In this document: piece after piece, positions 1-64,000 of the stretch | How the letters are laid out: the number at the start of each line of letters is the position of its first letter | Numbering within the stretch: position 1 is the first letter of the stretch | DNA from: an uncultured Gammaproteobacteria bacterium | Lineage (GTDB): Bacteria > Patescibacteriota > Microgenomatia > Levybacterales > UBA12049 | Direction of reading: 5' to 3' | Length of the DNA: 64,000 bases | NCBI GenBank assembly: GCA_964503265.1 | Contig: CAZCYO010000003.1 | Coordinates: 23,740 to 87,739, forward strand | Program-made: the position numbers and the translations under genes | Notes under the pieces: generated by a model | What the model was told of the DNA's origin: nothing | Database searches by the model: none | Seen by the model: the letters and a program-made list of their open reading frames with translations, nothing else

Positions 1-163
1 GAGGAAGTTTTTTTCCTCTCTATATACTGAACTATATTTGGAGTTTTGTGTCAAGGTAGGGTGTCCTTGATTTCGATAATGATAAGAAGTAGAATTGTAC
101 ACCTAATTTAAATTAGAAGAGTGTGAGGGTGTAAGAAAAGTTTGTACGCTTTATATAGATATG

Positions 164-253
164 TGGCGGAGAGGGCGAGATTCGAACTCGCGGTGAGCGT
201 GAACCCACAGATGTTTTCAAGACAACCGCACTAGACCACTATGCGACCTCTCC
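164..253 (-). tRNA. tRNA-Ser (anticodon UGA), long variable arm, CCA encoded
   Basis: Reverse complement reads GGAGAGGTCGCATAGTGGTCTAGTGCGG..CTTGAAA..GTTCGAATCTCGCCCTCTCCGCCA. Acceptor GGAGAGG/CCTCTCC pairs, anticodon loop CUUGAAA, T-loop GTTCGAATC, about 90 nt. Confidence 0.8.
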
Positions 254-414
254 ATGATTATTTTTTAAATCTAAATTCAGATCGTCCTGGTGAGGGCGAC
301 CTCTCCATATTGGCATATAGCGCTTGGCTAATAGCGAATAGTTGGAGTATTATAACAAATTTTTCTATGGTATGTTGCCTTGACTGACACTTCTTCCTCA
401 AGTACACTAATAGT

Positions 415-1083
415 ATGGCTGCCCCAGGTGAACATGATATAACATATCTTCCAAAAGTTGCTCTTGATCTTCCTCGTCCTGAACTCATGTTTCCAGAACC
501 TGAAGAAGAAATTCCAGCGCACGCATCATCGCTTAATCAGCATACACAGCGAGATGAAGAACATGAATATCAGAATCAATCTTCAAATGACGTAAAGACA
601 TTACTCTCATGGCATGCTCCCGGTCGGCCATTTCAGAGAAAAGGGAAAGAGTATTACGTGAATATTCTGCTTATCATGCTGCTTCTTCAGGTAGTGCTTT
701 TCCTCTTTCATGAATATTTGGCGATGTTCGTCGTGCTTTCATTTGTATTTGTCGCATTTGCTCTCGCTACTGTTCCACCGAAGGACTTTTTTTACCGAAT
801 CTCAACTGAAGGGATTATGATTGAAGACCATTTCTTTCTCTGGCAGGAGTTATATGATTTTTACTTTCGAAGGCTTCCAAATGGAGAAGACATACTACTC
901 GTTCGAACGAAAGCATATATCCCAGGGGAGTTAACGATAGTACTCGGACAACTCCATAAAGAACAGGTGAGACAGATACTTATCCCATATCTACCATTTA
1001 GAGAATACGTCAAACCCACCTTTGTCGAAAAATCAGGAGACTGGTTATCCCACAATTTTCCACTTGAGAAAACGAAACAATAG
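415..1083 (+). CDS. hypothetical membrane protein (acidic N-terminus, two TM helices)
   Basis: 222-aa ORF. Hydrophobic stretch ILLIMLLLQVVLFLF..FVVLSFVFVAFALA. No recognisable catalytic motif. Confidence 0.4.
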   Translation: MAAPGEHDITYLPKVALDLPRPELMFPEPEEEIPAHASSLNQHTQRDEEHEYQNQSSNDVKTLLSWHAPGRPFQRKGKEYYVNILLIMLLLQVVLFLFHEYLAMFVVLSFVFVAFALATVPPKDFFYRISTEGIMIEDHFFLWQELYDFYFRRLPNGEDILLVRTKAYIPGELTIVLGQLHKEQVRQILIPYLPFREYVKPTFVEKSGDWLSHNFPLEKTKQ

Positions 1084-1143
1084 TCCTCGATAGGGTTCAT
1101 TTGCTTCAAAACTCAGAATCAGTTAAAATTACAAGCGTAATAT

Positions 1144-1217
1144 GCTCTCGTAGCTCAGCTGGATAGAGCGCAACTTTGCGGAAGTTGAGGCCGTTGGTCC
1201 GAATCCAATCGAGAGCA
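1144..1217 (+). tRNA. tRNA-Arg (anticodon GCG by hand folding)
   Basis: GCTCTCG-TA-GCTC-AGCTGGATA-GAGC-G-CAACT-TTGCGGA-AGTTG-AGGCC-GTTGG-TCCGAAT-CCAAT-CGAGAGC-A. All four stems pair. Anticodon loop TTGCGGA. Confidence 0.7.
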
Positions 1218-1304
1218 CACTGTCAAACGCGGTCTCGCGTGAAGCTATATTTGTAAGTATATCGGAGGTGGGACGATCTGAGACTAGATTTAAGAAATAA
1301 TCAG

Positions 1305-1393
1305 GGAGGGATCGCATAGTGGTCTAGTGCGGCGGTTTCGAAAACCGCTGTCTCGAGTAATCGGGACCGGGAGTTCAAATCTCCCTCCCTCCG
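1305..1393 (+). tRNA. tRNA-Ser (anticodon CGA)
   Basis: GGAGGGATCGCATAGTGGTCTAGTGCG-GCGGT-TTCGAAA-ACCGC-long variable arm-GGGAG-TTCAAAT-CTCCC-TCCCTCC-G. Acceptor and T arm pair. Long extra arm as in class II tRNAs. Confidence 0.8.
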
Positions 1394-1424
1394 CAGTATT
1401 TAATCTCTTATGAAGTGAAAATTG

Positions 1425-3563
1425 TTAGTGTAGATCGAATGTTGATCCAAATGCTCCGGCAGCTCCCGTCGCTCCCATTGCTCCAGCTCCGATTGCAGCA
1501 GCTCCGGCTCCTGACGCGACAGCCAATCCGATTGGTGCTGCAACTACCATTCCTAATGCCGCAAGAATTGCTAAGATCCATTTCGCTTTTGGCGAATCTG
1601 GAACAATACCTTGTTCACGAAGTGCATTCATAACTTCAGATGATGAACCAGATTGTGCGGAAGCAAAAATTTTACTTAGATTCTCAACTCCACCAAAATT
1701 GTCATGGAGTTTTTTCCATTCATGTTCTTTAAGCGCAAGCTTTCCCATTGCTATTTCAGCTCCGAATACTCCAACAGTTCTATCTGCAGAGCCTCGTGCC
1801 ATAAAGAAGTCTGTCATTAATTTCTTTGTATAGTCTTTCCCAAATTTATCATACGCTGCTGTTAATTGATTTTGTTGTTCTTCAGTTAGTTTATCCATAA
1901 AATCTGCTCCTTCCCAATCTTTGCTATTAGTAGGGAGGATATCAAGGTCTCGAAGAATAAGTTGTTTTACTCCGTCTTCACCATTATAAATAAGATAACT
2001 CATATCGTCTTTCATTTGATCTCTATTTTTCTTTCTATTCTCTCTTCTGGTTGTTCGATCGTAGGTGATCCAATTATTCTTCATTTTATCGGCTAATTTT
2101 TTAGCATCATCTGAACCTTCCTGTTCCATTCTGGCGAGGTCAGCTTCTAAGATATCATCATACTGTTCTTCCATAATCTCGGTAATTGATAATCCCATAA
2201 TTTCTTGCATTTCTTGAATAAGCTTATTTTCCTCTCGAAGACGTGTTTGTCTTGCTTGCTCTTGAGCAGTTCCTGCTTTTGTTCCGTTTGCCGCAATCTC
2301 TCCTTCAGCAGTAGCTATCTTTCCATTACTTTCTGAGATAGCTGCTAGTGATTGTGCCATGCGACTTGTATATTTCCCGTCCACATTGGGAACTGTCATT
2401 GCATTAATTCTATCGGAAAGTGATTTTGCACTGGTAAATCGAGCAGTATCTGCTTGCATTGTTGCATAGTCAGTAAGTGTTGTAGCATGTGCTGCTTCGA
2501 GGTTAGTAATTTCGGCTGTTAAAGCTACTGCTTCGGGGGTGGTTTTATCAGTCATCGCATCAAGCTCAGCTTTTGCCCCTTCGATGTCACCTGAGGCTGT
2601 CATATAATTGTTATACAACTTCACATCAGGATTGCTATTTATAACTACGGTTCTTAGAGTATCAGAGAAGTTTTTAATATCAGCATCAGTCCCTGATGCC
2701 ATATGATCTTTGACCATCTTTTTGAGTTCGTTTTCTTTCTTTTTAATTTCTCCTTTATCAGTAAGAGGAACACCTGCTCCATCAACCATAAAACCAAGTA
2801 GTTTGGCAGATTCGATAACTTGTTTTGTTGACTGGTCAATTCTCGCTTGTTCCTGGTCAATTGTTGCACGTGCTCCTTCTGTGGCTGGATCTTCTTTAAT
2901 TTTAGGTAGTCCGTCTTTTTTCTGTGATACTTCAGAAAGTTTTTGTGAGATTTTTTTAGCCAGATCTGGTTTTGATAGAAGGGTTTGTTCAACGAATGCT
3001 CTTTTACTTTCAGCATCAGGAAACGCATTTAATGTATCACCGAATGTCTCTTGAAAATACGAAGAATTTATAAGTGAATCAAGTGTCGTTTGGCGAAATG
3101 TCGCTAGCGCTTTTCTATCGGGGATACCATGCTTGGTTAAAATATCTGGTATTTTTGCTCCAGGCTCATTTAATTCACTACGAATCTGAGAGTAACTAAG
3201 AAAACCTGTAAGCTCTGTAACAACTTTTCCTGCTTCATCTCGAGCGTCTTTAAACTCACCTCGAGGATTTTTTTCTCCATTTCCAAAAGCTTGTACGAGT
3301 GCATCTTTATTATCAGGGTCAAATTCAGGTACCTTTTTCCCTCTTTCTAAATTTTTACGAAATATTTCTCTTCCAGAAGCTTGAGGAGCGGTTTCTCGTA
3401 TATCTTTTGCACGACGTTGACCAAAATCTATCCTTCGTGCTTGTTCGGGGTTTGTTGTATCATCAATTTTGTCACGCAAATTAGACTTTACTTCACCCAT
3501 TGAAGAAAGTACTTCTCCTGCTTTATATTCTCGTGGTGCTGCTGATGGTGTTCCGTCTGCCAT
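1425..3563 (-). CDS. large (712 aa) charged coiled-coil protein with C-terminal Gly/Ala-rich (glycine-zipper) hydrophobic tail; unknown function
   Basis: Long ORF rich in K/E/D/Q heptad-like segments. The C-terminal 60 aa are WILAILAALGMVVAAPIGLAVASGAGAAAIGAGAMGATGAAGAFG. No enzymatic motif recognised. Confidence 0.5.
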   Translation of the reverse strand: MADGTPSAAPREYKAGEVLSSMGEVKSNLRDKIDDTTNPEQARRIDFGQRRAKDIRETAPQASGREIFRKNLERGKKVPEFDPDNKDALVQAFGNGEKNPRGEFKDARDEAGKVVTELTGFLSYSQIRSELNEPGAKIPDILTKHGIPDRKALATFRQTTLDSLINSSYFQETFGDTLNAFPDAESKRAFVEQTLLSKPDLAKKISQKLSEVSQKKDGLPKIKEDPATEGARATIDQEQARIDQSTKQVIESAKLLGFMVDGAGVPLTDKGEIKKKENELKKMVKDHMASGTDADIKNFSDTLRTVVINSNPDVKLYNNYMTASGDIEGAKAELDAMTDKTTPEAVALTAEITNLEAAHATTLTDYATMQADTARFTSAKSLSDRINAMTVPNVDGKYTSRMAQSLAAISESNGKIATAEGEIAANGTKAGTAQEQARQTRLREENKLIQEMQEIMGLSITEIMEEQYDDILEADLARMEQEGSDDAKKLADKMKNNWITYDRTTRRENRKKNRDQMKDDMSYLIYNGEDGVKQLILRDLDILPTNSKDWEGADFMDKLTEEQQNQLTAAYDKFGKDYTKKLMTDFFMARGSADRTVGVFGAEIAMGKLALKEHEWKKLHDNFGGVENLSKIFASAQSGSSSEVMNALREQGIVPDSPKAKWILAILAALGMVVAAPIGLAVASGAGAAAIGAGAMGATGAAGAFGSTFDLH

Positions 3564-3564
3564 A

Positions 3565-4239
3565 TTAGTTAGTTATATTAGTTAACTGATCTTGAATAGA
3601 ATCAATTTTATTTTGGTCAGCATCTGTTGTAATGTATTTCATTCCGATAGTGTTATAGATAGGCCAGCGTTCGCCAAGTTCTTTTAGGAAATTGACGAGG
3701 TCGGCTTTCGTTTGGACGGAATCTAAATGATCGAGGACGAATTGGGAAGAAGCTTCTGAATCTTCAACCTCTATCTCTCCTTTATCGAGAGCTTCCATCA
3801 TCGCATCAGCTAAGTCTTTATAGAGACTTTCTCTATCTTCCGAAGGTATCTCTCCTAGAACTGAAGCTGGGGCAGGGGAAGTGGTTGCCTGTTCAGTTGG
3901 AGCTGTCGTCACTGCAGGTTCAGGGGCTGGAGAGGTGGAAACGGGGTCGGAAACAGGAGATGGTTGCATAGGAGATGGTATATCTGTCTGGACTGGAGGA
4001 GCGAATGTGTCAGACACAGCAGGTGTCATCGGGTCTGGGATAGCTGGGATGACACTTGGAGCAGGTGGGGTGACTGGATCAGGAGACGTCTCAGGGATCG
4101 TCGGCATAGGAGATGGAACAGTTGGAGTAGGAGTAGACCATGATGATGTCGGAACGACAGGAGTGTCTGTCTGAGGTACAGGTGGAGTAGGTGTGATTGA
4201 CGAATCAACAGAAACATCTGGAGCAGCATTAGAATCCAT
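3565..4239 (-). CDS. Pro/Thr/Ser-rich low-complexity protein with small C-terminal globular domain; unknown function
   Basis: 224-aa ORF 2 nt upstream of the large coiled-coil gene, so likely co-transcribed. The first ~130 aa are PT(S)-rich linker-like sequence. Confidence 0.45.
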   Translation of the reverse strand: MDSNAAPDVSVDSSITPTPPVPQTDTPVVPTSSWSTPTPTVPSPMPTIPETSPDPVTPPAPSVIPAIPDPMTPAVSDTFAPPVQTDIPSPMQPSPVSDPVSTSPAPEPAVTTAPTEQATTSPAPASVLGEIPSEDRESLYKDLADAMMEALDKGEIEVEDSEASSQFVLDHLDSVQTKADLVNFLKELGERWPIYNTIGMKYITTDADQNKIDSIQDQLTNITN

Positions 4240-4287
4240 ATATTAACAGTATGGGAAATCTGAAATGTTGTCAATACACGAGTCTTT

Positions 4288-4698
4288 TTAGCTTTGTTTT
4301 GCGACAGAAATCGCGCCTTCGACATTACCTGCTTTAATATGTGTCGCCATGGCTGATATTTTCCGTTGTCGTTCTTCTTCTTCTATCGGTCCGGCAAATT
4401 TTACGTACAGCGCTTTCGCCTCATCGTATCTAACACTCAGTGAATTAAGTTTTTGTACCAAATCATGTTTGTCCTTGAAGGGAAGGAGGGCAAGAAATTC
4501 TTGGGAAAGTTTTTGGGCTTCTTCAACGGTTAGCTTACTTGATTCTAAATTATCGATGATATGTGCTACCAAGTCTTTCTCAACCTCCTGAGTGAGTGGA
4601 TCTGTGTATGTAGAATCGTCCTGTCCAGACGGTGGCGTTGATGAGTTTTGTGGATCCATAATCGATTCTATCATTGCCAAAAAAGCGAGAAAAGTCAA
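4288..4698 (-). CDS. hypothetical protein (first gene of a 3-gene minus-strand islet)
   Basis: 136-aa ORF co-oriented with the two downstream genes. Start codon uncertain (alternative Met at MIESIMD). Confidence 0.4.
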   Translation of the reverse strand: MTFLAFLAMIESIMDPQNSSTPPSGQDDSTYTDPLTQEVEKDLVAHIIDNLESSKLTVEEAQKLSQEFLALLPFKDKHDLVQKLNSLSVRYDEAKALYVKFAGPIEEEERQRKISAMATHIKAGNVEGAISVAKQS

Positions 4699-4785
4699 GA
4701 AAAAGGAAAGAGGGGAATGGTATAATCGTGAATGGTTATTAGTTATTGGTGATTAGTTATTAGACATTTTTTGTGAAGTGACTGT

Positions 4786-4927
4786 TACCTAATCGCTCAG
4801 GACTAATAAGGTGGGAAGGATTTGCCCTGCTTAGGCAGGACGATCCTACTATCTATAATCAAGAAATTAATCAAGGAAGGATCGCCCTCGACAGGACGAG
4901 TCCTAATTATAATTAAATAATTAATCA
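4786..4927 (+). repeat. two decayed tandem copies of a tRNA-Ser 5'-half-like unit (~55-65 bp) immediately upstream of tRNA-Ser(GGA)
   Basis: GGTGGGAAGGATTTGCCCTGCTTAGGCAGGACGATCC...AATCAAGGAAGGATCGCCCTCGACAGGACGAGTCC...AATCAAGGAAGGATCGC then the true tRNA. The motif AATCAAGGAAGGATCGC occurs twice. A shortened relative, GGTGGGACGATC...AATCAGGGAGGGATCGC, precedes tRNA-Ser(CGA) at 1268-1304. Confidence 0.6.
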
Positions 4928-5014
4928 AGGAAGGATCGCATAGTGGTCTAGTGCGCACGCTTGGAAAGCGTGTGTCGCCGCAAGGTGACCGGGGGTTCGA
5001 ATCCCCCTCCTTCC
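4928..5014 (+). tRNA. tRNA-Ser (anticodon GGA)
   Basis: GGAAGGATCGCATAGTGGTCTAGTGCG-CACGC-TTGGAAA-GCGTG-variable arm-CGGGGG-TTCGAAT-CCCCC-TCCTTCC-G. All arms pair. Confidence 0.8.
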
Positions 5015-5138
5015 GCCGCGTCGGAGCTCAGCTTAACCGTTTCGTCAGCCTGTTGGCTGATTGCACTTTTCAGTTGGTTCCTCCTCTTTAACTTAGCGTA
5101 GCAAAGTTAGAAAGAACAACTAAAACAACAAAAAGACT

Positions 5139-5166
5139 CCATATTTCAGGAGTCTTTTTTATTTGA
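5139..5166. terminator. bidirectional rho-independent terminator (AAAAAGACTCC-loop-GGAGTCTTTTTT)
   Basis: An 8-bp stem AGACTCCT/AGGAGTCT flanked by an A-run on one side and a T-run on the other. It lies between the 3' end of tRNA-Ser(GGA) (+) and the 3' end of the hsp20 gene (-). Confidence 0.7.
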
Positions 5167-5178
5167 AAGCAGTCAGAC

Positions 5179-5583
5179 TTATTTCGTCTTTACTGTGATC
5201 TTCTTGGGTTGTGTCACTGGAGATTTCGTGAAGGTTATTCGCATTACTCCATGGACACTTTCTGCCTCTGGTTCGCGGGTTAGATCTAACTCTCCGGGAA
5301 CTGCAACACGGTATGAGAAAGAACTCGTTGCCTTGCGGTAGAATTTTTTTTCTTTTTCTTCCTCAGCTATTTCACCTTTAATCCAGAGTACGCCTTTATC
5401 AAATGTTATCTCAACATGTTTCGGATCGACTCCGGGAAGCGCTGCTTCAACATATACGTGTTCGTTATCTTCTGAAACAGTAAGCCCTGTCGGTGAGGTG
5501 AAACTCATCGTATCATCCTCATCAAGAAGGGTACGAAACTGTGGAAATGTGAAGAAAGATCGTGGAAGTATATCATTGTTCAT
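5179..5583 (-). CDS. Hsp20/alpha-crystallin family small heat-shock protein
   Basis: 134 aa. Alpha-crystallin domain signature ...YVEAALPGVDPKHVEITFDKGVLWIKGE...SFSYRVAVPGELD...VHGVMRITF. Confidence 0.85.
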   Translation of the reverse strand: MNNDILPRSFFTFPQFRTLLDEDDTMSFTSPTGLTVSEDNEHVYVEAALPGVDPKHVEITFDKGVLWIKGEIAEEEKEKKFYRKATSSFSYRVAVPGELDLTREPEAESVHGVMRITFTKSPVTQPKKITVKTK

Positions 5584-5788
5584 CTATGTATCACCTCCTT
5601 TCCTAGATTAAATATCTACAATTTGTGATGTCACGATGGTAATCGGGACGCCGTTGTAACAATAATTAGCAATACTATACAACGACTGCTAATTTTTGTC
5701 AAGAGGGTGTGTCTTGAGGAGGGAGAATCAATTTCGCTATTATAACAATTGACGGGATACTATTTCTTTACTACTATCTATACAACAT

Positions 5789-6739
5789 ATGTCCGATCAA
5801 TCAGGAAAAGAGGGAGAGCAAGGAGCACATAACTTAGCTAAACAGCCAGATAGTAAGATTCCAGAAGCGTCGCAACCAGGAGAAAAGCAAGTAGATAATC
5901 TTCATGGCAGTCAAGAAGGCGAGAGTACTAATGAAGCAAGTATCTTAGCTCATGCACTTGATCCACTTGAAGTACTCGCATCTCCATTAGAAAGAGAAAA
6001 ATTACTGTATGTACTCTCAACTATTGGTCGTGCACAAGATGCTATAACAGCTGCCTTTCCACAGTTAGGAGGAGATTATCCGTATAAAGCCTTTATGAAG
6101 GTTGATCCAACTCTTAAAAAGCCTCACGCTAGTTTTCTAAATTACAGAGGAGTAAAAGTAATTGTTTTAGAAAGTCCTACAGATTACACATCGGATGGTT
6201 TTGGAGATGAGGTAGTAGCATCACCTTTTTCAGAAGAGACTCAGTATAAAAGGGATATAGTATCTCTTTATGCGATGCTTCACGAAGTGGGAGGACATCT
6301 GACGTATGACCATATCACAAATCCTGATAATCTTCCTACAACTCCAGACTATTACAATACTATTGATGCAGCAGTGAGTGAAGGATTTGCTGTTATGACA
6401 GAATTAGCAGTAGTAGATAAAATTATAAATGGAACAGTTCCAGGATTTACTGCAGAAGAAAGAGCTGCTTTGTCTCAACTACGAGCAGAAAGACTTAACA
6501 GTTCTTATCTAACCGGTCTTCATGCAAACGAAAACGCGTATGGAGAAGGGCATACTATCATGCAAAACGTGTATGAGAAAGGTGGTATGGATGGAGCGCT
6601 AGATTTTATAGGACAGTTAGATTCATACAAAACCAGAGGTGTTTCTCGTGGAGTACCTCACTATCGTCAATCACTTATTACTGGAGATTCAGAAGAATTT
6701 CTTGGCTTCTTTCAAAAACCTTCAGATGAAGAAGTATAA
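5789..6739 (+). CDS. hypothetical protein (contains HEVGGH, a non-canonical HExxxH motif)
   Basis: 316-aa ORF with an acidic, low-complexity N-terminus and no TM segment. MLHEVGGHLTYDH resembles a zincin motif but with the wrong spacing. Confidence 0.4.
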   Translation: MSDQSGKEGEQGAHNLAKQPDSKIPEASQPGEKQVDNLHGSQEGESTNEASILAHALDPLEVLASPLEREKLLYVLSTIGRAQDAITAAFPQLGGDYPYKAFMKVDPTLKKPHASFLNYRGVKVIVLESPTDYTSDGFGDEVVASPFSEETQYKRDIVSLYAMLHEVGGHLTYDHITNPDNLPTTPDYYNTIDAAVSEGFAVMTELAVVDKIINGTVPGFTAEERAALSQLRAERLNSSYLTGLHANENAYGEGHTIMQNVYEKGGMDGALDFIGQLDSYKTRGVSRGVPHYRQSLITGDSEEFLGFFQKPSDEEV

Positions 6740-6744
6740 ATACA

Positions 6745-6772
6745 AAGTGGCGGAGGAGACAGGATTTGAACC
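6745..6772 (-). repeat. orphan duplicated 3' fragment of a tRNA-Ser-like gene (T-arm plus acceptor plus CCA), candidate att-site scar
   Basis: Minus strand reads ACAGG-TTCAAAT-CCTGT-CTCCTCC-G-CCA. There is no matching 5' half (GGAGGAG...) in the flanking 100 nt. It closely resembles the 3' end of tRNA-Ser(GCT) ~670 bp away (GCAGG-TCCGAAT-CCTGT-ACCCTCC-G). Confidence 0.55.
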
Positions 6773-6800
6773 TGTGTGAGTCTTGCGACTTGGACGTATG

Positions 6801-7439
6801 TTAATCGAAGAATGATTCACTTTTTTTTAATAATTCTTCATACAATCCAATTAACTTTAACTGTAATTTAAAGTCATAATATCGTAAGCTGCATGTTCCC
6901 AGGTATGTTTTCCTGTGTTTTCCTCCTCTAATTTCTGTAATGGTAGGTTTGATAAATCTCTCGGGGGGAATAGAGAGAAGGTTACTCCAGTACTCTCTAA
7001 TCTCAGAAAAATTATGTATATTGTGAATCTGCAAATGAACTCGTAACTTTGTTTCATTAATGGAAAATGCATTTCTTAACAATGTAAGAAATAACCTAAT
7101 AAGATTGGGATCACTATTCGTAAAAATCATTTTATTGCTTGCCGGATATTTAGTTCCTTCGCACCAGTAGAGTATTGAAAGATAAATTTTTGCTTGTGTA
7201 GAAGATAAAGTAGTAATTGAATCTAGAGAAGATATTTCAGATTGTTTTATTTCAATGCGTTTTCTATCATTACTTAATAATAATGTGTCTTGTCTTGAGG
7301 TTATTGTTTCACCTTTACACCAATTGCGGATAGTAGTTGCTGGAATGCCAGTTATTTTTTGTAATTCGGCAAAAGAATATCCCTTCGCTTTTCGTAGGTC
7401 AACTGCTGAGATAATATCTGCATCTTGGTACTTCCTCAT
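6801..7439 (-). CDS. HTH-domain protein, possible LAGLIDADG-type homing endonuclease (weak call)
   Basis: N-terminal HTH GYSFAELQKITGIPATTIRNWCKG. Downstream YLSILYWCEGTKYP...LIRLFLTLLRNAF fits the LAGLIDADG helix pattern (hydrophobic-x-G-hydrophobic-hydrophobic-D/W-x-E-G). I trimmed the start to MRKYQ so the gene begins immediately after tRNA-Ser(GCT). It sits between the tRNA and its duplicated 3' fragment. Confidence 0.35.
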   Translation of the reverse strand: MRKYQDADIISAVDLRKAKGYSFAELQKITGIPATTIRNWCKGETITSRQDTLLLSNDRKRIEIKQSEISSLDSITTLSSTQAKIYLSILYWCEGTKYPASNKMIFTNSDPNLIRLFLTLLRNAFSINETKLRVHLQIHNIHNFSEIREYWSNLLSIPPERFIKPTITEIRGGKHRKTYLGTCSLRYYDFKLQLKLIGLYEELLKKSESFFD

Positions 7440-7442
7440 AAG

Positions 7443-7527
7443 CGGAGGGTACAGGATTCGGACCTGCGGACAGTTATTCACCGTCACGGCTTAGCAAGCC
7501 GCTCCATTACCACTCTGGCAACCCTCC
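7443..7527 (-). tRNA. tRNA-Ser (anticodon GCU)
   Basis: Reverse complement GGAGGGT-TG-CCAGAGTGGTAATGG...GCGGC-TTGCTAA-GCCGT-long variable arm-GCAGG-TCCGAAT-CCTGT-ACCCTCC-G. Acceptor and anticodon stems pair. The D-arm fold is less clear. Confidence 0.65.
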
Positions 7528-7587
7528 GTAAACCTATTATATTTTAAACCCTCCTGTCGAGCAATAAGGATTTGCTACACTATCTCT

Positions 7588-8280
7588 ATGCATCTTTTCG
7601 ATTTGCTGTTTCCGAAAAAGTGTGTGAGTTGTGGTTCGTTTGGGTCATATATTTGTAGCAATTGCTTTGCCAAAATATCGTTTGAAGTGGAGTCTATTTG
7701 TGTAGAGTGTAACAGAGCTGCAATCGATGGGATAACCCATCCTGGATGTAAAAAACGATATTCACTTAACGGCGTATTATCGAGCGTGAAATATAATGGT
7801 GTGATGAAAAAAGCACTGTATAGATTTAAATACGCACCATATATAAAACAAATCGAGACAGTGTTAATTGAACTTTTTTATGAAGGACTCATCCAAAAAG
7901 AATTGTTTCATACGTTGCGCCTGAAGAACGCTGTATTTGTCCCTATTCCGCTTCATCCAGAAAAACTAAAAAGTCGAGGATATAACCAGGCAGAAATTTT
8001 AGCAAATGGTATCGCAAAAGAGATGGGAATGGAGAGTAAAAACGTATTATATCGACAGAAGAAAACGCAGTCGTCATTTACGTTGACCCGCGAACAAAGG
8101 CAGAAGAATATCGATGAGGCATTTGTTATAAAAACAGATGTGGTGCTGACTCCCGATATGACGATACTGTTAGTTGATGATATCGTGACGACAGGTGCGA
8201 CGCTTAGTGAAGCGGCAAAACTACTTAAAAAGAATGGCGTAAAAAGTGTGTGGGGAGTGACGCTGGCTCATGGGAAGTAA
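7588..8280 (+). CDS. comFC: ComF family protein (ComFC-type double zinc ribbon plus phosphoribosyltransferase domain)
   Basis: N-terminal CVSCGS...CSNC...CVECN..GCKK zinc ribbons. C-terminal PRTase signature ILLVDDIVTTGATLSEA. Confidence 0.8.
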   Translation: MHLFDLLFPKKCVSCGSFGSYICSNCFAKISFEVESICVECNRAAIDGITHPGCKKRYSLNGVLSSVKYNGVMKKALYRFKYAPYIKQIETVLIELFYEGLIQKELFHTLRLKNAVFVPIPLHPEKLKSRGYNQAEILANGIAKEMGMESKNVLYRQKKTQSSFTLTREQRQKNIDEAFVIKTDVVLTPDMTILLVDDIVTTGATLSEAAKLLKKNGVKSVWGVTLAHGK

Positions 8281-9726
8281 TTATTTCCCCTGGCATTCTG
8301 TTCTCACAACAGGAATAGTATCTTTGTGTATGGCTTTGGCTAGCTTGCATGTTTTTATGATATTTATTCGTACATCGGTATTTGATGGATTTAATTTTTT
8401 GGCTTTTTGGAACTCTGTGAGTGCTTTTTCTGGCTCAAAATATACGAAGTGAATAAGACCTAATTGATTATGTTTTTCTGCACTTTCGGGAAGAAGATGA
8501 AGCTCTGTCCAGAGGGTAGGAATGTAGTTTTTCCAACTCATAAGTGCTTTAGGTGTTATAAAGGCGTAGTAGCCAAGTAAGCAAACTATACAAGATAGTC
8601 CGAGTACCTGGAAGTACCGGGCAATATATCTTCGGGGAGTACTCTTTACTAGGTGGGAAAACACTGTAGAGATCGTCAGGCTTGCTCCAAAAGATGCGAT
8701 AACTCCGTATCTTCCCCATAGCGGTTGGTTTTGGAATGCAATGCCCACAAGTGGCATGAGGCTTAGGAAAAACCAGATAATTCCAAATCCGATAAATGAT
8801 CGCCTGCGATATAGCCATACGCCAATCACAAAAAACAACAGAATAATTAGACTGTAGACAATCATATCTGGCTGAAATGGCGAAAGAGTAGGGTTTTGTG
8901 ATGTGGCAAGGGTTAGCTTTTTTTGAATAGCTTGAGCTGTGGGTTCTGAGGGGGGAAGGGGGAAAAAAGACGTCGTAATATATGATCCAGCGCCTTCAAT
9001 AATGATTGCGAACTTCTCTAAGATATGACTAAAAAAATCTCCACGATTACTCATATGCACAATTCCTTCGCGAACGATTAAATAGAAAAATGGGATAGAA
9101 ATAATAGAAGCGCCAACTCGTTTCGATATTTTTTCACTATGAAAATGAATATAGATGAAAAAAAGAAGAGGAAGACACAGTGTTATTTCGTACGTAAAGT
9201 ATGCAAGGGAAGAAAAAAAAAGTGTAAGAGAGAGAAATACTTGTGTCTTTTTTTCAAGTAATAGTTGAAAACAAAAAAATGATATAAATGCGAAAAGAAC
9301 ACCCAGTGTGTCAAAGCTAGCAGTGAGATTGGCGACATTATCGACATGCAGAGGCAGAAGTCCGTATATGAGTGCAGTCATGGCTGCTAAGAGATACGTA
9401 TCTGTAAGTTTTTTGGTGATGAAATAAACCAGAATAATACACAGAATATAGATGGATAAGGCTTGCATGTGATAAAGAAATAAATTGGTATGGAAGAGTT
9501 GGTAGCTTATAACGTATGCCAGTGCCCGCACCGGACGATACACGCCCTCATGAGTGTATGGCGCGTCACCCATGAGAAGTTGCGGAATATGGTGAACATC
9601 ATGAATCGCGTCCCACGTAAACAGAAAATCAATTTCATCATACAGAAAGGGAGTGTTAAAAAGAGGGAGGAATATAACGATCACAAAAGCACAAATCGCA
9701 ATAAGCGTGAGGATATCTTTCTTCAT
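8281..9726 (-). CDS. GT-C-type membrane glycosyltransferase-like protein (PMT/TMTC-like) with C-terminal TPR
   Basis: 481 aa, polytopic. N-terminal loop with a DE motif (FLYDEIDFLF) typical of family 39/83-like GT-C enzymes. C-terminal TPR-like LTEFQKAKKLNPSNTDVRINI. One of three paralogous GT-C/TPR proteins in the window. Confidence 0.55.
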   Translation of the reverse strand: MKKDILTLIAICAFVIVIFLPLFNTPFLYDEIDFLFTWDAIHDVHHIPQLLMGDAPYTHEGVYRPVRALAYVISYQLFHTNLFLYHMQALSIYILCIILVYFITKKLTDTYLLAAMTALIYGLLPLHVDNVANLTASFDTLGVLFAFISFFCFQLLLEKKTQVFLSLTLFFSSLAYFTYEITLCLPLLFFIYIHFHSEKISKRVGASIISIPFFYLIVREGIVHMSNRGDFFSHILEKFAIIIEGAGSYITTSFFPLPPSEPTAQAIQKKLTLATSQNPTLSPFQPDMIVYSLIILLFFVIGVWLYRRRSFIGFGIIWFFLSLMPLVGIAFQNQPLWGRYGVIASFGASLTISTVFSHLVKSTPRRYIARYFQVLGLSCIVCLLGYYAFITPKALMSWKNYIPTLWTELHLLPESAEKHNQLGLIHFVYFEPEKALTEFQKAKKLNPSNTDVRINIIKTCKLAKAIHKDTIPVVRTECQGK

Positions 9727-9785
9727 TCTACTATATTACTAGGAAAATGATTGTGGTGAGAAGGGAGACATACTTCGTCATAAAA

Positions 9786-9813
9786 AAGCCGCCGGGGTTA
9801 GCCGGCGGCGGGG
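9786..9813 (-). terminator. GC-rich rho-independent terminator for the minus-strand GC-rich cassette
   Basis: Plus strand AAAAAAGCCGCCGG-GGTTAG-CCGGCGGC. On the minus strand an 8-bp GC stem is followed by TTTTTT. Confidence 0.7.
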
Positions 9814-9845
9814 TAGACACATGTGAGGCTGTGTCTCGTGCCTTT

Positions 9846-10169
9846 TTACGGTTGTGAAGGTGGTGGTTGGACCCATGAGACTCGTACGATTTCGTCGAGT
9901 GGGAACTCGCTCGTGTACGAGACGAAGGGAGACAACCGACCTTCTAGAGACGAGATGACGAGTAATCCTGTTTCTGCTTCAATGACTTTTCCGACGTGGA
10001 TCACGTCGTCTTCGAGATTGAAGTAGAGAGCGATCGCTCCTGGAGCTGGTGTTTCCAGTTCTTCAAGTTCGCCACGTAAGAATAACCCCATGACGTGGTT
10101 ATAGTAGTATGTGGATCCGAGAGCGTAGGAAGCAGCGTCTTTATCTGCTGATGCAGATCCGTCAGTCAT
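9846..10169 (-). CDS. hypothetical protein (GC-rich cassette A, gene 3)
   Basis: 107-aa ORF. Local GC is clearly higher than the ~40% background. Confidence 0.4.
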   Translation of the reverse strand: MTDGSASADKDAASYALGSTYYYNHVMGLFLRGELEELETPAPGAIALYFNLEDDVIHVGKVIEAETGLLVISSLEGRLSPFVSYTSEFPLDEIVRVSWVQPPPSQP

Positions 10170-10294
10170 CTTGAACCTCCTGGTGTTATGAGCGCTTCGG
10201 GAACGGGATATCGCGAAGATCAGCGACCTCGCCCTTTAGGGCAGACTGCGTGATGCGGCGAACCACACTGTAGTGGTAGCCCTTCATCTGCTCT

Positions 10295-10549
10295 TCAACG
10301 ACTCCCACGCATTGTCAGGCGATACTGCCTGGAGGGCGCAGGGTTTGAAGACGTGGGGTAGTCATTGAATGGGAGTTCTTGTTGCCATGACTGCAGGTAG
10401 CCTTTCCGAACCAAACTCTCAAGCTCACTAGTCGCAAAGCGGCCGCGAATCTTCCAGTTAATGGTTCCTTCGGTGAAAGTGCCGCTATTGAAAGCAGCGT
10501 CTTGACATGCTCGGAGGACTTCTTGTTCGCCTGGTGTAAGATCATCCAT
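10295..10549 (-). CDS. hypothetical small protein with LuxR/sigma-70-region-4-like N-terminal helix-turn-helix (cassette A, gene 2)
   Basis: 84 aa. LTPGEQEVLRACQDAA resembles the LTxRExEVL HTH start of LuxR/FixJ and sigma region 4. GC-rich. Confidence 0.35.
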   Translation of the reverse strand: MDDLTPGEQEVLRACQDAAFNSGTFTEGTINWKIRGRFATSELESLVRKGYLQSWQQELPFNDYPTSSNPAPSRQYRLTMRGSR

Positions 10550-10565
10550 CGACGCCTCCTTCGTA

Positions 10566-10910
10566 CTATTGTTCGAGCAGCTTCACGGTGGAGTCTGCCC
10601 GAGCCATGATTTCTGCGTGGAAGGCTTTCGCCTCCTGCGCCGCATCGTGTTCGAGAAGAGCATCCAGCCAGAGGGGGACTGTAGCGTAGAGAATCTCACT
10701 CACTGAGAAGGGCATACGAAGTGTGGTTACATGATCGTCAATTGATTGCATCATGTGCAAGACGAAGCCGCCCACAATTCGTCCCTGTCCGGCGAGCTCT
10801 GCGAAGCGTGGGTAGAGATCATCTACCAGTTTCGTAGCAGAGATGACGCTGGTTAAGCGCCTGATCATCTCCTCCCGATCCGGAAGGATTACACGAATGT
10901 CACTTGGCAT
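10566..10910 (-). CDS. hypothetical protein (cassette A, gene 1)
   Basis: I chose the start at MPSDIRV because a GAAGGAGA Shine-Dalgarno lies 7 nt upstream. GC-rich. Confidence 0.4.
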   Translation of the reverse strand: MPSDIRVILPDREEMIRRLTSVISATKLVDDLYPRFAELAGQGRIVGGFVLHMMQSIDDHVTTLRMPFSVSEILYATVPLWLDALLEHDAAQEAKAFHAEIMARADSTVKLLEQ

Positions 10911-10957
10911 AGGGTATTTCTCCTTCTCTGATTCAGGCTTATGCGTATCCAAATGGA

Positions 10958-11046
10958 TAGCATCTTAGGTAAGAATGAATTCCTGCCCAAAATGCTATCC
11001 ACAAAGGATTTAATTATTTCCGCAAACTGTAAAAGTGCAAAAAAAA
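10958..11046 (-). promoter_or_regulatory. upstream control module of cassette A: 10-bp inverted repeat TGGATAGCAT...ATGCTATCCA plus conserved TTTGCGGAAAT and TTTTGCAC-TTTACA motifs
   Basis: Same architecture and near-identical motifs as the region upstream of cassette B (13533-13625). Confidence 0.5.
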
Positions 11047-11154
11047 GATCTATAGTACAACAAATACGCATATGTATTGAAGTACTCTAGTTATAGCGGG
11101 ATTATAGCATTATGAAAGACGCACGGTCAAACTATAGGGCTAAAGATTGCATGT

Positions 11155-11391
11155 TTATATGAAATGTTTATTTCTGAAGGCGAAGCCTGAGTTAGTTTTT
11201 AAGTAATCTTCAAATAAAACTGCTTTTTCTTTGGACTGAAAAGCAGCATAGAAAATTAAAATGAAAGGTCGTAAATTTTTTGTTGAAGCTACAGAACCTT
11301 CTGTATGAGCTTTTATGCGGTTCTTGAGATTAGAAGAATATCCATGATAAAACGTTTTATCTTTAAGTTGGAGTATGTATACATAATACAT
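11155..11391 (-). CDS. GIY-YIG nuclease family small protein
   Basis: 78 aa. MYYVYILQLKDKTFYHGYSSNLKNRIKAH is a canonical GIY-YIG module (YVYIL..YhG.T.NL..R...H). Confidence 0.8.
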   Translation of the reverse strand: MYYVYILQLKDKTFYHGYSSNLKNRIKAHTEGSVASTKNLRPFILIFYAAFQSKEKAVLFEDYLKTNSGFAFRNKHFI

Positions 11392-11399
11392 ATTCTCAG

Positions 11400-11442
11400 T
11401 GTATCAAAATGAAAAATGCCCCACTTCGTCCGCCAGTTGGCG
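11400..11442 (-). terminator. rho-independent terminator downstream of ssrA (nested hairpin plus U-run)
   Basis: Minus strand: GCCCC-UAACGUA-GUCCGCC-AACU-GGCGGAC-GAAGU-GGGGC-AUUUUUCAUUUU. Confidence 0.6.
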
Positions 11443-11540
11443 GACTACGTTAGGGGCACCCTTCGCTACTATTTTCAAGCCATTTTTTTAGGAGTGTGGC
11501 CTGCCACTCCGTAGCTCATCCCGTTAGGGTATGAGCGAAG

Positions 11541-11970
11541 GGTGGAGATGTCCGGGAGCGATCCGGAGTCCGAAATATATTTTTAAAAACATCTACAAGC
11601 GTAGTCACAATTTATAGTGTCGTCTGAAACGTGTTCGAGTGACGGAATTTTTCAGACCTAGATCTCTTAATACCACGAAAGTCGAAATCAGTCTCTCTCG
11701 CTGTTTTCCTAACTGTTTTTAGGTCGTTACTTCCACGTTAGGGAGGAAGTAGGACTGTTCAAAGAGCTCGGGTCTTAAGCAGCAAGTGCGAAAGATTGAG
11801 GTGCGAATGCACCGTCAAAAGCGGATTGAACTCCGTCAGCTGCCTTGAGGGCGAATTGACGGACGCTGCGCATTGAGTCAGCATTTATTTTTTGATAATG
11901 TTTTACGACAACTTATCAATGTCGGCTTGCAGTTTTTAAAGAACGTAAATCGTCGAATCAAATCATCCCC
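11541..11970 (-). ncRNA. ssrA: tmRNA (SsrA), ~430 nt
   Basis: The 5' end, GGGGATGATTTGATTCGACGATTTACG, is near-identical to the canonical tmRNA 5' end GGGGCUGAUUCUGGAUUCGACGGGAUUUGCG. The 3' end reads GGAC-TCCGG-ATCGCTC-CCGGA-CATCTCC-A-CC, and the acceptor GGGGATG/CATCTCC includes the G3:U70 alanine identity pair. An internal reading frame ends ...GCA CTT GCT GCT TAA (…FALAA*), the typical tag terminus. The gene lies immediately downstream of smpB. Confidence 0.8.
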
Positions 11971-12146
11971 AAGCAAAAATCAACTATGATTGTTATTTGC
12001 GAACATTGATTTTTCAAATTCGAATATCGAAATCCTAAACTCGAAACTCCACTTCGTTCAAGAACTTCGCGGAGCAGGCTTTTTTGCTTGCCACTCCGTA
12101 GCTTTAGCGAAGGGTGGTTTCGTATTTCGTGCTTTGGTATTCGGAT

Positions 12147-12590
12147 TTAATATTTTCCCTCAGTATATGCATCTTCTATCTCGCGTGCGATATCTCTATT
12201 TTTTATGGCTTCTTTCTTTTCAAAGGCTTTTTTCGATTTCGCGATACCGAGTTCTGCTTTAATGAGGAGACGTGTAGTATACACCGATATAGGCACGATT
12301 GTCAAGTTTGACCCGTCCATTTTAGCCTTGAGAGAGAGAATTTGTTTCTTATGAAGTAGCAGTTTTCGAGTCCGTTTCGGGTCGTAATTTTCCTGTCTGG
12401 AATTAACATACGGAAAGATACTCGCATTCATTAAATACGCTTCATTTCCACGAATTCTCGCAAAGCTTCCCGTCAAATCTGCATGACCATTACGGATAGA
12501 TTTTACCTCAGCCCCTGTGAGCATAATCCCAGCCTCAAAGGTTTCAAGGATTTGATAGTCGTAGGTTGCCTTTTTATTCACAATTTTCAT
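12147..12590 (-). CDS. smpB: SsrA-binding protein SmpB
   Basis: KKATYDYQILETFEAGIMLTGAEVKSIRNG...LLLHKKQI matches the SmpB signature. Confidence 0.9.
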   Translation of the reverse strand: MKIVNKKATYDYQILETFEAGIMLTGAEVKSIRNGHADLTGSFARIRGNEAYLMNASIFPYVNSRQENYDPKRTRKLLLHKKQILSLKAKMDGSNLTIVPISVYTTRLLIKAELGIAKSKKAFEKKEAIKNRDIAREIEDAYTEGKY

Positions 12591-12684
12591 GAGAGTATGA
12601 TACCTGAAAAAAGGCTAAGAGCAAAGAGGACAGCTAATGGCATAAGGCTCGCTTCTCTTTATGGCTTATGGGTATACATGAGAA

Positions 12685-12720
12685 GACCCCGCTCCGGCGA
12701 ATGCCGAGGCGGGGTCTAGG
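12685..12720 (-). terminator. GC-rich hairpin at the 3' end of cassette B (weak terminator)
   Basis: GACCCCGCTCCGG-CGAATG-CCGAGGCGGGGTC. There is no clean U-run, so the call is weak. Confidence 0.4.
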
Positions 12721-12751
12721 GTGCGCGTTACTTGCGGAAAGTATTTAGCGA

Positions 12752-12910
12752 CTTAGGAAGAAACAAACGAGCCCTGCGAGCTCGAATGGGATGGATAACA
12801 CTACGAATGTTGATCCTCCAACGAGGAGGAAAAGAAACGAGAAGAGAATGCCTGCACAGACGCACATTGCGCCGGCAGCGGTCATGCTAGATTTCCAGGC
12901 CTTCATCGAT
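12752..12910 (-). CDS. possible small membrane protein (53 aa), cassette B
   Basis: GC-rich short ORF MKAWKSSMTAAGAMCVCAGILFSFLF... This is my own translation of the minus strand. It is below the 60-aa cutoff of the ORF track. Confidence 0.25.
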
Positions 12911-12981
12911 GATCTCCTTGCCGCTTGAAAGCGGTGTTATCTATGATCTGTCGAGGATCGTCAGATGTACTCCTTCTCCCG

Positions 12982-13494
12982 CTATGCGGGCCAGTTAATG
13001 AAGTCATCGGTCCAGAGAGGGATTTTGTGTGTGAAGACCCTCCAGAAGTCCTCTTTGGTAGAATTCTCCATTTCCCTTTCCCTAGGCGTTCGAAGATCGA
13101 TCCGCCTGATCAACATAGCGTTGCTACCCCAATTGATGAACTCGCCCTGCTTTGCGATATCGTCCAGCGCGTTTAGCGCATTATGACGGGTGATCTCAAA
13201 GAAGGTTCGGCCCTCGGTTGTGCCTGAGGATGTAGCCCAAGCAATCATGGTAGCAGGGTTGTGTAGTCGCAACATACCGTAGATCGAGATGTTGTTTACA
13301 GCTTCGCACTCCTGTGCAGTGATATATGATGTTGCCACGAGCAGAGATTTCCGCTCACGGTGGGCCGCGATCACGCTGCTGGGAAACGAAATGTATCGTG
13401 CTTCTTGGCGCATGTAGCGCTGATAGGTGAGGATATCGAATCCTCGATTCACCAGGTCTGCGATGAACTCATTCCAAGGAGTTGTCGACATCTT
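12982..13494 (-). CDS. hypothetical protein (cassette B main gene)
   Basis: I chose the start at MSTTPWNEF because a GGAAGGAG Shine-Dalgarno lies upstream. GC-rich. No recognisable motif. Confidence 0.4.
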   Translation of the reverse strand, partial: KMSTTPWNEFIADLVNRGFDILTYQRYMRQEARYISFPSSVIAAHRERKSLLVATSYITAQECEAVNNISIYGMLRLHNPATMIAWATSSGTTEGRTFFEITRHNALNALDDIAKQGEFINWGSNAMLIRRIDLRTPREREMENSTKEDFWRVFTHKIPLWTDDFINWPA

Positions 13495-13532
13495 TGTGCT
13501 CCTTCCGTGATATAGGGGTTTAATAGACGACT

Positions 13533-13625
13533 TTCTAGCTTGAGTGATTATCAAGCCACAAAGTCGTCTATTAAACAATTAATTTCCGCAAATCCCGATT
13601 ACATCGGGAAAAATTGTAAACGTGC
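13533..13625 (-). promoter_or_regulatory. upstream control module of cassette B: 16-bp perfect inverted repeat TTTAATAGACGACTTT...AAAGTCGTCTATTAAA plus TTTGCGGAAAT and TTTTGCAC-G-TTTACA motifs
   Basis: Perfect 16-bp inverted-repeat arms separated by ~27 nt (which contains a smaller inverted repeat). The flanking motifs are shared with cassette A. Confidence 0.5.
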
Positions 13626-13739
13626 AAAATACAAATGTGGCTTGGGGTAGGCAGTAAATGAGCCTATCCAGGCTGCAAATGTAGAAGGGAATTGTAGCAA
13701 AAAAGAAGAGAAAAGTCAAATGCTATAGGACTATTTAAA

Positions 13740-13935
13740 TGATGGTTTTTTTACCAGATGATCTGGTGCATCTGGTGGCTTCTGGGTGTTTTGAGGCTAA
13801 ACTGGGCTTTTTCACCAGTTCATCTGGGCATCTGGATTGATCTGGTGATTTAGCCTCGGGATCTGGTGGAGTTGTGGTCATAAAAAGGGTACCAGATGGG
13901 GTTTCTGGGTGTGATTTGGTGACTGGCTATGCATG
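13740..13935. repeat. cluster of short CATCTGGTG / CACCAGATG iteron-like repeats in a ~450-bp non-coding stretch
   Basis: accagatgatctggtgcatctggtgg...caccagttcatctgggcatctggattgatctggtgatt...gggatctggtggag...accagatggggtttctgggtgtgatttggtgactgg. At least 8 copies in both orientations, including the palindrome CACCAGAT-GATCTGGTG. Confidence 0.6.
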
Positions 13936-14052
13936 TATGCGAGGATTCTTGGGAGGCTTGTCTGCTGAATCTTTGCGAAGAGGTGGAGTGGTAAAGGAGT
14001 AATCGTATAGATTCCCGATCAGGTCGGGAATGACAGTAAGTAAAGCATGAAA

Positions 14053-15966
14053 CTAGAGGGCGATTTGATAGATTTTTTTATTGATGAGGAGGTAGATTTT
14101 TTTGTCTTTCTCAGAGACGATGAAGTCTGAGGCGGATTTGATTTGGTCGGCGGTGTAGGAGGAAATATATGCGCCGGTTTTATCGAGTTTTACAACTCTG
14201 CTATTTCCATTATCGAGGACATACAGATTTTCTGTGTCAGTTGAGGTAAAGAGTTTTTTGGGATTTGAGAGGTTCGATGGGAGACCTGAGAGCGTAAATG
14301 TTTCAGATTCGCCTTTTGAGAATTTGCGAATGGTTCCGTCACTGTCGAGTAAGTACACTGAACTGTCGATACTCATGGAGATTGTGCTTTTAAGGGACGG
14401 GACAGTGTCTTTAAAATAGGTGCTTTTGCCGTAGCCGTCACTGCCAGCGACGAATTTAAGGATATTTACTCCTTTATCTAAGACATAGATGTTACTCAGA
14501 TATACAGATATCGCTTGCGGAGAAGTCCAATCAGAATCATTCGTGACGAGTATTTTCGCTTTATCATTTCCTTTATCGATTTGGCTAATTGTTTTATTCG
14601 TTATCGTATAGACATACGATGTATCTTCACTAACAGCAAGGGCATTTTCAGATAGTTCTTTTTGGAGAGCTGGTGCACTATCACTGCCTGCTTCTGTAAT
14701 CTCAACTTTCTTGGTTGCTTCAGTAGGTGCGATTCCTTGTGAATCAATTTTTTCAGCTAATTCAGAATATTTCTTTTCATCATCAGTGCCAGATTTTACA
14801 TATTGTTTGGCTTTATCAAGTGTTTCTTTGGCTTTCTTAAAGTCATCCATGGCGAGTGATTTATTGAGACTTACTAGGCCTTCTCCCTCAGCATATATTT
14901 TAGATGCTTCATCATACAGTTCCACAAAAGCAGAATGCGCTTTTGTGTCGCCTTGGTTTTGTTTGGTAGTGACGATCGTGAAGATGAGAATTGCTGCAAT
15001 GCCAATCGCAATAGTTAAGAAAAAGAGATTTTTTTTGGGGAAGGAGAAAGAAAAAGAGGGAAGAGCGAAGCGACTTTTTTTAATGACTGCCTCCGCATCA
15101 TCATCACGCTCAATAATGACGGGTTCTTGGATTCGATCTGCAAGTGTTTCTCCTTCTTCTTCCTCGACTGGAAGTGGTGTGCTCTTAAGGGGTTCTGATA
15201 CTGGAAGTACTTCTTTCTCTTCCTCTAGTGCGTCATCAGAGGCCACCTCAGGAGAGTCCTGGTTAAGTGATGGGTGAATCTCGTGCGTTTGTTTTTCTGG
15301 AAGTTGTTTTTTTTCTTTTGGTAGTTCTTCTGTCTCATCCTCAGGCTCTGCAGGTTTTGGTGCCACACTTTCTGAGCTGGCGAAGGTGATAATCGTAGCA
15401 GCGGGTGTACCGTCTTCACTTTTGTGAAGCGTAGGAGTAAGAAGTTCTGCCATATCACTTGGAAGTTGGAGCGTGAAGCTTTCAGTTAAGAGAGTTTTTG
15501 GCACAGATGTGATAAACGATGCTGTGGCAAGAAGAATAATATCACCACTTTGAAGATATCCTGAAACAGTTGCCAGCTCTGGCGAGTCTTTTCCTTCTTT
15601 GAACAGTGTTGCGGTTGTTCCACCACGAGTTAGAAGTGCTTGACCACCACCAAAGGCATAGAGATAAATAATGGAATCTTTGAGAAAAGCTATACATCCG
15701 GATAATGTGACAGTTTCTGGAACTGATTCGAGACTTTTTTTAATGGCTTGTTCAATCGTACTGAGTGTTTTTTCCTCAAGGGTAAAGAATTCTGACTGAA
15801 GGACGTTGGTTATTTGTTTTCCTTGTGCGCTTAAGGTTTCTTCAGATTCCTCAGTTCTTTTTAACGAAAATGCAGCAAAGAGATTCCCAGCATTATATGA
15901 AAGCGACCATGTAGTCGGTGTTGGAGTTGCGGCAAGCTTGGCAAACGTGATGTGTGTCGTGGGCAT
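14053..15966 (-). CDS. single-pass membrane protein with cytoplasmic N-terminal domain, acidic linker, TM helix and extracellular beta-propeller-like repeats; unknown function
   Basis: 637 aa. TM segment LFFLTIAIGIAAILIFTIVTT. C-terminal repeated YVLD/YLLDSDG/YVLDNGNSRVVKLD motifs suggest propeller blades. Confidence 0.4.
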   Translation of the reverse strand: MPTTHITFAKLAATPTPTTWSLSYNAGNLFAAFSLKRTEESEETLSAQGKQITNVLQSEFFTLEEKTLSTIEQAIKKSLESVPETVTLSGCIAFLKDSIIYLYAFGGGQALLTRGGTTATLFKEGKDSPELATVSGYLQSGDIILLATASFITSVPKTLLTESFTLQLPSDMAELLTPTLHKSEDGTPAATIITFASSESVAPKPAEPEDETEELPKEKKQLPEKQTHEIHPSLNQDSPEVASDDALEEEKEVLPVSEPLKSTPLPVEEEEGETLADRIQEPVIIERDDDAEAVIKKSRFALPSFSFSFPKKNLFFLTIAIGIAAILIFTIVTTKQNQGDTKAHSAFVELYDEASKIYAEGEGLVSLNKSLAMDDFKKAKETLDKAKQYVKSGTDDEKKYSELAEKIDSQGIAPTEATKKVEITEAGSDSAPALQKELSENALAVSEDTSYVYTITNKTISQIDKGNDKAKILVTNDSDWTSPQAISVYLSNIYVLDKGVNILKFVAGSDGYGKSTYFKDTVPSLKSTISMSIDSSVYLLDSDGTIRKFSKGESETFTLSGLPSNLSNPKKLFTSTDTENLYVLDNGNSRVVKLDKTGAYISSYTADQIKSASDFIVSEKDKKIYLLINKKIYQIAL

Positions 15967-15969
15967 TAA

Positions 15970-16206
15970 CTATAGTATAGCAAGAGCAAGGAGAAAAAGT
16001 GAAATACTTATTAGTAAATGAAAGATAGTCAAAAATTGAATCAAAGAAGAACCAAATGAATCTCCTACATAAATAATTCGGTTAAATGCTCGAGCTTGTA
16101 CAGAGATGATAATACTAAAAATAACGTATAAACCAAGCAGAATAAGCAGGCAAAATTTTAAAATGATAAGTGGAGAAATTGATAATAGTGTTGTTAAATC
16201 AAGCAT
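15970..16206 (-). CDS. small hydrophobic membrane protein
   Basis: 78 aa, two predicted TM helices. Overlaps the upstream gene's end by 8 nt, suggesting coupling. Confidence 0.35.
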   Translation of the reverse strand: MLDLTTLLSISPLIILKFCLLILLGLYVIFSIIISVQARAFNRIIYVGDSFGSSLIQFLTIFHLLISISLFLLALAIL

Positions 16207-16822
16207 TTGTTCTCCTTCCGGCTTTCGCGTCGAGAATAATATCAGTTAATAGTGCTGGTTGAGGAACTAAGAAAAATTCGAACACTTCTTTCTGACCTTC
16301 TGTCTGTGCCCGAATATTTCCGAAGTTATATAAACTTTGGAAAAACCCGTTTTGAGAGTATTTGACATCAACGATATCACGAAGATACGCAGACGCGACG
16401 TTTTGGCTAAGTACGTTTGGAGCTTCTACTTCAATAATGCGAAGATTGGTTACAATACCGATATTATAAAACCACGAGAAGAAATTTAAGAACGCATAGC
16501 CGAATACAATCTGATAATAAAAAAGGAGAAGCACAAGCACATAGAAGCTTGGAAAAGGGAAAAGAATCGTAAACTGTTGTGAGAGTGCTGTTATAAATGG
16601 CGGAATAAGCAGAAGGAGTGCGGAGATAATGACCCAGGTCAAATTAGTTGAAAAATGACGGCGAAATAAAACAAGAATTACCTCATCTGTTTCTTGATTT
16701 TCAATATGAACATTAAGAGGATTATGGATAAATGCTGAAAACAATCCCATTCCCGAATGAGAATGTGGCTTCATTGGAGGAGATGAAACAGACGAGGTCG
16801 GTGGTATAAATTCTTCAGGCAT
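16199..16822 (-). CDS. membrane protein with bacterial PH (bPH_2/YdbS-like) domain
   Basis: Two TM helices followed by ...IGIVTNLRIIEVE...YLRDIVDVKYSQNGFFQSLYNFGNIRAQTEG, typical of YdbS/YdbT-type bPH domains. Confidence 0.5.
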   Translation of the reverse strand: MPEEFIPPTSSVSSPPMKPHSHSGMGLFSAFIHNPLNVHIENQETDEVILVLFRRHFSTNLTWVIISALLLLIPPFITALSQQFTILFPFPSFYVLVLLLFYYQIVFGYAFLNFFSWFYNIGIVTNLRIIEVEAPNVLSQNVASAYLRDIVDVKYSQNGFFQSLYNFGNIRAQTEGQKEVFEFFLVPQPALLTDIILDAKAGRRTNA

Positions 16823-16865
16823 AAGCTAGCTTGATTATAGCAGAGACAAGAAAGTTTCAAAGAAA

Positions 16866-18575
16866 CTATTTGTGTTCGATATTAAAAAAAGCAAAGCCGT
16901 TTTGAGGAATTGAAAGATATCCTGGTGCTCGGAGATTATACGCAGTTTTAAAGTTACTGCCACTTAGGCGTTTTTCACCTTTATCAGTTTGGAAGATGAC
17001 TTCGTTGGTTGACCCATTTCCTTGGGAAACAGTCACACCACTGACACTTGAAATACCTCCACCGTATTTGCTCGAAACACTTCGTAAGTCATCACTACTA
17101 TATGGGTTTCCTCCCCAACATGATGGTGGTGTGACTCTGCCTGTTTCATCACCTGAGCCGCCGTTATAGAGAATGTAATAGCCGTTAATAATATCTGCCA
17201 TATCAGTACTTGTTAGCCATGGATTAGTGCGTCCACATTTCTCACTTGAGATGCTGTAGCCTTTTGTGAACCAGGCTTTATAAAACCACGGAGAACCAGC
17301 CATTTTTTCATATGCTCGATCTGAAAAATTAGATCCTCCTTGGCCATCTGTGGTATCCCAGCCAGAGGTCGATAAATAACCTCCAGAAGTTGATGAGAAA
17401 TAGGTAACGACATCTTCAAGTACCTGGCCTTTTGTGTCATCAACTGCTTGCTTCCAAGCTGCTGGAGGGTTATCTGCTTTTGATGAGGAGTAGACTTGGC
17501 ACGCTTCAGTGTTACAAATCTCCTTGCCATCTACTTTATATCGATACGCATATGTGCGAGCGGCGACTGCTTGTGCTTTTAGCGCTTCAGGATGCCAGGA
17601 TGATGGCATCTCAGCAATGCCGTAGAGATATCTTCCTTCAAAATCGATATCACCAGCACCAGTTACTTTAATCGTTCCTCCAGTATCTTTCCCAACTGGT
17701 TCTTTACCATAGTATGCTTTCAGAATCGCTTTAAAGTCTTGGCCTGCTTTGGCTCTGGCATATGCACCATACTGGCTCATGCCTTTGCGATGTGTATAGG
17801 CGCCAAATGAGAATGCTGCAAACGATCCACTTGGTGCATTATCACGAAATCCTTTAATCGAGGCATTAATATCATCTGCTTCATCACTATCTCCAATAGA
17901 TGCTGTAAAGCTTCCTGAACGAGCATTTAAAATTTCGTTTTGTTTGGCTGTTAGTGATGCGAGCTGGGTGGAGACATCTTTTTGATATGCTTTTGCACCA
18001 GTAATCACTGTTGCGAGCTTGTTTGATTGGGTGTCGAGATTTGCTCGAGCAGTAATCAGGCTGGCTTCTTCTTGTTTTAAAGCTTCACTTTTCGCCTCTA
18101 AACTAGTAATTGAAAGGGCAATGCTTGTGATAAGTGCTTTGTCTTGATCTGTTTTGGCTTTTTGGTATGCGAGTCCTTGTGTTACTTCAGAAGCGGTATC
18201 TGATGCAAGGAAAATAAGAAGTGGAGAGTTACTATATGAATCCATATAAAATTCGCGGACTGTTTTTTGGAAAAGGAGTTGTTTTTGGGCAAGATTTTTA
18301 TAGCCTGAGTCAATTTCTTTTCTTTTTTTTGTAATGTCGAGTTCGACATTTGTAATGCGATTTTTGATACTCGTTACTTGGTTTTGAAGAGCAGTCAGTT
18401 CAGATTCAAGTGGTTTAGTTGCTGCAATAGATTTATTTAATGCATCAGAAAGTTGGCTAATTTGTTTATTTAAATCTTCTAGCTCATCTGCATGAGTGCT
18501 TGGAATGTGGGTTAGTAGTGGCGTAATTAAGAGAAGCACAGCCACGATAAAAGCAAGAACATATTTGGGCATAGA
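16866..18575 (-). CDS. SpoIID/LytB domain protein with N-terminal signal peptide and coiled-coil
   Basis: C-terminal region contains KGMSQYGAYARA, EALKAQAVAARTYA and TEACQVY, which are SpoIID/LytB hallmarks. I trimmed the start to MPKYVLAFIVAVLLL (signal peptide). Confidence 0.7.
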   Translation of the reverse strand, partial: SMPKYVLAFIVAVLLLITPLLTHIPSTHADELEDLNKQISQLSDALNKSIAATKPLESELTALQNQVTSIKNRITNVELDITKKRKEIDSGYKNLAQKQLLFQKTVREFYMDSYSNSPLLIFLASDTASEVTQGLAYQKAKTDQDKALITSIALSITSLEAKSEALKQEEASLITARANLDTQSNKLATVITGAKAYQKDVSTQLASLTAKQNEILNARSGSFTASIGDSDEADDINASIKGFRDNAPSGSFAAFSFGAYTHRKGMSQYGAYARAKAGQDFKAILKAYYGKEPVGKDTGGTIKVTGAGDIDFEGRYLYGIAEMPSSWHPEALKAQAVAARTYAYRYKVDGKEICNTEACQVYSSSKADNPPAAWKQAVDDTKGQVLEDVVTYFSSTSGGYLSTSGWDTTDGQGGSNFSDRAYEKMAGSPWFYKAWFTKGYSISSEKCGRTNPWLTSTDMADIINGYYILYNGGSGDETGRVTPPSCWGGNPYSSDDLRSVSSKYGGGISSVSGVTVSQGNGSTNEVIFQTDKGEKRLSGSNFKTAYNLRAPGYLSIPQNGFAFFNIEHK

Positions 18576-18672
18576 TTCATTATAGCAAATAGACTGAAAA
18601 GATACGAAAAACGATTCATTCAACTCTTGCAAAACTAAAAACCTATGGTACACTCAATACACCTAAATTCCT

Positions 18673-19299
18673 ATGGCTCTGAAGTTCTATCGTAAAGAAT
18701 CTAATGTCTTCGATTCTGACACCACCATGGTAACTAGATCAGGCACGTCTCGTTCAAAACTTGTACTGCTTTTTCTCGTGTTACTCCTTGGTGCTGGTCT
18801 TATCTTTGCTGGTATCAGGTTTTTAAGTTTAAATAACGGAGCAAACTCATCTTCAACAACTACCGTAGGATTAACACCTACGCCTTTTGCGACGAGTGTG
18901 CCTGAAACACCTACTCCAACAGTAATCACAACCCCAACTCCAACCGGAAAGCCTGGCAAAACAACACCGACACCTACTATTTCTTCAAAAGTAACCCCAA
19001 CTCCAACTGGCTCGACAAAACCGACAACAATGAGTATCGAGATATTAAATGGTAGTGGTCAGTCTGGAGTTGCTGGTACTGCTGCATCAGCTATGAAAAA
19101 ACTTGGGTATAGTATTTCAGGAACAGGGAATGCTGACACTTTTAATTTTGTAGGGTATACTATTAAAATAAAGAAGAGTAAGAGTGCTCAACTGCCTGTA
19201 CTGAAAAAAGACGTAGCAACATTAGGAACGGTAACAGACAGTCTGACTACTCTGCCCGAGTCATCTGACGCTGATGCACAGATCATCGTCGGAAAATAA
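18673..19299 (+). CDS. LytR_C (LytR/CpsA/Psr C-terminal) domain protein, membrane-anchored with PT-rich linker
   Basis: IEILNGSGQSGVAGTAASAMKKLGYSISGTGNADTFNFVGYTIKI matches the LytR_C pattern. Confidence 0.65.
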   Translation: MALKFYRKESNVFDSDTTMVTRSGTSRSKLVLLFLVLLLGAGLIFAGIRFLSLNNGANSSSTTTVGLTPTPFATSVPETPTPTVITTPTPTGKPGKTTPTPTISSKVTPTPTGSTKPTTMSIEILNGSGQSGVAGTAASAMKKLGYSISGTGNADTFNFVGYTIKIKKSKSAQLPVLKKDVATLGTVTDSLTTLPESSDADAQIIVGK

Positions 19300-19303
19300 C
19301 TGT

Positions 19304-20293
19304 ATGTCAGATATTATTACTATTGGTAATGCCCTCATCGATGCATTTTTGCACCTCCAGGATGCAAATTCCCATGTTCATATTAATAAAGAAGAGAAAA
19401 CACTCTCTGTTGACTTCGGACAGAAGATTATGCTTGATTCCTCGGCCTTTTTACTGGGTGGAAATGCAGCTAATGTCGCTGTAGGGTTATCGCGGCTTGG
19501 GTTTGAAACATCTCTCATGGCAGAACTTGGGAATGATGAATTTGCGGATAAAATTATCCATATCTTACATAAAGAAAAAGTAAATACATCATTAATTCTT
19601 CATAGTGATTCTCAAAGTTCATTTGCGATGAACCTTACGTTTAACGGTGAGCGAACGATTTTTGTGCATCATCAGAAGCGTCCTCATCCATTTGATTTAG
19701 ATCGACTTACGACTCCTTGGATATATGTCACATCAATGGGAGAGTCGTGGAAACATGTCTATCAGGGAATCATCGCACATGCCAAACAACATCCAGAACT
19801 CAAGATCGCTTTTAATCCGGGAACGAAGCAATTAGGCCAAGGAAAAGACTTAATATGCGAACTATTACCTTTCGCACACGTATTCATCGCGAATAAAGAA
19901 GAATATATCTCACTTATTCATGGAGAACATGCGAAAAGTGACGCACACACCCCGCGAGATCTTCTTCATAGTCTTCGTAAGATGGGTGGTAAATTACTCC
20001 TATTAACAGACGGCGATCGTGGATCGTATGTACTTGATGAAGAAGGAAAGGAATATCATGGAACGATAATTCCAACAGAAACGATTGGAAAAACAGGGGC
20101 AGGAGATGCCTTCTCGACTGGATTTATCGCGAGTCTTATGAAAAATGGCAGTATTCCTGACGCTCTTCGGCTCGGAACAGCAAACGCTGCTTCAGTCGTG
20201 AGTAGTATTGGAGCACAGACTGGACTACTCCATAAAAATGACGTACACCTCTGGCATGAAAAAATGCAACATGTTATAGTTCATGAATCATAA
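19304..20293 (+). CDS. PfkB-family carbohydrate kinase (ribokinase-like)
   Basis: N-terminal ITIGNALIDAF and C-terminal GAGDAFSTGFIASL (PfkB signature 2). Confidence 0.8.
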   Translation: MSDIITIGNALIDAFLHLQDANSHVHINKEEKTLSVDFGQKIMLDSSAFLLGGNAANVAVGLSRLGFETSLMAELGNDEFADKIIHILHKEKVNTSLILHSDSQSSFAMNLTFNGERTIFVHHQKRPHPFDLDRLTTPWIYVTSMGESWKHVYQGIIAHAKQHPELKIAFNPGTKQLGQGKDLICELLPFAHVFIANKEEYISLIHGEHAKSDAHTPRDLLHSLRKMGGKLLLLTDGDRGSYVLDEEGKEYHGTIIPTETIGKTGAGDAFSTGFIASLMKNGSIPDALRLGTANAASVVSSIGAQTGLLHKNDVHLWHEKMQHVIVHES

Positions 20294-20798
20294 TATGCAA
20301 GAAACTATTTATCTTGGTACAGATCACGCAGGGTTTTCGTTAAAGGAACACATAAAAGAAGTGCTTATTAAAAAAGGATATACCGTTGAAGATTGTGGGG
20401 CATTCTCGTTTAATCCCGAGGATGATTATCCAGACTTTATCGGTCTTGCAGCAGAAAAAGTAGCAGAAGATCCTGAACATCGCCGAGGTATTATTTTTGG
20501 AGGTTCGGGTCAAGCTGAAATGATGGTCGCAAATAAATACACCGGTGTTCGGTGTGCACTTTTTTATACACCAGCTATTCCTGTTAGCCCAGCAGACGTG
20601 ACAGGACGAGAAAGTACTGATCCATTTGAAATTATTAAACTCACTCGTGAGCACAATAATGCAAATATGCTCTCACTGAGTGCACGATTTTTAACAGAAG
20701 AGGACGCAGTTAAAGCGATTTTGCTCTGGCTTGAGACTCCATTTCCTGGAGACGAACGACACATCAGAAGAATTCAGAAAATAGCTGAACTTGAATAA
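20283..20798 (+). CDS. rpiB: ribose-5-phosphate isomerase B (RpiB/LacAB family)
   Basis: IYLGTDHAGFSLKEHI...GIIFGGSGQAEMMVANK...RCAL. Confidence 0.85.
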   Translation: MNHNMQETIYLGTDHAGFSLKEHIKEVLIKKGYTVEDCGAFSFNPEDDYPDFIGLAAEKVAEDPEHRRGIIFGGSGQAEMMVANKYTGVRCALFYTPAIPVSPADVTGRESTDPFEIIKLTREHNNANMLSLSARFLTEEDAVKAILLWLETPFPGDERHIRRIQKIAELE

Positions 20799-20801
20799 CC
20801 T

Positions 20802-21455
20802 ATGGAACATGACCCCTACGAAATCATCCCTGGTATTTTAGAACAATCATGGGAAAATATTGAGAAAAAGATTCTCCAGGTAAAACCCTTTGCCAAGACA
20901 CTCCATATCGATCTTATTGATGGGAAATTTGCCGCCAACACGACATTCAGTGATCCAACTCCATTTAAAACATACAGTGAAGAATTCTTTTTAGAACTGC
21001 ATATGATGGTTGATGAGCCGATCAATTACCTCGAGCAATTTGCAGGGGCAGGGTTTAAACGATTTTTAGGTCACGTAGAACGTATGTCAGATCAGGCAGC
21101 TTTTGTTACAAAAGCCCAAGAACTAGGAGAGGTAGGACTGGTGCTTGATGGACCCACGTCACTTGATGCAGTTCAAATTCCGCTTATTGATCTTGATTGT
21201 ATGCTTTGTTACACCTCTGAAAAAGTGGGTTTCTCCGGACCACCATTTATGGAAAGCCGGCTTGAGAAGGTGTCTCAGATACGAGCGAGAACAGGAGATA
21301 TCTTTCCAATTGAAGTTGATGGTGGAGTTACTGACGAGACGATCGTTATCGCAAGAAATGCAGGAGCTACGAGATTTATTTCAACGAGTTTTCTGTTTAA
21401 CAATGACGATGTACTAGGACAATATAATCGTCTACTTCAAGCGCTTACCGCCTGA
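20802..21455 (+). CDS. rpe: ribulose-phosphate 3-epimerase
   Basis: LHIDLIDGKF...HMMVDEP...IEVDGGV motifs. Confidence 0.85.
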   Translation: MEHDPYEIIPGILEQSWENIEKKILQVKPFAKTLHIDLIDGKFAANTTFSDPTPFKTYSEEFFLELHMMVDEPINYLEQFAGAGFKRFLGHVERMSDQAAFVTKAQELGEVGLVLDGPTSLDAVQIPLIDLDCMLCYTSEKVGFSGPPFMESRLEKVSQIRARTGDIFPIEVDGGVTDETIVIARNAGATRFISTSFLFNNDDVLGQYNRLLQALTA

Positions 21456-23760
21456 AAAAACTCGAGCCTGCACTTGATGGGAAAGATGACTGACATACAG
21501 AGTTTTCAGTCCCAATCACGAAGAATTCTTGCTTCCCGTTACAAAATTTTTGGACAATGTTGCTTGGCGTACTTCTTTTTGTCTCTGGTCTGTTAGCAAC
21601 GAGGAGTTCCATAATCGAGTGCCAGATTGGGGCAGCTCCAGTAATTCCAGACGCCAAGCTTTGACTCATTGGATCGTTATTATTATTGCCAACCCACACT
21701 GCGACGACGAACTCTGGTGTGTATCCAATGGTCCAGTTATCACGTTTATAATCTGAGGTTCCTGTTTTGACTGAGACAAAGTGATTTGGAATAACGAGAG
21801 GGGAATTTGGACCAAATTCCATCATGCGGGCGTTATTATCAGCTAATATGTCAGACATAATATAACTCACGCTTTGATCAAGTACTCGCACTTTTTCAAC
21901 GTCTTTTTTCTCCTCAAGAATCTCCCCATTACTACTTGTGACTTTTAAGATAGGGTTAGGTGTGACTCGTTCACCTTGATTTGCAAGTGTCCCAAAAACC
22001 GTCGCCATATCCATAACTGTTGTCTCAGCTCCTCCAAGGGTGATCGCAAGTCCGTATTCACTTGGATCTCCCCATGATGTTATTCCCATATTCTTTCCAA
22101 GTGTCACCATTGTCGGAATTCCAACTTGTTGGAGTAATTTAACAGCTGGAATATTAAATGAGTTTCCAAGTGCAGTGCGGAGTGTGACTCTTCCATGAAA
22201 GCGACCATCGTAATTCACTGGCACATATGGTGCACTTCCTTGAATCGGAAACGCTGTAGGAGTGTCATCGATAAGTGTAGCAGCTGTCAATCCATGCTCT
22301 AGTGCGGCGCTGTAGGTAACAACCTTAATGGATGAACCAGGTTGACGAAGACTCATTGTGGCATTTACATTACCACCATTTGGATCGGAGTAATCATGAC
22401 CACCAATCATAGCGAAAATATCTCCATTTGCAGGATCTGTGACCAAGGCTGAGCCATTTGTAACATTTAAATATGCTGCATTTGTGATTTCATTTGTCAC
22501 AATTTCTTGCGCTCTTTCCTGAAGCGGAAGATCAAGTGTGGTATAGACACGAAGTCCACCTTTCTCAACGGCAGCGAGTCCATAGTGTTTTATGAGCAAT
22601 TCTTTTACATACATCACAAAATGTGGTGCGTGGAGGGGCGTTGCAGGCTTTGCAAAGTGAAGCTCTTCTTTTAGAGCATGATCTTGCTGTTTTTTCGTAA
22701 TATATCCGAGTGTTACCATATTACGCAGCACTTCCGTCTGTCTTTTTTTCCAGTACACAGATGACTCACCATAGGGTGAATATGCTGATGGTGCTGAGGT
22801 AATTCCTGCTAAGAAAGCACTTTGTGCGAGGGTTAAGTCTTTTGCATGTTTATTAAAATAGACATCAGCCGCTGCCTCAACGCCCCATGCGGTTCCACCA
22901 TAAGGGATTTGATTAAAGTACATGGCAAGAATTTCTTGTTTGGAATAGATACGCTCTGCCCAAAAAGAAAGAATAACTTCTTTGATTTTACGAACAATAC
23001 TTTTCTCTGGACTAAAAAAAGATGACTTAATGAGTTGCTGGGTGATTGTTGATGCACCTTGAGTATCTCCACCATGAATATTTGAGTTAAACGCACGAAT
23101 CATGGCGGGTACATCAAATCCAAGATGATGATAAAAATTCTTATCTTCAATCGCAAGTGTTGCTTCCTGAATGGTTAATGGGATGTCGCTCAGTGGGATA
23201 ACAGTGCGGTTTTGATTCGCATATATTTGGTAGAGAAGTGTCCCATGTCTGTCATAAATATTCGTAGTTTGCGCAATTTCTCGTGTTTTAAGTGTTTCTG
23301 GATTTGGGAGATCTCTGATAAATAGGATGCTTGCAGTTATAAAACAGAGAAAAAGCGTAAGTACTATCCCAGAGCCGAGAACACGTTTTTTATAAAAAAA
23401 TGGAGTTGGTTTTTGTTTTGTTGATTTTCTTTTTTTCTTTTTATGCTTAACAGTAATGAGTCGTTTGAGTAGAGAGCTTATTTTCCCAAAGAAACTACGT
23501 ATATGCTCTTGAGTATTACTACTGATGTTTATTATAAATGCAATGATTACAGAAATAACCGTTGAAAGTCTGGTAATGATTTTTTTATGTTTTTTAGAAA
23601 AACGTTTTAAGCGCTTATTTATGACTTTACCAAGACGATAAAAAAACGCTACCAAACGAACACCCTGCAAAAACAGGTTAACAGGGAGCTGAAGGTAAAA
23701 AGGATATGAACTATACCTCCGCGCCAAACGAGAAACGAAACGACTTTTACTCATGAACAA
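21445..23760 (-). CDS. class A penicillin-binding protein (PBP1A-type transglycosylase/transpeptidase)
   Basis: GT51 motifs EDKNFYHHLGFD, TITQQLIK. Transpeptidase SxxK (GSSIK), SxN and KTGT present. Confidence 0.85.
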   Translation of the reverse strand: MFMSKSRFVSRLARRYSSYPFYLQLPVNLFLQGVRLVAFFYRLGKVINKRLKRFSKKHKKIITRLSTVISVIIAFIINISSNTQEHIRSFFGKISSLLKRLITVKHKKKKRKSTKQKPTPFFYKKRVLGSGIVLTLFLCFITASILFIRDLPNPETLKTREIAQTTNIYDRHGTLLYQIYANQNRTVIPLSDIPLTIQEATLAIEDKNFYHHLGFDVPAMIRAFNSNIHGGDTQGASTITQQLIKSSFFSPEKSIVRKIKEVILSFWAERIYSKQEILAMYFNQIPYGGTAWGVEAAADVYFNKHAKDLTLAQSAFLAGITSAPSAYSPYGESSVYWKKRQTEVLRNMVTLGYITKKQQDHALKEELHFAKPATPLHAPHFVMYVKELLIKHYGLAAVEKGGLRVYTTLDLPLQERAQEIVTNEITNAAYLNVTNGSALVTDPANGDIFAMIGGHDYSDPNGGNVNATMSLRQPGSSIKVVTYSAALEHGLTAATLIDDTPTAFPIQGSAPYVPVNYDGRFHGRVTLRTALGNSFNIPAVKLLQQVGIPTMVTLGKNMGITSWGDPSEYGLAITLGGAETTVMDMATVFGTLANQGERVTPNPILKVTSSNGEILEEKKDVEKVRVLDQSVSYIMSDILADNNARMMEFGPNSPLVIPNHFVSVKTGTSDYKRDNWTIGYTPEFVVAVWVGNNNNDPMSQSLASGITGAAPIWHSIMELLVANRPETKRSTPSNIVQKFCNGKQEFFVIGTENSVCQSSFPSSAGSSFFRR

Positions 23761-23824
23761 AAAAGGGGGACAGACACTTTGGATTATACAAAATGAGCGT
23801 GCGTGAGGGAAGAAGGAAAAAATA

Positions 23825-25975
23825 CTACGGAGTTGGTGCTGGACTTGGATGTGGACAGGTTACGCAATATTTATTTCCAAGTGGATCAGTAATAACTCTT
23901 TCCATTCGCTCTTCAACATTTTCTGTTTGGCCTGGCTTGGCAGGGACATTTGCTGTTTTATCCCAAAATATTTTTTGTTTTCCTGGATCAACTTGTTTTG
24001 GTTCCATGCCTTTAATGAAGTATTCAAATCGGGTTGGACATTTATCAGGCGTGCCATCAGCTTGGGGAATAAGGCCAGAATCTGAACAAATGATTCTACC
24101 CACAACGTTTTGTGGTTGTTTAGGTTGTTGTGCAGTTTTTCCTTCAAGTAAGTGACTCATGAGGTCATGCCAGATTGGTGCAGCACCTGTTATACCTGAA
24201 ACAACACCATTCATCGGGGTCCTGTCATTGTTTCCAACCCAGGTGACTACAAGATATGATGGCCCATGTGTATACCCAATCGTCCAGTTATCTCGATAGT
24301 CATTTGTGGTGCCTGTTTTAACAGAGACTGGCTGATTTCCTAGTTTTAGTTCAGAATTTGGACCAAATGCTTGAAGTCGTGCTCCATTATCCATAAGAAT
24401 TTGCGAAATAATATATGCAACCCCACTTGGAATAACTTTTTTACCAAAAATTGCATTTGGTGGCGGAATATATTCCTCAAGTGTTACTCCCTTTGCGTTA
24501 GTCACTTTTAGAATTGGGTGAAGATCAATGCGATAACCGCTATTTGCAAACACTCCAAATGCCGTTGCCATATCTACCATTTTTACCTCACCACCACCGA
24601 GTGTCAGTGATAGTCCGTATCTGTCAGGCTCAGTAAAGGTCGTAATTCCCATCGCTGATGCTGTTGCGATCATGGCCTCAATACCGTTAAGTTTTAACAT
24701 TTCAACAGCTGGAATATTAAATGAATTTCCTAACGCAAATCGCATTTGGACTGCACCGTGAAATTTATTATCATAGTTTTTGGGGCAGTATGGTGGGTTT
24801 CCGCCAAAACATAATGCCTGATCGATAAATGGCGTCGCTGCTGTGTAGCCTTTAATCAGCCCCGTCGCAAAGTTAATTGGTTTAATCGATGATCCAGGTT
24901 GCAGTTTGGCTAGCGTAATATTTACGTTCCCGTTTTCACTGTCAAAGTAATCTTTACTTCCAACCATCGCTAATATTTCACCGGTACTTGGATTGGTGAT
25001 GAGTGCTGCGCCATTTCCTACATGGTTATATTTAAGACGTTCAATTTCGGCAGCTACTGTTGCTTGTGCATAGTCTTGGAGTGAGAGATCGAGGCTTGTT
25101 TTGACGATTAAGCCACCCGTTTCAACTGTTGCTTGACCGTATTTTTGAGTGAGAAGGTCTTTTACATAAAACACGAAGTGAGGAGCTTTGATCTCGTTAG
25201 TAATTTTTTTGAATTGTAACTCTTCACTCGCTGCTTCTTTTTCTTGTGCTGAGGTAATATAGCCTTGTTTTCTCATTTCACTAAGCACACTTTTTTGCCT
25301 ATCGAGTCCCTGTTCAGGATGGGTTCCGTATGGAGAAAATGAACTTGGAGATTGCGGGAGCCCTGCTAAAAATGCACTCTCGGCAAGTGATAACGCTGAA
25401 ACATCTTTTCCAAAGTATGTCCGAGCAGCAGCCTGGATACCATACGCTGTTCCACCATAGGGAACTTGGTTGAGGTACATTTCTAGAATTGAGCGCTTAC
25501 TATAGAGAACCTCTGTCGCAAAAGAGAGCAGTATCTCTTTAATTTTTCTCTGCCATGTTCGATCCTGAGTTAAAAGACTATTTTTAACGAGTTGTTGGGT
25601 GAGTGTGGAACCTCCTTGGAGTTGTTTGTTAAAAAAGGTTGAGTAAAATGCACGTACAATTCCACGGAAATCTACTGCTCCGTGTCTATAAAAATCTTTA
25701 TCCTCGATCGCAATTGTGGCGTATTGTACTGATTTAGGGACTTTGGTGAGGGGTAGAAATGTTTGATTACGAGATGCATAAATAGTATAAAGGAGAGTAT
25801 CATTCCTATCATAAATTCTGGTTGATTGAGGAAGTGAATTACTTTGTAAACGAGTAGGGGACGGAAGATCTCGAAGAATAAAATAATAAAATGCCCCAAG
25901 GGCAAGTACGAGTGGAATAAGTGCAATGTAATACACCCACTTATATTTTTTGATTCGTTTCCAGAATCGAGACAT
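23825..25975 (-). CDS. second class A penicillin-binding protein (paralog)
   Basis: EDKDFYRHGAVD, TLTQQLVK, PGSSIKP, SVKTGTT. I trimmed the start to MSRFWKRIKKYK, which precedes the TM anchor. Confidence 0.8.
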   Translation of the reverse strand: MSRFWKRIKKYKWVYYIALIPLVLALGAFYYFILRDLPSPTRLQSNSLPQSTRIYDRNDTLLYTIYASRNQTFLPLTKVPKSVQYATIAIEDKDFYRHGAVDFRGIVRAFYSTFFNKQLQGGSTLTQQLVKNSLLTQDRTWQRKIKEILLSFATEVLYSKRSILEMYLNQVPYGGTAYGIQAAARTYFGKDVSALSLAESAFLAGLPQSPSSFSPYGTHPEQGLDRQKSVLSEMRKQGYITSAQEKEAASEELQFKKITNEIKAPHFVFYVKDLLTQKYGQATVETGGLIVKTSLDLSLQDYAQATVAAEIERLKYNHVGNGAALITNPSTGEILAMVGSKDYFDSENGNVNITLAKLQPGSSIKPINFATGLIKGYTAATPFIDQALCFGGNPPYCPKNYDNKFHGAVQMRFALGNSFNIPAVEMLKLNGIEAMIATASAMGITTFTEPDRYGLSLTLGGGEVKMVDMATAFGVFANSGYRIDLHPILKVTNAKGVTLEEYIPPPNAIFGKKVIPSGVAYIISQILMDNGARLQAFGPNSELKLGNQPVSVKTGTTNDYRDNWTIGYTHGPSYLVVTWVGNNDRTPMNGVVSGITGAAPIWHDLMSHLLEGKTAQQPKQPQNVVGRIICSDSGLIPQADGTPDKCPTRFEYFIKGMEPKQVDPGKQKIFWDKTANVPAKPGQTENVEERMERVITDPLGNKYCVTCPHPSPAPTP

Positions 25976-26041
25976 GATGTTATCATAGCAAAGAGATACG
26001 GGGCTTACAAATAAGCGGCACGTATATCGTATAATAACCCT

Positions 26042-27082
26042 ATGGAAATCATTTATACTATTCGTGCTTTTTTCCTTCAATTATTAGCACCTTTTCAAAT
26101 AGGAGTGAACCTTCTGGATATTATTATTGTGGGAATTTTTGGATTTTATGCATATGAAGGATATACGATTGGACTAGCGTTGGCGTTTATGGATTTAGTG
26201 AGTTTTATTCTCTCATTTTTGATTGCACTGAAGTTTTATGGCACTCTCGCAGCTCTTTTTACTCACTTTTTTTCAATGCCGCTTGGATTTGCAAATGCAC
26301 TGGGATTTTTCTTTGCAGCTCTTATTTCAGAGATTATCTTAAACCTTCTGTTACGAAAAATTGTTTCGTTTATCCCTAAAATTCCAAGTGAAAACACATT
26401 TGAAGTGGTACTTAAAAAAACGAATCATATATTAGGTATTTTCCCAGGTATTGCCTCAGCTGCTATCATTCTTTCATTTTTATTAAGTGTCATCATTGCG
26501 CTTCCATCCTCACCAGTCCTTAAAGAATCTGTCTCGACCTCAAAAATTGGCTCGACGTTAATCGCGAATACGGCTTTTGCTGAGAAAAACTTAAATGATA
26601 TTTTTGGTGGTGCGCTGCATGAATCACTGAACTTCTTTACGATTGAGCCCAAAAGTACTGAGTCAGTACAGCTGCATTTTTCGGTAGATAATGGTTCGAT
26701 TGACCCGGTTGCTGAAGAGCAGATGATAACGATGGTAAATAATGAGCGCACCTCTCGTGGTCTCTCACCACTCACCACAGATGATTCTTTACGAAATCTT
26801 GCGAGAAGATATTCGGATGATATGTTTAAACGTGGCTATTTCTCTCACTATAATCCCGAAGGAGAATCACCCTTTGATCGTATGGAACACGCAGGCATAG
26901 CCTACTCATATGCCGGAGAGAATTTAGCACTTGCTCCAAGTACTGAGCTTGCCATGCAGGGACTTATGAACAGTCCAGGACATAAAGCGAACATTTTGAA
27001 GGCAGAATTTAAACAAATCGGGATAGGTGTCATCGATGGTGGGATTTACGGAAAAATGTTTACACAGGAGTTTACTGACTAA
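26042..27082 (+). CDS. CvpA-like membrane domain fused to C-terminal CAP/SCP (PR-1-like) domain
   Basis: N-terminal four TM helices. C-terminal YFSHYNPEGESPFDRM...GENLA...GHKANIL...IGIGV matches CAP-domain motifs. Confidence 0.6.
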   Translation: MEIIYTIRAFFLQLLAPFQIGVNLLDIIIVGIFGFYAYEGYTIGLALAFMDLVSFILSFLIALKFYGTLAALFTHFFSMPLGFANALGFFFAALISEIILNLLLRKIVSFIPKIPSENTFEVVLKKTNHILGIFPGIASAAIILSFLLSVIIALPSSPVLKESVSTSKIGSTLIANTAFAEKNLNDIFGGALHESLNFFTIEPKSTESVQLHFSVDNGSIDPVAEEQMITMVNNERTSRGLSPLTTDDSLRNLARRYSDDMFKRGYFSHYNPEGESPFDRMEHAGIAYSYAGENLALAPSTELAMQGLMNSPGHKANILKAEFKQIGIGVIDGGIYGKMFTQEFTD

Positions 27083-27131
27083 CGTATCTCTTACTTGACT
27101 CTTCAATTTATTCCTCATACTATGGTTATAT

Positions 27132-28175
27132 ATGGTAAAAGTTGCAATCAATGGATATGGAAGAATTGGGCGTGTAGCGCATCGTATCATCACACAGTGG
27201 CATGATAGTGAGATGGAGGTCGTAGCGATTAATGCTGGCTCCTCAACTGATCTGAAGGGCTGGATGTACCTTTTAAAGTACGATACCACCTATGGTCCAC
27301 TCGATATGGAAATGAGTGTGACAGAAAATACTGACGAATCTAAAAAAGATTTTCTGGGAACGATGAGTATTAATGGAAAAACTATTCAAGTCTATTCCCA
27401 AAGAGATCCGTCACTGCTTCCATGGAAAGATTTAGGCGTGGATGTCGTTATTGAATCGACGGGTGCTTTTTTAACCACTGAAAAGCTCCAACTTCATATT
27501 AATGCAGGCGCAAAAGCAGTTGTTCTCTCAGCTCCAGGAAAAGGCGATGAAGTCCCGACCTATGTTCTCTCGATTAACGATAATGAATATAAGGGAGAAA
27601 AAATTATTAGTAACGCGTCATGTACTACGAACTGCATAACTCCAGTCGCAAAGATTATTGATGAAGCATTTGGCATTGAAAAAGCGATGATGACCACAAT
27701 TCACGCGTATACCTCTGATCAAAATATTCATGATGGGGGACATAAAGACTATCGTCGAGCACGTGCTGCGGCTCAGAATATAATCCCGACCTCAAGTGGC
27801 GCGACACATGCAGCAGCCCAAGCATATCCAGCACTGAAAGATAAATTTGATGGATTAGCAATTCGAGTTCCTGTTCCTGTTGGCTCCTTGTCAGACTTCA
27901 CCTTTTTACTTAAGAGAGAGACAACTGTTGATGAGGTAAAGAAAGTGCTTAAAGATGCAGCAGCAACAGATGCATATAAGGGGATTGTTGAGATAAGTGA
28001 AGATCCGCTTGTTTCAAGTGACATCGTTGGTAACCCTCACTCATCCATTGTTGATTTGTCTTTGACACAGATTGTTGGTGGAAATATGCTTAAAGTTATT
28101 GCTTGGTACGATAATGAATACGGCTATGCAAATCGTCTTGTTGAACAGGTCCTCAGTATTTCAACCTCGTTATGA
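27132..28175 (+). CDS. gap: glyceraldehyde-3-phosphate dehydrogenase (type I)
   Basis: VKVAINGYGRIGR, ASCTTNC active-site motif. Confidence 0.9.
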   Translation: MVKVAINGYGRIGRVAHRIITQWHDSEMEVVAINAGSSTDLKGWMYLLKYDTTYGPLDMEMSVTENTDESKKDFLGTMSINGKTIQVYSQRDPSLLPWKDLGVDVVIESTGAFLTTEKLQLHINAGAKAVVLSAPGKGDEVPTYVLSINDNEYKGEKIISNASCTTNCITPVAKIIDEAFGIEKAMMTTIHAYTSDQNIHDGGHKDYRRARAAAQNIIPTSSGATHAAAQAYPALKDKFDGLAIRVPVPVGSLSDFTFLLKRETTVDEVKKVLKDAAATDAYKGIVEISEDPLVSSDIVGNPHSSIVDLSLTQIVGGNMLKVIAWYDNEYGYANRLVEQVLSISTSL

Positions 28176-28831
28176 GCGATAAGGATATCTTCTCAGAGCT
28201 CGATGCTCAAAAATCACATAGCGTATTACTTGTTTTGACAGGTCCAAGTGGGTCTGGAAAAGACACAGTTATTAGTGAACTAACGCATCTTCGTGCTGAT
28301 TTTGTCAAAATTATTACCACTACGAGTCGCCCCATGCGTGAAGGTGAGCAAGAAGGAAAACCATATCATTTTATTTCTCGAGAAGAATTTGAAACGCTTA
28401 TTTCAGAAGATGCTTTTTTTGAATGGGTAGAATTTAGAGGTGAGCTCTATGGTACACAAAATAAAACACTCACTGAAGCATTTTCAAGTGGCAACGATGT
28501 TATTTGGAAAATTGAAGCAAAAGGAATTAAAAATACGAAAGAAAAAGTAAAACGAATGATGCCTCGATCAGTATTTGTCTATTTAGGTGCACCAGATATT
28601 GAGACATTAAAAAAACGTGTATTTATCGCTGAAGGAGAACACGCGAATATCAGGTGGAATGAAGCACTTGTTCTCTGGGAAATGAAACAGTTTGATGATT
28701 GCGAATATTTAGTTATGAATAAAGATGGAGAAATTGAAAAAACAGTTGCAGCAGTTGCATCGATTATAGAAGCAAAACGAGTAGAGATCTCAGTCTCACG
28801 GGAGAAGTCACTAATTGCAAACTCGCTATAG
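28172..28831 (+). CDS. gmk: guanylate kinase
   Basis: LTGPSGSGKDTV P-loop, TTTSRPMREGEQEGKPYHFISREEF...GELYGT. Confidence 0.8.
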   Translation: MSDKDIFSELDAQKSHSVLLVLTGPSGSGKDTVISELTHLRADFVKIITTTSRPMREGEQEGKPYHFISREEFETLISEDAFFEWVEFRGELYGTQNKTLTEAFSSGNDVIWKIEAKGIKNTKEKVKRMMPRSVFVYLGAPDIETLKKRVFIAEGEHANIRWNEALVLWEMKQFDDCEYLVMNKDGEIEKTVAAVASIIEAKRVEISVSREKSLIANSL

Positions 28832-28852
28832 TTGTGCTAGCCTTCACCTAGT

Positions 28853-29410
28853 ATGAAAGCGCTTATATTAGGGTTAGTATTATTACTTCTCCTAGGCCAT
28901 GTCCCTGTTTTTGCTCAAGAAATGAGTTCAGACTCAGCTGGACTAACTACTATCGCCTCAATTGACTACACGCTTCCATATCCGGGTATTTTGCCAGATA
29001 ACCCACTCTATCCACTAAAGGCATTTCGAGATAGAGTTGTAAGCCTCTTAATCGCTGACCCCGTCAAAAAATCTCTTTTTAATTTACTCCAAGCAGACAA
29101 GCGGCTTCAGAGCGCTGTCTACTTGTTATATTCGAACGATGAGAAACATATACAACTTGCTGAAACAACGATCTCAAAAGGACAAAACTACTTTGAAGAA
29201 GCTGTTTCCCAAATAGAAACTGCTCGTAAACGTGGAAGGCATGTATCGACAGAAATTCGAGAATTGACAGTAGCTGCACAAAAACATGAAGAAGTCTTAA
29301 CTGGGCTTATCGGGCAGGTTCCAGAGAAAGAAAAACCAACTTTTATCGCATTTAAACAGCGGATACTACATCTTCAAGATATCCTCTCTCGTCTTCCTAA
29401 GACCAAATAA
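28853..29410 (+). CDS. secreted hypothetical protein (signal peptide, helical)
   Basis: MKALILGLVLLLLLGHVPVFAQ signal peptide. No catalytic motif. Confidence 0.4.
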   Translation: MKALILGLVLLLLLGHVPVFAQEMSSDSAGLTTIASIDYTLPYPGILPDNPLYPLKAFRDRVVSLLIADPVKKSLFNLLQADKRLQSAVYLLYSNDEKHIQLAETTISKGQNYFEEAVSQIETARKRGRHVSTEIRELTVAAQKHEEVLTGLIGQVPEKEKPTFIAFKQRILHLQDILSRLPKTK

Positions 29411-29469
29411 GCTTTTCAGCTAATTGTAAGAAAATTACTATAAGGAAACCCCTCACGCACGTTGATAAT

Positions 29470-29515
29470 CTTTGATATAGATAGTGACAATTGACGCTAG
29501 ACTAGTAGTGTCTTA
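29470..29515 (+). promoter_or_regulatory. candidate tandem NrdR boxes upstream of nrdR-nrdJ
   Basis: TTGATATAGATAGTGACAA and GACTAGTAGTGTC resemble the NrdR-box palindrome acaCwAtATaTwGtgt. Match is partial. Confidence 0.3.
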
Positions 29516-29608
29516 TGATTTTCTTATCACTACATACAGTGACTGCTCAGCAATCTTTGGCAGGAAGATGAGTACGACGGACTAAGAAGAAGGGAAGAGT
29601 TAGTAATC

Positions 29609-30055
29609 ATGCACTGCCCATATTGTGGAAATAGAGAATCTGAAGTAGTTGAGACACGTGATAACGTTGATCTTAACACGATTAGAAGAAGAAGAGCATG
29701 TTTGCAGTGTATTAAACGGTTTACAACGTACGAGCGGGTAGAAAATGTTTACTTGCTAGTGATAAAAAAAGACGGACGACGCGAGCAGTTTAATAGAGAA
29801 AAATTAAAAACTGGACTCTTTAGAGCTTGTGAGAAGACTCGTGTGTCGCACGATATCATTGAAAAAATTGTCAGTGATATTGAACGCGAACTTAGATGTG
29901 CAGAGTCTATTGAAGTGAAAAGTGATGAAATCGGTGAGCGAGTCGCAAGTAAATTAAAACTTGTCGATAAAGTCGCCTATATTCGCTTCTCAAGTGTCTT
30001 TAAACACTTTGTTGCAGTTGAAGATTTTGAAAAAAAAGTAAAGGAATTACAATAA
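29609..30055 (+). CDS. nrdR: transcriptional repressor NrdR
   Basis: MHCPYCG...ETRDN...RRRRAC..C N-terminal zinc ribbon plus ATP-cone. Confidence 0.9.
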   Translation: MHCPYCGNRESEVVETRDNVDLNTIRRRRACLQCIKRFTTYERVENVYLLVIKKDGRREQFNREKLKTGLFRACEKTRVSHDIIEKIVSDIERELRCAESIEVKSDEIGERVASKLKLVDKVAYIRFSSVFKHFVAVEDFEKKVKELQ

Positions 30056-30056
30056 T

Positions 30057-32525
30057 ATGGCACAACAATTAGACGGACTGAGAAAAAAAGTATTTTTAGA
30101 TCGATATGCGCTTAAAGGCGAAGATGGTGGCTTACTTGAAAGTACTCCTGAAGAGATGTGGAGACGCGTCGCGAAAGGAATTGCTGTCACAGAGAAAAAA
30201 GCCGATCGCAAGAAATGGGAAAAAGAATTCTACCGTGTCATGGAAGATTTCAAATTTGTTCCAGCAGGTCGTATCCTCTCTGGTGCGGGAACCGGATACC
30301 AGGTCACCTACTTTAATTGTTTCGTTATCCCATCTCCTCAAGATTCACGTCACGGAATTTTAGAAGCACTTGGTCAACTCGTTGAGATTCAGGCTCGCTC
30401 AGGTGGCGTTGGACTTAATCTTTCATCCCTTCGACCTAAAGGTGCGCGCGTTAAGAAAGTAAATGGTACGTCATCTGGGCCTGTGAACTGGGCGACGCTT
30501 TTCTCAGTTGCTACGCATGATATCGTTCAACAAGGTGGATCACGTCGTGGCGCAACCATGCTTATGCTCTGGGATTGGCATCCAGATATTGAAGAGTTTA
30601 TTACCGTTAAACAGGATCTATCAAAAATTAATGGTGCTAATCTCTCTGTTTGTGTATCTGATGGCTTTATGGAAGCTGTTAAAAATGATCGTGATTGGGA
30701 ACTTGTGTATCCAGATATTACTGATCCACGATACGACGATGAATGGAGAGGAGATCTGCCAAAGTGGAAAGAAATGGGTGGGCAAGTTATAGTCTATAAA
30801 ACTGTTAAAGCTCGATATCTTTGGGATTTGATTTGTGAAGCTGCATGGAGATCTGCAGAACCTGGCCTTCATTTCATGGAGCGATCAAACAAAAGAAGTA
30901 ACACTTGGTATTTTGAACGTCTCGTTGCGACAAATCCATGCGGCGAACAGCCACTTGGGCCATGGGCTGTGTGTAATCTTGGTGCCATGAATTTAAGTGC
31001 GTATGTTAAAGGCGGTGACCTTGCAAGTGAAAAACCAGGAGTGTTTGATTATGAAGAATTTGCAAAAGACACACGAACTGCGCTAAGACTTCTCGATAAT
31101 GTCATTGATCAAACATATTACTTTTTTAAAGAAAATGAAAAATGTGCGAAAGATATTCGACGAACTGGCCTTGGGGTTATGGGCGTAGGTGATGCTTTAA
31201 TAAAAATGAATATTAAATACGGATCTGAAGAATCTCTTCCCGTGCTTGATAAGATTTTTAAAACACTTCGTGATAATGCATACGAAGCATCGACAGAAAT
31301 TGCCGTTGAAAAAGGCGCATTCCCGATGTTTGATAAAGAAAAATACATGCAGGGATATCATATTCAGAATCTCTCAGCTGAAACACGAAAGCATATTGAA
31401 GAGCGTGGTATTCGAAATGCAGTATTGTTAACAATTGCTCCGACAGGGACGACATCACTCGTCTCAGGTGTATCAAGTGGTATTGAGCCAGTCTACGAAT
31501 TCTCCTTCCTTCGTCGCTGGAGAGGTGGAGAAGAGATTGTGTATCATCCATTATTTGAAGAGTGGAAAAAAGCACATCCTGACACAGAAGAACGACCAGA
31601 GTACTTTGTTGGCGCAAATGATTTAACTCCACTTGAGCATGTTAGTGTCCAGGCCGTAGCGCAGCAATACATTGATTCTTCTATCTCAAAAACGGTAAAT
31701 GCTCCTAACGCTCATGCGATTGATGATGTTAAAACACTCTATATGATGGCATATGATATGGGTCTTAAAGGGGTTACGTATATGAGAGATGGTTCACGTG
31801 TGGGAGTACTCGAGCGTGTTGAAGAAAAGAAAGAAGTAAAAGTAGAGGAATCAAAACCAATTATTCCAGTGACGCCTCGCGTTTCACGTCCGATGATGCT
31901 TGAGGGAACGACATATAAATCTGAAAGCCCAAGTGGAAAAATGTATGTAACGATAAATCATGATGAGAACAACCAACCATTTGAAGTCTTTATTAATAAT
32001 GGAAAATCAGGGTCAGACGTTATGGCGATGGCTGATGCGCTTGGCCGTATGATCTCATTTGTGCTTCGTATTCATAGTACTGTCCCACAGAGGGAGCGAA
32101 TTCGAGAAATTGTGTCAGAACTCACAGGTCTTGGTGGCGCGCGAAGTATAGGATTTGGTGAAAACCGTGTTCGGTCACTTCCTGATGCTGTTGCAAAAGT
32201 ACTTTCTCGTCATTTTGACTTTAGAGTAAATGGGAAAGTAGAAGATCGAGTTATTCTTCCAATCACAGCAGACGCTGTAGCTGCAGAAAGTGCTGCTCCG
32301 GTCGTTGAATCTACTACACACATAAATGGTAATGCAAATGGACATAGTAGTACTGCTGTAAATACTCCTGGACAAATGGCAATTTTGCATACAGATGTAC
32401 CAGAAAAGTCAGCTTCCTATGCTTCTACAAGTCTTTTTGATATCTGCCCCGAATGCGGCTCTGCTACGCTTGCGTATGAAGAAGGTTGTCGAAAATGCTA
32501 TAGCTGTGGACACTCAGAGTGCTAG
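30057..32525 (+). CDS. nrdJ: class II (adenosylcobalamin-dependent) ribonucleotide reductase with C-terminal zinc ribbon
   Basis: 822 aa. NPCGEQPL active-site motif. C-terminal CPECGS...CRKCYSCGHSEC. Confidence 0.85.
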   Translation: MAQQLDGLRKKVFLDRYALKGEDGGLLESTPEEMWRRVAKGIAVTEKKADRKKWEKEFYRVMEDFKFVPAGRILSGAGTGYQVTYFNCFVIPSPQDSRHGILEALGQLVEIQARSGGVGLNLSSLRPKGARVKKVNGTSSGPVNWATLFSVATHDIVQQGGSRRGATMLMLWDWHPDIEEFITVKQDLSKINGANLSVCVSDGFMEAVKNDRDWELVYPDITDPRYDDEWRGDLPKWKEMGGQVIVYKTVKARYLWDLICEAAWRSAEPGLHFMERSNKRSNTWYFERLVATNPCGEQPLGPWAVCNLGAMNLSAYVKGGDLASEKPGVFDYEEFAKDTRTALRLLDNVIDQTYYFFKENEKCAKDIRRTGLGVMGVGDALIKMNIKYGSEESLPVLDKIFKTLRDNAYEASTEIAVEKGAFPMFDKEKYMQGYHIQNLSAETRKHIEERGIRNAVLLTIAPTGTTSLVSGVSSGIEPVYEFSFLRRWRGGEEIVYHPLFEEWKKAHPDTEERPEYFVGANDLTPLEHVSVQAVAQQYIDSSISKTVNAPNAHAIDDVKTLYMMAYDMGLKGVTYMRDGSRVGVLERVEEKKEVKVEESKPIIPVTPRVSRPMMLEGTTYKSESPSGKMYVTINHDENNQPFEVFINNGKSGSDVMAMADALGRMISFVLRIHSTVPQRERIREIVSELTGLGGARSIGFGENRVRSLPDAVAKVLSRHFDFRVNGKVEDRVILPITADAVAAESAAPVVESTTHINGNANGHSSTAVNTPGQMAILHTDVPEKSASYASTSLFDICPECGSATLAYEEGCRKCYSCGHSEC

Positions 32526-32624
32526 AGGCATCCGAATTGCTACGAATTATATTCGAATACATTGATGTAATTAGTAGAAATTAGGATATCTTTAGTTATT
32601 CGAAATTATTCGTAGCTAGGTACT

Positions 32625-32800
32625 GTGTTGGAAAAGTATAGGAAATCACGATGAAATTTCGTGACTGTGCCGCAACTGTGAAAGTCAGAAAACTATACTT
32701 AAGTCGTTTCATTCCCGAGCAGGAGTATTCAAGTATAGTAATCTTGTAATCCTTCTTAGGAATTGTTTTTTCTAAAGAAGGATTTTTTGTAAGAATTCTC
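32625..32800 (+). promoter_or_regulatory. cobalamin riboswitch-like leader (compact variant) with intrinsic terminator, upstream of pduO-type gene
   Basis: GGAAATCACGATGAAATTTCGTGACTGTGCCGCAACTGTGAAAGTCAGAAAAC contains the CCGCaACUGU core and an AGUCAG B12-box-like element. Followed by the terminator TCCTTCTTAG...CTAAAGAAGGATTTTTT (32757-32797). Confidence 0.5.
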
Positions 32801-32840
32801 CTTTTCGAAAAAATCTCGTTAGTATACTGCCTCATACGTT

Positions 32841-33410
32841 ATGCCAATTTATACAAAAACAGGAGATCGTGGCCAAACCTCACTTATGGGTGGAGTTCGC
32901 ACGTCAAAATCAAGCTTACGTGTCGAGACATACGGTACTGTCGATGAACTGAATAGTATTGTTGGCGTGGTTATTGCACATTTACCCGCTAAAAACACAC
33001 CATTTGAGGAAGCCCTTGAAGCGATTCAGCATGATTTACTTGAAATCGGTGCAAGCCTGGCAAATCCACAATCAGCTCCATTAACATATTTATTTGATCG
33101 AGTAACAGAGTTTGAAAAAATGATTGATGAATTTACGACAAATCTTCCTGAACTAACTCATTTTATTTTGCCAGGTGGAGGCGTGACAGGTGCATCGCTT
33201 CATCACGCACGTACGATTTGTCGCCGACTTGAACGAGTGCTTGTACGACTTCAAGACAAAGAGCCTATTGATGCAACGATTGTGATGTATGTTAATAGGT
33301 TATCTGACCTCTTTTTCACTATGGCGCGATTTACGAATCATCTGACAGGAGAAAAAGAAACAGTATGGATCTCACGAAAACAATCTATTACTAGTAAAAA
33401 AAGTAAATAA
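32841..33410 (+). CDS. PduO-type ATP:cob(I)alamin adenosyltransferase
   Basis: MPIYTKTGDRGQTSLMGG...RVETYGTVDELNS matches the PduO/MMAB N-terminal signature. Confidence 0.85.
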   Translation: MPIYTKTGDRGQTSLMGGVRTSKSSLRVETYGTVDELNSIVGVVIAHLPAKNTPFEEALEAIQHDLLEIGASLANPQSAPLTYLFDRVTEFEKMIDEFTTNLPELTHFILPGGGVTGASLHHARTICRRLERVLVRLQDKEPIDATIVMYVNRLSDLFFTMARFTNHLTGEKETVWISRKQSITSKKSK

Positions 33411-33414
33411 CCTG

Positions 33415-33550
33415 GTGAATCTGGTGTAATTCCAGAACTGTGCCGCAACTGTGAAGTCCCGATCTCTATCGGGAATAAGTCAGATCCCGATGTGAATCTT
33501 CCGAGCAGAAGTAGATTTTTCTACACTCCTTGGAAGCAAGGAGTTTTTTT
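33415..33550 (+). promoter_or_regulatory. cobalamin riboswitch (core GGUG.AA.UCC...GCCGCAACUGU...AGUCAG) with terminator/SD-sequestering hairpin
   Basis: CTGGTGAATCTGGTGTAATTCCAGAACTGTGCCGCAACTGTGAAGTCCCGATCTCTATCGGGAATAAGTCAGATCCCG. Expression platform CTCCTTG-GAAG-CAAGGAG + TTTTTTT ends 1 nt before the ATG, and the AAGGAG Shine-Dalgarno lies inside the hairpin. Confidence 0.6.
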
Positions 33551-34912
33551 ATGCCTGTAGAAGTATTACAACAATTATCCGAAGCAGAACGAGTAAGTCC
33601 ATCAAAGATAAAAACAGATGAGGCACATGATTTTCTTGGAGAAAAAAAGCAGCAACCATATCTTCAAAAACAAGATATGTATGAATCTGAAGTTATAAAG
33701 GTGCAACCAAAGACACTTAAAGAATATGTTGCGTTTTTTGATAAAGAAATGCGGTCATCGGAGCTACCCTGGTATACGTTAGATAATAAAGTTGGATTTA
33801 GTATGAAATCACAAATGCAATTACTTGATATGAAAGATACGTCTTCTGTGGATAGATGGGCTGTTCAAACCAAACAAGATTTACTTGGGTTTTGTCTCGA
33901 ATATTTATCAGATAAGTTAGTCTATCCGTATAAATATGAAGAGGTAACATTACCAAATGGCGAAGCATCTCTTCGTGATACAAAATATGGTAAAGACATT
34001 CTTGAAACGACATCAGCTAAAGAACGAAATGGAAGTGTACTTGATGCACTTAAAGAAGTAAAAACGTTTTTTGTTAGGGAGGCTGGAGATACAGAAAAGC
34101 CATCAGGGAAAGCTGAGCAATCTATTGCTGTTATGTGTAGTCCTCTTGGACCAAGTGGGCTTGAAACAGATAATGGAGAATCGATTCATTACCCTGATTC
34201 GTATTGGTTTATTTTTGAAAGAAAAGGAAAGGAAATTCGGGGTGTTACGATACGAACGGATTTTACGATAACAGAATGTCGTGAAGCTTTGCGTATGTTA
34301 ACAGGAAAAGTTCTTCCCGAAGGTTCACTTCTTGAAGATTATGCGAGAGCTTTGACATGTATCCCTGGCGAAAAACAAAAAACCGCATTTGATATTGTTG
34401 ATACATTACGACAAGCTCGGGCACATGTGACAGAAAATACGAAAACTGTATTTGGTGATAAAAAATGGGACGAAGTTATATCCGACATGAAACAAGGGCA
34501 ATCACTCTATGAATTTAACGATAAGACTAAAGATGTCATAAAAGAATTTGAAGAGTATGTTACGACGAACCAGCTTTCACAGTTAGACATTCAAAAAGCA
34601 CTTGCTGCCACATTCTTACGACTTTCAAAGCTGTTTATCCTGTCAGAAGAAGATCAGGAATCGCTTACTGAAAATGGCGAGTTATTTGAGGAAATTCTTA
34701 CTCGAGTAGCATCAATTCCTGGATGTGCGGGTGGAGGCGGTGGAGTGACCGCTGTTGAATCTGCGGGTGGAATTCGGTTAGGAATGTTACAAGAAAAAAC
34801 ACTTAAATGTAAAGAATGCCCGTTATGTAAAGAGAAAGATATTGTTGCTACCATTTCAAATGGAAAAATAACCTGCCCAAAATGTGGCAAGTCTGCTCCG
34901 TATGATTGCTAG
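33551..34912 (+). CDS. hypothetical protein with C-terminal CxxC...CxxC zinc ribbon; riboswitch-controlled
   Basis: I chose the start at MPVEVL, after the riboswitch terminator. The C-terminus is GGGGG linker then CKECPLC...CPKCGK. No other motif recognised. Confidence 0.45.
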   Translation: MPVEVLQQLSEAERVSPSKIKTDEAHDFLGEKKQQPYLQKQDMYESEVIKVQPKTLKEYVAFFDKEMRSSELPWYTLDNKVGFSMKSQMQLLDMKDTSSVDRWAVQTKQDLLGFCLEYLSDKLVYPYKYEEVTLPNGEASLRDTKYGKDILETTSAKERNGSVLDALKEVKTFFVREAGDTEKPSGKAEQSIAVMCSPLGPSGLETDNGESIHYPDSYWFIFERKGKEIRGVTIRTDFTITECREALRMLTGKVLPEGSLLEDYARALTCIPGEKQKTAFDIVDTLRQARAHVTENTKTVFGDKKWDEVISDMKQGQSLYEFNDKTKDVIKEFEEYVTTNQLSQLDIQKALAATFLRLSKLFILSEEDQESLTENGELFEEILTRVASIPGCAGGGGGVTAVESAGGIRLGMLQEKTLKCKECPLCKEKDIVATISNGKITCPKCGKSAPYDC

Positions 34913-34961
34913 GAAGGAGGGATTCATTGTTTGAAGGCAGCGGCCGTGATAAGATAACATT

Positions 34962-35480
34962 ATGGATAATACTGCTCAAAACCAAGCTCAAACAGTACCA
35001 GTTGCGTCTCAGCCCTCCCAACCGGTGACGCCTGTTGCTCAGCCACAAGCAGAATCAATTACTCAGCCAGTAGCGCTTGATCAACCCCAGACACAGGTTC
35101 AAGCGACTCCTATAGCTCCTGTTAGTCTTCCGCATCGTGAAGCAGGACCTGGACTTGGACGAATGAATGAACTTATGATGCCGAGTGAGGTTGCGCCTGT
35201 ACTTTCAGCTGAAGTAAAAGCAGCAGGAGTTGAGGTGTCTGCAGACCGTGAGCAACCAGTTGTTCCAGCAGACGTGGCTCAGGCTGGTGTTCAGCCTGCT
35301 AAAGCTGCAGTCCCAATGCACACTGTAACAGGATCAAACGTACAATATATTACGAATGCACCATTTGGTCCTGAAGAAGCAATAAAATTCGAAAAATCGA
35401 CACGAGCTTCTGATAGTATACGGTGGCTCGCAACTTTTTTATTGAGACAAGTAAAAAAAGTAGCGATTTTTGGAAAATAA
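34962..35480 (+). CDS. Pro/Gln/Ala-rich low-complexity protein, unknown function
   Basis: 172 aa. Overlaps the start of the downstream ATPase gene by 11 nt. Confidence 0.35.
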   Translation: MDNTAQNQAQTVPVASQPSQPVTPVAQPQAESITQPVALDQPQTQVQATPIAPVSLPHREAGPGLGRMNELMMPSEVAPVLSAEVKAAGVEVSADREQPVVPADVAQAGVQPAKAAVPMHTVTGSNVQYITNAPFGPEEAIKFEKSTRASDSIRWLATFLLRQVKKVAIFGK

Positions 35481-37857
35481 TATGGAAAGTGTCATTAGCT
35501 CATCTCAAACATTTATGTTGGCTCTTTTTATAGGAGTTATTGTGATTGGGATACTGCTGTTACTAGGGTATGGGTTAGGATATTTCTTGCTGTTATGGTT
35601 TCGTAATAGAAAACGCGAGTCGGACTCTCTTAATTCCACACTGTTACAAGTGGCAGTCTCACGCGATAATGAAGTTAAAATCGATGCCGCAGAGCAACTA
35701 TTTACGAGCCTTGCATCGATTCGGAAAACAAATAAAATGGCATATTTTGGTGCTCAGCCACATATTTCATTTGAAATTGTCGGTACTCCTGGAGACATAC
35801 GATTTTATGTCAATGTTCCAAATAAATTACGTGACTTTGTGGAAAAGCAGATTAATGGAGCCTACCCTGATGCCGATATCATGCCAGTCTCAGATCCAGC
35901 TGCAAAACAGCGAGCAAATAATATTTTAGGGAGTGAATATAATATTTTTTCTGAGAAGGGGAAAGTGGCGTTTGCCTCGCTTTATCTAAAAGGCGCACCG
36001 TATATGCCAATTAAGGTGTTTAAAGATTTTCCTGTTGATCCATTAGCATCTATTACGTCTATTTTGGCGAAAATGAGCGAGGGGGAGGGAGCTGCAATTC
36101 AAATCTTAATACGCCCTGCAGATCCTAAATGGAGAAGTATAGGTAAAAGTTATATTTCAAAAACAAAAAAAGGTGAAGCTAATCCTGAAACAGCTAAATA
36201 CTCAACAGATGCAAAAGAAATGGAAGGGGTGGAAAATAAAACCAATAAAGCTGGGTTTGATTGTACCGTTCGACTTGTTGTCTCAAGTAGTTCTCACGAG
36301 GCAGCAGAAGCACATTTATCAAATATGGTGCAAGCGTACAGTCAATATAACGGAGCAAATTCATTTAAGAAAAATAAACACCGCTTTTTTAAAGGAAGTT
36401 TCATCACTGACTTTATTTATCGTTATTTTCCACTTTTTGGACATACGTCGCTTCTTAATAGTGAAGAGTTGGCGACACTGTTCCATTTTCCAAATAAAAG
36501 TATTACCACTCCTGGTATTTACTGGGTAACATCAAAACGTTCTCCTGCACCTGCGAATATTCCAACTGATGGTTTATATTTAGGAAAAAGTACCTACCGG
36601 GGTATTTCACGTCCAATTCATATTTCAGATGACGATAGACGTCGACACATGTACATCATCGGAAAGACTGGAACTGGTAAGTCAGAATTTCTGAAACAAA
36701 TGATTATGCAGGATATTAAAAATGGAAAAGGACTAGCTGTGATTGATCCTCATGGAGATTTAGTCGAGGATGTTCTTCAGATGATGCCACCAGAACGTGC
36801 CGAAGACGTTATTCTTTTTGATCCAGCAGACACGTCTCGCCCGATGAGTTTAAACATGCTTGAGGCAGAGACAGAGGAACAGAAGCACTATGTTGTATCA
36901 TCTCTGATTGGACTGATGTATAAATTATTTGATCCGAATAAAACTGGTATCATCGGTCCACGATTTGAGCATGCGATTCGAAATGCGATGTTAACAGTTA
37001 TGTACGCAAAAGGCAGTACTCTTATTGAACTTGTCCGCGCCCTCACAGACCAAGCCTTTGTCCAAGAAATTTTGCCACTTGTCGATGATCCAATTATCAG
37101 ACGTTACTGGACTGATCAAATCGCACAAACGTCAGATTTTCATAAATCAGAAGTACTTGATTACATTGTGTCCAAATTTGGCCGTTTTGTTACGAATAAA
37201 ATGATTCGAAATATCATCGGGCAGTCAGATAGTTCATTTAACTTTAGAAAAGTAATGGATGAAGGAAAAATCATTCTCGTTAACTTATCAAAAGGAAAAA
37301 TTGGAGAAGAGAACTCAAGTTTCTTAGGGTTAGTGCTTGTGCCAAAGATTTTAACTGCAGCGATGAGTCGACAGAATATCCCACAGTCAGAACGCCGGGA
37401 TTTTTATCTCTATGTGGATGAGTTTCAGAATTTTGCGACACCTGATTTCGCACAGATTCTATCTGAGGCTCGAAAATATCGCTTGAATCTTATCGTTGCG
37501 AATCAGTTTATTGGACAAATGGATGAAGAAGTGAAAAATGCTATTTTTGGAAATGTAGGAACAATCGCGTCATTTCGTGTCGGCGTTACTGATGCAAATT
37601 ATATTCAGCACGAATTCCAACCGACGTTTAGTGAAGCAGATTTAATTAATGTTGATCGTTTTAATTGCTACATGAAGACACTCGTGAACGGTGAACCAGC
37701 ACCACCATTCTCACTTGATACGACCAAAAACATTGAAGAAGAGAAGAAATTGATGAATCCACGGGTCGCAGAACTCGTTAAAGAGCTTTCAAAATTAAAA
37801 TATGGCCGTGATGTCCATCTCGTTGAAGCAGAGATTACTCAACGTGCGAAGCTCTAA
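35470..37857 (+). CDS. membrane-anchored FtsK/HerA-superfamily ATPase, VirB4/VirD4 (type IV secretion / DNA-uptake)-like
   Basis: N-terminal TM hairpin. Walker A YIIGKTGTGKSEF at about aa 397, Walker B LYVDEFQNFAT, and a conserved C-terminal block ANQFIGQMD. Confidence 0.55.
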   Translation: MENNMESVISSSQTFMLALFIGVIVIGILLLLGYGLGYFLLLWFRNRKRESDSLNSTLLQVAVSRDNEVKIDAAEQLFTSLASIRKTNKMAYFGAQPHISFEIVGTPGDIRFYVNVPNKLRDFVEKQINGAYPDADIMPVSDPAAKQRANNILGSEYNIFSEKGKVAFASLYLKGAPYMPIKVFKDFPVDPLASITSILAKMSEGEGAAIQILIRPADPKWRSIGKSYISKTKKGEANPETAKYSTDAKEMEGVENKTNKAGFDCTVRLVVSSSSHEAAEAHLSNMVQAYSQYNGANSFKKNKHRFFKGSFITDFIYRYFPLFGHTSLLNSEELATLFHFPNKSITTPGIYWVTSKRSPAPANIPTDGLYLGKSTYRGISRPIHISDDDRRRHMYIIGKTGTGKSEFLKQMIMQDIKNGKGLAVIDPHGDLVEDVLQMMPPERAEDVILFDPADTSRPMSLNMLEAETEEQKHYVVSSLIGLMYKLFDPNKTGIIGPRFEHAIRNAMLTVMYAKGSTLIELVRALTDQAFVQEILPLVDDPIIRRYWTDQIAQTSDFHKSEVLDYIVSKFGRFVTNKMIRNIIGQSDSSFNFRKVMDEGKIILVNLSKGKIGEENSSFLGLVLVPKILTAAMSRQNIPQSERRDFYLYVDEFQNFATPDFAQILSEARKYRLNLIVANQFIGQMDEEVKNAIFGNVGTIASFRVGVTDANYIQHEFQPTFSEADLINVDRFNCYMKTLVNGEPAPPFSLDTTKNIEEEKKLMNPRVAELVKELSKLKYGRDVHLVEAEITQRAKL

Positions 37858-37901
37858 TTCCTTCTTTTTCGTTCTTTTTTTTGCTACAATCAAACTCATT
37901 C

Positions 37902-37975
37902 GGGTGTGTAGCTCAGTGGTAGAGCGCGACTCTTATAAAGTCGATGTCCTTGGTCCGATCCCAAGCACACCCACC
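37902..37975 (+). tRNA. tRNA-Ile (anticodon UAU by hand folding)
   Basis: GGGTGTG-TA-GCTC-AGTGGTA-GAGC-G-CGACT-CTTATAA-AGTCG-ATGTC-CTTGG-TCCGATC-CCAAG-CACACCC-A-CC. All stems are Watson-Crick. Positions 34-36 read TAT. Confidence 0.65.
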
Positions 37976-37980
37976 TCATT

Positions 37981-38733
37981 ATGAAAAAATCTTCAGATCA
38001 CGTTTTACTTGCTGTTGGTGCACATCCAGACGATATGGACTTTGGGGCATCTGGGACAATTGCAAAATTTGCTTCAGAAGGATGGGACGTTTACTATGTT
38101 TTGTGCACTGATGGATCGCGAGGTTCTGATGAACCACAGATGACACATGCGAAACTTGCCGAGATTCGACGTCGTGAACAACTCAAAGCCGGAAAAATTC
38201 TTGGCGTGAAAGACATTTTCTTTTTAGATCACCCAGATACACAACTTGAAGCAAATCTTGAGTTAAAAGAGGAGATCGTACGGATTATTCGTCGTATAAA
38301 ACCTAACATCGTGATTACGATGGATCCAACATTTTATTTTTCTAAAGAACCTCTTTTTTCAGGATTTCATTTTATCAATCATACTGATCATCGAGCTGCG
38401 GCTCTTGCGACGATGGATGCAGTTTTCCCACTTTCTCGTGATCGGCTTATTTTCCCAGAACACGAAAAAGAAGGACTTGGACTCCATGCAGTTGAAGAAT
38501 TATGGATGACGTGTTTTGAGGAGAAACGGCATACTGTTGATATAACTGACTTTCTTCCTAAAAAACTTGAAGCAATTGCAGCGCATAAAAGTCAGTATGA
38601 TGATTTCCCTTCAATCAAAGAGAGAATCACTGCTCGTGCCGCAGAATTTGCCAAAGAAGAGCACTATCACTTTGCTGAGAATTTTACTCGACTAGTGTTG
38701 CCTCCGCATAGAAATCGTTTTCAGAAAAAGTAA
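37981..38733 (+). CDS. PIG-L/LmbE family deacetylase
   Basis: LAVGAHPDDMDFGASGT...YVLCTDG...HTDH motifs. Confidence 0.75.
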   Translation: MKKSSDHVLLAVGAHPDDMDFGASGTIAKFASEGWDVYYVLCTDGSRGSDEPQMTHAKLAEIRRREQLKAGKILGVKDIFFLDHPDTQLEANLELKEEIVRIIRRIKPNIVITMDPTFYFSKEPLFSGFHFINHTDHRAAALATMDAVFPLSRDRLIFPEHEKEGLGLHAVEELWMTCFEEKRHTVDITDFLPKKLEAIAAHKSQYDDFPSIKERITARAAEFAKEEHYHFAENFTRLVLPPHRNRFQKK

Positions 38734-38759
38734 TCTTGCAATTATTAGCGATGTAATGC

Positions 38760-40046
38760 ATGATATGTACCATGTCAGATAAAATAAAAAAACTAGCATT
38801 AATCCATCCATTTTCACTTATTGACTTAGCTTGGCAAGATTATCTTAAGAAAACTTCCTTTTTTACGAGACTTGTACTTCCACCAACACTGTTTTATTTG
38901 CTTCTTGATACGCTTTCTTATGTGTCTCTTCATGGTGTATCGGGTCATCCTCTTGTCGTTTTTGCTCAAATAATTGAGCGTACCGTTCCACTGACAATTC
39001 TTTTATATAGCATAGCCCTTATCCTCCAAACTTTCACTACAGCAGCACTTCTCTCGGCGATAACTGATACAAAAATAACCACGGTACATGGTGCATATCA
39101 AGTTGGTTCGAAAAAAATACTATCACTTTGGTGGGTGACTATCCTCTCGTTCTTGATTGTTGGTGGTGGTTTTTTGCTTTTTGTTATTCCAGGGATACTC
39201 TTTAGTGTTTGGTTTACGTTTTCTCAATATGTTCTTTTTACTGAGAAAAAAAAGGGAATGGACGCGCTGCTTACCAGTCGAGAGTATGTGCGAGGATATT
39301 TTTGGCAAATTGCAATTCGAATTATTTTTATCGCATTAATTGCGGCAGCTTTATCCAGCATTGCAGGGTATATTTCACTTCTTTTCCAAAATGGGTTAGT
39401 CTCTCAGATAGCTCAAAGTATCGTTTCGTTAATTACTATTCCACTCGTGATGCTTTTTCAATATAAGCTATATGAAAATGTACGATCAGCCACCCCAGAT
39501 ATAACGATAAAACAGAAAACATGGTGGATGTATCTTATTGGTTCACTTATCCCATTTGTGCTAATTATTTGTGCGATTACTGCAGCTGTATTTATAAAAC
39601 CCATGCGAGTATCAGGCGATGCAATGCTACCAGTCTACAAGAATAATGCGTTTATTCTCTGGGGCACGTTTCCAGTAAGTAATTTTCCATCAAGTGAGCC
39701 GCTTGTCTATAAAAAAAATAATGAACTGACTATTCGGAGAGTTTTTGCAGGCCCTGGGGATACGATTGAGAAAAAAGGAAATACACTTGTTCGTCACGGC
39801 AAGAATTCTCCTGTACCTCCTGCTATGCGCCCAGCTAATCCATTACTTGTAGAATTATCCTTGTCACGATTTTCTCCTCCTTTTTCGATACTGGGTGATA
39901 AAAATACCTATGTTCTTAAAAACGATGAGTATTTAATGGTTGCAGATACTATGCAAAGCGTAACACCCAACTGGGAGATGGTTAAGAAGGAACAGGTAGT
40001 AGGAGAGCCTTATTTTTGTCTGTGGAATTGTACTGGGAAGGAATAA
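38760..40046 (+). CDS. polytopic membrane domain fused to a signal peptidase I (S26)-like domain that lacks the catalytic Ser/Lys
   Basis: VSGDAMLPV aligns to the S26 box B (SGSMxPTL) with Ala at the nucleophile position. RRVFAGPGDTIE aligns to box D (KRVIGLPGDTV) with Arg replacing the catalytic Lys. Confidence 0.45.
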   Translation: MICTMSDKIKKLALIHPFSLIDLAWQDYLKKTSFFTRLVLPPTLFYLLLDTLSYVSLHGVSGHPLVVFAQIIERTVPLTILLYSIALILQTFTTAALLSAITDTKITTVHGAYQVGSKKILSLWWVTILSFLIVGGGFLLFVIPGILFSVWFTFSQYVLFTEKKKGMDALLTSREYVRGYFWQIAIRIIFIALIAAALSSIAGYISLLFQNGLVSQIAQSIVSLITIPLVMLFQYKLYENVRSATPDITIKQKTWWMYLIGSLIPFVLIICAITAAVFIKPMRVSGDAMLPVYKNNAFILWGTFPVSNFPSSEPLVYKKNNELTIRRVFAGPGDTIEKKGNTLVRHGKNSPVPPAMRPANPLLVELSLSRFSPPFSILGDKNTYVLKNDEYLMVADTMQSVTPNWEMVKKEQVVGEPYFCLWNCTGKE

Positions 40047-40067
40047 CGAAGAAAAAAAACGATAAAA

Positions 40068-40970
40068 TTACAGTTCTGACAGGTGACTTGTGTCTTTTGC
40101 TCGGTCTTTTACAAATTCCAGATAGCGTTCAGTTGTTGAAATTCTTTTATGTCCTAAAATCTTTGAAAGAAGGACGAGTGAAACTCCATGTTTTAAATGA
40201 TGTGCGACGAATGTATGTCGAAGATCGTTTACTTTTGCATTTTCGATTTCAGCAAGTCTAAAATATCGTTCAATTGCGGTTCTAATATTTCGAACGAGGA
40301 ACGGTTTGCCTGATTTGGTAACGAAAATATGATTATCTGTTACTTGTGGACGACCTTTGAGATAGCGGCTAAGCGCTTCTTTAGCTGAACGATTAAGTGG
40401 AACGACTCGTTCTTCATGTTTTTCCATTGGGCGAATTCGAAGCGTTTCACCTTCGATATCTGTTAAACGAAGTTCGGCGAGTTCTCCAATTCTAATTCCT
40501 GTTTGAAGAAGTAGTTCGATAATAGCAAACATTCTTGGATCATTTCGTGCAGCGTCTCTAAGTGCTCGATATTCTGTCGGTTTAAGGATTCGTGGAGGAG
40601 CTAGTTCGTATTTTGGATGAGAAACAAGAAGCGATGGATCGTCAGTAATAATTTCATTTACTTTTAGATAACGATAAAAAGTACGTGTTGAGTTCAATTT
40701 ACGAGAAACTGACTTAGGAGTATATCCTTTATCTGCCATTGTTGCTAAAAAGGCTTGAAGATCTTCCGTTTTAACATCATGAACATTATGCTTTTCAAGC
40801 TCAGAAAGAAAAGAACTTAACTGCTCTATATCTTTTCCATATGCTAGAATAGTAGCACTGGAGTGCTTCTTGCTTTTTAAAAAGTCAATAAATTTTGCGT
40901 GCGCGTCTCGAATTTTGATCGGTTCTGACATACTATATCCCATAATATCAATAAATTCATGATTCGTCAA
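40068..40970 (-). CDS. tyrosine recombinase XerC/XerD family
   Basis: N-terminal SAM-like core-binding domain. C-terminal R...HTFVAHHL...GH..ISTTERYL with catalytic Tyr. Confidence 0.8.
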   Translation of the reverse strand: MTNHEFIDIMGYSMSEPIKIRDAHAKFIDFLKSKKHSSATILAYGKDIEQLSSFLSELEKHNVHDVKTEDLQAFLATMADKGYTPKSVSRKLNSTRTFYRYLKVNEIITDDPSLLVSHPKYELAPPRILKPTEYRALRDAARNDPRMFAIIELLLQTGIRIGELAELRLTDIEGETLRIRPMEKHEERVVPLNRSAKEALSRYLKGRPQVTDNHIFVTKSGKPFLVRNIRTAIERYFRLAEIENAKVNDLRHTFVAHHLKHGVSLVLLSKILGHKRISTTERYLEFVKDRAKDTSHLSEL

Positions 40971-41020
40971 CCCTTTTTATTGAGCAAAATAGGGGATAAT
41001 CGGGAGGAAAACGGAAAAAA

Positions 41021-41359
41021 ATGAAGAAAATAGCGTTTTTTATTATACTTATTCTTTCACTATTAATTATAAATAATCTTGTGCGTTCTATTTATAACTT
41101 GTGGCAAAAGCAGGATTTGCTAACAAAAGCAAAGAATGAAGTTGTTCGTGAGAAACGTCAAAATGATGAATTGAAGAAGCAACTCTCAGTCGTCTCAGCG
41201 CCAGAGTATGTCGAAGAGGAAGCAAGAAATAAACTGTTACTCCGTCGAAATGGGGAGAAAATAGTACTTATTCCATCTATTTCACCAACTCAACAAAAAA
41301 ATGAAAATCAGTTCAAAAAAGAACCTAACTGGAAACAGTGGATAGGATTGTTCTTCTAA
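41021..41359 (+). CDS. ftsB: septum formation initiator FtsB/DivIC family protein
   Basis: N-terminal TM, coiled-coil, and YVEEEARNKLLLRRNGEKIVLIP, the DivIC/FtsB C-terminal hallmark. Confidence 0.75.
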   Translation: MKKIAFFIILILSLLIINNLVRSIYNLWQKQDLLTKAKNEVVREKRQNDELKKQLSVVSAPEYVEEEARNKLLLRRNGEKIVLIPSISPTQQKNENQFKKEPNWKQWIGLFF

Positions 41360-41743
41360 TTACATGTCGATTTGGGGAGTATCCCTCCAAGGCCAACCAT
41401 AAGTAGTCTTTTGTATGAGAAAACAGCCATACATTTGTATTACGCTCTCTTTAAAAGACTTTCTCTGAAGAAATTGCACTACTTTTGTCGTAGCTACGAA
41501 AAGTAAGATGTGTGGGTCCGTGTTACAGGTATGATCTTTTTTTCGATGACTTATTTTTCTGAGTTGTAGTCTTCTAGTAGTAAGTCGTATTGATAGACAC
41601 TGAAAAACATAGTCACTGGCAAAACATCTCTATCCTCGAGCTATAGCATATTTTCTTAGACGTGTGTATCTCCATTCAGCTGTATGTTGAGGAGATGCCT
41701 GCTGCCCAATCTAACTATACATGAAGTAAATAAAATCAATATC

Positions 41744-44107
41744 TTATAGTTCTAGATGAAGGAGTGCTCGAAGCTCTGGAATTAAGGTGATAAGGAGTTG
41801 TAGAACAATTGTACTTAAGATCATAAAAAGAAAAAGTGTACTATTCTTTAAGGAAAATTTCCCACGAAGGAGATAGGCAATGAGCATATGAGAGAAAATA
41901 AGGACATTAAAGACAATTGTTCGAGATACATTTTCAGAGAAATAATGCATACTTGTGACAAATGTCAAAAGAAAGACTGAACACAACCCAAATCCAATAC
42001 TAATAATAAGTGTGGCTCTTCCTTTATCTAGAATAGGCGTACGTGGATCACGTGGTGGCTGTTTGATGATACGATGAGAGGTTCCTTCACTTGCAAGTGC
42101 GATAGCTGGCAAGCCATCAGTTATTAAATTTATCCACAAGATTTGAGTTGGGAGAAGGGGAGTTGGGAGATTAAGCATGGCTGCGAAAAAAACGAATAAT
42201 AGCTCTGAAAAATTACTTGCCAGGAGATACGTTATCGCGGTGCGGATGTTATGGTAAATAGTTCTTCCCTCAATAATGGCTGTAATAATAGACGAGAAAT
42301 TATCATCAGAAATGATCATATCACTAGCTTCCTTTGCAACCTCTGTTCCTGATTTACCCATCGCGACACCGACATCTGCTTTCTTAAGTGCTAGCGAATC
42401 ATTTACTCCATCTCCAGTAACTCCTACGACAAATCCTTGATCTTTAAGAAGTGATACTAGTCGCAGTTTATCTTCAGGTTGTGATCTCGCAAAAATACGA
42501 ATCTTTGGCAGGATATCTATGATCTCTTTATCTGTCATTGTTTTGAGTTCGTCACCCGTTATTACGTCTTCTTCTTGTTCAATAAGTCCAATTTCTCGAG
42601 CGATAGCAAGTGCTGTAAGCTCACTATCTCCTGTGACCATGATTGTGCGAATACCTGCATGTTTAGCTATTTGCAGAGAATGGCGCACTTCCATTCGGGG
42701 GGGATCATAAATACCAACAATTCCTAGAAAATGAAGTGCTGTTTCAGCTTCAATTCTACTTAGTTTTTTTACGTGGCCTTCTTTTTTAGCACCGAATGCG
42801 ATAACACGTAATCCTTCTGTTGCATAAGCCTGGATTTCTTTTTCAACTATTTTTTTGTCTTTTTCACTAAGAGTGCATTTTGCAAGTATTGCTTCAGGAG
42901 CACCTCGTACATAGACAACTGTTTGACTGTGCTCGTTAATGACTGTCGTAATTGTTTTAAATTCAGTATCAAAAACATATTCATCGAGAATCTTTCCGCG
43001 GCTAATGTCTGCGTGAATATTCTCATTCTCTTTTTCAGCAAAAAGAAGTAACGATCCATCAGTTTTATCGCCTGCAATGTCGAAGTGATGTGGAGAACCT
43101 TTTCGAATAAGTGAAGCCGTATTACCCAGGACACATGCTTTAAGAAGAGAGGGGAGGTCTCCTTTATCATGTAACCAATGTTTTTTAACTCGCATCGTGT
43201 TTTGGGTGAGCGTTCCTGTTTTATCTACAAGAATGTACTGCATGGCGCCAAGCGTTTCAACTGCAGGCATTTTTCTAATAATCGCACGTTTTCTCGCCAT
43301 TTTCGTGGTCCCAATAGCAAGTGCGATCGTAATAATGACAGGTAAGGATTCTGGAATAGCGGACACACAGATACTCATGACGATTAATAGTAGTGGTGCA
43401 AGCGCTCTCCCATACAAAAGTCCAAAAGGAATAATAAGGAGTGATAAGACAATAACAAACGCTGTGATAATTTTCCCTAAGTCGTTGATTTGTTTTTGTA
43501 GGGGTGCTTGTTCATCTTCTATACTTGAAAGAGTTTGGGCAATCTTTCCAAATTTAGTTTCCATGCCGATCGCTGTTATACTACATCTGCCATTGCCTTT
43601 AGTAATAAGCATCCCCATATATACAGGGTCGTTTTTATCTTTTATGACGGCAACTGACTCACCAGTTAACAGTGACTCATCACTTTCCAAATGGTGTGAC
43701 TCAAGTAATACTCCATCTGCTGGTATCCTATCTCCTTCAGAAAGCACGACGATATCCCCTGGAACCAAATCAACTGAAGAGAGCTCTTGTTCATGATTAT
43801 TACGAATGACTCGAACAACTGGCGAGGTATATGCTTTTAATTTTTCAAGTGATTTTTCTGCTTTATATTCTTGAATAAATCCAATAACTGCATTTAAGAG
43901 AATGACAGCGATAATGAAAACGCTATCGACGATATCACTAATAAAAAACGAAACAGTTGCCGCAGTGAGTAAAATGCCGTTAATGAGGGTTAGAAATTGA
44001 GAAACAAAGAGTGAAACAGCCGAGAAAGAAGATTCTACACTGATAGTGTTTTTTCCATATTTTTTTTGTTGTGCAATAACATCAGCAGTAGAGAGACCGT
44101 ATTCCAT
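41744..44107 (-). CDS. P-type cation-transporting ATPase (type II, Ca2+/Mg2+-like)
   Basis: DKTGTLTQN phosphorylation motif, TGDGVNDSLALKKADVGVAMG hinge motif, ~10 TM helices. Confidence 0.85.
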   Translation of the reverse strand: MEYGLSTADVIAQQKKYGKNTISVESSFSAVSLFVSQFLTLINGILLTAATVSFFISDIVDSVFIIAVILLNAVIGFIQEYKAEKSLEKLKAYTSPVVRVIRNNHEQELSSVDLVPGDIVVLSEGDRIPADGVLLESHHLESDESLLTGESVAVIKDKNDPVYMGMLITKGNGRCSITAIGMETKFGKIAQTLSSIEDEQAPLQKQINDLGKIITAFVIVLSLLIIPFGLLYGRALAPLLLIVMSICVSAIPESLPVIITIALAIGTTKMARKRAIIRKMPAVETLGAMQYILVDKTGTLTQNTMRVKKHWLHDKGDLPSLLKACVLGNTASLIRKGSPHHFDIAGDKTDGSLLLFAEKENENIHADISRGKILDEYVFDTEFKTITTVINEHSQTVVYVRGAPEAILAKCTLSEKDKKIVEKEIQAYATEGLRVIAFGAKKEGHVKKLSRIEAETALHFLGIVGIYDPPRMEVRHSLQIAKHAGIRTIMVTGDSELTALAIAREIGLIEQEEDVITGDELKTMTDKEIIDILPKIRIFARSQPEDKLRLVSLLKDQGFVVGVTGDGVNDSLALKKADVGVAMGKSGTEVAKEASDMIISDDNFSSIITAIIEGRTIYHNIRTAITYLLASNFSELLFVFFAAMLNLPTPLLPTQILWINLITDGLPAIALASEGTSHRIIKQPPRDPRTPILDKGRATLIISIGFGLCSVFLLTFVTSMHYFSENVSRTIVFNVLIFSHMLIAYLLRGKFSLKNSTLFLFMILSTIVLQLLITLIPELRALLHLEL

Positions 44108-44136
44108 GGGCAGAGTTCTATTGTATCAGAATGATT

Positions 44137-45870
44137 TTAACGGCAAAATAGATCGAAGCGTTGCATATAGATAGTTGCTGTTTGATCTTGTTGTTGTGTT
44201 AGTAATGAAATCAAGAACGACAGTACTTGGCAATTGTTTGGATCTTTCTGAAGAATTGCTTGAGCTGTCGATATCTCTTGTGCTGGTAATTGTACTGTTA
44301 TATAAAAATTCATTAGCTGGAGGAGTTCTTGGTGTGAGTATGTTTCCATCTGTGATACAAAAAACGTGTTAGGGCTCATACCAAATTTCTTAATAAGTGA
44401 CTCATGTTCAGGAATATTTTTAACTAAAATAATCACATCATGGTCGAGGTAAATAGGCACCCAGGTTTTGTTTTGTATGATTGATTGTAAGAACGTCTTT
44501 GCCCATGGCGTTTGATCAGTATGTGCAAAAAAAAGTGTTTTAAACTGATATTTCTTATCAATTGAACTAAATACTGCAGGATCTTCTTGCATGGGAATAT
44601 AAGTTTTTTGAATAAATGACGAAGGGTATGCTTCAGGTCTTCCATCGATAAATACACGTTGTGTTGGGAAAATGCGGTATTCGAGATAACTGCCAATATC
44701 AAAATTATTAAATACTGGTCCTGAGAGTTTATTTTTACTATAAAAATCAGCTGCTTTTTCTGCACCTGTTATTTTCCCAAATCCAAATCCTCGTTGTGAA
44801 ACAGTAGAAGGTATTGTCCATAAGAAAAGACATACGAGAAGGTAGGGAGTTATGATAAGTGTCAATTTTGTAAAAGATGAGGTTGGAAGGAGTGGCTTTA
44901 TCCAGTTGAACACTGCAGAAAGCGCAAGAGATGCTGGGATAATAGTCGCAAGAACAAAAAGAGGGAAGTTGCGAACAGCACTTGCACCAAGATACGTAAA
45001 CGTAATTGCGAGTAACCAGTCGATTGGTCTTGTCTTTTTGATGACAGAAAAGAGTGAAATAAACAGTAGCAAAACAGATATTTTGAAATAGGGGATAGTA
45101 GGCTTTGCAAATAAGCTTTCAAGCAAGAAAATAGTTTGATTTTCCTCTACTGTGTATCCATAATTTTGGAAAATATGAAACGGATAGAGTGCACCTATAA
45201 TGCCATTTGGATTTAGTAGTGTAACTAGCGTTGAGAAAACTACAACAAAAAGGAGTAGTAACGTACTCGGATTATATAATTTTTTGCGATTATTCAGTAC
45301 ATTATCAATAAAAAATAAACCAAGTACGACAATTCCAATAATAAATGAAATATGAAGTTGTACCCATAATAGTTCGAGTGGAATTAGCAATAAAATCCAT
45401 TTCGTGTAGTTCTCTCGATAATGATACAAACTAACGAGAAAAATACTCAGTAATAAATAGCCAAACATTTCAGGTCTAATGTCTGTTCGTTCAAACAATA
45501 CTCTCAGATAAAAAAATGAAAGAAGACTTGTTGGAATAATACGTGCTTTTTTAGCACTATAGAAAAAAACGAGGCCAAATGCGATAACCACGATACTCGT
45601 CATCAGTAGCAGTAGTCCGTTTTCACCAGCCAAACCATAAAACAGATAGAAAAGTACTTCAGAGAGATAATGATGGTTAATAAATGGGAACGTCGGATAC
45701 GTATATGAGAGAAGATTTATACTCGGGACGGAGTGATTTATAAGAATCTGTTGTCCCATGAGAAGATGTCTACCCAGATCTTGAGTAAAAGCAGTAATAG
45801 GATGGAAGAACCCTGCAACAAGAAGTGAAAAAACGCTTAGACTGAGTAGCCACCATACAAAAGATTTCAT
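44137..45870 (-). CDS. large polytopic membrane protein, possible GT-C-fold glycosyltransferase
   Basis: 577 aa with more than 10 TM helices and a periplasmic loop. No definitive motif. Confidence 0.35.
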   Translation of the reverse strand: MKSFVWWLLSLSVFSLLVAGFFHPITAFTQDLGRHLLMGQQILINHSVPSINLLSYTYPTFPFINHHYLSEVLFYLFYGLAGENGLLLLMTSIVVIAFGLVFFYSAKKARIIPTSLLSFFYLRVLFERTDIRPEMFGYLLLSIFLVSLYHYRENYTKWILLLIPLELLWVQLHISFIIGIVVLGLFFIDNVLNNRKKLYNPSTLLLLFVVVFSTLVTLLNPNGIIGALYPFHIFQNYGYTVEENQTIFLLESLFAKPTIPYFKISVLLLFISLFSVIKKTRPIDWLLAITFTYLGASAVRNFPLFVLATIIPASLALSAVFNWIKPLLPTSSFTKLTLIITPYLLVCLFLWTIPSTVSQRGFGFGKITGAEKAADFYSKNKLSGPVFNNFDIGSYLEYRIFPTQRVFIDGRPEAYPSSFIQKTYIPMQEDPAVFSSIDKKYQFKTLFFAHTDQTPWAKTFLQSIIQNKTWVPIYLDHDVIILVKNIPEHESLIKKFGMSPNTFFVSQMETYSHQELLQLMNFYITVQLPAQEISTAQAILQKDPNNCQVLSFLISLLTQQQDQTATIYMQRFDLFCR

Positions 45871-45875
45871 TGAGA

Positions 45876-47405
45876 TTATATCGTCTCGTAGCGCGGGCGA
45901 AATTGCAATGCTTCAGCGATATGATTTGGGGCGATCATATGCGTATTTTCTAAATCAGCGATTGTTCGTGCGAGCTTAATGATGCGATGATACGATCTGC
46001 CAGAAAGTTTAAATGTCGTGATTGCTTTACGAAGCAAATCAGTACATTCAGGTGTAAGTTCGCAAAACTCTTTCATGGTTTTGCTACTAATTTCGCTATT
46101 TGATGAAATCGGCGTGTTTGCAAAGCGTTTTGTCTGGATATCACGTGCTTTTTGAACACGAGCTCGAATTATAGCGGATGTTTCGTTTTGAGAAAGGTCT
46201 TCTTCTGTTAACTTACTCACTTCAACTGCTGGAACCTCAAGGTGAATATCTATGCGATCAAGTAGTGGTCCAGAAATTTTTTTCTGATAGCGTGAAATTT
46301 GCATGGGGTTACATGAACATTCGTGCGATTTATCTGTCAAATAGCCACACGGGCAAGGATTTTGTGCGACAACAAGCATACATTTGGCTGGGAACGTAGT
46401 TTTTCCACTCGCTCTTGAAATATGAACCATGCCGTCTTCAATTGGTTGTCGAAGCGCTTCTAAGATTTGTCTTGGGAATTCAGGAAATTCATCGAGAAAC
46501 AGGACACCCCGATGTGCAAGCGTTATTTCTCCTGGACGAGGGTTACTACTTCCACCAATCAATCCGACCAGTGACGTAGTGTGATGCGGGGAACGAAATG
46601 GGCGAGTTGTGATAAATGCTTCTCGATCAAGTAACCCAGAAATACTATAAATCTTCGTGACATCAACCGCTTCGTCAAATGTGAGTCGGGGCAGAATAGA
46701 TGGAAGCGTTCGAGCAAGTAATGTTTTGCCGGCGCCTGGTGGTCCTGAAAAACGCATATTATGTCCGCCCGCTGCTGCTATTTCACATGCACGCTTAGCC
46801 TGGTGCTGCCCTTTAATATCTTTCATATCGAATTCAAATGTTTCAAACTGTTTCTTTTCACTGATATTTGTATGTTCGATTTGTGAAAGGATGTGTTGTT
46901 TTGATAGATGTCTAAAAAGTGATAGTAAGCTATTTACTCCGTACATCGTTACACCTTGTATAATCGATGCTTCTGTCCCGTTATCTTCTGGAATAAAGAC
47001 TTCACTAATCTCGTACTTCTTACTCATGAGAATTTGGGGAAGAATGCCACTCGCTTTTCTCACACGACCATCAAGTGACAGCTCGCCAACGACTAATGTA
47101 TTCGCAAGGTCTGCTTTGACTTGTTCTGAAGCGAGAAGAATTCCGATAGCGATTGGTAAATCATAGTAAGGTCCTTCTTTGGGAAGATCGGCAGGAGCGA
47201 GATTAATCGTAATACGACGAGCGGGAAAATCAGCGCCTGAATTGCGAATTGCAGATCTAACGCGTTCTTTAGCCTCTTCAACGGCTTTATCAGGAAGACC
47301 GACGATCGTGAAGGAGGGAAGACCCTGTGAGGCAATATCGATCTCTACCTCAATTGGTACAGCATCAAGTCCCACTACAGCGGCCGAAAGAACCTTAGCG
47401 AGCAT
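45876..47405 (-). CDS. comM: YifB/ComM family Mg-chelatase-like AAA+ ATPase
   Basis: Lon-like N-domain, IKGQHQAKRACEIAAAGGHNMRFSGPPGAGKT Walker A, ChlI-type C-terminal region. I trimmed the start to MLAKVLSA. Confidence 0.8.
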   Translation of the reverse strand: MLAKVLSAAVVGLDAVPIEVEIDIASQGLPSFTIVGLPDKAVEEAKERVRSAIRNSGADFPARRITINLAPADLPKEGPYYDLPIAIGILLASEQVKADLANTLVVGELSLDGRVRKASGILPQILMSKKYEISEVFIPEDNGTEASIIQGVTMYGVNSLLSLFRHLSKQHILSQIEHTNISEKKQFETFEFDMKDIKGQHQAKRACEIAAAGGHNMRFSGPPGAGKTLLARTLPSILPRLTFDEAVDVTKIYSISGLLDREAFITTRPFRSPHHTTSLVGLIGGSSNPRPGEITLAHRGVLFLDEFPEFPRQILEALRQPIEDGMVHISRASGKTTFPAKCMLVVAQNPCPCGYLTDKSHECSCNPMQISRYQKKISGPLLDRIDIHLEVPAVEVSKLTEEDLSQNETSAIIRARVQKARDIQTKRFANTPISSNSEISSKTMKEFCELTPECTDLLRKAITTFKLSGRSYHRIIKLARTIADLENTHMIAPNHIAEALQFRPRYETI

Positions 47406-47514
47406 ATAAAAATATAGTAGCAAAAGTATCAAGAGTATCAAAGGTATCAGGAGTATTGTAGAAAACACGTCATCCTGGAGCGAAGCAATAAGAGCTCATA
47501 AGGAGAGTTTGGGT

Positions 47515-47548
47515 GTAGGTTTCGGGATCGAACTAAATCGATCCCGAA
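47515..47548. other. perfect 14-bp stem hairpin GGTTTCGGGATCGA-ACTAAA-TCGATCCCGAAACC
   Basis: Lies between the 3' end of the 47573-47983 gene and the comM start. There is no U-run, so it is not a classical terminator. Confidence 0.5.
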
Positions 47549-47572
47549 ACCAGGGAATGTGTCTTGCGAATG

Positions 47573-47983
47573 TCAGCTTAGGACGACCTCCTTTACTAAG
47601 GGGAAAATAATGTCTTTAATCCATTCTAGTGGCTCGCACTCATCATCTCCCGCACAAGTGTGAAGAACCCCATTAAATATGGGATCTTCCCAGCTAGCCG
47701 GAAACGGACGAAGTTCTGATCGTAGAGCATCGAAGACGACTTGGACTCCGATTCGAATGCCGATTAAGATGAAATTCTCGACAGGTGTCTGAATAGATCC
47801 CATAGCGTCAACCCAAGAGTCAGAGTCTTCTCCACGTCCTGTGATGAGCTGTTCGATCTGCCACCCCTCCATCACCATATGGAGAAGTAGGTCCGCATGG
47901 ATTTCTTGGTACCTCTTGATTTCCTTGATGATGATCGCTCGTTCTTCCTCGTTTAGGAGAGGAAGAATTGTTGAGATGGCCAT
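47573..47983 (-). CDS. hypothetical protein
   Basis: I chose the start at MAISTILP. Moderately GC-enriched. No motif. Confidence 0.35.
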   Translation of the reverse strand: MAISTILPLLNEEERAIIIKEIKRYQEIHADLLLHMVMEGWQIEQLITGRGEDSDSWVDAMGSIQTPVENFILIGIRIGVQVVFDALRSELRPFPASWEDPIFNGVLHTCAGDDECEPLEWIKDIIFPLVKEVVLS

Positions 47984-48008
47984 GGATTTATTCCTCTCTG
48001 TCTGAAGC

Positions 48009-48368
48009 TTACTTTTCCGACTGGACTTCAGCCGGAATGTCACTGAGATGGATCGATGTCGCACCAGACTCTTGGGCATCTCGGTAAGTAAGAAGAGACA
48101 TAGATGCCACTCCTTCTTTATTTGAGATAGCCCTGTAGACTACGAGGTCGCCTTTTTTGAGTGTGATACAGAAGTCTTTGACCATAAAACCGTCGCGTGG
48201 GAAAGTTAGATAAAAGTTTAGTACGAAGTCGTTGAGATTAACTTCCCATGTGAGCCTATACTCCTGGCCATGGAAGCTAATGGGTATCGATGTTTTAGGT
48301 GGTTCGTTGCCAAATTCCTCTATTTTCATCCCAACCTCCATGATTTTCATGTGATCCTCCAGAAACAA
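48009..48368 (-). CDS. hypothetical protein
   Basis: 119-aa ORF upstream of and co-oriented with the 47573-47983 gene. Confidence 0.35.
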   Translation of the reverse strand: MFLEDHMKIMEVGMKIEEFGNEPPKTSIPISFHGQEYRLTWEVNLNDFVLNFYLTFPRDGFMVKDFCITLKKGDLVVYRAISNKEGVASMSLLTYRDAQESGATSIHLSDIPAEVQSEK

Positions 48369-48401
48369 TCTCTTTAACCATCCGTAACCACTACGGGGTC
48401 A

Positions 48402-48460
48402 GTAGAGATCGACGAGAAAGAAGGGGAGTGGAACTTCCTTCTCGTCGATCTCTACAGTAT
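48402..48460. other. long near-perfect inverted repeat (at least 17-bp arms) GTAGAGATCGACGAGAA...TTCTCGTCGATCTCTAC
   Basis: Read directly from the sequence. Located ~35 nt upstream of the start of the 48009-48368 minus-strand gene. Confidence 0.6.
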
Positions 48461-48725
48461 TCGCAAGTTATTAACGTGCAAGACACAAAAACTGTGAATG
48501 AAAAAGTTTTCAGAAACGCATATGTTTTTGAAGCTATTTCAATGGAAGTATGATAGCAGATCAATCGAACAAGGTCAAACTATAAGACTTGATAGAGGAG
48601 GGCAGGGGAGAATGGATAGTGTATGACTGTCTCAGATGTATCTATGTAAAGAAAAAAAATAAAATAAAGTATGTAATCTACATATGTATTGTCTATAGAA
48701 AGAAACGTAACTAGGGGAGAGTGGG

Positions 48726-48754
48726 GGAGAAAATTGACACAATTTTAATTACTC
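48726..48754 (+). promoter_or_regulatory. sigma-70-type promoter TTGACA-17 nt-TAGAAT
   Basis: ttgacacaattttaattactcactagaat. Consensus -35 and near-consensus -10 with 17-nt spacing, ~15 nt upstream of the 48770 ORF. Confidence 0.55.
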
Positions 48755-48769
48755 ACTAGAATAGGCCAC

Positions 48770-49375
48770 ATGCAAAAAGGTGAAATCATTCACATGAGTG
48801 AATTTAGAGCGAGACAACACAAAGTACCTGATGAAGGTGAAAGAGCTAACGTAACCGATCTTACAACTGCACGAAGACGCGGAAGACTTGATCTTTATTT
48901 GCCGAGAGAAGAACGAGGTGTGTATAACGGTGTACAGATACCAAGTAGGGATGCATTGTATGACGAAAGCGTTATGCGAATTGGTGAAAAAACAGTCGCA
49001 GATGTAACCACAGAATATCAAGAAAGGGAGTATCCCAATGATTCGATTCGAAATGAAGCGTTATTATCATTACAGGAACGACTTTTTATCGCTCGATCAC
49101 AATATATTGCTGGTAATCTAGGAAGAAGTAGGAGGCAGCCTGCGATGATTGAATTGGCTAACTATACCTGGGGAGTAGGAAGGGAAGATGGTCTACCTGG
49201 TCTGAAAGGTATAGTCGCTACCAAATTAATAGATATGTATGGAGTACAAACTGCTGAACAAATACAAGCAGCGTTGAAGCTGCTCGATACAATATACGAA
49301 AATGAAAAAAAAAGACAAGCACAAATTCCTGCAGCTCCAATAGTATCAAGAAGTGGGTTAACTCGAATAAAATAG
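48770..49375 (+). CDS. hypothetical protein
   Basis: 201-aa ORF. No motif recognised. Confidence 0.4.
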   Translation: MQKGEIIHMSEFRARQHKVPDEGERANVTDLTTARRRGRLDLYLPREERGVYNGVQIPSRDALYDESVMRIGEKTVADVTTEYQEREYPNDSIRNEALLSLQERLFIARSQYIAGNLGRSRRQPAMIELANYTWGVGREDGLPGLKGIVATKLIDMYGVQTAEQIQAALKLLDTIYENEKKRQAQIPAAPIVSRSGLTRIK

Positions 49376-49586
49376 ATTATATAAAGGGGAAGAGGAGAGA
49401 GGGAAATTGATATAGTTTGATATGATACACAATGATATAGTTATAGTAATACGAAAAAAATACGAATGACTTTTCACGACTTTTCACAGGATTACGCATT
49501 TGAGGCTAAATGTGGATAACTTAACAGAATCAACTGATGACTGCTAACTCCTTGACACCTCGCCTGGGACTGCGATACCATATATT

Positions 49587-50735
49587 ATGGAGTCACCAAA
49601 AAAATCTTTTGCACAAGCGCTCACATTTGATGACATCTTATTGCTCCCCTCTTATAGCGATTTTAATAGGGGGGACATTACTCTCAAAACTCGCCTCACC
49701 CGAAAAATTGATCTCACACTCCCCTTTCTCTCCTCTCCTATGGATACGGTTACTGAATGGAAATTAGCTGTCAGTTTAGGAAAGCTTGGCGGTATCGGTT
49801 TTCTTCATCGCAACCTCTCTGTTCCCCAGCAAGCAACGCAAGTAACACGTGTTAAACAAAAAGGAGTGCTCGTGGGAGCTGCAGTTGGTGCCAGTAGTGG
49901 TGTAGAAAAGCGTATAGAGGCTTTGGTGACGTCGGGTGTGGATGTACTTCTTATTGATTCGGCACATGGATATACGAAGAGCGTTATAGAGACACTTTCT
50001 TGGATTAAAAAGAAGTATCCATCGATGCAAGTAATAGCTGGAAGCGTCGCAACATTCGACGGCGCGAAAACACTGATCGCTGCTGGTGCAGATGCGCTGC
50101 GTGTGGGTATGGGGCCAGGTGCGATATGTACGACTCGAATAATCTCAGGGATGGGTGTGCCCCAAGTGACGGCGATTCAGGAAACAGTCAGGGCATCCAT
50201 GTCGCACAATATCCCAGTAATTGCTGATGGGGGCATAAAGTATTCTGGCGATATGGTAAAAGCGTTAGCTCTTGGTGCAAGTAGTGTGATGATGGGAAGT
50301 TTTTTTGCGTCAAGTAAAGAATCTCCAGGAAAAAAAGTGGTTTTAGAACGCTCTCATGTCCCCCATCGGTTTTTAAGTATCTTTGATCCAAAGAAAAAAA
50401 CGATGATGTTTAAAGCATATCGAGGAATGGGATCTGTTGGTGCGATGAAACAAGGAGCGAAAGTAAAATCTGAAGATGAGTTTCATGGGAAAAGTTACTA
50501 TAAGGAAAAAACTTTAGTAGCTGAAGGCGTTGAGGGTCTCGTTCCAATTCGTGGTACCGTTGAGGAGCTCATCGCACAAGCGGTAGGTGGAATTACGTCA
50601 GGGATGTTTTATGTCGGAGCACGAACGATTGAGGAATTACAACAAAAAGCCCAGTTCGTTCAGATCACCCAAGCATCTCTCATCGAATCCCATCCTCACG
50701 ACATTATTGTTACAAATCCTGGTGAAAATTATTAA
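49587..50735 (+). CDS. guaB: IMP dehydrogenase / GMP reductase family protein lacking the CBS subdomain
   Basis: Catalytic loop [11 protein letters not shown], and GGIKYSGD. Only 382 aa, so no CBS pair. GuaB versus GuaC cannot be resolved by eye. Confidence 0.7.
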
Positions 50736-50845
50736 CGTATAAATTCGAATATCGAAGCACGAAATCCGAAAGAGTTCAAAGTTTTCCCTCTGAGCGAAGT
50801 CGAAGTGGCAATCTTATTTCGAGTTTCGAAAATCGGACTTCGAAT

Positions 50846-51886
50846 TTAGAGGTAAGCGTTTAACCCTCCTTTCGGGACAAATGTTGAAGCAAATGCAATC
50901 TTATTGCAGCGTTTTAATTCTTGTTCTGTGAGCATTTTTGTATCAAGCAAATACTGGAACTGAGAGCGTAGATGTGCGTGTTTAATCATCTCTGGCCAGT
51001 CTGTGTTGATTGTAAAAAGTACCTTATTTTCGATAAGTGTTCGTAAGATAAAGCATAACTCGTCTTCATTTTCTATCGCTTTTGTTGCGAGATTAGACAT
51101 TGGACAGACTTCAAGAATTATGTCTCTTTTTACGAGTTCTTTCATAAGCGTCTTGTCATACGCAGCTTGAACACCATGCCCGATTCTTGTTGGATGAATA
51201 AATTCTAATGCATCCCACATATCGTTCACTTCTTTGAGTTCTCCTGAATGGGATGTGACTTTTAGACCTGCTTTTTTCGCTTTTGTCATGAGTTTTGTGT
51301 AATCTTTAAAGTGAAAACCTTTTGATTTGGGTCCGGCAAAATCAATTCCGACTACTCCCCTTCTATGATACTTAATTGCTTTATCGACAATAATTTCATT
51401 GAGTTCATATGGGAATTCACGAGCAAGGCAGAAAATGAGACCGGCAGAGAGGTCCGTATATTCCAGGAGTGCTCGCTCCATCCCCCGAAGCATCGCCATA
51501 ATGATGTGGTCAAGATCGACAATCCCACCATTATTATGTTTCATAGGATTATTTCTAAGCTCGATTAGGGTAATATAATTAGCCCTATAGGCGCCACTCA
51601 TGATTTCATAGGTTGCACGTTCAACTGCATAGGTTCCAGAGCTAAGTGGATCGAGAAGCGGGTGATAAATTTCGGCAAAGTAGTCATTTATTGATTTAGT
51701 TTTTGTCGCTGAGATCGTAATATATTCGATAAACTCATGATACCCTTTTTTGGGTAGTTTAAATCCCTGATCATGTGCTATTTGCCAATAAATAGATGGA
51801 TGAATTGATGCACCTAAATGAGCATGCAAATCTGCTAAAGGAAAAGAAGGAAAATGAGATGAAGGTGAGAAGCGGACAGGCTCCAT
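50846..51886 (-). CDS. adenosine/AMP deaminase family metallohydrolase
   Basis: LADLHAHLGAS N-terminal metal-binding motif, HSGE, and C-terminal INTDWPEM in place of the SxNTDDP motif. Confidence 0.6.
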   Translation of the reverse strand: MEPVRFSPSSHFPSFPLADLHAHLGASIHPSIYWQIAHDQGFKLPKKGYHEFIEYITISATKTKSINDYFAEIYHPLLDPLSSGTYAVERATYEIMSGAYRANYITLIELRNNPMKHNNGGIVDLDHIIMAMLRGMERALLEYTDLSAGLIFCLAREFPYELNEIIVDKAIKYHRRGVVGIDFAGPKSKGFHFKDYTKLMTKAKKAGLKVTSHSGELKEVNDMWDALEFIHPTRIGHGVQAAYDKTLMKELVKRDIILEVCPMSNLATKAIENEDELCFILRTLIENKVLFTINTDWPEMIKHAHLRSQFQYLLDTKMLTEQELKRCNKIAFASTFVPKGGLNAYL

Positions 51887-51916
51887 AATCTAGTGTATCA
51901 CGAAAAAAACGAGTTG

Positions 51917-53560
51917 TTAAGCAGGGTTATTTCCAGGGAATTCGAGAAAGTTATCTCGCTTAGGGCCGGTGGTCGCAGCCACAATCGGTACACCAGTCCG
52001 CGCTTGGATAAATGCAAGGTATTTCTTTGCATTTTCAGGTAAAGAATCAAAGGTTGTAGCGTTTTGAGCTGCTTCACCATCCCAGCCTGGTAACTCTACG
52101 TATTGTGCTGTAAGAGTGTTTAAGTAGCGTAGGTCTGGTCGATAACCAACATCATTTCCATTACTATCTTTGTAATGAGTGGCTACTCTAATTGGTTGAT
52201 CTGCTTTAGCGACATCCAGATGTGTAATCGCTAAGCTATTAACTCCCCCAACTTTAAGATTAAAAGAAAGTGCTGCTAAGTCTAAATGATTCATATCTCT
52301 CCAGCGTCCAGTTGTCGTACCTCGTTCATTTGCTACGTCGCGCACCCAAGCTCCGTATTTTTGTTCCGACGTCGCATCCGGCGGGAGATCATTTGTGTTT
52401 CTCGGGAGGTCTATATGTGTTGGCATATGTCTAGCTCCCACACTTGAAGGGTTATGTTTAATAACTGCCATTCGTTTTTGTGTTTGATCAATGGTCCAGA
52501 ATCCTTGTGTACCCTCTGTAATACCATGTGCTGTGGTATTAGAAGCTGTAACATCAGGATATGTTCCAAGCCATGCATGAAGTCCGACTGCTTGTGCACC
52601 TTCAAAAACTACTCCTTTTTGGACATCTCTGAGTGTTTCTTCATGGATAGTCCATGTTTCTCGTACCATATTACGGCTTTCAAGCCATGATCTTGCATCT
52701 GAGAGACGGTCAATAAATTCATCTTTTGTACCTACTGTTCGTTTCTGGGCTTTTCCTTCTTTCACTGTGGCTGCAAAATCTGGTACTTCGACTGTTGCCA
52801 GGTCGCGACCATGTACTGCAGTGAGCATCCTACTGAGCTGATCATATTTTTTGCCAAGAGTATCTTTCCACGCATCACTCATAAAATCATGAATTTTTAA
52901 GCCTGTACGGTCATAGTGTCCGGCATATGAAGGGCCAATACCTCTACTTGTTCCGCCTGATGCATTATGTGTCAGAAGTGTATTCGCCCATTCCATAACA
53001 CGCTCCAAGTCCGTATTGAGAATTGCATTCTCCGAAACATATAGTTTATCTCTGATATCTCCAATACTTGGTTCAGCTTCAACGTATCCTACTTCTGTTC
53101 TTAAATCTTCTGGATTTACAACGACACCACTATCTATGATTCCAACAGCTTCTGGATACATAACACCAGACGGAACGACGTGAAGTGCTAGTTTTACTTC
53201 TCGTTTGACACCGTCTTCTTCAATTTCTTTTTGGATAGTATGTCCTGCGTTATTCCCTCCCTGGTATCTGATGACATTGACGCGTTTTGCTTTTCTCAGT
53301 TGCAGCATTGAGTCGATTTCGTTGTCGACAAGTCTTCCTTTCCCTTCATCCCCTAATTGCCCACCGATGATAATACTGCGAGATGACTCTGTCGCGAGGC
53401 GTGTAAATAATTGTTGTGCGAGCTCAGGAGATCCTACGATTGTTTCGCCGTGTTTATAAATTTTATCGTAATCTTCAGTAACGTTTTCCCATGGTTGGAG
53501 TGCTCGACTGTTAAGAAGATCTGAATTTGGTGCAGATGACCGAGTCTCAATGTGAGGCAT
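51917..53560 (-). CDS. purA: adenylosuccinate synthetase (long form with insertions)
   Basis: IIGGQLGDEGKGRL and GGNNAGHTI motifs. 547 aa, versus ~430 typical. Confidence 0.75.
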   Translation of the reverse strand: MPHIETRSSAPNSDLLNSRALQPWENVTEDYDKIYKHGETIVGSPELAQQLFTRLATESSRSIIIGGQLGDEGKGRLVDNEIDSMLQLRKAKRVNVIRYQGGNNAGHTIQKEIEEDGVKREVKLALHVVPSGVMYPEAVGIIDSGVVVNPEDLRTEVGYVEAEPSIGDIRDKLYVSENAILNTDLERVMEWANTLLTHNASGGTSRGIGPSYAGHYDRTGLKIHDFMSDAWKDTLGKKYDQLSRMLTAVHGRDLATVEVPDFAATVKEGKAQKRTVGTKDEFIDRLSDARSWLESRNMVRETWTIHEETLRDVQKGVVFEGAQAVGLHAWLGTYPDVTASNTTAHGITEGTQGFWTIDQTQKRMAVIKHNPSSVGARHMPTHIDLPRNTNDLPPDATSEQKYGAWVRDVANERGTTTGRWRDMNHLDLAALSFNLKVGGVNSLAITHLDVAKADQPIRVATHYKDSNGNDVGYRPDLRYLNTLTAQYVELPGWDGEAAQNATTFDSLPENAKKYLAFIQARTGVPIVAATTGPKRDNFLEFPGNNPA

Positions 53561-53631
53561 ATATGAACTGACGGCAGTATAAAGTCTTGAAAAAGAGTAG
53601 TCAAGTGGAGCTTTTTTATATATACTAAGTT

Positions 53632-55206
53632 ATGGTAGTCGTCATCGACTTTGGTTCCCAGACAGCACATCTTATTGAGCGCCGCTTAAAATCTCTTCAT
53701 GTCGAAACTGCTTTTGTAACACCTGATAACGCACTTCCCTACATAAAATCTCACTCCGTTTCTGGAATCGTATTTTCTGGTGGCCCTGCATCTGTATATG
53801 CAAAAAACTCACCGAAAATTGATCCAGAAATTTTAACCCTCGGCACTCCCCTGCTCGCGATTTGTTATGGAGCGCAGTTGACTATGCAGATGCTTGGTGG
53901 AACTGTGGTTGCTGGAAAAAAAGAATATGGACCAGCATCCTTGAAAATAAAACCCGAAGCACGAAATCAGAAATCCGAAAAAGAAGGTTTCGAGATTCGA
54001 GATTCGAAATTCGAGATTACCGAAGGTATGCCTGAAGAATCTGTTGTCTGGATGAGTCATGGGGATGAGATTGAATCACTACCTGTGGGGTTTACTGTAC
54101 TAGGCGAGACACTATATGCGAAAAATGCATTTAGTTTTAATGAAGAAAAGAAGATAGTGGCGGCACTTTTCCATCCAGAAGTAGAGCATAGTGAAATAGG
54201 AATGCAGCTACTTGAAAACTTCGTGAATTATATAGGAGCGGCGAAAAAAGTACATACCATAGATAGTGCGTTACTGGAGAAACAGATAAAAGAGAAAGTG
54301 GGAGATAAAATAGTAATCGGAGCAGTTTCCGGTGGTGTGGATTCGACTGTAGCTGCTGCGTTAACCGCTCGTGCTATCGGGAAACAGTTTATCCCTTTTT
54401 ATGTTGATAATGGCTTAATGCGTGAAGGAACGACAGAATTTGTGACGAGCATTTTTAACAATATAGGTATTCCTGTCACGATTCTTACGGTTGAGAAAGA
54501 GATGCTTAAACGGCTTAAAGGAGTGATTGATCCTGAGAAGAAACGAAAAATTATTGGAGCATATTATATAGAGCTTTTTGAAAAGGAGATGGAGAAGTTA
54601 CTTAAAAAAGGAATAGATGTAGCCTTTCTTCTCCAAGGAACCATCTATTCTGATGTTATTGAAAGTAAAGGAACAAAACACGCCAGTAAAATTAAAAGTC
54701 ATCACAATGTCGGAGGGCTGCCGAAGCATATGAAATTAAAGCTTCTAGAGCCTCTTAGAACGTTTTATAAGGACGAAGTGCGTCATATTGGGGCCACGCT
54801 TGGATTGCCAGAGGAGTTCGTACATAAACAGCCCTTTCCAGGCCCTGGATATGGAATTAGAATCCGCGGGGAAGTGACGAAACAGCGTTTAGAGAAAGAG
54901 CGATTAGCAGATAGCATTGTGCTTGAAGAAATTGAAAAAGCTGGACTGATGCGAGACGTATTCCTCTCTTTTGCTATCATGTCTGGTGCACAGTCAACTG
55001 CGGTTAAAGGAGACGGACGATTTTTTGGAGAAGTCGTAGCAGTACGTGTCGTTAATTCTCAGGATGTGATGACATCGACCTGGACACAACTCCCCTACTC
55101 TGTACTTCAATCAATCTCAAGTCGAATTATTAATGAGGTTCCAGGGATCTCAAGAGTGGTTTATGATATTACGACGAAACCCCCTGCAACGATGGAATGG
55201 GAGTGA
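53632..55206 (+). CDS. guaA: GMP synthase (glutamine-hydrolysing)
   Basis: N-terminal class I GATase (ICYGAQL), PP-loop SGGVDSTVAAAL, and the conserved C-terminal dimerisation domain. Confidence 0.9.
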   Translation: MVVVIDFGSQTAHLIERRLKSLHVETAFVTPDNALPYIKSHSVSGIVFSGGPASVYAKNSPKIDPEILTLGTPLLAICYGAQLTMQMLGGTVVAGKKEYGPASLKIKPEARNQKSEKEGFEIRDSKFEITEGMPEESVVWMSHGDEIESLPVGFTVLGETLYAKNAFSFNEEKKIVAALFHPEVEHSEIGMQLLENFVNYIGAAKKVHTIDSALLEKQIKEKVGDKIVIGAVSGGVDSTVAAALTARAIGKQFIPFYVDNGLMREGTTEFVTSIFNNIGIPVTILTVEKEMLKRLKGVIDPEKKRKIIGAYYIELFEKEMEKLLKKGIDVAFLLQGTIYSDVIESKGTKHASKIKSHHNVGGLPKHMKLKLLEPLRTFYKDEVRHIGATLGLPEEFVHKQPFPGPGYGIRIRGEVTKQRLEKERLADSIVLEEIEKAGLMRDVFLSFAIMSGAQSTAVKGDGRFFGEVVAVRVVNSQDVMTSTWTQLPYSVLQSISSRIINEVPGISRVVYDITTKPPATMEWE

Positions 55207-55212
55207 TAATGA

Positions 55213-55965
55213 CTAAGAGTTAAGAATAAATTTCTCAATCACATGTGATAATCCATCGTCATCTACACTTGGTGCGACGTAGTCTGCAATTGCTTTTAGA
55301 TCGTCAGACGCATTTCCCATCGCAATTTTCAGTCCACACGCCATGAGAAGTGGGAAATCGTTACCACCGTCCCCGACCCCAATTATCTCTGACGGATCGA
55401 TATTCAGGATGTTAGCTACTTCATAAATCCCATATTGTTTGGTCGCTGCTGTGTGAGAAAAAAGTATTTGATGCATGCCGGGTGTCCATGAATGTACTTT
55501 ATGTGTGATGATACTTGGATGTCCTATTAGTCGGTCATGAAATCTATCTGCTTCTTCTTCTGTGATGGGGCCTGAAAAAAGTCCAAGTGCTTTTAGTGAT
55601 AAAGCATCTTTTGTAAATGTTACTTCCTCATCACCTGAGTCAATAATAAGAGGAATATGTTCTTCCTTACTTATCGAAAGTATATATTCACAATCTTCAG
55701 GAAGCATTGCTTGTTCGTGAAGCACTGCTCCATCTGAGAGATTGATTACTCGTGCACCTCCTTGGACGACTGCGGGACCTGTTAAGCCAAGTGAATGAGC
55801 AATTGGGAGAACTAAGTACGGTGGTCTTCCTGTTGCAATACCTACATGAATATAGTCTTTTGCTTTCATGACAGCTTCAGTGACACGAGGCGTTGGAATG
55901 GCTTCACGATCCAGGGGTAAGAGCGTCCCGTCCATATCTGTCATGAGTGCTTTATATTTGATCAT
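55213..55965 (-). CDS. Cof-type HAD-IIB family hydrolase
   Basis: MTDMDGTLL motif I and GDGGNDFPLL motif IV. Confidence 0.8.
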   Translation of the reverse strand: MIKYKALMTDMDGTLLPLDREAIPTPRVTEAVMKAKDYIHVGIATGRPPYLVLPIAHSLGLTGPAVVQGGARVINLSDGAVLHEQAMLPEDCEYILSISKEEHIPLIIDSGDEEVTFTKDALSLKALGLFSGPITEEEADRFHDRLIGHPSIITHKVHSWTPGMHQILFSHTAATKQYGIYEVANILNIDPSEIIGVGDGGNDFPLLMACGLKIAMGNASDDLKAIADYVAPSVDDDGLSHVIEKFILNS

Positions 55966-56035
55966 AACTTCTCATTCTACTGCAAATGCTTATGCGTTGC
56001 AAAGTAAGTACCACATGTTACAATGACTCTGCTCT

Positions 56036-57805
56036 ATGGACCAAGTTTCCCAAATTCGTGATGCAGTTGATATCGTGGCGCTTATCGGTGAATATATTTC
56101 GCTTAAAAAAGCAGGTCGAAATTTTAAGTCGCCTTGTCCCTTTCATAATGAAAAATCTCCTTCTTTTGTCGTATCCCCTGAACGGCAAATTTGGCACTGT
56201 TTTGGGTGTGGAAAAGGTGGAGATTGTTATACATTCCTCATGGAGTATGAGCATTTAGAATTTCCTGAAGCACTTCGAGCACTTGCGAAACGAACAGGAG
56301 TTGAGTTGCATCAAAGTGAGTTTGAATCATCCACAAGTTCAAAAAAAGAGTCTATTTATCATTTAAATAAATTAGCAGCAGAGTTTTATCACTTTATTCT
56401 TATGAACCATAAAGCTGGTGAGAAGGCACGGGAGTATCTAAAGAGTCGAAATGTAAGTGAGAAGGTACTGAATTCATTTCTTATTGGGTATGCTCCAAGT
56501 GGTGCTGCGTTGACGACGTATTTGCTTCAGAAAAAAAAAGTTAATAAAGAGGAGCTCATTGAAAGTGGCCTTGTGACAGATCGTGGATATCAGGTGAAAG
56601 ACTTTTTCTGGGATCGAATTATGTTTCCTCTTTTTGATCATAGGGATAATATCGTTGGATTTTCAGGGAGAATTTTAACTGAGGAAGCCAATGGACCCAA
56701 ATATATTAACACGCGAGAAACCCTCGTATACCACAAAGGTGATATGTTTTTTGGTCTAAATATGACGAAAGAAGCGATTAAAAAGGAAAACCAAGCGCTT
56801 CTCGTTGAAGGAGAGTTTGACGTGTTATCGTGTTTTCAGAACGGTGTACCAAATGTCGTGGCTGTCAAAGGAACTGCGCTTACTGAACGCCAGGTCGCAC
56901 TGCTGGGTCGTTTCGCGCAGAAACTAACTGTTTGTTTTGATGGAGATCGTGCTGGTCAGGACGCGATCAAACGAAGTCTCCCAATCATCGAGAAAAAAGG
57001 ATTAACTACGACAGTTGTCGTTATCCCAGGCGGAAAAGATCCAGATGAATCGATAAAGAATGATCCAACAGCATTTAAAATAGCGGTAAAAAACGATAGT
57101 GGTATTTATGATTATCTTCTTTCAAGTGCGCTTAAAAATTACGACAAGTCATCACTTGATGGGAAGAAAAAAATTTCAGAAGATCTCCTCCCTATTTTTT
57201 CAAGTATCCAGAATGAAATTATTAAAGAGCATTATTTAAAGAAAGTAAGTCAAGAACTTGATACGACGTATGAAAGTATCTTGAGAGAACTTGAGCGAAT
57301 GCAAAAAAGAGAAACTCCTCGGGTTGAAGAAAGTATTATTCCACGAGCGAAAAATTCACCGATTGAAAGTCGCGAAGAATATTTGCTTTCGCTAATCATT
57401 CAATCAGATGTACCGAAAGTGACGCTTGAGAAAGCAGTGAGTATTTTGTCAGAAGCACTGGGAAAAGAGCGTGCGTATCAGAAAATTTTGCACCATCTTC
57501 TCTCTTACTTTGAAACCATACAGGAATTTAATAGTCAGCAATTTGGTAACTCTCTTCCTACAGAGCTTGCACCCGCGTATGATAAATCACTCCTTTTTCC
57601 ACTGTCTTCAGCCTTAACTGGTGAGATGCGAATCAAGGAAGTCATTAAAGTAGCGACACATCTGAAAGAAATGTATCTTAAAGAGCGCATAAAGTATTTA
57701 ACTGACGAGATAAATAAAAAAGAATCTGAAGGGGCAGCAGAAGAAGAAGTTAATTTACTTAAAGGACAATTCTCTCAAACAGCGGCACTTCTTCAGAAAA
57801 TTTAA
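56036..57805 (+). CDS. dnaG: DNA primase DnaG
   Basis: Zinc ribbon CPFHNEKSPSFVVSPERQIWHCFGCGKGGD and TOPRIM EGEFDVLS...DGDRAGQ. Confidence 0.9.
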   Translation: MDQVSQIRDAVDIVALIGEYISLKKAGRNFKSPCPFHNEKSPSFVVSPERQIWHCFGCGKGGDCYTFLMEYEHLEFPEALRALAKRTGVELHQSEFESSTSSKKESIYHLNKLAAEFYHFILMNHKAGEKAREYLKSRNVSEKVLNSFLIGYAPSGAALTTYLLQKKKVNKEELIESGLVTDRGYQVKDFFWDRIMFPLFDHRDNIVGFSGRILTEEANGPKYINTRETLVYHKGDMFFGLNMTKEAIKKENQALLVEGEFDVLSCFQNGVPNVVAVKGTALTERQVALLGRFAQKLTVCFDGDRAGQDAIKRSLPIIEKKGLTTTVVVIPGGKDPDESIKNDPTAFKIAVKNDSGIYDYLLSSALKNYDKSSLDGKKKISEDLLPIFSSIQNEIIKEHYLKKVSQELDTTYESILRELERMQKRETPRVEESIIPRAKNSPIESREEYLLSLIIQSDVPKVTLEKAVSILSEALGKERAYQKILHHLLSYFETIQEFNSQQFGNSLPTELAPAYDKSLLFPLSSALTGEMRIKEVIKVATHLKEMYLKERIKYLTDEINKKESEGAAEEEVNLLKGQFSQTAALLQKI

Positions 57806-57806
57806 T

Positions 57807-59588
57807 TTATGGCGTTACCTCAAGTGGTTGTTTTGTTTCAATAATGGCAGATATTCGTAACGTTTTTTCATCTGATTTGATTGCTATCGCTTTTTTTGCC
57901 GCCACAAGTGCTGCTTCGTGGTGACTAAGCAGATATTCACTCTGGGCAAGCTGTATCCATAAGTCATGATCATTTGGATATTGTTTTAATCCTTCTAAAC
58001 AAATACGTCGTGCATTTTCTGCATCGTGTAGTAATAAATACATAAAACTTAAACGAATATAGGTAAAAGAAAGTCGTTTTTTTGGATTAAGATAAAAACT
58101 TCGAGCATGTAAGGCTTTACGATAGTACATTTCAGCTTCCTTGAAATTTCCTTTCCACTCTGAAAAAAGCCCTAAATTATCGTAATTAGCTTCATTTGGG
58201 GAAAGTGCGACGGATTTTTTGTAGTGGGTAAGGGTTTTATCTAACTCCCCGATGACTCCATAGGCTGAGCCTAAATTTAACTCCAGTTCATAATTGGTTT
58301 CTATTTGAATATCATGTGAATACAGCGAAATTTCATTCACAAAATTTGCATTACGCATCATTGTGCGAACAGAAAAAATGATAAGAAGGAGAACAGCAGT
58401 TGTGACCAGTATCGAATGTGCTTTTTTGCGTATCAGAAACTGGTCTACTAGCACACCTATCATGCCGAGTAATCCGATTATTGGAAAGTAGAACCATCGA
58501 TCAGCGACAGTCATATCAAGAGGTACGATCTGCATATGCATACCAAGTCCGATGAGAAACCACACTCCAAAAAATACGTAGCTCTTAAGAGCAGTACTTT
58601 TTATACGATGTAAATACCAAGCAAAGAAAAAAAGAATTCCAAAAAAGAGAAGTGAACAGAGAAGCGGTAGATAAAATGTTTTGAGTGTTAGCGTTGTTAT
58701 CACCCATGTCTGGTCTACTGCAAGTCTGACTGGATAGAAAAATGTTTTAATATAATACAGTAGAATACTGGGAATCATAGAGAGTCTCTCTATAAAAGAC
58801 AGTTCCATAATCGGAACAAACCTTCCATCTGACACTGTCGTTCCTGACCCTAAAAAACTGGTTTCAAATGATGAAAAAAATACTTTCCCGATACCTACTC
58901 TGAGATACAGATACACAATAAAAACGATAGCTTGTGAAAAAAGCAGTTTTAAAAGAGAAGCTCTCTTATATAAACATGTATAGGCAAGTGTTATAAGAAA
59001 AAAGAGAATCCCCCCCTCTTTGGTTAGTAATGAGAGAAATAGTAAGCATGCAATAGCGAAAGTCGAGATAGTTGAAAGCGTTTTTTTCGTGATACACACT
59101 AGCAAAGCACTGAGTCCAAAGAGGACATATAAAGGGCTTATGGTCGCGCCGATAAATGCCACTGATTCAACATTCATTGGGTGGACTAGAAAAAAAAGTG
59201 CTGCGATGAGAGATACTTCTTTGCGGAAAAAATAGGTAAACAGTCTAAAAATAAGTACAGTATTTATCAAATGAATTGTTATTTGAACGAAGTGATAAAA
59301 AAAAGCCTGATCTTTAAAGAATGCATAGAGCATGGAGAAATAAAAAGCTGGGAATGGTCGATAATACCCATCTTTATTAAAATAGCTGCTCCCAATTATT
59401 TTAGTGAGTGAAAACTGATGGATATCAGGATTATTAAGAATATAGGACTTATCATCCCATACGAATCCATTGTATAGTGCATTAAAAAAAACGACTATTC
59501 CAACCAGAACGATAATACTTAGTGCCTTTTTATTTGTTAGTGGAATGAATAATTGTTTGAAAGAAAAATCGTCTTCGATTTCACGCAT
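57807..59588 (-). CDS. GT-C-type membrane glycosyltransferase-like protein with C-terminal TPR (paralog of 8281-9726)
   Basis: N-terminal loop FVWDDKSYIL (DD/DE motif), ~11 TM helices, C-terminal TPR repeats. Confidence 0.55.
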   Translation of the reverse strand: MREIEDDFSFKQLFIPLTNKKALSIIVLVGIVVFFNALYNGFVWDDKSYILNNPDIHQFSLTKIIGSSYFNKDGYYRPFPAFYFSMLYAFFKDQAFFYHFVQITIHLINTVLIFRLFTYFFRKEVSLIAALFFLVHPMNVESVAFIGATISPLYVLFGLSALLVCITKKTLSTISTFAIACLLFLSLLTKEGGILFFLITLAYTCLYKRASLLKLLFSQAIVFIVYLYLRVGIGKVFFSSFETSFLGSGTTVSDGRFVPIMELSFIERLSMIPSILLYYIKTFFYPVRLAVDQTWVITTLTLKTFYLPLLCSLLFFGILFFFAWYLHRIKSTALKSYVFFGVWFLIGLGMHMQIVPLDMTVADRWFYFPIIGLLGMIGVLVDQFLIRKKAHSILVTTAVLLLIIFSVRTMMRNANFVNEISLYSHDIQIETNYELELNLGSAYGVIGELDKTLTHYKKSVALSPNEANYDNLGLFSEWKGNFKEAEMYYRKALHARSFYLNPKKRLSFTYIRLSFMYLLLHDAENARRICLEGLKQYPNDHDLWIQLAQSEYLLSHHEAALVAAKKAIAIKSDEKTLRISAIIETKQPLEVTP

Positions 59589-59759
59589 AGAGATAGCTTA
59601 GATTACCTCGTGTTGTATTTCAACTGACGCGATACTTTACTTTCTGTTTATGCTTGGCGATCGATGTATAATGTGTTATACTGTTAGTCACACTGACCCA
59701 CTGTTGACTCGTAAAAGAGTATAAATGACAGGAGGGTTTGTGTTTGTTGTATTTATCTT

Positions 59760-60842
59760 ATGAAGCAAAAGCTGCCAACTATTCTTACTGACATTGTTGC
59801 CTCTGCGAAGAAACGCGGATATATTACCCAAGAAGAAATCTTAGGTATTTTCTCCAAACCTGAAGAACACATCGAAGAACTCGATACTCTCTACGACAAG
59901 CTCATGACCTCTGCTATCGACGTATTTGAGAGTGTTGCTAAAGAAACCGAAGACGCAAAACCTATTGAAGACCTCGAGAAAGAACTTGAAGCACTAACCG
60001 TTCTTACTGAAGGAACAGTTTCAGATCCAGTTAGAATGTACTTAAAAGAAATTGGACGTATACCACTTCTCACGTTTGATCAAGAAATTGAACTTGCAAA
60101 ACGAGTTGAAGAAGGTGACATGACTGCCAAACAAACCCTCATTAACTCTAACTTGCGACTTGTGGTATCTATTGCGAAGAAATATATCGGTCGTGGCCTT
60201 TCACTTCTCGATTTAATCCAAGAAGGAAATCAAGGACTCATCCGAGCAGTTGAGAAATATGACTGGCGAAGAGGATATAAATTCTCCACGTATGCGACGT
60301 GGTGGATTCGTCAATCAGTAACTCGTGCTATTGCTGATCAAGCCCGAACCATTCGTATTCCAGTTCACATGGTCGAGAATATTAACAGATTCCTTCGAAC
60401 GAGTCGTAAACTCATGCAGGAATTAGGTCGTGAGCCAACTCCTGAAGAAGTGGCAGCAGTACTTGGAATTGAGCCAGAAAAAGCACTTGAGATCATTAAG
60501 ATTTCACAAAATCCAGCCTCACTGGAATCTCCTGTAGGAGACGAAGAAGATAGTCGTCTTGGAGATTTTATTCATGATACATCAGCACCGACTCTTTTTG
60601 ACTCAGCATCACGAGAGCTTCTTAAAGAACAGGTAGAGGAAGTACTTGCAACACTTTCAGATCGTGAACGAAAAGTGCTTGAAGAGCGATTTGGTCTAAA
60701 AGATGGACGTCCAAAGACACTTGAGGAAGTTGGACGACTGTTCGTCGTAACTCGAGAACGTATCCGACAGATTGAAGCAAAAGCACTTAGAAAACTTCGC
60801 CATCCATCTCGTGGTAATAAACTTCGAGATTATCTCGGATAA
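59760..60842 (+). CDS. rpoD: RNA polymerase sigma factor RpoD (sigma-70)
   Basis: Region 2 [27 protein letters not shown]. Region 4 [15 protein letters not shown]...[25 protein letters not shown]. Confidence 0.9.
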
Positions 60843-60860
60843 CCTCATTTCTTTCTCTTT

Positions 60861-61274
60861 TTGTCATTAGAGTTGCAATTTCATTCATTTTTTCTTATTG
60901 TAGTAAGTATGAAACGAATTATTAGTGAAGCAGTAGTTGCGGCTCTGCTTCTTATCATAGGCATAATTCAAGTGAGTAAGCATATATTCTCTGTGCTTGA
61001 GAACACGAATCCGTGGCCAATTATTATTGGTCTAGCATTTCTAATGCTTGGTTTCGCATTTCTTATCATGACATTCAAATCAATTTTTGTGTACCTAGCT
61101 GCTCAGAAGGAAAAAGAAGAACGTGGTATGACTGATGTGGTAGTCGTATCGGAGAGTAATTTACTAAAGCGAAATAACGAAATGGTAAGTACTTGGGAAA
61201 AAACGAACGAAGCTCGTGAACGATTAAAAATGCTTCAGATGGAAGCATCGAGTAAAGAAGAGCCTGCCGCTTGA
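60861..61274 (+). CDS. small membrane protein, unknown function
   Basis: Two TM helices then a charged C-terminus. Confidence 0.35.
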   Translation: MSLELQFHSFFLIVVSMKRIISEAVVAALLLIIGIIQVSKHIFSVLENTNPWPIIIGLAFLMLGFAFLIMTFKSIFVYLAAQKEKEERGMTDVVVVSESNLLKRNNEMVSTWEKTNEARERLKMLQMEASSKEEPAA

Positions 61275-61368
61275 GATCTCAGTTAGAAAAACCCTAGATT
61301 TCTTCCTCAGTAAATGTTAGAATAATCCAACGTTCGAGATCAGATACAGTATTTGATGCAGAACATAC

Positions 61369-61440
61369 TCCGCGATAGCTCAGCGGTAGAGCAGGTCGCT
61401 GTTAACGACAAGGTCCTAGGTTCAAATCCTAGTCGCGGAG
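61369..61440 (+). tRNA. tRNA-Asn (anticodon GUU)
   Basis: TCCGCGA-TA-GCTC-AGCGGTA-GAGC-A-GGTCG-CTGTTAA-CGACA-AGGTC-CTAGG-TTCAAAT-CCTAG-TCGCGGA-G. Confidence 0.75.
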
Positions 61441-61451
61441 CTCATAAAAAA

Positions 61452-61490
61452 ATACCATCCACTAGGGTGGTTTTTTTATGAGTTTCCAGA
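61452..61490 (+). terminator. rho-independent terminator after tRNA-Asn
   Basis: CCATCCACTAGGGTGG hairpin followed by TTTTTTT. Confidence 0.55.
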
Positions 61491-61619
61491 TAGGTTTTGT
61501 GCTTCAGCTCGAATCTCGCAACGAACGAAGTGTGTGGAGATCCCCGAAGGGAGCTAGTCGCGGAATAACATATTTTCAGCCTCAATTTTCATATACCCCC
61601 GAATAGGACGGTTTAACCT

Positions 61620-61829
61620 TTATTTGTCTTTATGCTCTACTTTTAGAATGATATTTGGTTTAACTTCAGCAACAGCGGGTAGGAGGTGATTTAAAATTTG
61701 TTCAGCTGTCATTCTGAATTCTTTTCCTTTTGCAGATATCTTTACCCAACCCTTTTCATCTTTATAGTATCTTTCGGTAAAGTTTTTGGTTCCCATCAAG
61801 ATTACGTAATTTTCATTTTTCAAATTCAT
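61620..61829 (-). CDS. hypothetical small protein
   Basis: 69-aa ORF. Confidence 0.3.
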   Translation of the reverse strand: MNLKNENYVILMGTKNFTERYYKDEKGWVKISAKGKEFRMTAEQILNHLLPAVAEVKPNIILKVEHKDK

Positions 61830-61926
61830 AACCGAATTCTAGCATAATAGTTTCTGACATTTTCTATTAGGTAGAGCCAAATTAAAGCTCTTTATCAAAT
61901 TAATTTAATTTGCTATCATATAATCT

Positions 61927-62352
61927 ATGAGAACAATACATCCTTGGATTAACTTCAACGGTAATGCAGAAGAAGCATTTACATTTTATAAATCAGTATT
62001 CGGTGGAGAATTTACGAAAGTAGTGCGGTTTAAAGACCTCTCGAGCGCTGAATACCAAGTACCAGAAAAAGAGGAAAATAAAACAATGTATATTGCGTTA
62101 CCTATCGCTCCAGGTACTACGCTGATCGCAAATGATGTTCCAGAAATCCTGGGAAGAGTAAATGAGCGTGAAAATAGAAGCAAGATTTTAGTAAATACGG
62201 AAAGTAAAGAAGAGGCAGAGCGATTATTTACTGGGCTCTCTAGCGGCGGAGAAGTAGAAGGACCTATGGGAGACAGTCCATGGGGCTCATATGCGGGTAT
62301 GTTTCGAGATAAATACGGTATTGAGTGGATAATAGAATTTACATCTGAATAA
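61927..62352 (+). CDS. VOC (glyoxalase/PhnB-like) family protein
   Basis: IHPWINFNGNAEEAFTFYKSVFGG...DKYGIEWII pattern of PhnB-like VOC proteins. Confidence 0.6.
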   Translation: MRTIHPWINFNGNAEEAFTFYKSVFGGEFTKVVRFKDLSSAEYQVPEKEENKTMYIALPIAPGTTLIANDVPEILGRVNERENRSKILVNTESKEEAERLFTGLSSGGEVEGPMGDSPWGSYAGMFRDKYGIEWIIEFTSE

Positions 62353-62357
62353 ATAAC

Positions 62358-62858
62358 ATGAGTAAACTAATTACATGCATCTGGTTTGCGGGCAATGACG
62401 GAGAAGAGGCAATACATTACTACATAGACACGTTTAAATCAGCCCCTGGTAATCATGATGCAAAACTTGGAGATATTACAAAAGCACCTAAGGCATCTGA
62501 AGAAGTTTCTGGTAGACCTGAGGGGTCCGTTCTGACAGTTGAGTGCGACCTTGATGGAATTAGTTTTATGGCTCTTAACGGAGGCCCTGTTGATCAATTC
62601 AAGCTTAATGGGTCTACCTCTTTTATCGTTGAGTGCGAAACACAAGAAGAAATTGATTTCTTCTGGGAAAAACTTTCAGCAGTCCCTGAAGCTGAACAGT
62701 GCGGATGGTGCACAGACAAATTTGGTGTCACATGGCAGATAGTACCAAGGATTTTGGATGAAATGATGCGTGACCCTCAAAAAACGGAGGCAGTAACAAA
62801 AGTCTTCCTGCCAATGAAAAAACTTGATCTTGAAGCAATCCGAAAAGCTGGCGAATAA
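62358..62858 (+). CDS. VOC (PhnB / 3-demethylubiquinone-9 methyltransferase-like) family protein, tandem paralog
   Basis: ITCIWFAGNDGEEAIHYY...CGWCTDKFGVTWQIVP hallmark. Confidence 0.65.
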   Translation: MSKLITCIWFAGNDGEEAIHYYIDTFKSAPGNHDAKLGDITKAPKASEEVSGRPEGSVLTVECDLDGISFMALNGGPVDQFKLNGSTSFIVECETQEEIDFFWEKLSAVPEAEQCGWCTDKFGVTWQIVPRILDEMMRDPQKTEAVTKVFLPMKKLDLEAIRKAGE

Positions 62859-63028
62859 AGATACAGCCAAAAAAACTTTTCCTGTTTTTCCCAAACTCAA
62901 TTAGCTTAATTTCATAAATTAGGATCTCATACTGTCTCATCCTCTGAACATATAGAGTTCTCTACAGATTTCTTCGTTGGTTATCTATTACCACATTCCT
63001 TTTGAAAGTAATTTGCTAGAATAACGAT

Positions 63029-63640
63029 ATGAGTAATATAAAAGTTTCCGCTGGGATGGCTATTTCTCTGGATGGGTTTACGGCTGGGGTGAATCAAAGT
63101 TTTGAAAAACCGTTTGGAGATAATTTCGATACGGATTTATTGGATCGTTGGATGTTTGCTGAGCCTGAGAAACACAAACATAAAAAAGAAATAGACGCTA
63201 TTTTAGATGCTGGTGCATTCATTATGGGGAGTAATATGTTTGGACCGAAAGACAGGAGAGATTCACCGGAATGGAAAGGGTGGTGGGGAGACAATCCTCC
63301 ATATCATGCTCCCGTTTTCGTGCTCTCTCATACAGAGCGGGAACCGATAGAAATGGAGGGCGGGACGACATTTTTCTTCGTAACTGACGGCATTGAGTCA
63401 GCACTTTCAAAGGCGAAAGAAGTAGCAGGAAATCGAGATGTGAAGATTAACGGAGGAGCACATACTCTCAATCAATATTTAGCGGCTGGACTTGTTGACG
63501 AATTGTGGCTACATATAGTTCCTGTAACTATTGGAGAGGGAACACGACTGTTTGAAGGAGTACCACATCTTAATCTCCAACCGATCGAAGTGAGTGGAAC
63601 TAGTTTCGTGACACATATTAGATACACTGTTTTACAATAG
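63029..63640 (+). CDS. dihydrofolate reductase-like / RibD C-terminal domain family protein
   Basis: VSAGMAISLDGFTAGVN...INGGAHTLNQYLAAGLVDELWLHIVPVTIGEGTRLF pattern. Confidence 0.65.
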   Translation: MSNIKVSAGMAISLDGFTAGVNQSFEKPFGDNFDTDLLDRWMFAEPEKHKHKKEIDAILDAGAFIMGSNMFGPKDRRDSPEWKGWWGDNPPYHAPVFVLSHTEREPIEMEGGTTFFFVTDGIESALSKAKEVAGNRDVKINGGAHTLNQYLAAGLVDELWLHIVPVTIGEGTRLFEGVPHLNLQPIEVSGTSFVTHIRYTVLQ

Positions 63641-63766
63641 ATGCTGATTATTTCTACCAGCTGACTTACAATCTCATAGTTTGATACCCCACTTCTTTCT
63701 TGGTATAATCCTTTTCGTAAGATCTCCAGAAACTGATCTGGGGATTACGAGTATAAGGAGGTTCAT

Positions 63767-63967
63767 ATGGCAACCTACCCTCTCTACCGTGTTCGGACGA
63801 TTATCAATCCGAACGATGAAGAACTAACTACTTTGCTCAACACTATGAGTAAAGAAGGATATCACCTTCTTAAAACGGTAGTGTTGCGTGAGCAAGGCGT
63901 TCGCGACCAACCACTGGCCAAAGTACAGTACATCTTTCTGCATAGTGCAGTAGACAGTGGCAGGTAA
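63767..63967 (+). CDS. hypothetical small protein
   Basis: 66-aa ORF preceded by an AAGGAGG Shine-Dalgarno. Confidence 0.35.
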   Translation: MATYPLYRVRTIINPNDEELTTLLNTMSKEGYHLLKTVVLREQGVRDQPLAKVQYIFLHSAVDSGR

Positions 63968-64000
63968 GAACTGACTTCAATGTCAGTCTAAACGACTCGA

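Follow-up and report, generated by a model that had tools for sequence, protein, structure and literature searches.

Williams, writing in Nucleic Acids Res in 2002, reportedly described integrative islands that target tRNA genes and duplicate the tRNA 3' end as att sites. Free-standing homing endonucleases, or 'intronless homing', are exemplified by SegB of phage T4, which lies in the T4 tRNA gene cluster (PMC2330249). In CPR bacteria, rRNA insertion sequences are known to carry LAGLIDADG genes (PMC11270868), and tRNA genes of Patescibacteria host group I introns, placed in the anticodon loop of Asn and Asp tRNAs (PMC13011429); a term search of the text of the latter source returned neither tRNA-Ser nor duplications.

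The window considered here (the whole stretch of DNA that was analysed, 64,000 nt) carries the ancient Ser/Arg tRNA set of a Levybacteria-type (CPR) Patescibacterium, conserved together with its flanking genes in about 80 relatives. A sequence-only reading had placed four tRNA-Ser isoacceptors in the first 7.5 kb, on which ARAGORN and Rfam agree, and a tRNA-Arg(GCG) can be added to its list. Apart from Ser(GCT), treated below, the cluster and its neighbours are as follows.

164-253, minus strand: tRNA-Ser(TGA) with a native-type D-arm (ARAGORN; Rfam, 53.7 bits)
415-1083, plus strand: p222, a lineage-specific membrane protein used as synteny anchor (1161 homologues)
1144-1218, plus strand: tRNA-Arg(GCG) (ARAGORN and Rfam)
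1305-1394, plus strand: tRNA-Ser(CGA), native type (ARAGORN and Rfam)
4929-5017, plus strand: tRNA-Ser(GGA), native type (ARAGORN and Rfam)
5789-6739, plus strand: 316-aa orphan ORF, with the hsp20 promoter on one side and a native tRNA remnant on the other

The order comF–Ser(GCT)–Ser(TGA)–p222–Arg–Ser(CGA)–Ser(GGA) is found again in about 80 Levybacteria-like relatives (L-numbered below), according to a tRNA inventory of 82 loci, gene order, and synteny with L121 and L208, and the clustering is therefore ancestral. Consequently, the earlier proposal of repeated site-specific insertion at Ser-tRNA genes fails for the clustering of the four isoacceptors, while it holds in spirit for the 5'-duplication units, the Ser(GCT) cassette and the 13 ORF loci described below: insertions did not build the cluster, yet its tRNA genes form a turnover hot spot. 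Compared by eye, the Ser(TGA) of the window and that of L121 are apparently identical, and p222 shares 82 % identity with the L121 protein, its homologues bearing the names of Levybacteria or Patescibacteria. The pairing of Arg(GCG) with Ser(CGA) is kept in relatives by gene-order comparison, and the two probably form one transcript. The 316-aa ORF is absent from L121, has no homologue in any relative locus retrieved and gives no Pfam or PHROG match, and Rfam detects no group I intron within the window.

Units of 41-61 nt precede Ser(TGA), Ser(CGA) and, in two copies, Ser(GGA), each opening on a duplicate of the neighbouring tRNA's first ~11 nt; these units, including the truncated one at Ser(CGA), are insertions of ~45 nt after tRNA position ~11, with positions 1-11 duplicated.

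254-306, minus strand: U(TGA), in which 11 nt copied from the tRNA 5' end (296-306) form the hairpin 5' arm, then a 25-nt AT-rich tail
1264-1304, plus strand: U(CGA), truncated, GGAGGTG-GGACGATCT, then an AT-rich tail
4794-4813, plus strand: decayed stub of a third unit (…CAGGAC…), read from sequence
4814-4874, plus strand: U(GGA-a), with decayed echo GGAAGGATTTG, hairpin and TATAAT-bearing tail
4875-4928, plus strand: U(GGA-b), with exact 11-nt echo, hairpin and AT-rich tail (model R1, 43.5 bits)

These boundaries sharpen earlier observations of two tandem tRNA 5'-like copies before Ser(GGA), to which the stub is now added, of a shortened relative before Ser(CGA), and of an echo of the Ser(TGA) 5' end near 293-311, which is real and lies, as GAGGGCGACCTCTCC, at 292-306. 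The 11-nt copy is exact in U(TGA) and U(GGA-b), and echoes are weaker in U(GGA-a), where the exact run is 8 nt, and in the truncated U(CGA), where GGAGGTG is imperfect. Exact 10-mer echoes occur in 16 of 316 distinct tRNA-Ser contexts versus 3 of 139 other tRNAs, the chance expectation within 130 nt being ~1e-4 per gene, and no echo was found in the 97 tRNA-Arg genes of relatives with up to one mismatch allowed. Identity runs measure 10-11 nt in 14 of 20 cases, 14 nt in three and 18 nt in one. Orthologous or similar units are present in L121, L208, L211, L180 and L189: U(TGA) has orthologues in L121, L208 and L211, U(GGA-b) is matched by a single orthologous unit in L121 and by a unit in L208, and the CGA locus holds full-length units in L208 and none in L121. 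Searches for repeats and with model R1 indicate that the units are not a dispersed repeat.

Within each unit the duplicated 5' strand pairs with a complementary hairpin arm, an arrangement kept across paralogues and orthologues. Among 13 units, drawn from 6 genomes, pairing holds in 89.7 % of cells, whereas slid controls do not exceed 48 %; 3 of the 9 pairs are compensatory, and MFE folds agree. The hairpin of U(TGA) is GGUCGCCCUCACCAGGACGAUC (MFE -9.9; R1 43.2 bits), while U(GGA-a), assigned to repeat family D9, reaches an MFE of -15.8 (z = -3.3; R1 30.6 bits) and includes a promoter-like TAGGCA-16-TATAAT at 4832-4859. The -10 box stands upstream of the echo, at the distance that separates it from the tRNA in the unit-less L210; lying downstream of the promoter, the units are therefore part of the pre-tRNA leader. 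A 100-nt element, E, occurs in L208 and L019 and was counted against turnover by homing.

At Ser(GCT), a cassette of ~770 bp (promoter, variant Ser(GCT) and HTH/LAGLIDADG-like ORF) has replaced the native gene, together with its upstream unit and first ~45 nt, leaving the 3' half stranded.

6748-6797, minus strand: orphan 3' half of the native Ser(GCT) (variable arm, T-arm, acceptor 3' strand, CCA)
6801-7439, minus strand: 212-aa ORF with N-terminal HTH and faint LAGLIDADG_3-like core (…IYLSILYWCEGTKY…), a putative homing-endonuclease-like gene
7442-7527, minus strand: variant (non-native) tRNA-Ser(GCT), GGAGGGTTGCCAGAG…, the tRNA part of the cassette (ARAGORN and Rfam, 51.6 bits)
7528-7571, minus strand: cassette-side promoter-like leader TTGCTC-N17-TATAAT-N8-tRNA, read from sequence

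The remnant, absent from the earlier reading, starts a few nt past the stop codon of the ORF and is 95 % identical to positions 49-91 of the Ser(GCT) of L121, a gene of different, native type whose 3' half it matches. Beyond the cassette leader, homology to L121 restarts only at the start of comF. The TATAATAG of the leader is common to the window and L149, and the promoter-like stretch upstream of Ser(GCT) has CTCGACAGGA in common with U(GGA-b), a feature also new to this analysis. Apart from the window, L149 alone has the variant Ser(GCT) type, with the ORF present in both (53 % identity), and the pairing of a variant tRNA with a homologue of this ORF is seen again in L176 and L207. The ORF matches HTH_3 at 22.6 bits (cut-off 23 bits), PF14528 (LAGLIDADG_3) at only E = 0.11 and phrog_8 (transcriptional regulator) at E = 6.6e-6, and the alignment of its profile with the L209 LAGLIDADG ORF is limited to a 14-residue motif; its single-sequence model is poor, and it could simply be an HTH regulator.

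Two endonuclease-like ORF families in relatives lie only beside tRNA-Ser genes, with a preference for variant genes, and relatives often carry orphan tRNA fragments. All 13 adjacencies between a HEG-like ORF and a tRNA involve tRNA-Ser, at 84 nt or less, versus none at 79 non-Ser tRNAs, and by D-arm type an ORF adjoins 10 of 67 variant genes versus 3 of 119 (p = 0.002). The L209 ORF matches PF14528 at E = 8.7e-9 and has 8 more homologues, and three orphan tRNA fragments abut an HTH ORF. No HEG was found in the echo-bearing L121, L208 and L211 within their available sequence.

We suggest, with a probability of roughly 55 %, that these patterns reflect homing-endonuclease-type turnover of tRNA-Ser by selfish genes that would carry their own variant tRNA-Ser, following the logic of intronless homing. 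The ORFs would cleave native tRNA-Ser genes at their conserved D-arm, homing would install a resistant tRNA along with the ORF, and imprecise repair of such breaks would generate the 5'-duplication units. The hairpin may then be retained to sequester the decoy acceptor strand, because this strand could otherwise mispair with the tRNA 3' end. Against turnover by homing, the figure of 10 in 67 means that most variant tRNAs stand without an ORF, the unit junctions (position 11) do not fall at the cut site expected of a D-arm-centred LAGLIDADG enzyme, and the conservation of the hairpin, with its compensatory changes, is also readable as function instead of scar.

Instead of being scars, the units may act in cis within the pre-tRNA-Ser leader as functional elements under selection, for instance as a signal for processing or stability or as a mimic of the tRNA 5' part that binds a protein, although we regard this as unlikely. 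The preserved hairpin would fit such a role, as would a right arm that follows the cognate acceptor (CGAYCU for TGA, CGAUCC for GGA, CAACUC in the GCT unit of L121), a position downstream of the -10 box, so that the unit is transcribed, and a distribution in which several Ser genes of a single genome have units while the 97 tRNA-Arg genes have none. However, most same-clade relatives lack units, the 77 % relative L210 among them, the number of units varies from 0 to 2 per gene among close relatives, the echoes of other lineages (L050, L055, L096, L106) come with unrelated inserts, and no Rfam family is matched. Moreover, the covariation barely exceeds that of shuffles (13/500) and can come from the derivation of each unit from its own tRNA sequence.

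Slightly less probable still is that the units are decayed tandem duplicates of whole tRNA genes (pseudo-tRNAs), produced without an endonuclease by unequal recombination and internal deletion, with the HEG-like ORFs as unrelated passengers. In the GGA unit of L211 both acceptor strands, 5' and 3', persist as a mini-helix, the L096 unit retains a D-arm, 5' fragments of 33-37 nt are found in L176, L207, L130 and L132, tRNA-Arg fragments exist too, and the window's Ser(GGA) has two units in tandem. Nevertheless, the promoter geometry is that of an insertion inside the gene and not of a duplicate with its own promoter, independent lineages share a concentration of junctions at positions 10-11 and 14, and units of different loci are more alike than expected (CGA-U1 of L208 resembles the window's GGA-b, and the window's GGA-a resembles TGA-U1 of L208).

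The co-oriented operon that the sequence-only reading described between Ser(CGA) and Ser(GGA) corresponds to three genes.

4288-4698, minus strand: 136-aa protein distantly paralogous to the partner domain
3565-4239, minus strand: 224-aa partner (p224), with PT-rich disordered N-terminal region and conserved C-terminal domain of ~90 aa
1425-3563, minus strand: 712-aa all-helical protein with hydrophobic Gly/Ala-rich C-terminal tail (AF2 pLDDT 81.5)

The 136-aa protein shares 28 % identity over 78 aa with p224 and has homologues in 13 relatives, mostly between Ser(CGA) and Ser(GGA). By tblastn, L121, L125, L126, L127, L199 and L187 each encode the C-terminal domain of the partner in a small ORF that lies immediately upstream of the large gene; a small ORF is also there in L208, known by position alone. 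The 712-aa family comprises ~95 cluster representatives of 650-780 aa, always preceded by the small partner ORF, and the window's member is 39 % identical to its L121 orthologue, compared with 76-90 % for neighbours. In being long and all-helical with a hydrophobic Gly-rich segment, it resembles the XaxA/YaxA/AhlB alpha-helical pore-forming toxins and phage tape-measure proteins; it has no Pfam, PDB or PHROG match, however, and no significant match to any fold, whether toxin, holin or tape-measure, and the earlier suggestion of such an effector or of a phage remnant is not upheld. We consider 1425-4700 a fast-evolving lineage-specific module without phage or toxin signal, in which the 712-aa protein probably has a C-terminal membrane anchor, and our best guess at its role is that of a membrane-associated scaffold or an envelope protein that experiences diversifying pressure. 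Synteny, raised earlier as a check on this interval, gives a divided answer: the two main genes occupy the same site in L121 and L208, whereas the module is missing there in L210 (where Ser(CGA), Arg(CCG) and Ser(GGA) are directly consecutive) and sits in other interstices of the cluster in L199, L187 and L164, and its position is therefore variable; in distant relatives it adjoins ribosomal-protein or hrcA-dnaK operons.

Partial tRNA duplicates, this variable position and the rapid evolution of the 712-aa protein notwithstanding, the idea that the Ser tRNAs are integrase-element sites, the echo units att remnants and 1425-4700 an inserted islet with secreted or pore-forming effector or phage-remnant cargo is largely refuted and highly improbable, given that the ORFs between 415 and 9726 have no integrase or recombinase domain, that it is the 5' end that is duplicated, with the copies only ~45 nt from the gene instead of on the far side of an island, that 1425-4700 lacks flanking att-type repeats of a tRNA 3' end, that the module matches no PHROG, that the cassette ORF and element E have no relatives among viral contigs, and that the module stands beside ribosomal or chaperone operons in other CPR genomes; 1425-4700 is thus not demonstrably an integrated island.

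Set beside tRNA-targeting islands, the locus likewise has partial tRNA copies next to intact tRNA genes, but here 10-14 nt of the 5' end are duplicated, and the copies lie upstream, only ~45 nt apart, without an integrase. With the rRNA and tRNA intron systems of CPR bacteria it shares the phylum, the endonuclease superfamily and stable-RNA genes as targets (PMC11270868, PMC13011429), but it has no intron, and the ORF lies outside a complete tRNA. Unlike T4 SegB, it belongs to a bacterial (CPR) chromosome and not to a phage, its ORFs are of LAGLIDADG_3 and HTH/LAGLIDADG-like families and not GIY-YIG, and each, in its putative endonuclease role, is tightly coupled (1-84 nt) to one tRNA-Ser. As in the SegB case (PMC2330249), tRNA genes have an endonuclease-type gene as neighbour, inheritance would favour the linked tRNA region, the allele beside the gene differs from that without it, and occurrence among relatives is patchy, with the overwritten allele leaving remnants.

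ARAGORN and Rfam agree on all four tRNA-Ser isoacceptors that a sequence-only reading had placed at the start of the window, and both also detect a tRNA-Arg(GCG). The tRNA-derived repeat units of that reading were borne out, with refined coordinates; we call them echo units (U), each consisting of a copy of a tRNA 5' end, a hairpin and an AT-rich tail. The features of the cluster are as follows:

164-253, minus strand: tRNA-Ser(TGA) (ARAGORN and Rfam)
254-306, minus strand: echo unit U(TGA)
1144-1218: tRNA-Arg(GCG) (ARAGORN and Rfam), absent from the sequence-only reading
1264-1304: echo unit U(CGA), truncated
1305-1394, plus strand: tRNA-Ser(CGA) (ARAGORN and Rfam)
4814-4874: echo unit U(GGA-a)
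4875-4928: echo unit U(GGA-b)
4929-5017, plus strand: tRNA-Ser(GGA) (ARAGORN and Rfam)
6748-6797: orphan tRNA 3' half (variable arm, T-arm, acceptor strand, CCA), right after the stop codon of the 212-aa ORF
6801-7439, minus strand: 212-aa ORF, directly after Ser(GCT) in tRNA sense
7442-7527, minus strand: tRNA-Ser(GCT) (ARAGORN and Rfam)
Native tRNA-Ser D-arm: TCGCATAGTGGTCTAGTGCG

The window carries PBP1A, NrdJ, PurA, DnaG, SmpB and tmRNA, and is therefore chromosomal; homologues of p222, a 222-aa membrane protein (415-1083) used as synteny anchor, bear the names Levybacteria or Patescibacteria. For comparison we fetched 80 metagenomic loci, each encoding a 50-65 % relative of p222, in which the order comF–Ser(GCT)–Ser(TGA)–p222–Arg(GCG)–Ser(CGA)–[Arg(CCG)]–Ser(GGA) is recurrent, with local inversions and variable gap sizes. 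Consequently, the close grouping of all four Ser isoacceptors, a few kb apart at most, is an old and conserved trait and did not arise by insertions: the tRNA-Ser cluster is ancestral in the clade. At one syntenic Ser(TGA)/Ser(CGA)/Ser(GCT) slot, relatives possess at least 5 to 7 quite different tRNA-Ser D-arm types (e.g. GGAGGAATTGAGCAACGG…, GGAGAGGTGTCCGAGCGG…, GGAGGGATGCTGGAGCGG…). The cluster is rich in orphan tRNA fragments; in relatives (L130/L132 3705-3740/854-889, L164 1769-1792, L172 11967-12007, L194 776-811, L128 914-953) they comprise 36 nt of a Ser(CGA) 5' end and 5' or 3' pieces of Arg, 11-18 nt from intact tRNAs, and the Arg pieces indicate that this litter affects the Arg genes of the cluster too.

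The 212-aa ORF and the orphan 3' half, neither of which featured in the sequence-only reading, mark the site of a gene replacement. In L121, a syntenic contig from a close relative, Ser(GCT) is a different tRNA (GGAGGAGTCGCATAG…), whose 3' half matches window positions 6748-6797 at ~95 %. Homology between window and L121 ends just past the start of comF and picks up again inside the native tRNA, which implies that ~770 bp, comprising a promoter-like TTGCTC-N17-TATAAT, a variant tRNA and the ORF, replaced ~170 bp of native sequence. The native Ser(GCT) was thus replaced and its remnant left stranded. L149, L176 and L207 show the same arrangement, with a homologous ORF starting 1-15 nt after a variant Ser(GCT), and the window type of Ser(GCT) is confined to loci with the ORF. 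The L149 cassette shows 53 % protein identity over the ORF and 87 % mean column identity over the tRNA region with its flanks, while in L176 and L207 a native Ser(TGA) 5' fragment of 33-37 nt overlaps the ORF end, such that remnants of an overwritten allele abut the ORF in these two loci as in the window. The window ORF possesses an N-terminal HTH and a faint match to LAGLIDADG_3 (PF14528, E = 0.11, 13.3 bits vs a 22.5-bit cut-off); its single-sequence AF2 model is poor (pLDDT 50.8), rendering Foldseek matches from it meaningless, so that neither the model nor a profile comparison supports the alpha-beta-beta-alpha-beta-beta-alpha fold of LAGLIDADG enzymes; the ORF was absent from viral contigs. 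A group I intron in the tRNA was considered and rejected, given that both tRNAs are separate entities and that no ribozyme match was found, either in 1-9000 at E <= 1 or in the whole window at the gathering score.

Beside this locus, a 316-aa ORF (5789-6739, plus strand), absent in L121, is squeezed in between the hsp20 promoter and what is left of the native tRNA; none of the fetched loci has a homologue of it, and neither Pfam nor PHROG gave a match. The hsp20 promoter (TTGACA-17-TATAGT, minus strand, within 5648-5710) is overlapped by an inverted repeat, ATTAGCA-N15-TGCTAAT, which is kept in L121 (8677-8715) and may be a CIRCE-like operator.

A second ORF family extends the pattern. Between Ser(TGA) and p222, locus L209 carries an ORF which its match to LAGLIDADG_3 (PF14528, E = 8.7e-9, 36 bits vs a 22.5-bit cut-off) identifies as a bona fide, albeit predicted, member of that family; hhalign assigns it a 2 % probability of relationship to the window ORF. 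Using tblastn, we found its homologues at a further eight loci, invariably with a tRNA-Ser (GCT, GGA or TGA) at a distance of 10-84 nt. Over both ORF families there are 13 adjacencies at 1-84 nt, all to tRNA-Ser, and one further at 148 nt; the 13 involve 13 of 186 distinct Ser tRNAs vs 0 of 79 other tRNAs, and the ORFs are patchily distributed (13 of 86 loci). The endonuclease-type ORFs are, therefore, linked exclusively to tRNA-Ser genes. Moreover, variant D-arm types are enriched beside them (10/67 vs 3/119, Fisher p = 0.002).

The echo units, too, lie at tRNA-Ser genes. U(TGA) and U(GGA-b) each open by repeating, without mismatch, the initial 11 nt of the tRNA next to them; in U(GGA-a) the exact copy has decayed to an 8-nt run, and in the truncated U(CGA) it is imperfect. 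The echo is followed by a hairpin and a 25-30-nt AT-rich tail. Units built alike are found in L121 (at TGA, GGA and GCT), L208 (at TGA, CGA and GGA) and L211 (at TGA, plus a mini-helix variant at GGA), with more distantly related ones in L180 and L189; echoes in other CPR lineages (L050, L055, L096, L106) are unrelated. Overall, echoes accompany 16 of 316 Ser tRNAs vs 3 of 139 other tRNAs. Runs of identity measure 10-11 nt in 14 of 20 cases, 14 nt in three and 18 nt in one, and all lie inside the D-arm. In an alignment of Ser(TGA) leaders, a TTGCTATACT -10 box is located upstream of the echo, which in L208 and L211 starts 8-10 nt downstream of this box, where the tRNA itself starts in L210, a 77 % relative that has no unit. 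This geometry indicates that a unit is a ~45-nt insertion after tRNA position ~11 which duplicates positions 1-11, and from the position of the box the unit would be transcribed as a leader.

The echo forms the 5' arm of the hairpin, and the right arm tracks the cognate acceptor sequence. Within it 89.7 % of cells are paired, vs at most 48 % in slid controls, with compensatory changes in 3 of 9 pairs and a modest covariation signal (13/500 shuffles). The insertion-duplication units in these leaders thus fold into a maintained hairpin. The unit motif was not found elsewhere in the 64-kb window, a unit covariance model run over 1.6 Mb recovered known units only, and the units are consequently not a MITE or REP-like dispersed repeat. 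Two further candidates were discarded, namely AT-rich tails acting as tRNA promoters (the conserved -10 box sits upstream of the echo) and units acting as terminators (a scan gave as many as expected from shuffled sequence). Rfam returned no match at the units.

A longer form is present at all three unit-bearing loci of L208, where a 14-nt fragment of the tRNA 5' end precedes a ~100-nt element, E (TCGAGCGAAGYGAGACCCTGAYGAAGTCAYGGGKTGGTCGAGCCGAAGGCAATA…; 1083-1180, 4198-4300 and the reverse complement of 1-41), which is followed in turn by a normal unit. Three Ser loci of a single genome therefore carry E directly behind tRNA position 14; the element contains the mini-hairpins GCGAAGC and GCCGAAGGC. 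BLAST and nhmmer place it in L208 alone among the fetched loci; L019 shows a similar junction upstream of Ser(CGA). E has no Rfam family match, whereby a hammerhead (CUGAUGA) was rejected, and it is absent from viral contigs.

A potential explanation for these patterns, to which we assign a probability of roughly 0.3, is that in Levybacteria-type CPR the native tRNA-Ser D-arm serves as homing site for at least two endonuclease families, each travelling with a cleavage-resistant variant tRNA-Ser, such that an essential tRNA would be exchanged for another instead of being split, and that the ~45-nt units are repair scars kept as decoy-neutralising leader hairpins. In the broader reading, which we favour, the ORF products would cleave native tRNA-Ser genes in their conserved D-arm; homing would install the cassettes of variant tRNA and ORF, and faulty repair would leave the 5'-duplication units. 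The hairpin may then persist because it sequesters the decoy acceptor strand.

Several alternative hypotheses may be weighed against D-arm homing. That the units are a selected regulatory or processing leader element is unlikely: they do possess the conserved, covarying structure expected of a leader RNA, yet the clade-wide conservation expected of a cis-regulatory leader is lacking, since, counting the window and L121 with the relative loci, an echo at <=1 mismatch accompanies only 10 of 218 Ser genes (one of these echoes lying inside a neighbouring tRNA) and L210 has no unit. Plain duplication and decay appears somewhat less likely still.

The weakest alternative, an integrase-borne island, concerns the three genes at 1425-4700, and we consider it very improbable, given that a Pfam scan of the nine longest ORFs in 415-9726 revealed no integrase or recombinase, and that a repeat search over 1-8000 revealed no direct repeat of a tRNA 3' end flanking 1425-4700, the sole tRNA 3' fragment being the Ser(GCT) piece at 6748-6797. 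These genes form a minus-strand operon encoding 136-, 224- and 712-aa proteins, as previously described. The islet occurs at the same site in L121 and L208 and is absent in L210, where Arg(GCG), Ser(CGA), Arg(CCG) and Ser(GGA) stand in direct succession; in L199, L187 and L164 the module occupies other interstices of the tRNA cluster. It is, therefore, not fixed at this site. The order in L121, whose gene layout L208 shares, is SpoIID, 207 aa, 638 aa, SmpB, comF, Ser(GCT), hsp20, Ser(GGA), 167 aa, 714 aa, followed by Ser(CGA), Arg, p224-like and Ser(TGA).

Word-indexed homology searches with the 712-aa protein (as a single sequence and as a family alignment) returned only the protein itself, a related-locus search with alignment A3 found no relatives among metagenome contigs, and an exact look-up of the window ComF protein gave no match. 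An exhaustive HMMER search recovered 95 cluster representatives, 650-780 aa long, whose alignments with the 712-aa protein run from end to end. Its closest relative, on L121, is 39 % identical, vs 76-90 % for neighbouring proteins, and the large protein thus evolves unusually fast. In distant genomes a small ORF always precedes the large gene, in differing contexts (L125 has it after the L13-S9 ribosomal genes, L127 next to hrcA-grpE-dnaK and L126 next to a LytR/amidase gene). In the 224-aa protein, it is the conserved C-terminal domain that corresponds to this small partner. The 136-aa protein is a distant paralogue, and relatives often carry its homologues in the interval from Ser(CGA) to Ser(GGA). 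The family profile yielded only chance coiled-coil matches to PDB sequences, and the 712-aa protein shows no likeness in sequence or fold to a phage tape-measure protein, holin or alpha-pore-forming toxin, nor a phage or toxin neighbourhood. The proposal of a pore-forming, holin-like, tape-measure or phage-remnant cargo is thus unsupported, and the wider claim of insertion at Ser-tRNA genes divides: insertions of this kind do take place, but nothing found establishes the islet as island cargo, phage remnant or toxin. We infer that the 712-aa protein is a membrane-anchored scaffold or envelope protein; with its small partner, the family represents a conserved yet very fast-evolving CPR module that may have a part in the envelope or in host interaction. 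A fourfold tandem GTTATTA repeat (4733-4763) is located between the GGA units and a TGGTATAAT box (4727-4736), and similar TTAGTTATTAG repeats occur upstream of Ser(GGA) in relatives (L130/L131).

Several features elsewhere in the window merit mention. The tmRNA (11540-11970, minus strand, 431 nt; Rfam 105.8 bits) was missed by ARAGORN and exceeds the 374-position model, and so may contain an insertion. Beside it, a block of 52-54 % GC (9846-11391, minus strand; genome ~40 %) with three small ORFs (107, 84 and 128 aa) looks like a foreign islet at ssrA; a 78-aa GIY-YIG-like ORF (11155-11391) lies between the GC-rich block and the tmRNA, and the tmRNA-comF interval of L121 carries a different gene (GH16/PA14). 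An AdoCbl-II riboswitch (32626-32703, plus strand, 52.8 bits) is located between a B12-dependent ribonucleotide reductase gene (30057-32525) and a 189-aa ORF (32841-33410). Just downstream of a VirD4/TraD-like ATPase gene (35470-37857), ARAGORN predicts a tRNA-Ile with anticodon TAT (37902-37975, plus strand), which is unusual for bacteria.

If the D-arm homing reading is true, it would describe chromosomal, tRNA-centred intronless homing with a recognisable footprint. Selfish genes would invade tiny, intron-rich CPR genomes by supplying a replacement for the essential tRNA that they destroy, which would explain why so many tRNA-Ser D-arm types are found at syntenic positions and why orphan tRNA fragments are so abundant, and the 5'-duplication hairpins would offer a simple sequence mark by which earlier attacks on tRNA genes could be traced in metagenomes. 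[quoted passage not shown] The classic analogue of a free-standing homing endonuclease is T4 SegB, in a phage tRNA cluster (PMC2330249). Exclusive linkage to tRNA-Ser, variant D-arms and tRNA fragments together are the signature expected of free-standing homing endonuclease genes spreading with a resistant copy of their target. As in such systems, the gene lies beside a conserved essential gene, the linked allele differs from the unlinked one in the presumed target, traces of the overwritten allele persist and the distribution is patchy. Our finding is thus one of intronless-homing-like tRNA replacement in CPR, a variation on a known kind of system.

Follow-up and report, generated by a model that had tools for sequence, protein, structure and literature searches.

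Genetic organization of the tRNA-Ser(GCT) locus

The window, by which we mean the whole stretch of 64,000 nucleotides analysed, carries, as the earlier note on this DNA had proposed, an intact tRNA-Ser(GCT) gene on the minus strand at 7443-7527 (read from 7527 to 7443). The gene is called by ARAGORN, and it matches the Rfam tRNA model RF00005 with 51.6 bits (E=7e-9). It shows the acceptor strands GGAGGGT/ACCCTCC, a long variable arm and a T loop TCCGAAT, and does not encode the CCA end. The tRNA gene is followed on the same strand by an ORF at 6801-7439 (7439 to 6801), present in the ORF list and backed by homologues, whose 212-residue product shows a helix-turn-helix (HTH) and a single LAGLIDADG-like domain. 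Its ATG at 7439 lies 3 nt past the discriminator base of the tRNA, which agrees with the earlier placement of the gene right after the tRNA, and its stop codon is TAA (6803-6801). The length of 228 amino acids that had been given for the protein was corrected to 212, as the longer version relies on a GTG start codon located within the tRNA gene. The third feature is an orphan 3' part of a class II tRNA, also on the minus strand at 6748-6790 (6790 to 6748), which was recognized by its matches to tRNA-Ser genes of two related loci (L137 and L006) and is called the stump below. Between the tRNA-Ser(GCT) gene and the stump the ORF list contains only the 212-aa gene, as claimed before, and no second copy of its family was found in the 64-kb window.

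Upstream of the tRNA, a possible sigma-70-type promoter of the tRNA-ORF unit was read from the sequence at 7536-7564 (minus strand). It would consist of a -35 hexamer TTGCTC (7564-7559), a 17-nt spacer and a -10 hexamer TATAAT (7541-7536) placed 8 nt before tRNA position 1, and the closest relative, L083, has kept the same arrangement (TTGTCC-17-TATAAT). The candidate is absent from the list of a consensus scan because its -35 hexamer matches at only three of six positions; the promoter and terminator scan of the sequence gave results no better than those of shuffled sequence. Candidate promoter, tRNA-Ser(GCT), ORF and second tRNA-Ser follow one another here in the layout specific to the clade.

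Domains and predicted fold of the 212-aa protein

The N-terminal HTH that had been suggested for the protein is a three-helix DNA-binding domain encoded at 7317-7424 (minus strand; about residues 6-41, with W40 invariant). It matches Pfam HTH_3 with E=1e-4, just under the curated cut-off, and other members of the family match HTH families with E-values down to 9e-7. The C-terminal domain is encoded at 6804-7208 (minus strand; about residues 78-212). It includes the YLSILYWCEGT helix, previously described as LAGLIDADG-like, and this description is strengthened by the relatives: the YWCEG helix is invariant across 46 of them, with Y91, C93, E94 and G95 identical in all 46 aligned sequences. The YWCEG motif itself lies at 7155-7169 (minus strand; residues 91-95), with E94 at the C-terminal end of the motif helix. 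Six tandem two-domain proteins contain the motif twice and both copies are invariant. Furthermore, the longer signature YWCEG.K/NSD is invariant across the very divergent family, including both halves of the tandem forms.

An AF2 model of the protein was obtained with a pLDDT of 90.8. According to this model, the C-terminal domain is a divergent LAGLIDADG fold with an alpha-beta-beta-alpha-beta-beta-alpha core, in which helix H80-94 ends at E94. Alignment and model together place E94, followed by glycine, at the predicted position of the catalytic acid of LAGLIDADG enzymes. An hhalign comparison puts YWCEG on the second motif of I-DmoI, LYVAEGDK, without reaching significance (E=0.21); the I-DmoI sequence used was checked against 1b24. 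Foldseek found no significant match of the model in PDB, and sequence and profile searches of PDB sequences retrieved HTH proteins only.

The Pfam search proposed in the earlier note thus recovered HTH_3, while LAGLIDADG_1, _2 and _3 gave no match above the curated threshold. The best match among them is LAGLIDADG_3, which scores E=0.11 against the entire protein and, when the C-terminal domain is searched by itself, reaches E=0.034 (14.8 bits vs a cut-off of 22.5). Weak LAGLIDADG matches appeared in two of six divergent family members, and LAGLIDADG families are absent from the 25 Pfam families most often matched by 46 members at E<=0.01. NCBIfam has no family for the protein, and neither Pfam nor NCBIfam gave a recombinase match.

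Like LAGLIDADG enzymes such as I-DmoI and I-Tsp061I, which have two domains, or I-CreI, I-CeuI and I-CvuI, which are homodimers, members of the family end the motif helix with an acidic residue and a glycine, and both sets include single-domain and tandem two-domain forms. Members with one such domain probably act as homodimers. The family differs from these enzymes in its motif, [LI]YWCEG, where bulky Y and W replace small residues, in a sequence similarity below Pfam thresholds and in the extra N-terminal HTH; unlike the enzymes compared, its genes lie inside neither an intron nor an intein. An LAGLIDADG fold joined to an HTH is also found in WhiA (DUF199), a bacterial transcription factor derived from LAGLIDADG proteins, with a likeness at the level of the fold only. 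WhiA has two degenerate LAGLIDADG domains, is not known to keep the catalytic acids of LAGLIDADG enzymes and carries its HTH at the C-terminus, whereas in the 212-aa protein the HTH comes first and is followed by one domain, the usual number in the family, with an invariant Glu.

Distribution of the family and association with tRNA genes

We found 116 homologues of the 212-aa protein, and a profile of the family retrieved 6116 clusters (at 50% identity) at E<=1e-3. The closest named genomes belong to Levyibacteriota and unclassified Patescibacteria. Single-domain forms are hosted by Patescibacteria and two-domain forms by high-GC bacteria. Each genome has one copy, and no member was found in viral contigs. 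Full-text literature searches returned no published description of the family. Annotation pipelines label its genes "hypothetical" and in some cases let the ORF reach into the adjoining tRNA.

At least 88 of 93 full-length family genes abut a tRNA gene of the same strand on one or both sides, and three further ones fall just outside the scoring window because the ORF extends further into the tRNA. In most of 80 genome loci the ORF stops between about -40 and +68 nt from the 5' end of a same-strand tRNA, and a TAG belonging to the tRNA often serves as the stop codon. The partner tRNAs in these 80 loci are Ser-GCT and Trp-CCA, with Ala-GGC in one locus, while the two-domain relatives adjoin tRNA-Gln(TTG) and lie upstream of genes encoding NTP-transferase and ribose-phosphate pyrophosphokinase domains.

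This tight joining of ORF and same-strand tRNA, with overlap in many loci, could suit a protein that acts on RNA. Some LAGLIDADG proteins are RNA maturases, and a maturase-like protein might bind or chaperone the precursor of the adjoining tRNA. We consider such a role quite improbable: at its N-terminus the protein has a classical DNA-binding HTH, the partner tRNAs showed neither an intron nor any unusual structure and vary from clade to clade, and most genomes with the same tRNA do not have the gene.

Filled and empty sites in related genomes

The comparison of tRNA-Ser(GCT) loci that the earlier note had called for yielded syntenic sites with and without the gene. The same tRNA-Ser(GCT) body occurs in many related genomes, with or without the ORF. 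Among 76 metagenome loci with an identical tRNA-Ser(GCT) anticodon arm, the gene lies just after the tRNA in nine and just before it in eight, and it is absent in 46 assessable ones; about three quarters of the genomes with the same tRNA lack a family gene. The spacers of GCT-ACT tRNA-Ser tandems measure 9 to 184 nt when empty vs 633 nt when filled, and the filled spacer consists of the ORF only, with the ATG directly after the tRNA end ...CCTCCGC and the TAA 3 nt before the next tRNA. The empty locus L150 and the filled loci L003, L102 and L108 have the order GCT-(gene)-ACT...TGA-ORF-Arg in common, and the flanking protein shared by empty and filled loci is 59-65% identical. Presence and absence are therefore polymorphic at homologous sites, as is typical of homing-endonuclease genes. 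Furthermore, the side of the tRNA that bears the gene differs between close relatives (L110 vs L013 and L014), and truncated family copies were found in L044, L058, L096 and L118/L119.

The explanation towards which we lean is that the 212-aa gene belongs to an undescribed family of free-standing homing-endonuclease-like genes located in tRNA leaders and spacers, whose products would cut DNA and promote homing. The earlier note had mentioned a free-standing homing endonuclease tied to the tRNA gene as one of two options, and this option receives broad, indirect support from the predicted LAGLIDADG fold, the invariant acidic residue, the patchy presence and the family-wide link to tRNA genes.

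The same data bear on a second reading, in which the protein would be a domesticated DNA-binding protein that no longer cuts, an analogue of WhiA regulating transcription of the tRNA locus, and the patchiness would stem from frequent loss of a host gene that cells can do without. In a neighbor-joining tree, built on proteins only, the position classes track clades, which also fits vertical descent with repeated loss, and the empty sites could be clean deletions instead of targets that were never invaded. A dN/dS of 0.09 against L083 (0.114/1.23) indicates strong purifying selection; a host gene would be just as likely to show this and to occur once per genome, and the clade-specific positions, the absence from the viral contigs and the combination of LAGLIDADG fold and HTH, as in WhiA, suit a regulator too. 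We nevertheless regard this role as unlikely. The acidic residue of the motif helix and the YWCEG.K/NSD signature, residues that WhiA is not known to retain, have been kept throughout a divergent family and in both tandem halves, and HTH order and domain number are unlike those of WhiA, whose pattern of two degenerate domains, C-terminal HTH and missing catalytic acids the 212-aa protein does not show. A partner tRNA that changes with the clade (Ser, Trp, Ala or Gln) and a gene that flips sides of one tRNA between close relatives would be odd for a dedicated regulator. Furthermore, WhiA is a conserved housekeeping regulator, whereas the family gene is tied to tRNA genes and missing from about three quarters of the genomes with the same tRNA.

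Origin of the tRNA-Ser stump

The 43 nt of the stump comprise the variable arm, the T arm, the 3' strand of the acceptor, G73 and CCA. They are identical at 42 of 43 bases to nt 48-90 of the tRNA-Ser(CGA) of L137 (E=4e-16 in 1.15 Mb) and at 36 of 38 bases to the tRNA-Ser(GCT) of L006, vs only 21 of 25 bases for the neighboring tRNA-Ser(GCT) (E=0.013 within the locus). Judged from these matches, the stump is the 3' part of a tRNA-Ser far beyond chance, and its likeness to the neighboring tRNA is only the ordinary similarity of isoacceptors. A Ser-type fragment had been reported here as 28 nt at 6745-6772, with its CCA end at 6745; the fragment is real, but its extent is 43 nt with the variable arm included, and the CCA ends at 6748. 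That it lacks a 5' half was confirmed: neither ARAGORN nor Rfam detects the stump as a tRNA or finds a 5' half for it, the Rfam tRNA model gives it no score, and the 64 kb of the window contain no 5' half that would match it.

The acceptor 3' strands, ACCCTCC in tRNA-Ser(GCT) and CTCCTCC in the stump, differ, which shows that they derive from different tRNA-Ser bodies. In relatives, the position of the stump is taken by a complete second tRNA-Ser (ACT or TGA); therefore the stump is a 5'-truncated tRNA gene. Our best reading of these alignments is a tRNA pseudogene and no att site: a redundant second tRNA-Ser would have decayed with the loss of its first 45 nt or so. The caveat in the earlier note that the fragment might be part of a second genuine tRNA was right as to a second tRNA gene, but this gene is truncated, and neither misfolded nor intron-bearing. 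A split or intron-containing tRNA was rejected, as ARAGORN and Rfam show no second tRNA or intron and the window has no 5' half. Rfam found no intron family at E<=1 in positions 1-12000, nor around the stump, and the upstream tRNA is intact, not split into two exons by a ribozyme as with a group I intron. An alignment with MAFFT suggested the C-terminal tail of the ORF, KKSESFFD, as a degenerate 5' half of the stump tRNA; this was rejected because length and position of the tail are normal in comparison with the relatives.

The earlier note had taken the fragment as a duplicate of the adjacent tRNA 3' end, and had offered as one possibility that the pair is attL and attR of a decayed island. 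Such a miniature element or island remnant would have entered the 3' end of tRNA-Ser(GCT), rebuilt the tRNA with a 3' end that it brought along and left the displaced one as attR at 6745-6772. The geometry fits superficially, since here, as in tRNA-targeting integrative elements, a tRNA gene is followed by foreign-looking DNA, with one gene, and by a tRNA 3' fragment in the same orientation, which agrees with the tRNA 3' end at the 21 of 25 bases given above. These elements have a near-identical direct repeat of the 3' end of their target tRNA and carry an integrase or recombinase gene; the segment between tRNA-Ser(GCT) and the stump shows neither. The acceptor strand CTCCTCC of the stump would mispair with the tRNA 5' strand GGAGGGT, and the variable arm included in the stump bears no relation to the one in tRNA-Ser(GCT). 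Furthermore, this tRNA is complete and nearly unchanged in genomes without the ORF (five base differences in L153), and is therefore no chimera rebuilt by an element. With the full second tRNA-Ser of the relatives at the stump position, and no flanking tRNA repeats at any other family locus, we hold integration to be highly improbable, and neither claim was retained. Before a tRNA-like 3' end beside a tRNA is taken for an att site, related genomes should be compared.

It is surprising that dead sequence such as the stump should be nearly identical to a functional tRNA from a rather distant relative, unless the truncation is recent. Besides simple decay, the stump may have been kept for a function, as a tRNA-like 3' end or processing signal of the ORF mRNA or as part of the recognition site of the putative endonuclease; this proposal concerns the stump only and is compatible with the homing-endonuclease explanation. 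It would account for the 42/43 match to L137, whose family protein belongs to another sub-clade, and for the T stem, T loop, variable-arm stem and CCA, which are all intact. Compared with shuffled controls, the region folds more favorably (z = -2.55), with a new closing helix AAAGUG/CACUUU in place of the lost acceptor stem, and a T-arm motif of tRNA genes is recognized by SegB of phage T4 (PMC2330249). The z-score is modest, however, and the stump receives no score from the Rfam tRNA model. It is absent from the closest relative L083 (82% amino acid identity), where another gene begins 4 nt past the stop codon, and no fragment was found at L001, L006, L007 and L081, other loci where the gene follows a tRNA and has no tRNA behind it. 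We therefore find a retained function rather doubtful.

Proposed mechanism and relation to known systems

Under the homing-endonuclease explanation, the 212-aa gene would be a free-standing, intron-less homing-endonuclease gene, of a family that resides in tRNA 5' leaders or in spacers separating two tRNA genes. In genomes without the gene, its product would cleave a site linked to a tRNA, and repair from a gene-bearing copy would copy the gene into the site. We propose that leader and spacer are a harmless niche because tRNA processing takes them off the precursor RNA.

The nearest parallel is T4 SegB, a free-standing homing endonuclease encoded inside a tRNA gene cluster, whose recognition site includes the conserved tRNA T-arm motif, so that tRNA genes are both its home and its target (PMC2330249). 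Both genes are free-standing, intron-less and placed between tRNA genes, and in both cases related genomes have homologous tRNA regions without the gene. SegB is a phage GIY-YIG enzyme with proven cleavage and homing, whereas the family combines an LAGLIDADG fold with an HTH, is encoded in cellular genomes and would cut and home by analogy. Unlike SegB, its ORF fills the whole tRNA leader or spacer and often overlaps the tRNA 5' end.

Homing-endonuclease genes in Patescibacteria are described, in the passages of PMC13011429 considered here, from group I introns of rRNA and tRNA genes, with LAGLIDADG enzymes in rRNA introns and HNH endonucleases in tRNA-Asn introns. The matching passages of that article contain no free-standing tRNA-flanking ORFs, and the terms tRNASer and tRNATrp are absent from its text. 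These intron endonucleases share with the family the phylum and the strategy of a selfish gene hidden in RNA that is removed from a stable-RNA precursor. The family differs in having no ribozyme, and its partner tRNAs are intact and uninterrupted.

If the endonuclease is active, the family would be a large and very divergent LAGLIDADG branch, marked by YWCEG as a motif new to these enzymes and by an additional HTH, and its natural targets would be conserved tRNA loci, of interest for mobile DNA and for new meganuclease scaffolds. It would be a bacterial chromosomal counterpart of the SegB system and could explain variable gene content and tRNA stumps near tRNA-Ser and tRNA-Trp in the tiny genomes of Patescibacteria. 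It would also offer a clean case of an ORF bounded by tRNAs, akin to the tRNA punctuation of mitochondria.

More tentatively, the some 6,000 clusters (50% identity) may represent an unnoticed, phylum-spanning family of LAGLIDADG homing endonucleases, with a catalytic domain without a Pfam model, specialized in the 5' leaders of tRNA genes and the spacers between them, with Ser, Trp and Ala as partner tRNAs in Patescibacteria and Gln in high-GC bacteria. Its genes would be harmless through end processing by RNase P and RNase Z, not through splicing. tRNA end processing would then be a third route to phenotypic silence, alongside introns and inteins, and the activity of the family would drive tRNA-gene turnover, with duplicates, side flips and truncated copies like the stump in the window.

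Expression of the ORF

The 212-aa ORF lacks the space for separate signals and would probably be transcribed from the tRNA promoter; 3'-end processing of the tRNA would then probably free it as a nearly leaderless mRNA. No Shine-Dalgarno motif precedes any of 92 family genes. This was rejected as a special feature, because the window's own genes rarely have one (2 of 50) and its absence is uninformative. Some family loci keep a -10-like box between ORF and tRNA, so co-transcription is not assured. Among family genes without an upstream tRNA, 19 of 68 show a -10-like hexamer whose end lies exactly 7 nt upstream of the ATG, vs 8% of 900 control ORFs.

Organization of the tRNA-Ser locus

The intact tRNA-Ser(GCT) gene, identified by ARAGORN and Rfam (7527 to 7443), a 212-aa ORF and a 43-nt tRNA-Ser 3' fragment (6790 to 6748) are all located on the minus strand. 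According to the ORF list and the sequence, the ORF starts at an ATG (7439) separated by 3 nt from the discriminator base of the tRNA, and stops at a TAA (6803-6801); the fragment, recognized by reading of the sequence, begins ten bases past this stop codon. The features described in an earlier note are present, but their coordinates, the fragment length and the protein size needed correcting: the GTG start of its 228-aa protein falls within the tRNA gene, and its 28-nt fragment is longer, with the 5' half absent as described. Sequence reading also located a candidate promoter upstream of the tRNA (TTGCTC, a 17-nt spacer and TATAAT, 8 nt from tRNA position 1). In the closest relative, locus L083 (82% amino acid identity), the tRNA, the ORF and the candidate promoter layout are all kept, and the upstream sequence is that of the window, where it is the start of the ComF-family gene in reverse complement.

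Pfam detects only an N-terminal HTH in the protein; LAGLIDADG_3 reaches no better than E=0.034-0.11, and searches of NCBIfam and PDB sequences returned nothing for the C-terminal domain. The motif helix is closed by E94 and G95, both invariant, and purifying selection acts strongly on the ORF (dN 0.114, dS 1.23 in relation to L083).

Origin of the tRNA-Ser fragment

The fragment (AGTCGCAAGACTCACACAGGTTCAAATCCTGTCTCCTCCGCCA) comprises the variable arm, a perfect T arm, the 3' strand of the acceptor, G73 and CCA. Neither ARAGORN nor Rfam scored it, and no complementary 5' half was found in the whole 64-kb window. It had been taken for a duplicate of the neighboring tRNA 3' end; however, it shares only 21 of 25 bases with the adjacent tRNA-Ser(GCT) (E=0.013) and its acceptor strand CTCCTCC is unsuited to the 5' strand of that tRNA, GGAGGGT, whereas 42 of 43 bases match nt 48-90 of a tRNA-Ser(CGA) in the related locus L137 (E=4e-16 in 1.15 Mb). 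Furthermore, it matches the tRNA-Ser(GCT) of L006 in 36 of 38 bases. Judged by these matches, the fragment is the true 3' portion of a tRNA-Ser, derived from a tRNA body other than that of its neighbor. Since four related loci (L002, L003, L008 and L019) hold a complete tRNA-Ser(ACT) at the exact position of the stump, the simplest reading is that the second tRNA-Ser of the window lost its first ~45 nt, and the best-supported explanation of the stump is a tRNA-ORF-tRNA unit whose second tRNA has decayed. The stump is near-identical to a functional tRNA in a relative from a different sub-clade, yet absent from L083, where another gene begins 4 nt past the ORF stop codon. The stump would be either a recent truncation or a remnant with a retained role, in which case it might act as a tRNA-like 3' end; its region folds with z = -2.55, with a replacement closing helix.

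Distribution of the gene family

The window protein has 116 homologues of ~205-235 aa, all unnamed and all from Patescibacteria MAGs and metagenomes. A scan using one genome per species yielded 80 loci, in nearly all of which the ORF end lies ~-40 to +68 nt from the 5' end of a same-strand tRNA; the ORFs often run into the tRNA, whose own TAG is then the stop codon. By scoring, 88 of 93 full-length family genes abut a tRNA, and three more missed the scoring window because the ORF extends deeper into the tRNA. The positions fall into three classes. Distant members lie upstream of tRNA-Trp(CCA), with one upstream of tRNA-Ala(GGC), and closer members upstream of tRNA-Ser(GCT). In the clade of the window, the gene is found 0-7 nt after tRNA-Ser(GCT) and is followed directly by a second tRNA-Ser (ACT or TGA) or by nothing. 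Gene callers push family ORFs into the downstream tRNA (the C-terminus of the family protein P0112, L008, L019 and many loci of the Trp clade), and the artificial C-terminal tail, for example ...GGVAQLAEHSSPKRAVVGSSP, is translated tRNA.

Two-domain forms of 441-576 aa occur in high-GC genomes adjoining tRNA-Gln(TTG), and therefore the tRNA association reaches beyond Patescibacteria. In L190 (3001-4599) and L191 (3001-4326), genes whose products have NTP-transferase and ribose-phosphate pyrophosphokinase domains lie downstream of this tRNA; in L192 (1497-3227) and L193 (483-2213), the called ORF passes through an antisense tRNA-Gln.

Metagenome contigs were scanned for the exact anticodon arm of the window's tRNA-Ser(GCT), and the tRNA was found in 76 loci. 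The family gene is directly after it in nine and directly before it in eight, while 46, flanked by 650 nt or more in both directions, show no family gene. Spacers of empty GCT-ACT tandems measure 9, 20, 29, 86 and ~184 nt; in filled tandems, the 633-nt spacer is nothing but the ORF, with CCTCCGC directly before ATG, and TAA followed by three nucleotides and GGAGGAG. The order GCT-(gene)-ACT...TGA-ORF-Arg(GCG) is common to the empty locus L150 and the filled L003, L102 and L108, as is a flanking protein (59-65% identity). Furthermore, the family gene lies on one side of the tRNA in L110 and on the other in its close relatives L013 and L014, and truncated copies are found in L044, L058, L096 and L118/L119. 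The earlier note had seen in the locus the attL/attR geometry of a tRNA-targeting element. At empty sites, the upstream tRNA-Ser(GCT) is present in nearly the same form (L153 differs at five bases), which means that no inserted element rebuilt it into a chimera, and we discarded this model.

Expression of the family genes

The window ORF has no room for a promoter, leader or terminator of its own. In its clade, tRNA 3'-end cleavage would release an ORF mRNA with a 3-nt leader, as expected from general knowledge of tRNA 3' processing. Of 68 family genes that lack a tRNA upstream, 19 show a -10-like hexamer whose end is exactly 7 nt ahead of the ATG, against 8% of 900 ordinary ORFs (L001-L163 and the window), which points to leaderless mRNAs. 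Some loci retain a -10-like box between ORF and tRNA, so the downstream tRNA may not always depend on read-through. Shine-Dalgarno-like motifs are close to background (2 of 50 window ORFs); together with the 8% of ordinary ORFs, this suggests that leaderless translation is widespread in these genomes.

Relation to known systems

The family is best explained as putative free-standing homing-endonuclease-like genes inhabiting tRNA leaders and spacers. The second proposal of the earlier note, a homing endonuclease at a tRNA gene, gains indirect support and extends to a large undescribed family tied to tRNA genes; no account of this family was found in the searchable literature. Functionally, the closest precedent is phage T4 SegB, a GIY-YIG endonuclease whose gene lies within a tRNA cluster, is missing from related phages, and whose recognition includes a tRNA T-arm motif (PMC2330249). 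A recent survey of tRNA introns in Patescibacteria describes HNH endonucleases within introns of tRNA-Asn; neither tRNASer nor tRNATrp is used as a term in its text, and the passages found mention no flanking ORFs (PMC13011429).

Other tRNA and tmRNA genes

The window contains a Ser/Arg tRNA cluster within 7.5 kb (tRNA-Ser TGA, CGA, GGA and GCT, and tRNA-Arg(GCG); 164-253, 1144-1394, 4929-5017 and 7443-7527), recurrent in many related loci with varying order and orientation. Many Microgenomates genomes conserve a tRNA-Ser(ACT), whose wobble base is A, usually directly after tRNA-Ser(GCT) (L002, L003, L004, L005, L008, L011, L019, L029, L031, L038, L089, L102, L104, L108, L112, L124, L137, L147, L150 and L153; none in the window). 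It looks functional, because its variable-arm stem has compensatory changes. In bacteria, A34 is unusual except in tRNA-Arg(ACG), and inosine in the split AGN codon box would misread Arg codons.

The T loop TCCGAAT, with C in place of the near-universal U55, is present in tRNA-Ser(GCT) (7443-7527, minus strand) and tRNA-Arg(GCG) (1144-1217, plus strand), and also in L083 and L001; the remaining Ser tRNAs of the window show TTCGAAT or TTCAAAT. T4 SegB recognizes a T-arm motif, which leaves room for a purely speculative connection with endonuclease immunity. A tRNA-Ile(TAT), an uncommon bacterial means of reading AUA, is found in the window (37902-37975, plus strand) and in L001 (7534-7607). Halves resembling tRNA-Thr lie ~220 nt apart in L063 (3353-3374 and 3601-3636) and L071 (2758-2785 and 3007-3037), and probably belong to tRNA genes with introns, overlooked by ARAGORN and of the type that PMC13011429 describes. 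Finally, the window has a tmRNA gene (11540-11970, minus strand; Rfam 105.8 bits) with a ~70-nt insertion compared with the model; ARAGORN did not call this gene, although it did detect tmRNA in two related loci, L014 and L081.

Follow-up and report, generated by a model that had tools for sequence, protein, structure and literature searches.

Small, moron-like expression cassettes with a predicted 5′/3′ bracket helix beside ssrA/smpB and elsewhere in a Patescibacteria-like genome

Three units on the minus strand of the 64,000-nucleotide stretch of DNA analysed here (the window), cassettes A, B and C, are best read as small, mobile, moron-like units whose mRNA would be closed by a bracket helix. 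On balance they probably represent a family of swappable, self-contained expression cassettes in Patescibacteria-like genomes, small (~1-1.4 kb), horizontally mobile and with conflict-related cargo. Sequence and comparison give each unit the same order: a sigma-70-type promoter with a TATAG element just 5′ of the −35, a leader of ~190-200 nt, one to four tightly packed, Shine-Dalgarno (SD)-led, GC-rich ORFs, and a terminal hairpin at the unit end. The matching of the leader by its own reverse complement after the last gene is an arrangement without match in the libraries and literature searched. An earlier note on this DNA had described two cassettes; A and B were confirmed, and the count grew with cassette C, which has the same anatomy and had been missed, as had the upstream promoters and the 3′ reverse-complement copies of the boxes. 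The features are as follows.

9788-9809, minus strand: cassette A intrinsic terminator, 8 G-C pairs and a T run, terminator-like in the scan
9839-9863, minus strand: cassette A 3′ box, overlapping the A4 C-terminus (plus strand TGCCTTTTTACGGTTGTGAAGGTGG)
9846-10910, minus strand: cassette A (GC outlier) and its cargo, A1 114 aa (10910-10566), A2 84 aa (10549-10295), A3 ~33 aa (10287-10186) and A4 107 aa (10169-9846)
10954-11001, minus strand: cassette A leader hairpin, 23-nt arms, 83% complementarity
11016-11042, minus strand: cassette A 5′ box, TTTTGCACTTTTACA, G, TTTGCGGAAAT
11101-11138, minus strand: predicted cassette A promoter, CCTATAG element, −35 TTGACC, 18-nt spacer, TG-extended −10 TATAAT
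11391-11155, minus strand: GIY-YIG gene
11970-11540, minus strand: tmRNA (Rfam, 105.8 bits)
12590-12147, minus strand: smpB (Pfam, 1.7e-48)
12684-12717, minus strand: cassette B terminal GC-rich hairpin, 15-nt arms, 87% complementary, weak T run, presumed terminator
12721-12746, minus strand: cassette B 3′ box, reverse complement of the 5′ box (plus strand GTGCGCGTTACTTGCGGAAAGTATTT)
12745-13491, minus strand: cassette B, GC outlier
12745-12906, minus strand: B2, 53 aa, membrane peptide predicted from its hydrophobic sequence
12913-12940, minus strand: cassette B inter-ORF hairpin and SD (CACCGCTTTCAAGCGGCAAGGAGA), 89% identical at the same position in L015, where both flanking ORFs differ
12982-13491, minus strand: B1, 169 aa, of a small uncharacterised family with the conserved motif AAHR..LLL.ATS
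13518-13576, minus strand: cassette B leader hairpin, 26-nt arms, 92% complementarity
13582-13629, minus strand: cassette B 5′ box, TTTTGCACGTTTACA (13629-13615), hairpin CCCGATGTAATCGGG (13608-13594) and TTTGCGGAAAT (13592-13582), kept in L015
13691-13729, minus strand: predicted cassette B promoter, CCTATAGCA element, −35 TTGACT, 17-nt spacer, TG-extended −10 TACAAT
47518-48586, minus strand: cassette C, same anatomy as A and B
47518-47571, minus strand: cassette C 3′ box ATTCGCAAGACAC (47571-47559), exact complement of its own 5′ CTTGCGAAT, then a 14-bp hairpin (47551-47518)
47573-48350, minus strand: cassette C cargo, C1 113 aa (48350-48009) and C2 136 aa (47983-47573)
48402-48455, minus strand: cassette C leader hairpin, 22-bp arms
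48459-48481, minus strand: cassette C 5′ box, TTGCACGTTAATAACTTGCGAAT
48550-48586, minus strand: predicted cassette C promoter, CTTATAG element, −35 TTGACC, 17-nt spacer, −10 TATCAT

The composition of the cassettes sets them apart from a window with a GC content of 40.4%. The 38 long ORFs of the window have a mean GC of 0.406 (sd 0.031) and GC3 of 0.314 (sd 0.068), and against these the ORFs of A and B, at GC 0.50-0.57 (z +3.0 to +5.3) and GC3 0.48-0.71, remain outliers on both measures, as the earlier note had held for GC; those of cassette C have GC 0.44-0.47 and GC3 0.48-0.49. The GC-rich hairpins said to end A and B are present (9788-9809 and 12684-12717), that of B being unlisted by the terminator scan because of its weak T run, and Shine-Dalgarno sequences precede the first ORFs (AGAAGGAG and GGAAGGAG). 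The minus-strand gene order B, smpB, tmRNA, GIY-YIG, A places the two modules on either side of ssrA/smpB, and the same two slots hold different cargo in relatives. In the close relatives L015 and L016, leaders and flanks are kept and the cargo is replaced. The suggestions of accessory modules of atypical composition acquired horizontally, and of a family with common regulatory architecture, are supported; close relatives keep promoter and leader.

Cassettes with B1-family cargo recur next to ssrA or a tRNA gene in other genomes. Units of the wider family are found there in tandem behind ssrA, or enclosed by exact direct repeats that copy a tRNA or gene 3′ end. In L158 a 1010-bp cassette stands between exact 16-nt repeats that overlap the 3′ end of tRNA-Glu; in L003 the bracketing repeat is 30 nt long, again exact, with its copies 1402 bp apart. 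The L127 cassette begins directly after tRNA-Asn, and the units arrayed in tandem behind ssrA in L022 have identical terminators. A repeat scan of the window returned no direct repeats around A, B or C, and neither the cassettes nor the loci inspected yielded an integrase or recombinase. Movement may depend on site-specific integration by an enzyme acting in trans, and then on recombination between the conserved flanks.

The ordered module upstream of A and B that the earlier note had described is real. The common box1, TTTTGCAC(T/G)TTTACA, lies at 11042-11028 in A and 13629-13615 in B, with no further match in the window at up to two mismatches, and box2, TTTGCGGAAAT, at 11026-11016 and 13592-13582. 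Its interpretation as a promoter was not borne out, since strong sigma-70 matches lie 60-63 nt upstream of the boxes in A and B (TTGACC-18-TATAAT at 11130-11101; TTGACT-17-TACAAT at 13719-13691, with the CCTATAG element as in A). Across all three cassettes the predicted promoters stand 60-68 nt upstream. Furthermore, a 21-nt insertion in B, a displacement that a −35/−10 pair would not tolerate, breaks the geometry of the boxes; a 15-nt hairpin, CCCGATGTAATCGGG, which had gone unmentioned, stands between the two B boxes. The string TATAG-N0-4-TTGAC has exactly three occurrences in the 64 kb, one ahead of each cassette (expected 0.52; three reached in 0 of 100 shuffles). The cassette B promoter is ~74% identical in the syntenic relative L015, and its hexamers are also recognisable in L016. 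Counting against our preferred reading, this promoter type also precedes housekeeping genes elsewhere, for example infA in L078. Given a near-consensus promoter further upstream, the boxes and supposed operators probably lie within a transcribed leader of about 190-200 nt and would act in the mRNA.

Every cassette carries a hairpin of 20-27 bp just 3′ of the 5′ box, unrelated in sequence from one cassette to another, with fold z-scores of −4 to −8.7. The inverted repeats first given as 10 bp (A) and 16 bp (B) exist and differ in sequence as stated; they are longer, with arms of 23 nt at 83% and 26 nt at 92% complementarity, respectively. In 8 of 10 hairpins the sense strand gives the stabler fold, by 2.7-21 kcal/mol over the antisense, owing to G-U pairs (42 vs 22). 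For cassette A the values are −35.3 and −26.7 kcal/mol (z −5.0) and for the cassette C leader segment −49.4 and −42.3 kcal/mol; the cassette B leader hairpin folds as RNA at −36.9 kcal/mol (z −8.5). In L015 the B hairpin keeps its outer arms and has a different inner stem that still pairs, above entirely different cargo. A role as cassette-specific operators is unlikely given these retained arms, the sense-strand bias and a hairpin in every cassette; that the palindromes differ per cassette and are usually stabler on the sense strand points to action as RNA rather than as DNA operators. The most probable function of double-stranded RNA of this length would be processing or stabilisation of the RNase III type, so that expression would not depend on where a cassette is inserted; a translational lock may apply instead.

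The 5′ box, TTGCAC-N-TTTACA / TTGCGGAAA, has a reverse-complement copy just past the last stop codon. In cassettes with both ends readable, the 5′ box is downstream of the −10 and the 3′ box at or after the last stop, before the terminal hairpin. In the window, B and C differ in box2, and in each the stop codon is directly followed by nine nucleotides exactly complementary to the unit's own version; an equivalent of the B 3′ box stands after different cargo in L015. Pairing of the 5′ box (TTGCAC..TTGCGGAAA or a cassette-specific variant) with this copy would close the coding part in a bracket helix. RNAduplex z-scores for the two ends run from −2.4 to −5.9 in 8 of 10 cassettes tested; within the window, B gives a statistically weak duplex (z −1.7) and A none (z −0.9). 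The 3′ box of A belongs to the TTGTGAAGG type, which occurs in the A′ leader of L015, and hence fits A's own 5′ box poorly; its duplex with the 5′ box of L015 A′ reaches −22.6 kcal/mol, and cassette A looks chimeric. In an alignment of 11 cassettes the two ends co-vary: the share of cells that pair is 81%, compared with 61% in shuffled pairings (0 of 500 shuffles reach 81%), a score inflated by a register set by hand on these very sequences. Changes on both sides are seen in 10 of the 11 pairs, and slid registers pair at 28-44%.

The cargo is mostly without recognisable relatives, and function could be assigned to none of the eight window proteins. Pfam and further family searches gave no matches for the cassette A cargo, and Pfam none for C1 or C2; A4 has a single homologue, at 75%, in L015. 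B1 belongs to a small family and has a phage-like predicted fold: its AF2 model (pLDDT 87.9) matches two phage proteins (E ~1e-7, TM 0.7). B1 had no match in Pfam, PHROG, PADLOC or NCBIfam; B1, A4 and A1 had no sequence relatives in the phage collection, nor B1 in IMG/VR. The only Pfam match of B2 is a weak one to the transmembrane-segment family Insulin_TMD (E 0.008, below cut-off). A LuxR/sigma-region-4-like helix-turn-helix (HTH) had been proposed for the 84-aa A2 (10295-10549); it found no Pfam match at E up to 1, no HTH protein by PDB sequence search and, by Foldseek, no HTH match for its single-sequence AF2 model, an alpha-beta-alpha-beta-beta arrangement. Nor was the proposed defence role upheld by PADLOC, which found no defence-system protein. 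Cargo families recur across cassettes, and a related cassette in L068 encodes a Tad4 anti-Thoeris domain (E 4e-30); the cargo may be conflict-related, whether counter-defence, immunity or toxin-like.

Foremost among the alternatives, though unlikely, is a nut-like site for processive antitermination, at which host or phage factors let RNA polymerase read through GC-rich foreign cargo, with box1 (TTGCACNTTTACA) as a boxA-type and the hairpin as a boxB-type element. This idea fits horizontally acquired operons in which, 60-70 nt past the promoter, a single-stranded box is conserved and the hairpin after it varies in sequence, and box1 matches by eye 10 of 13 positions of the E. coli rrn boxA, TGCTCTTTAACAA. 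However, the 20-27-bp hairpins are far longer than boxB, the operons are short (~1 kb), and the 3′ complement is left unexplained.

Next, and likewise with little probability, the inverted boxes would be DNA sites, either for a trans-acting invertase that flips cargo against a fixed promoter (phase variation) or as terminal inverted repeats of a non-autonomous transposon with passenger genes. In many cassettes the cargo stands between inverted copies of a ~20-25-nt module; these copies match within a cassette and differ between cassette types, like transposon ends, and A and B share a box type in one genome, as with global invertases. Against this, the half-boxes are spaced 9 nt apart in the 5′ copy (30 nt in B) and 5-7 nt in the 3′ copies, the B hairpin insertion lacks a mirror copy, and the repeats do not enclose the conserved promoter and terminator, which nevertheless move with the cassette to different genomic sites. 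Breakpoints between relatives do not fall at the boxes in B, only one orientation is seen across six assemblies of the same strain, and no recombinase was found in the loci inspected.

It is improbable that the cassettes are type I toxin-antitoxin-like units, in which a 5′-3′ fold-back holds a small membrane toxin mRNA inert until processing, as in hok/sok: ORFs are bracketed by 5′-3′ complementarity and several cassettes encode small hydrophobic proteins (the 53-aa B2, 45- and 71-aa ORFs in L013, the L145 cargo), but most cargo is soluble and of 100-260 aa, no antisense promoter or RNA is evident, and the SD is outside the bracket pairing in most cassettes. The model of the earlier note, autoregulated addiction or defence modules in which the boxes are a common promoter and the palindrome a DNA operator for a cassette-encoded repressor, is disfavoured and very improbable: despite long near-perfect palindromes between shared boxes and SD and a weak promoter-like match (TTTGCA-17-AATAAT) overlapping the boxes in A, it meets far better promoters upstream, broken box geometry in B, palindrome arms kept with unrelated L015 cargo, sense/antisense folding asymmetry, cargo with no detectable DNA-binding domain and an empty PADLOC result.

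Read as mobile units with a bracketed mRNA, the cassettes resemble several known systems in part. Like integron gene cassettes, they are small, mostly ORFan, occur in arrays (L022), exchange cargo at a fixed platform and have imperfect palindromes kept in structure rather than sequence; unlike them, each unit has its own promoter, the palindrome is 5′ of the ORFs in a region predicted to be transcribed, the palindrome ends of A and B are not RYYYAAC/GTTRRRY, and no IntI occurs in the loci inspected. With tRNA/tmRNA-targeting islands and integrase-less att-flanked (CIME-like) elements they share insertion at a tRNA/tmRNA 3′ end, exact direct repeats duplicating the target end (L158, L003) and tandem accretion (L022), but they measure only ~1 kb, contain no integrase, and A, B and C have no detectable repeats around them. 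Complementary transcript ends, here predicted, enclose the functional part as in hok-type toxin mRNAs and rRNA processing stalks, whereas the cassettes encode diverse proteins and antisense RNA is not evident. The Tad4 domain of one member, the small, fast-evolving, mostly unannotated cargo and the phage-like fold of B1 recall phage and plasmid anti-defence islands (bioRxiv 10.1101/2025.06.06.658234, 10.64898/2026.01.28.702374); unlike these, the host is a cellular genome and the window cargo proteins match no known anti-defence family. Phage morons are independent transcription units inserted in phage genomes (PMC3594210). [quoted passage not shown]

The GC-rich gene groups beside smpB and ssrA are best read as members of a family of expression cassettes that are small, mobile and moron-like. 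Two of these, cassette A with cargo proteins A1-A4 and cassette B with cargo proteins B1 and B2, share the following gene order.

ends at 14053, minus strand: 637-aa gene, first in order, before cassette B
13719-13691, minus strand: cassette B promoter, predicted sigma-70 match TTGACT-17-TACAAT
13491-12745, minus strand: cassette B cargo
12590-12147, minus strand: smpB (Pfam SmpB, 1.7e-48), after cassette B
11970-11540, minus strand: tmRNA (Rfam, 105.8 bits; missed by ARAGORN), after smpB
11391-11155, minus strand: GIY-YIG gene, 78 aa, between the tmRNA and cassette A
11130-11101, minus strand: cassette A promoter, predicted sigma-70 match TTGACC-18-TATAAT
10910-9846, minus strand: cassette A cargo
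9809-9788, minus strand: terminator, closing the order after cassette A

The window has a GC content of 40.4%, and its 38 long ORFs average 0.406 in GC (sd 0.031) and 0.314 in GC3 (sd 0.068). A1-A4, B1 and B2 have GC values of 0.50-0.57 and GC3 values of 0.48-0.71. Relative to the long ORFs, z-scores for GC are +3.0 to +5.3 in A and B and +1.1 to +2.1 in a third cassette, C, and those for GC3 of the cassette ORFs are +2.5 to +5.8, which bears out the earlier note's description of the A and B ORFs as GC-rich outliers. A GC-rich spot at 3701-4200 was rejected as a further cassette, being the Pro/Thr-rich part of a native gene. Judged by eye, the tmRNA (11540-11970, minus strand) has an unusually long tag reading frame of ~35 codons (ADSMRSVRQFALKAADGVQSAFDGAFAPQSFALAA) that contains an internal FALKAA / FALAA repeat, an extension shared with L015 and L016 (L numbers designate related loci from other genomes or assemblies). 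The GIY-YIG gene and the imperfect palindromic repeats (GCCACTCCGTAGCT ... AGCGAAGGGTGG) that flank the tmRNA on both sides (11155-11545 and 12086-12116) are missing from L015 and L016 and look like a separate insertion, and in L003 and L161 a GIY-YIG gene is accompanied by other palindromic repeats. Elsewhere on the plus strand lie an AdoCbl-II (cobalamin) riboswitch (32626-32703; 52.8 bits, exceeding the gathering score) and a predicted tRNA-Ile (37902-37975) with anticodon TAT, which is uncommon among bacteria.

The shared boxes, inverted repeats and Shine-Dalgarno (SD) sequences described in the earlier note were all found where it had placed them. Its assignment of the boxes as the promoter was not upheld: predicted sigma-70 matches upstream, both with a TG-extended -10 and, directly adjoining the -35, a CCTATAG element, are far better than the boxes themselves, and in B the two boxes are separated by a 21-nt insertion with a small hairpin, which a -35/-10 pair would not tolerate. 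The boxes of A and B start 60-63 nt after the -10, and boxes and palindromes therefore lie within a predicted leader of ~190-200 nt. Exactly three copies of the motif TATAG-N0-4-TTGAC are present in the window, one before each of A, B and C (expected count 0.52 in 64 kb; 0 of 100 shuffles reach three). The form GTCCTATAGCA-(N0-2)-TTGAC-17-TAnnnT is widespread on metagenome contigs of varied GC (L078, L084 and others), and elsewhere the cassette-type promoter also precedes ordinary or housekeeping genes, such as infA in L078. The pattern GTCCTATAGCA-N0-2-TTGAC gave ~27 distinct metagenome matches with a correctly spaced -10-like hexamer, of which roughly 15 resemble real promoters and only 3 of these carry a box leader; the promoter type is therefore general and not cassette-specific, and across the phylum it is no cassette marker. 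All 15 of the matches to this pattern in IMG/VR fall within coding sequence and are attributed to chance.

A profile built from the 5′ box (box1 and box2 of the leader) was run with nhmmer against 1.1 Mb of loci and picked up 48485-48457, where reading of the region revealed cassette C, with the same anatomy as A and B on the minus strand; besides C, the profile found no members other than those already recognized.

47518-48586, minus strand: cassette C unit
minus strand: promoter, CTTATAG-TTGACC-17-TATCAT
minus strand: leader motif ACATATGCGT, also present in A leaders
minus strand: 5′ box, TTGCACGTTAATAACTTGCGAAT
minus strand: leader hairpin, 22 bp
minus strand: SD, then two ORFs of 113 and 136 aa (GC3 0.48-0.49)
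minus strand: 3′ element ATTCGCAAG, directly after the stop codon
minus strand: terminal hairpin, 14 bp

Each cassette carries a hairpin of 20-27 bp between the 5′ box and the SD, unrelated in sequence from one cassette to another and with fold z-scores of -4.0 to -8.7. In a search of 9600-14100 with Rfam 15 only the tmRNA reached the gathering score and the leaders matched no family; a sub-threshold match of the B hairpin to a microRNA model was taken as spurious. A smaller hairpin, CCCGAT-N3-ATCGGG, lies at 13594-13608, with a variant (CCCGACCTGATCGGG) at 14014-14028. Hairpins of this type recur in or beside cassettes on unrelated contigs, where they occupy the leader, the interior of the long hairpin or the 3′ region (L015 7316-7330 and ~7370-7386; L160 ~2040-2056).

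Near the last stop codon stands a 3′ box, the reverse complement of the 5′ box, and the helix predicted between the two is here called the bracket. In cassette B, plus-strand positions 12721-12746 read GTGCGCGTTACTTGCGGAAAGTATTT, so that the B mRNA would carry UUUCCGCAA..GCGCAC between the B2 stop codon and the terminal hairpin. In cassette C, whose 5′ CTTGCGAAT differs from that of B, the 3′ ATTCGCAAG complements this 5′ element exactly. Pairs from related loci are listed below.

Table. 5′ and 3′ elements of related cassettes (L015 A′ and L015 B′ are the L015 counterparts of slots A and B)
L015 B′: 5′ TTTGCGGAAAT; 3′ ATTTCCGCAAA
L003: 5′ TTGCAC..TTGCGGA; 3′ TCCGCAA..GTGCAA
L145: 5′ and 3′ elements of the same type as L003
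L022: 5′ and 3′ elements of the same type as L003
L158: 5′ TTGCAG; 3′ CTGCAA
L054: 5′ TTGGTTG; 3′ CAACCAA
L016: 5′ CTAGTTGAAT; 3′ ATTCAGCTAG
L015 A′: 5′ TTGTGAAGG; 3′ CTTCACGA
L160: 5′ CGGAAT; 3′ GTTCCG

Pairing of each leader with its own 3′ region (RNAduplex) gave z-scores of -2.4 to -5.9 in eight cassettes and was weak for B (-1.7) and A (-0.9) of the window. When 11 cassettes are aligned, 81% of the cells are paired versus 61% when shuffled (0 of 500 shuffles reach 81%), with changes on both sides in 10 of the 11 5′/3′ pairs and 28-44% pairing in slid registers, figures that are inflated because the alignment was registered by hand from the same sequences. Scans for inverted boxes over 2.5 kb, ungapped or gapped, gave no individual significance; what counts for the mirrored boxes is their position, together with the duplex and covariation tests. 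Cassette A of the window looks chimeric, with a 5′ box of the TTGCGGAAA type and a 3′ box, overlapping the A4 C-terminus, of the TTGTGAAGG type known from the L015 A′ leader. A box-like TTGCACTTTTCAGTTGGTT at 5061-5080, ~45 nt after tRNA-Ser (4929-5017), is not followed by cargo and may mark a cassette site that is empty or has decayed.

The position of bracket and hairpin inside the predicted transcript, the covariation and the strand asymmetry of folding point to a role at the RNA level. In 8 of 10 leader hairpins the sense strand folds better than the antisense strand, by 2.7-21 kcal/mol, and G-U pairs number 42 sense versus 22 antisense. Mismatch types in the bracket, 13 sense-compatible versus 9 antisense-compatible, do not decide between the strands. 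The preferred putative mechanism would be processing or stabilization of RNase III type. Among the alternatives is a lock like that of hok and other type I toxin-antitoxin systems, for which the 5′-3′ complementarity and covariation in the cassette sequences would have to form a fold-back in the mRNA; the promoter scan noted no antisense promoter near B2, and B2 is a 53-aa membrane-like peptide, most cargo being of other kinds. An antitermination role would make the leader a nut-like site, and by eye box1 (cassette sequence TTGCACNTTTACA) matches 10 of 13 positions of the E. coli boxA consensus; the leader hairpins are much longer than boxB, and the sequences analysed contain no rRNA gene of this lineage. 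The inverted repeats are unlikely to be DNA operators; the earlier note had read them as cassette-specific ones, a reading that fits poorly with the sense-strand folding bias. Moreover, the outer arms of the B hairpin are kept in L015 although the cargo is unrelated, and the inner stem has been replaced and still pairs, which counts against such operators. Unequal half-box spacing and the unmirrored insertion in B weigh against recombination of an invertible or TIR-bounded box-flanked segment, and box orientation is identical in six assemblies of one strain.

None of the cargo proteins of A, B and C matched Pfam, and A1-A4, B1 and B2 matched nothing in PHROGs, PADLOC or NCBIfam; the PADLOC check, at E up to 1, thus lent no support to the suggestion of an anti-phage defence system among the A and B proteins. 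The LuxR/sigma-70 region 4 HTH proposed for A2 (84 aa, 10295-10549) likewise failed to hold, with no Pfam match at E up to 1, no HTH protein among matches to PDB sequences, and a single-sequence AF2 model (pLDDT 73.6) of alpha-beta-alpha-beta-beta order whose best Foldseek matches are weak and S8-like. B1 had appeared to be an ORFan in a word-indexed search, a view dropped when full HMMER searching returned ~20 relatives that are 27-37% identical and have conserved motifs. Four of the five looked up are in cassettes of the same kind (L022, after ssrA; L158, after a tRNA) or beside smpB-ssrA (L161), and the fifth, L160, lies in a cassette of the same type on a short contig that shows no tRNA or tmRNA. 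The predicted B1 model matched two uncharacterized phage proteins in BFVD (E ~1e-7, TM 0.70-0.73). No relatives were found when B1, A4 and A1 were searched against phages by tblastn, when the B1 family was searched in IMG/VR, or when blastn compared cassette B with phages and cassette A with plasmids. The L068/L127 cargo contains a domain (E 4e-30) of Tad4, a phage-encoded inhibitor of type I Thoeris that acts by blocking the Thoeris NAD-processing site (bioRxiv 10.64898/2026.01.28.702374). A DUF2103-like N-terminus is common to the L015 and L054 cargoes.

Turnover of cargo is evident at L015, which is syntenic with the window and has an 86% identical SmpB. Promoter and leader are retained there at both slots; slot B also keeps its 3′ box and terminator, slot A keeps A4 and the terminator behind it, and every other cassette ORF differs. 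The 28-nt hairpin plus SD between B1 and B2 (12913-12940) is 89% identical at the same L015 junction and both flanking ORFs differ, which suggests exchange of single ORFs and not of whole cassettes only. A strain with 92% SmpB identity (L016-L021) has the B promoter with a different leader and a decayed two-piece ORF, and no cassette behind ssrA; its slot-B cargo (L016 4556-4878), which the source pipeline left uncalled, falls into two overlapping frames of 61 and 64 aa and gives the impression of a cassette in decay. After the 637-aa gene and ahead of the B promoter, ~300 nt (13740-14052) are devoid of a convincing ORF and rich in CCAGATG/CATCTGG-type repeats; the stretch is absent from L015, partly present in L016, where it starts with a 3′-box-like TTCCCGCAAGTAAACCG, and may be left over from a former cassette.

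A tRNA or tmRNA gene adjoins A (downstream of ssrA) and the cassettes of L015, L022, L127, L158 and L161, and neither B (upstream of smpB) nor C. L022 has two tandem cassettes with identical terminators behind ssrA, and the L127 cassette begins directly after tRNA-Asn. Exact direct repeats bound the 1010-bp cassette of L158 (16 nt, overlapping the tRNA-Glu 3′ end) and the cassette of L003 (30 nt, 1402 bp apart); none were found around A, B or C. No cassette contains an integrase, and none was found in the gene calls of L014 and L015, which reach as far as 10 kb in each direction where the contig permits. The combined box pattern gave 13 matches in GTDB genomes, of which only L003 and L013 are true relatives and the others chance-like, and no match in IMG/VR.

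Patescibacteria genomes are tiny, and to our knowledge little is known of how accessory genes are gained and traded among these bacteria. A uniform cassette design marked by recognizable signatures (TATAG promoter, 5′ box, long hairpin, 3′ complement) would allow their accessory gene pool to be listed directly from metagenomes, and the bracket plus hairpin, if true, would be an unusual, portable way of expressing foreign genes. Given the Tad4 anti-Thoeris domain and the family whose fold is phage-like, new proteins for counter-defence or host interaction may come from the cassettes. Candidate conflict genes gain relevance from recent work in which hosts were shown to mount an active defence against these epibionts (PMC13622651). 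A further-reaching and rather doubtful proposal is that the cassettes constitute an undescribed class of Patescibacteria mobile element: ~1-kb "plug-and-play" units that would encode no integrase themselves yet insert at the 3′ ends of tRNAs, tmRNAs or genes, with a standard promoter and an mRNA held in a co-varying 5′-3′ bracket helix beside a long hairpin. Their phage-like proteins for counter-defence or effector functions would form an arsenal that is exchanged rapidly, possibly directed at phages or at the immune systems of the bacteria that these epibionts colonize. The architecture was not found described in the libraries and papers searched, a limited search that is no proof of novelty.

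Among known systems, integron cassettes differ in that attC lies at the 3′ end of a promoterless ORF, whereas A and B carry their own promoters and have their palindromes 5′ of the ORFs. The arm ends (GTTTAAT ... ATTAAAC in B and TGGATAGCAT ... ATGCTATCCA in A, against the attC core RYYYAAC ... GTTRRRY) and this position led to rejection of attC identity. Phage morons differ in setting, since the neighbours of A, B and C are smpB, tmRNA, a comF-like gene, SpoIID and a ComM-like gene and not a phage or prophage. The cassettes resemble morons in a base composition unlike that of the surrounding genes and in having their own predicted promoter, a consensus-level match, and terminal hairpin, both assigned by sequence matches only. 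Direct repeats that duplicate the 3′ end of the target, as in tRNA/tmRNA-integrating islands of the CIME type, were found around the relatives L158 (16 nt) and L003 (30 nt) and not around A, B or C of the window.
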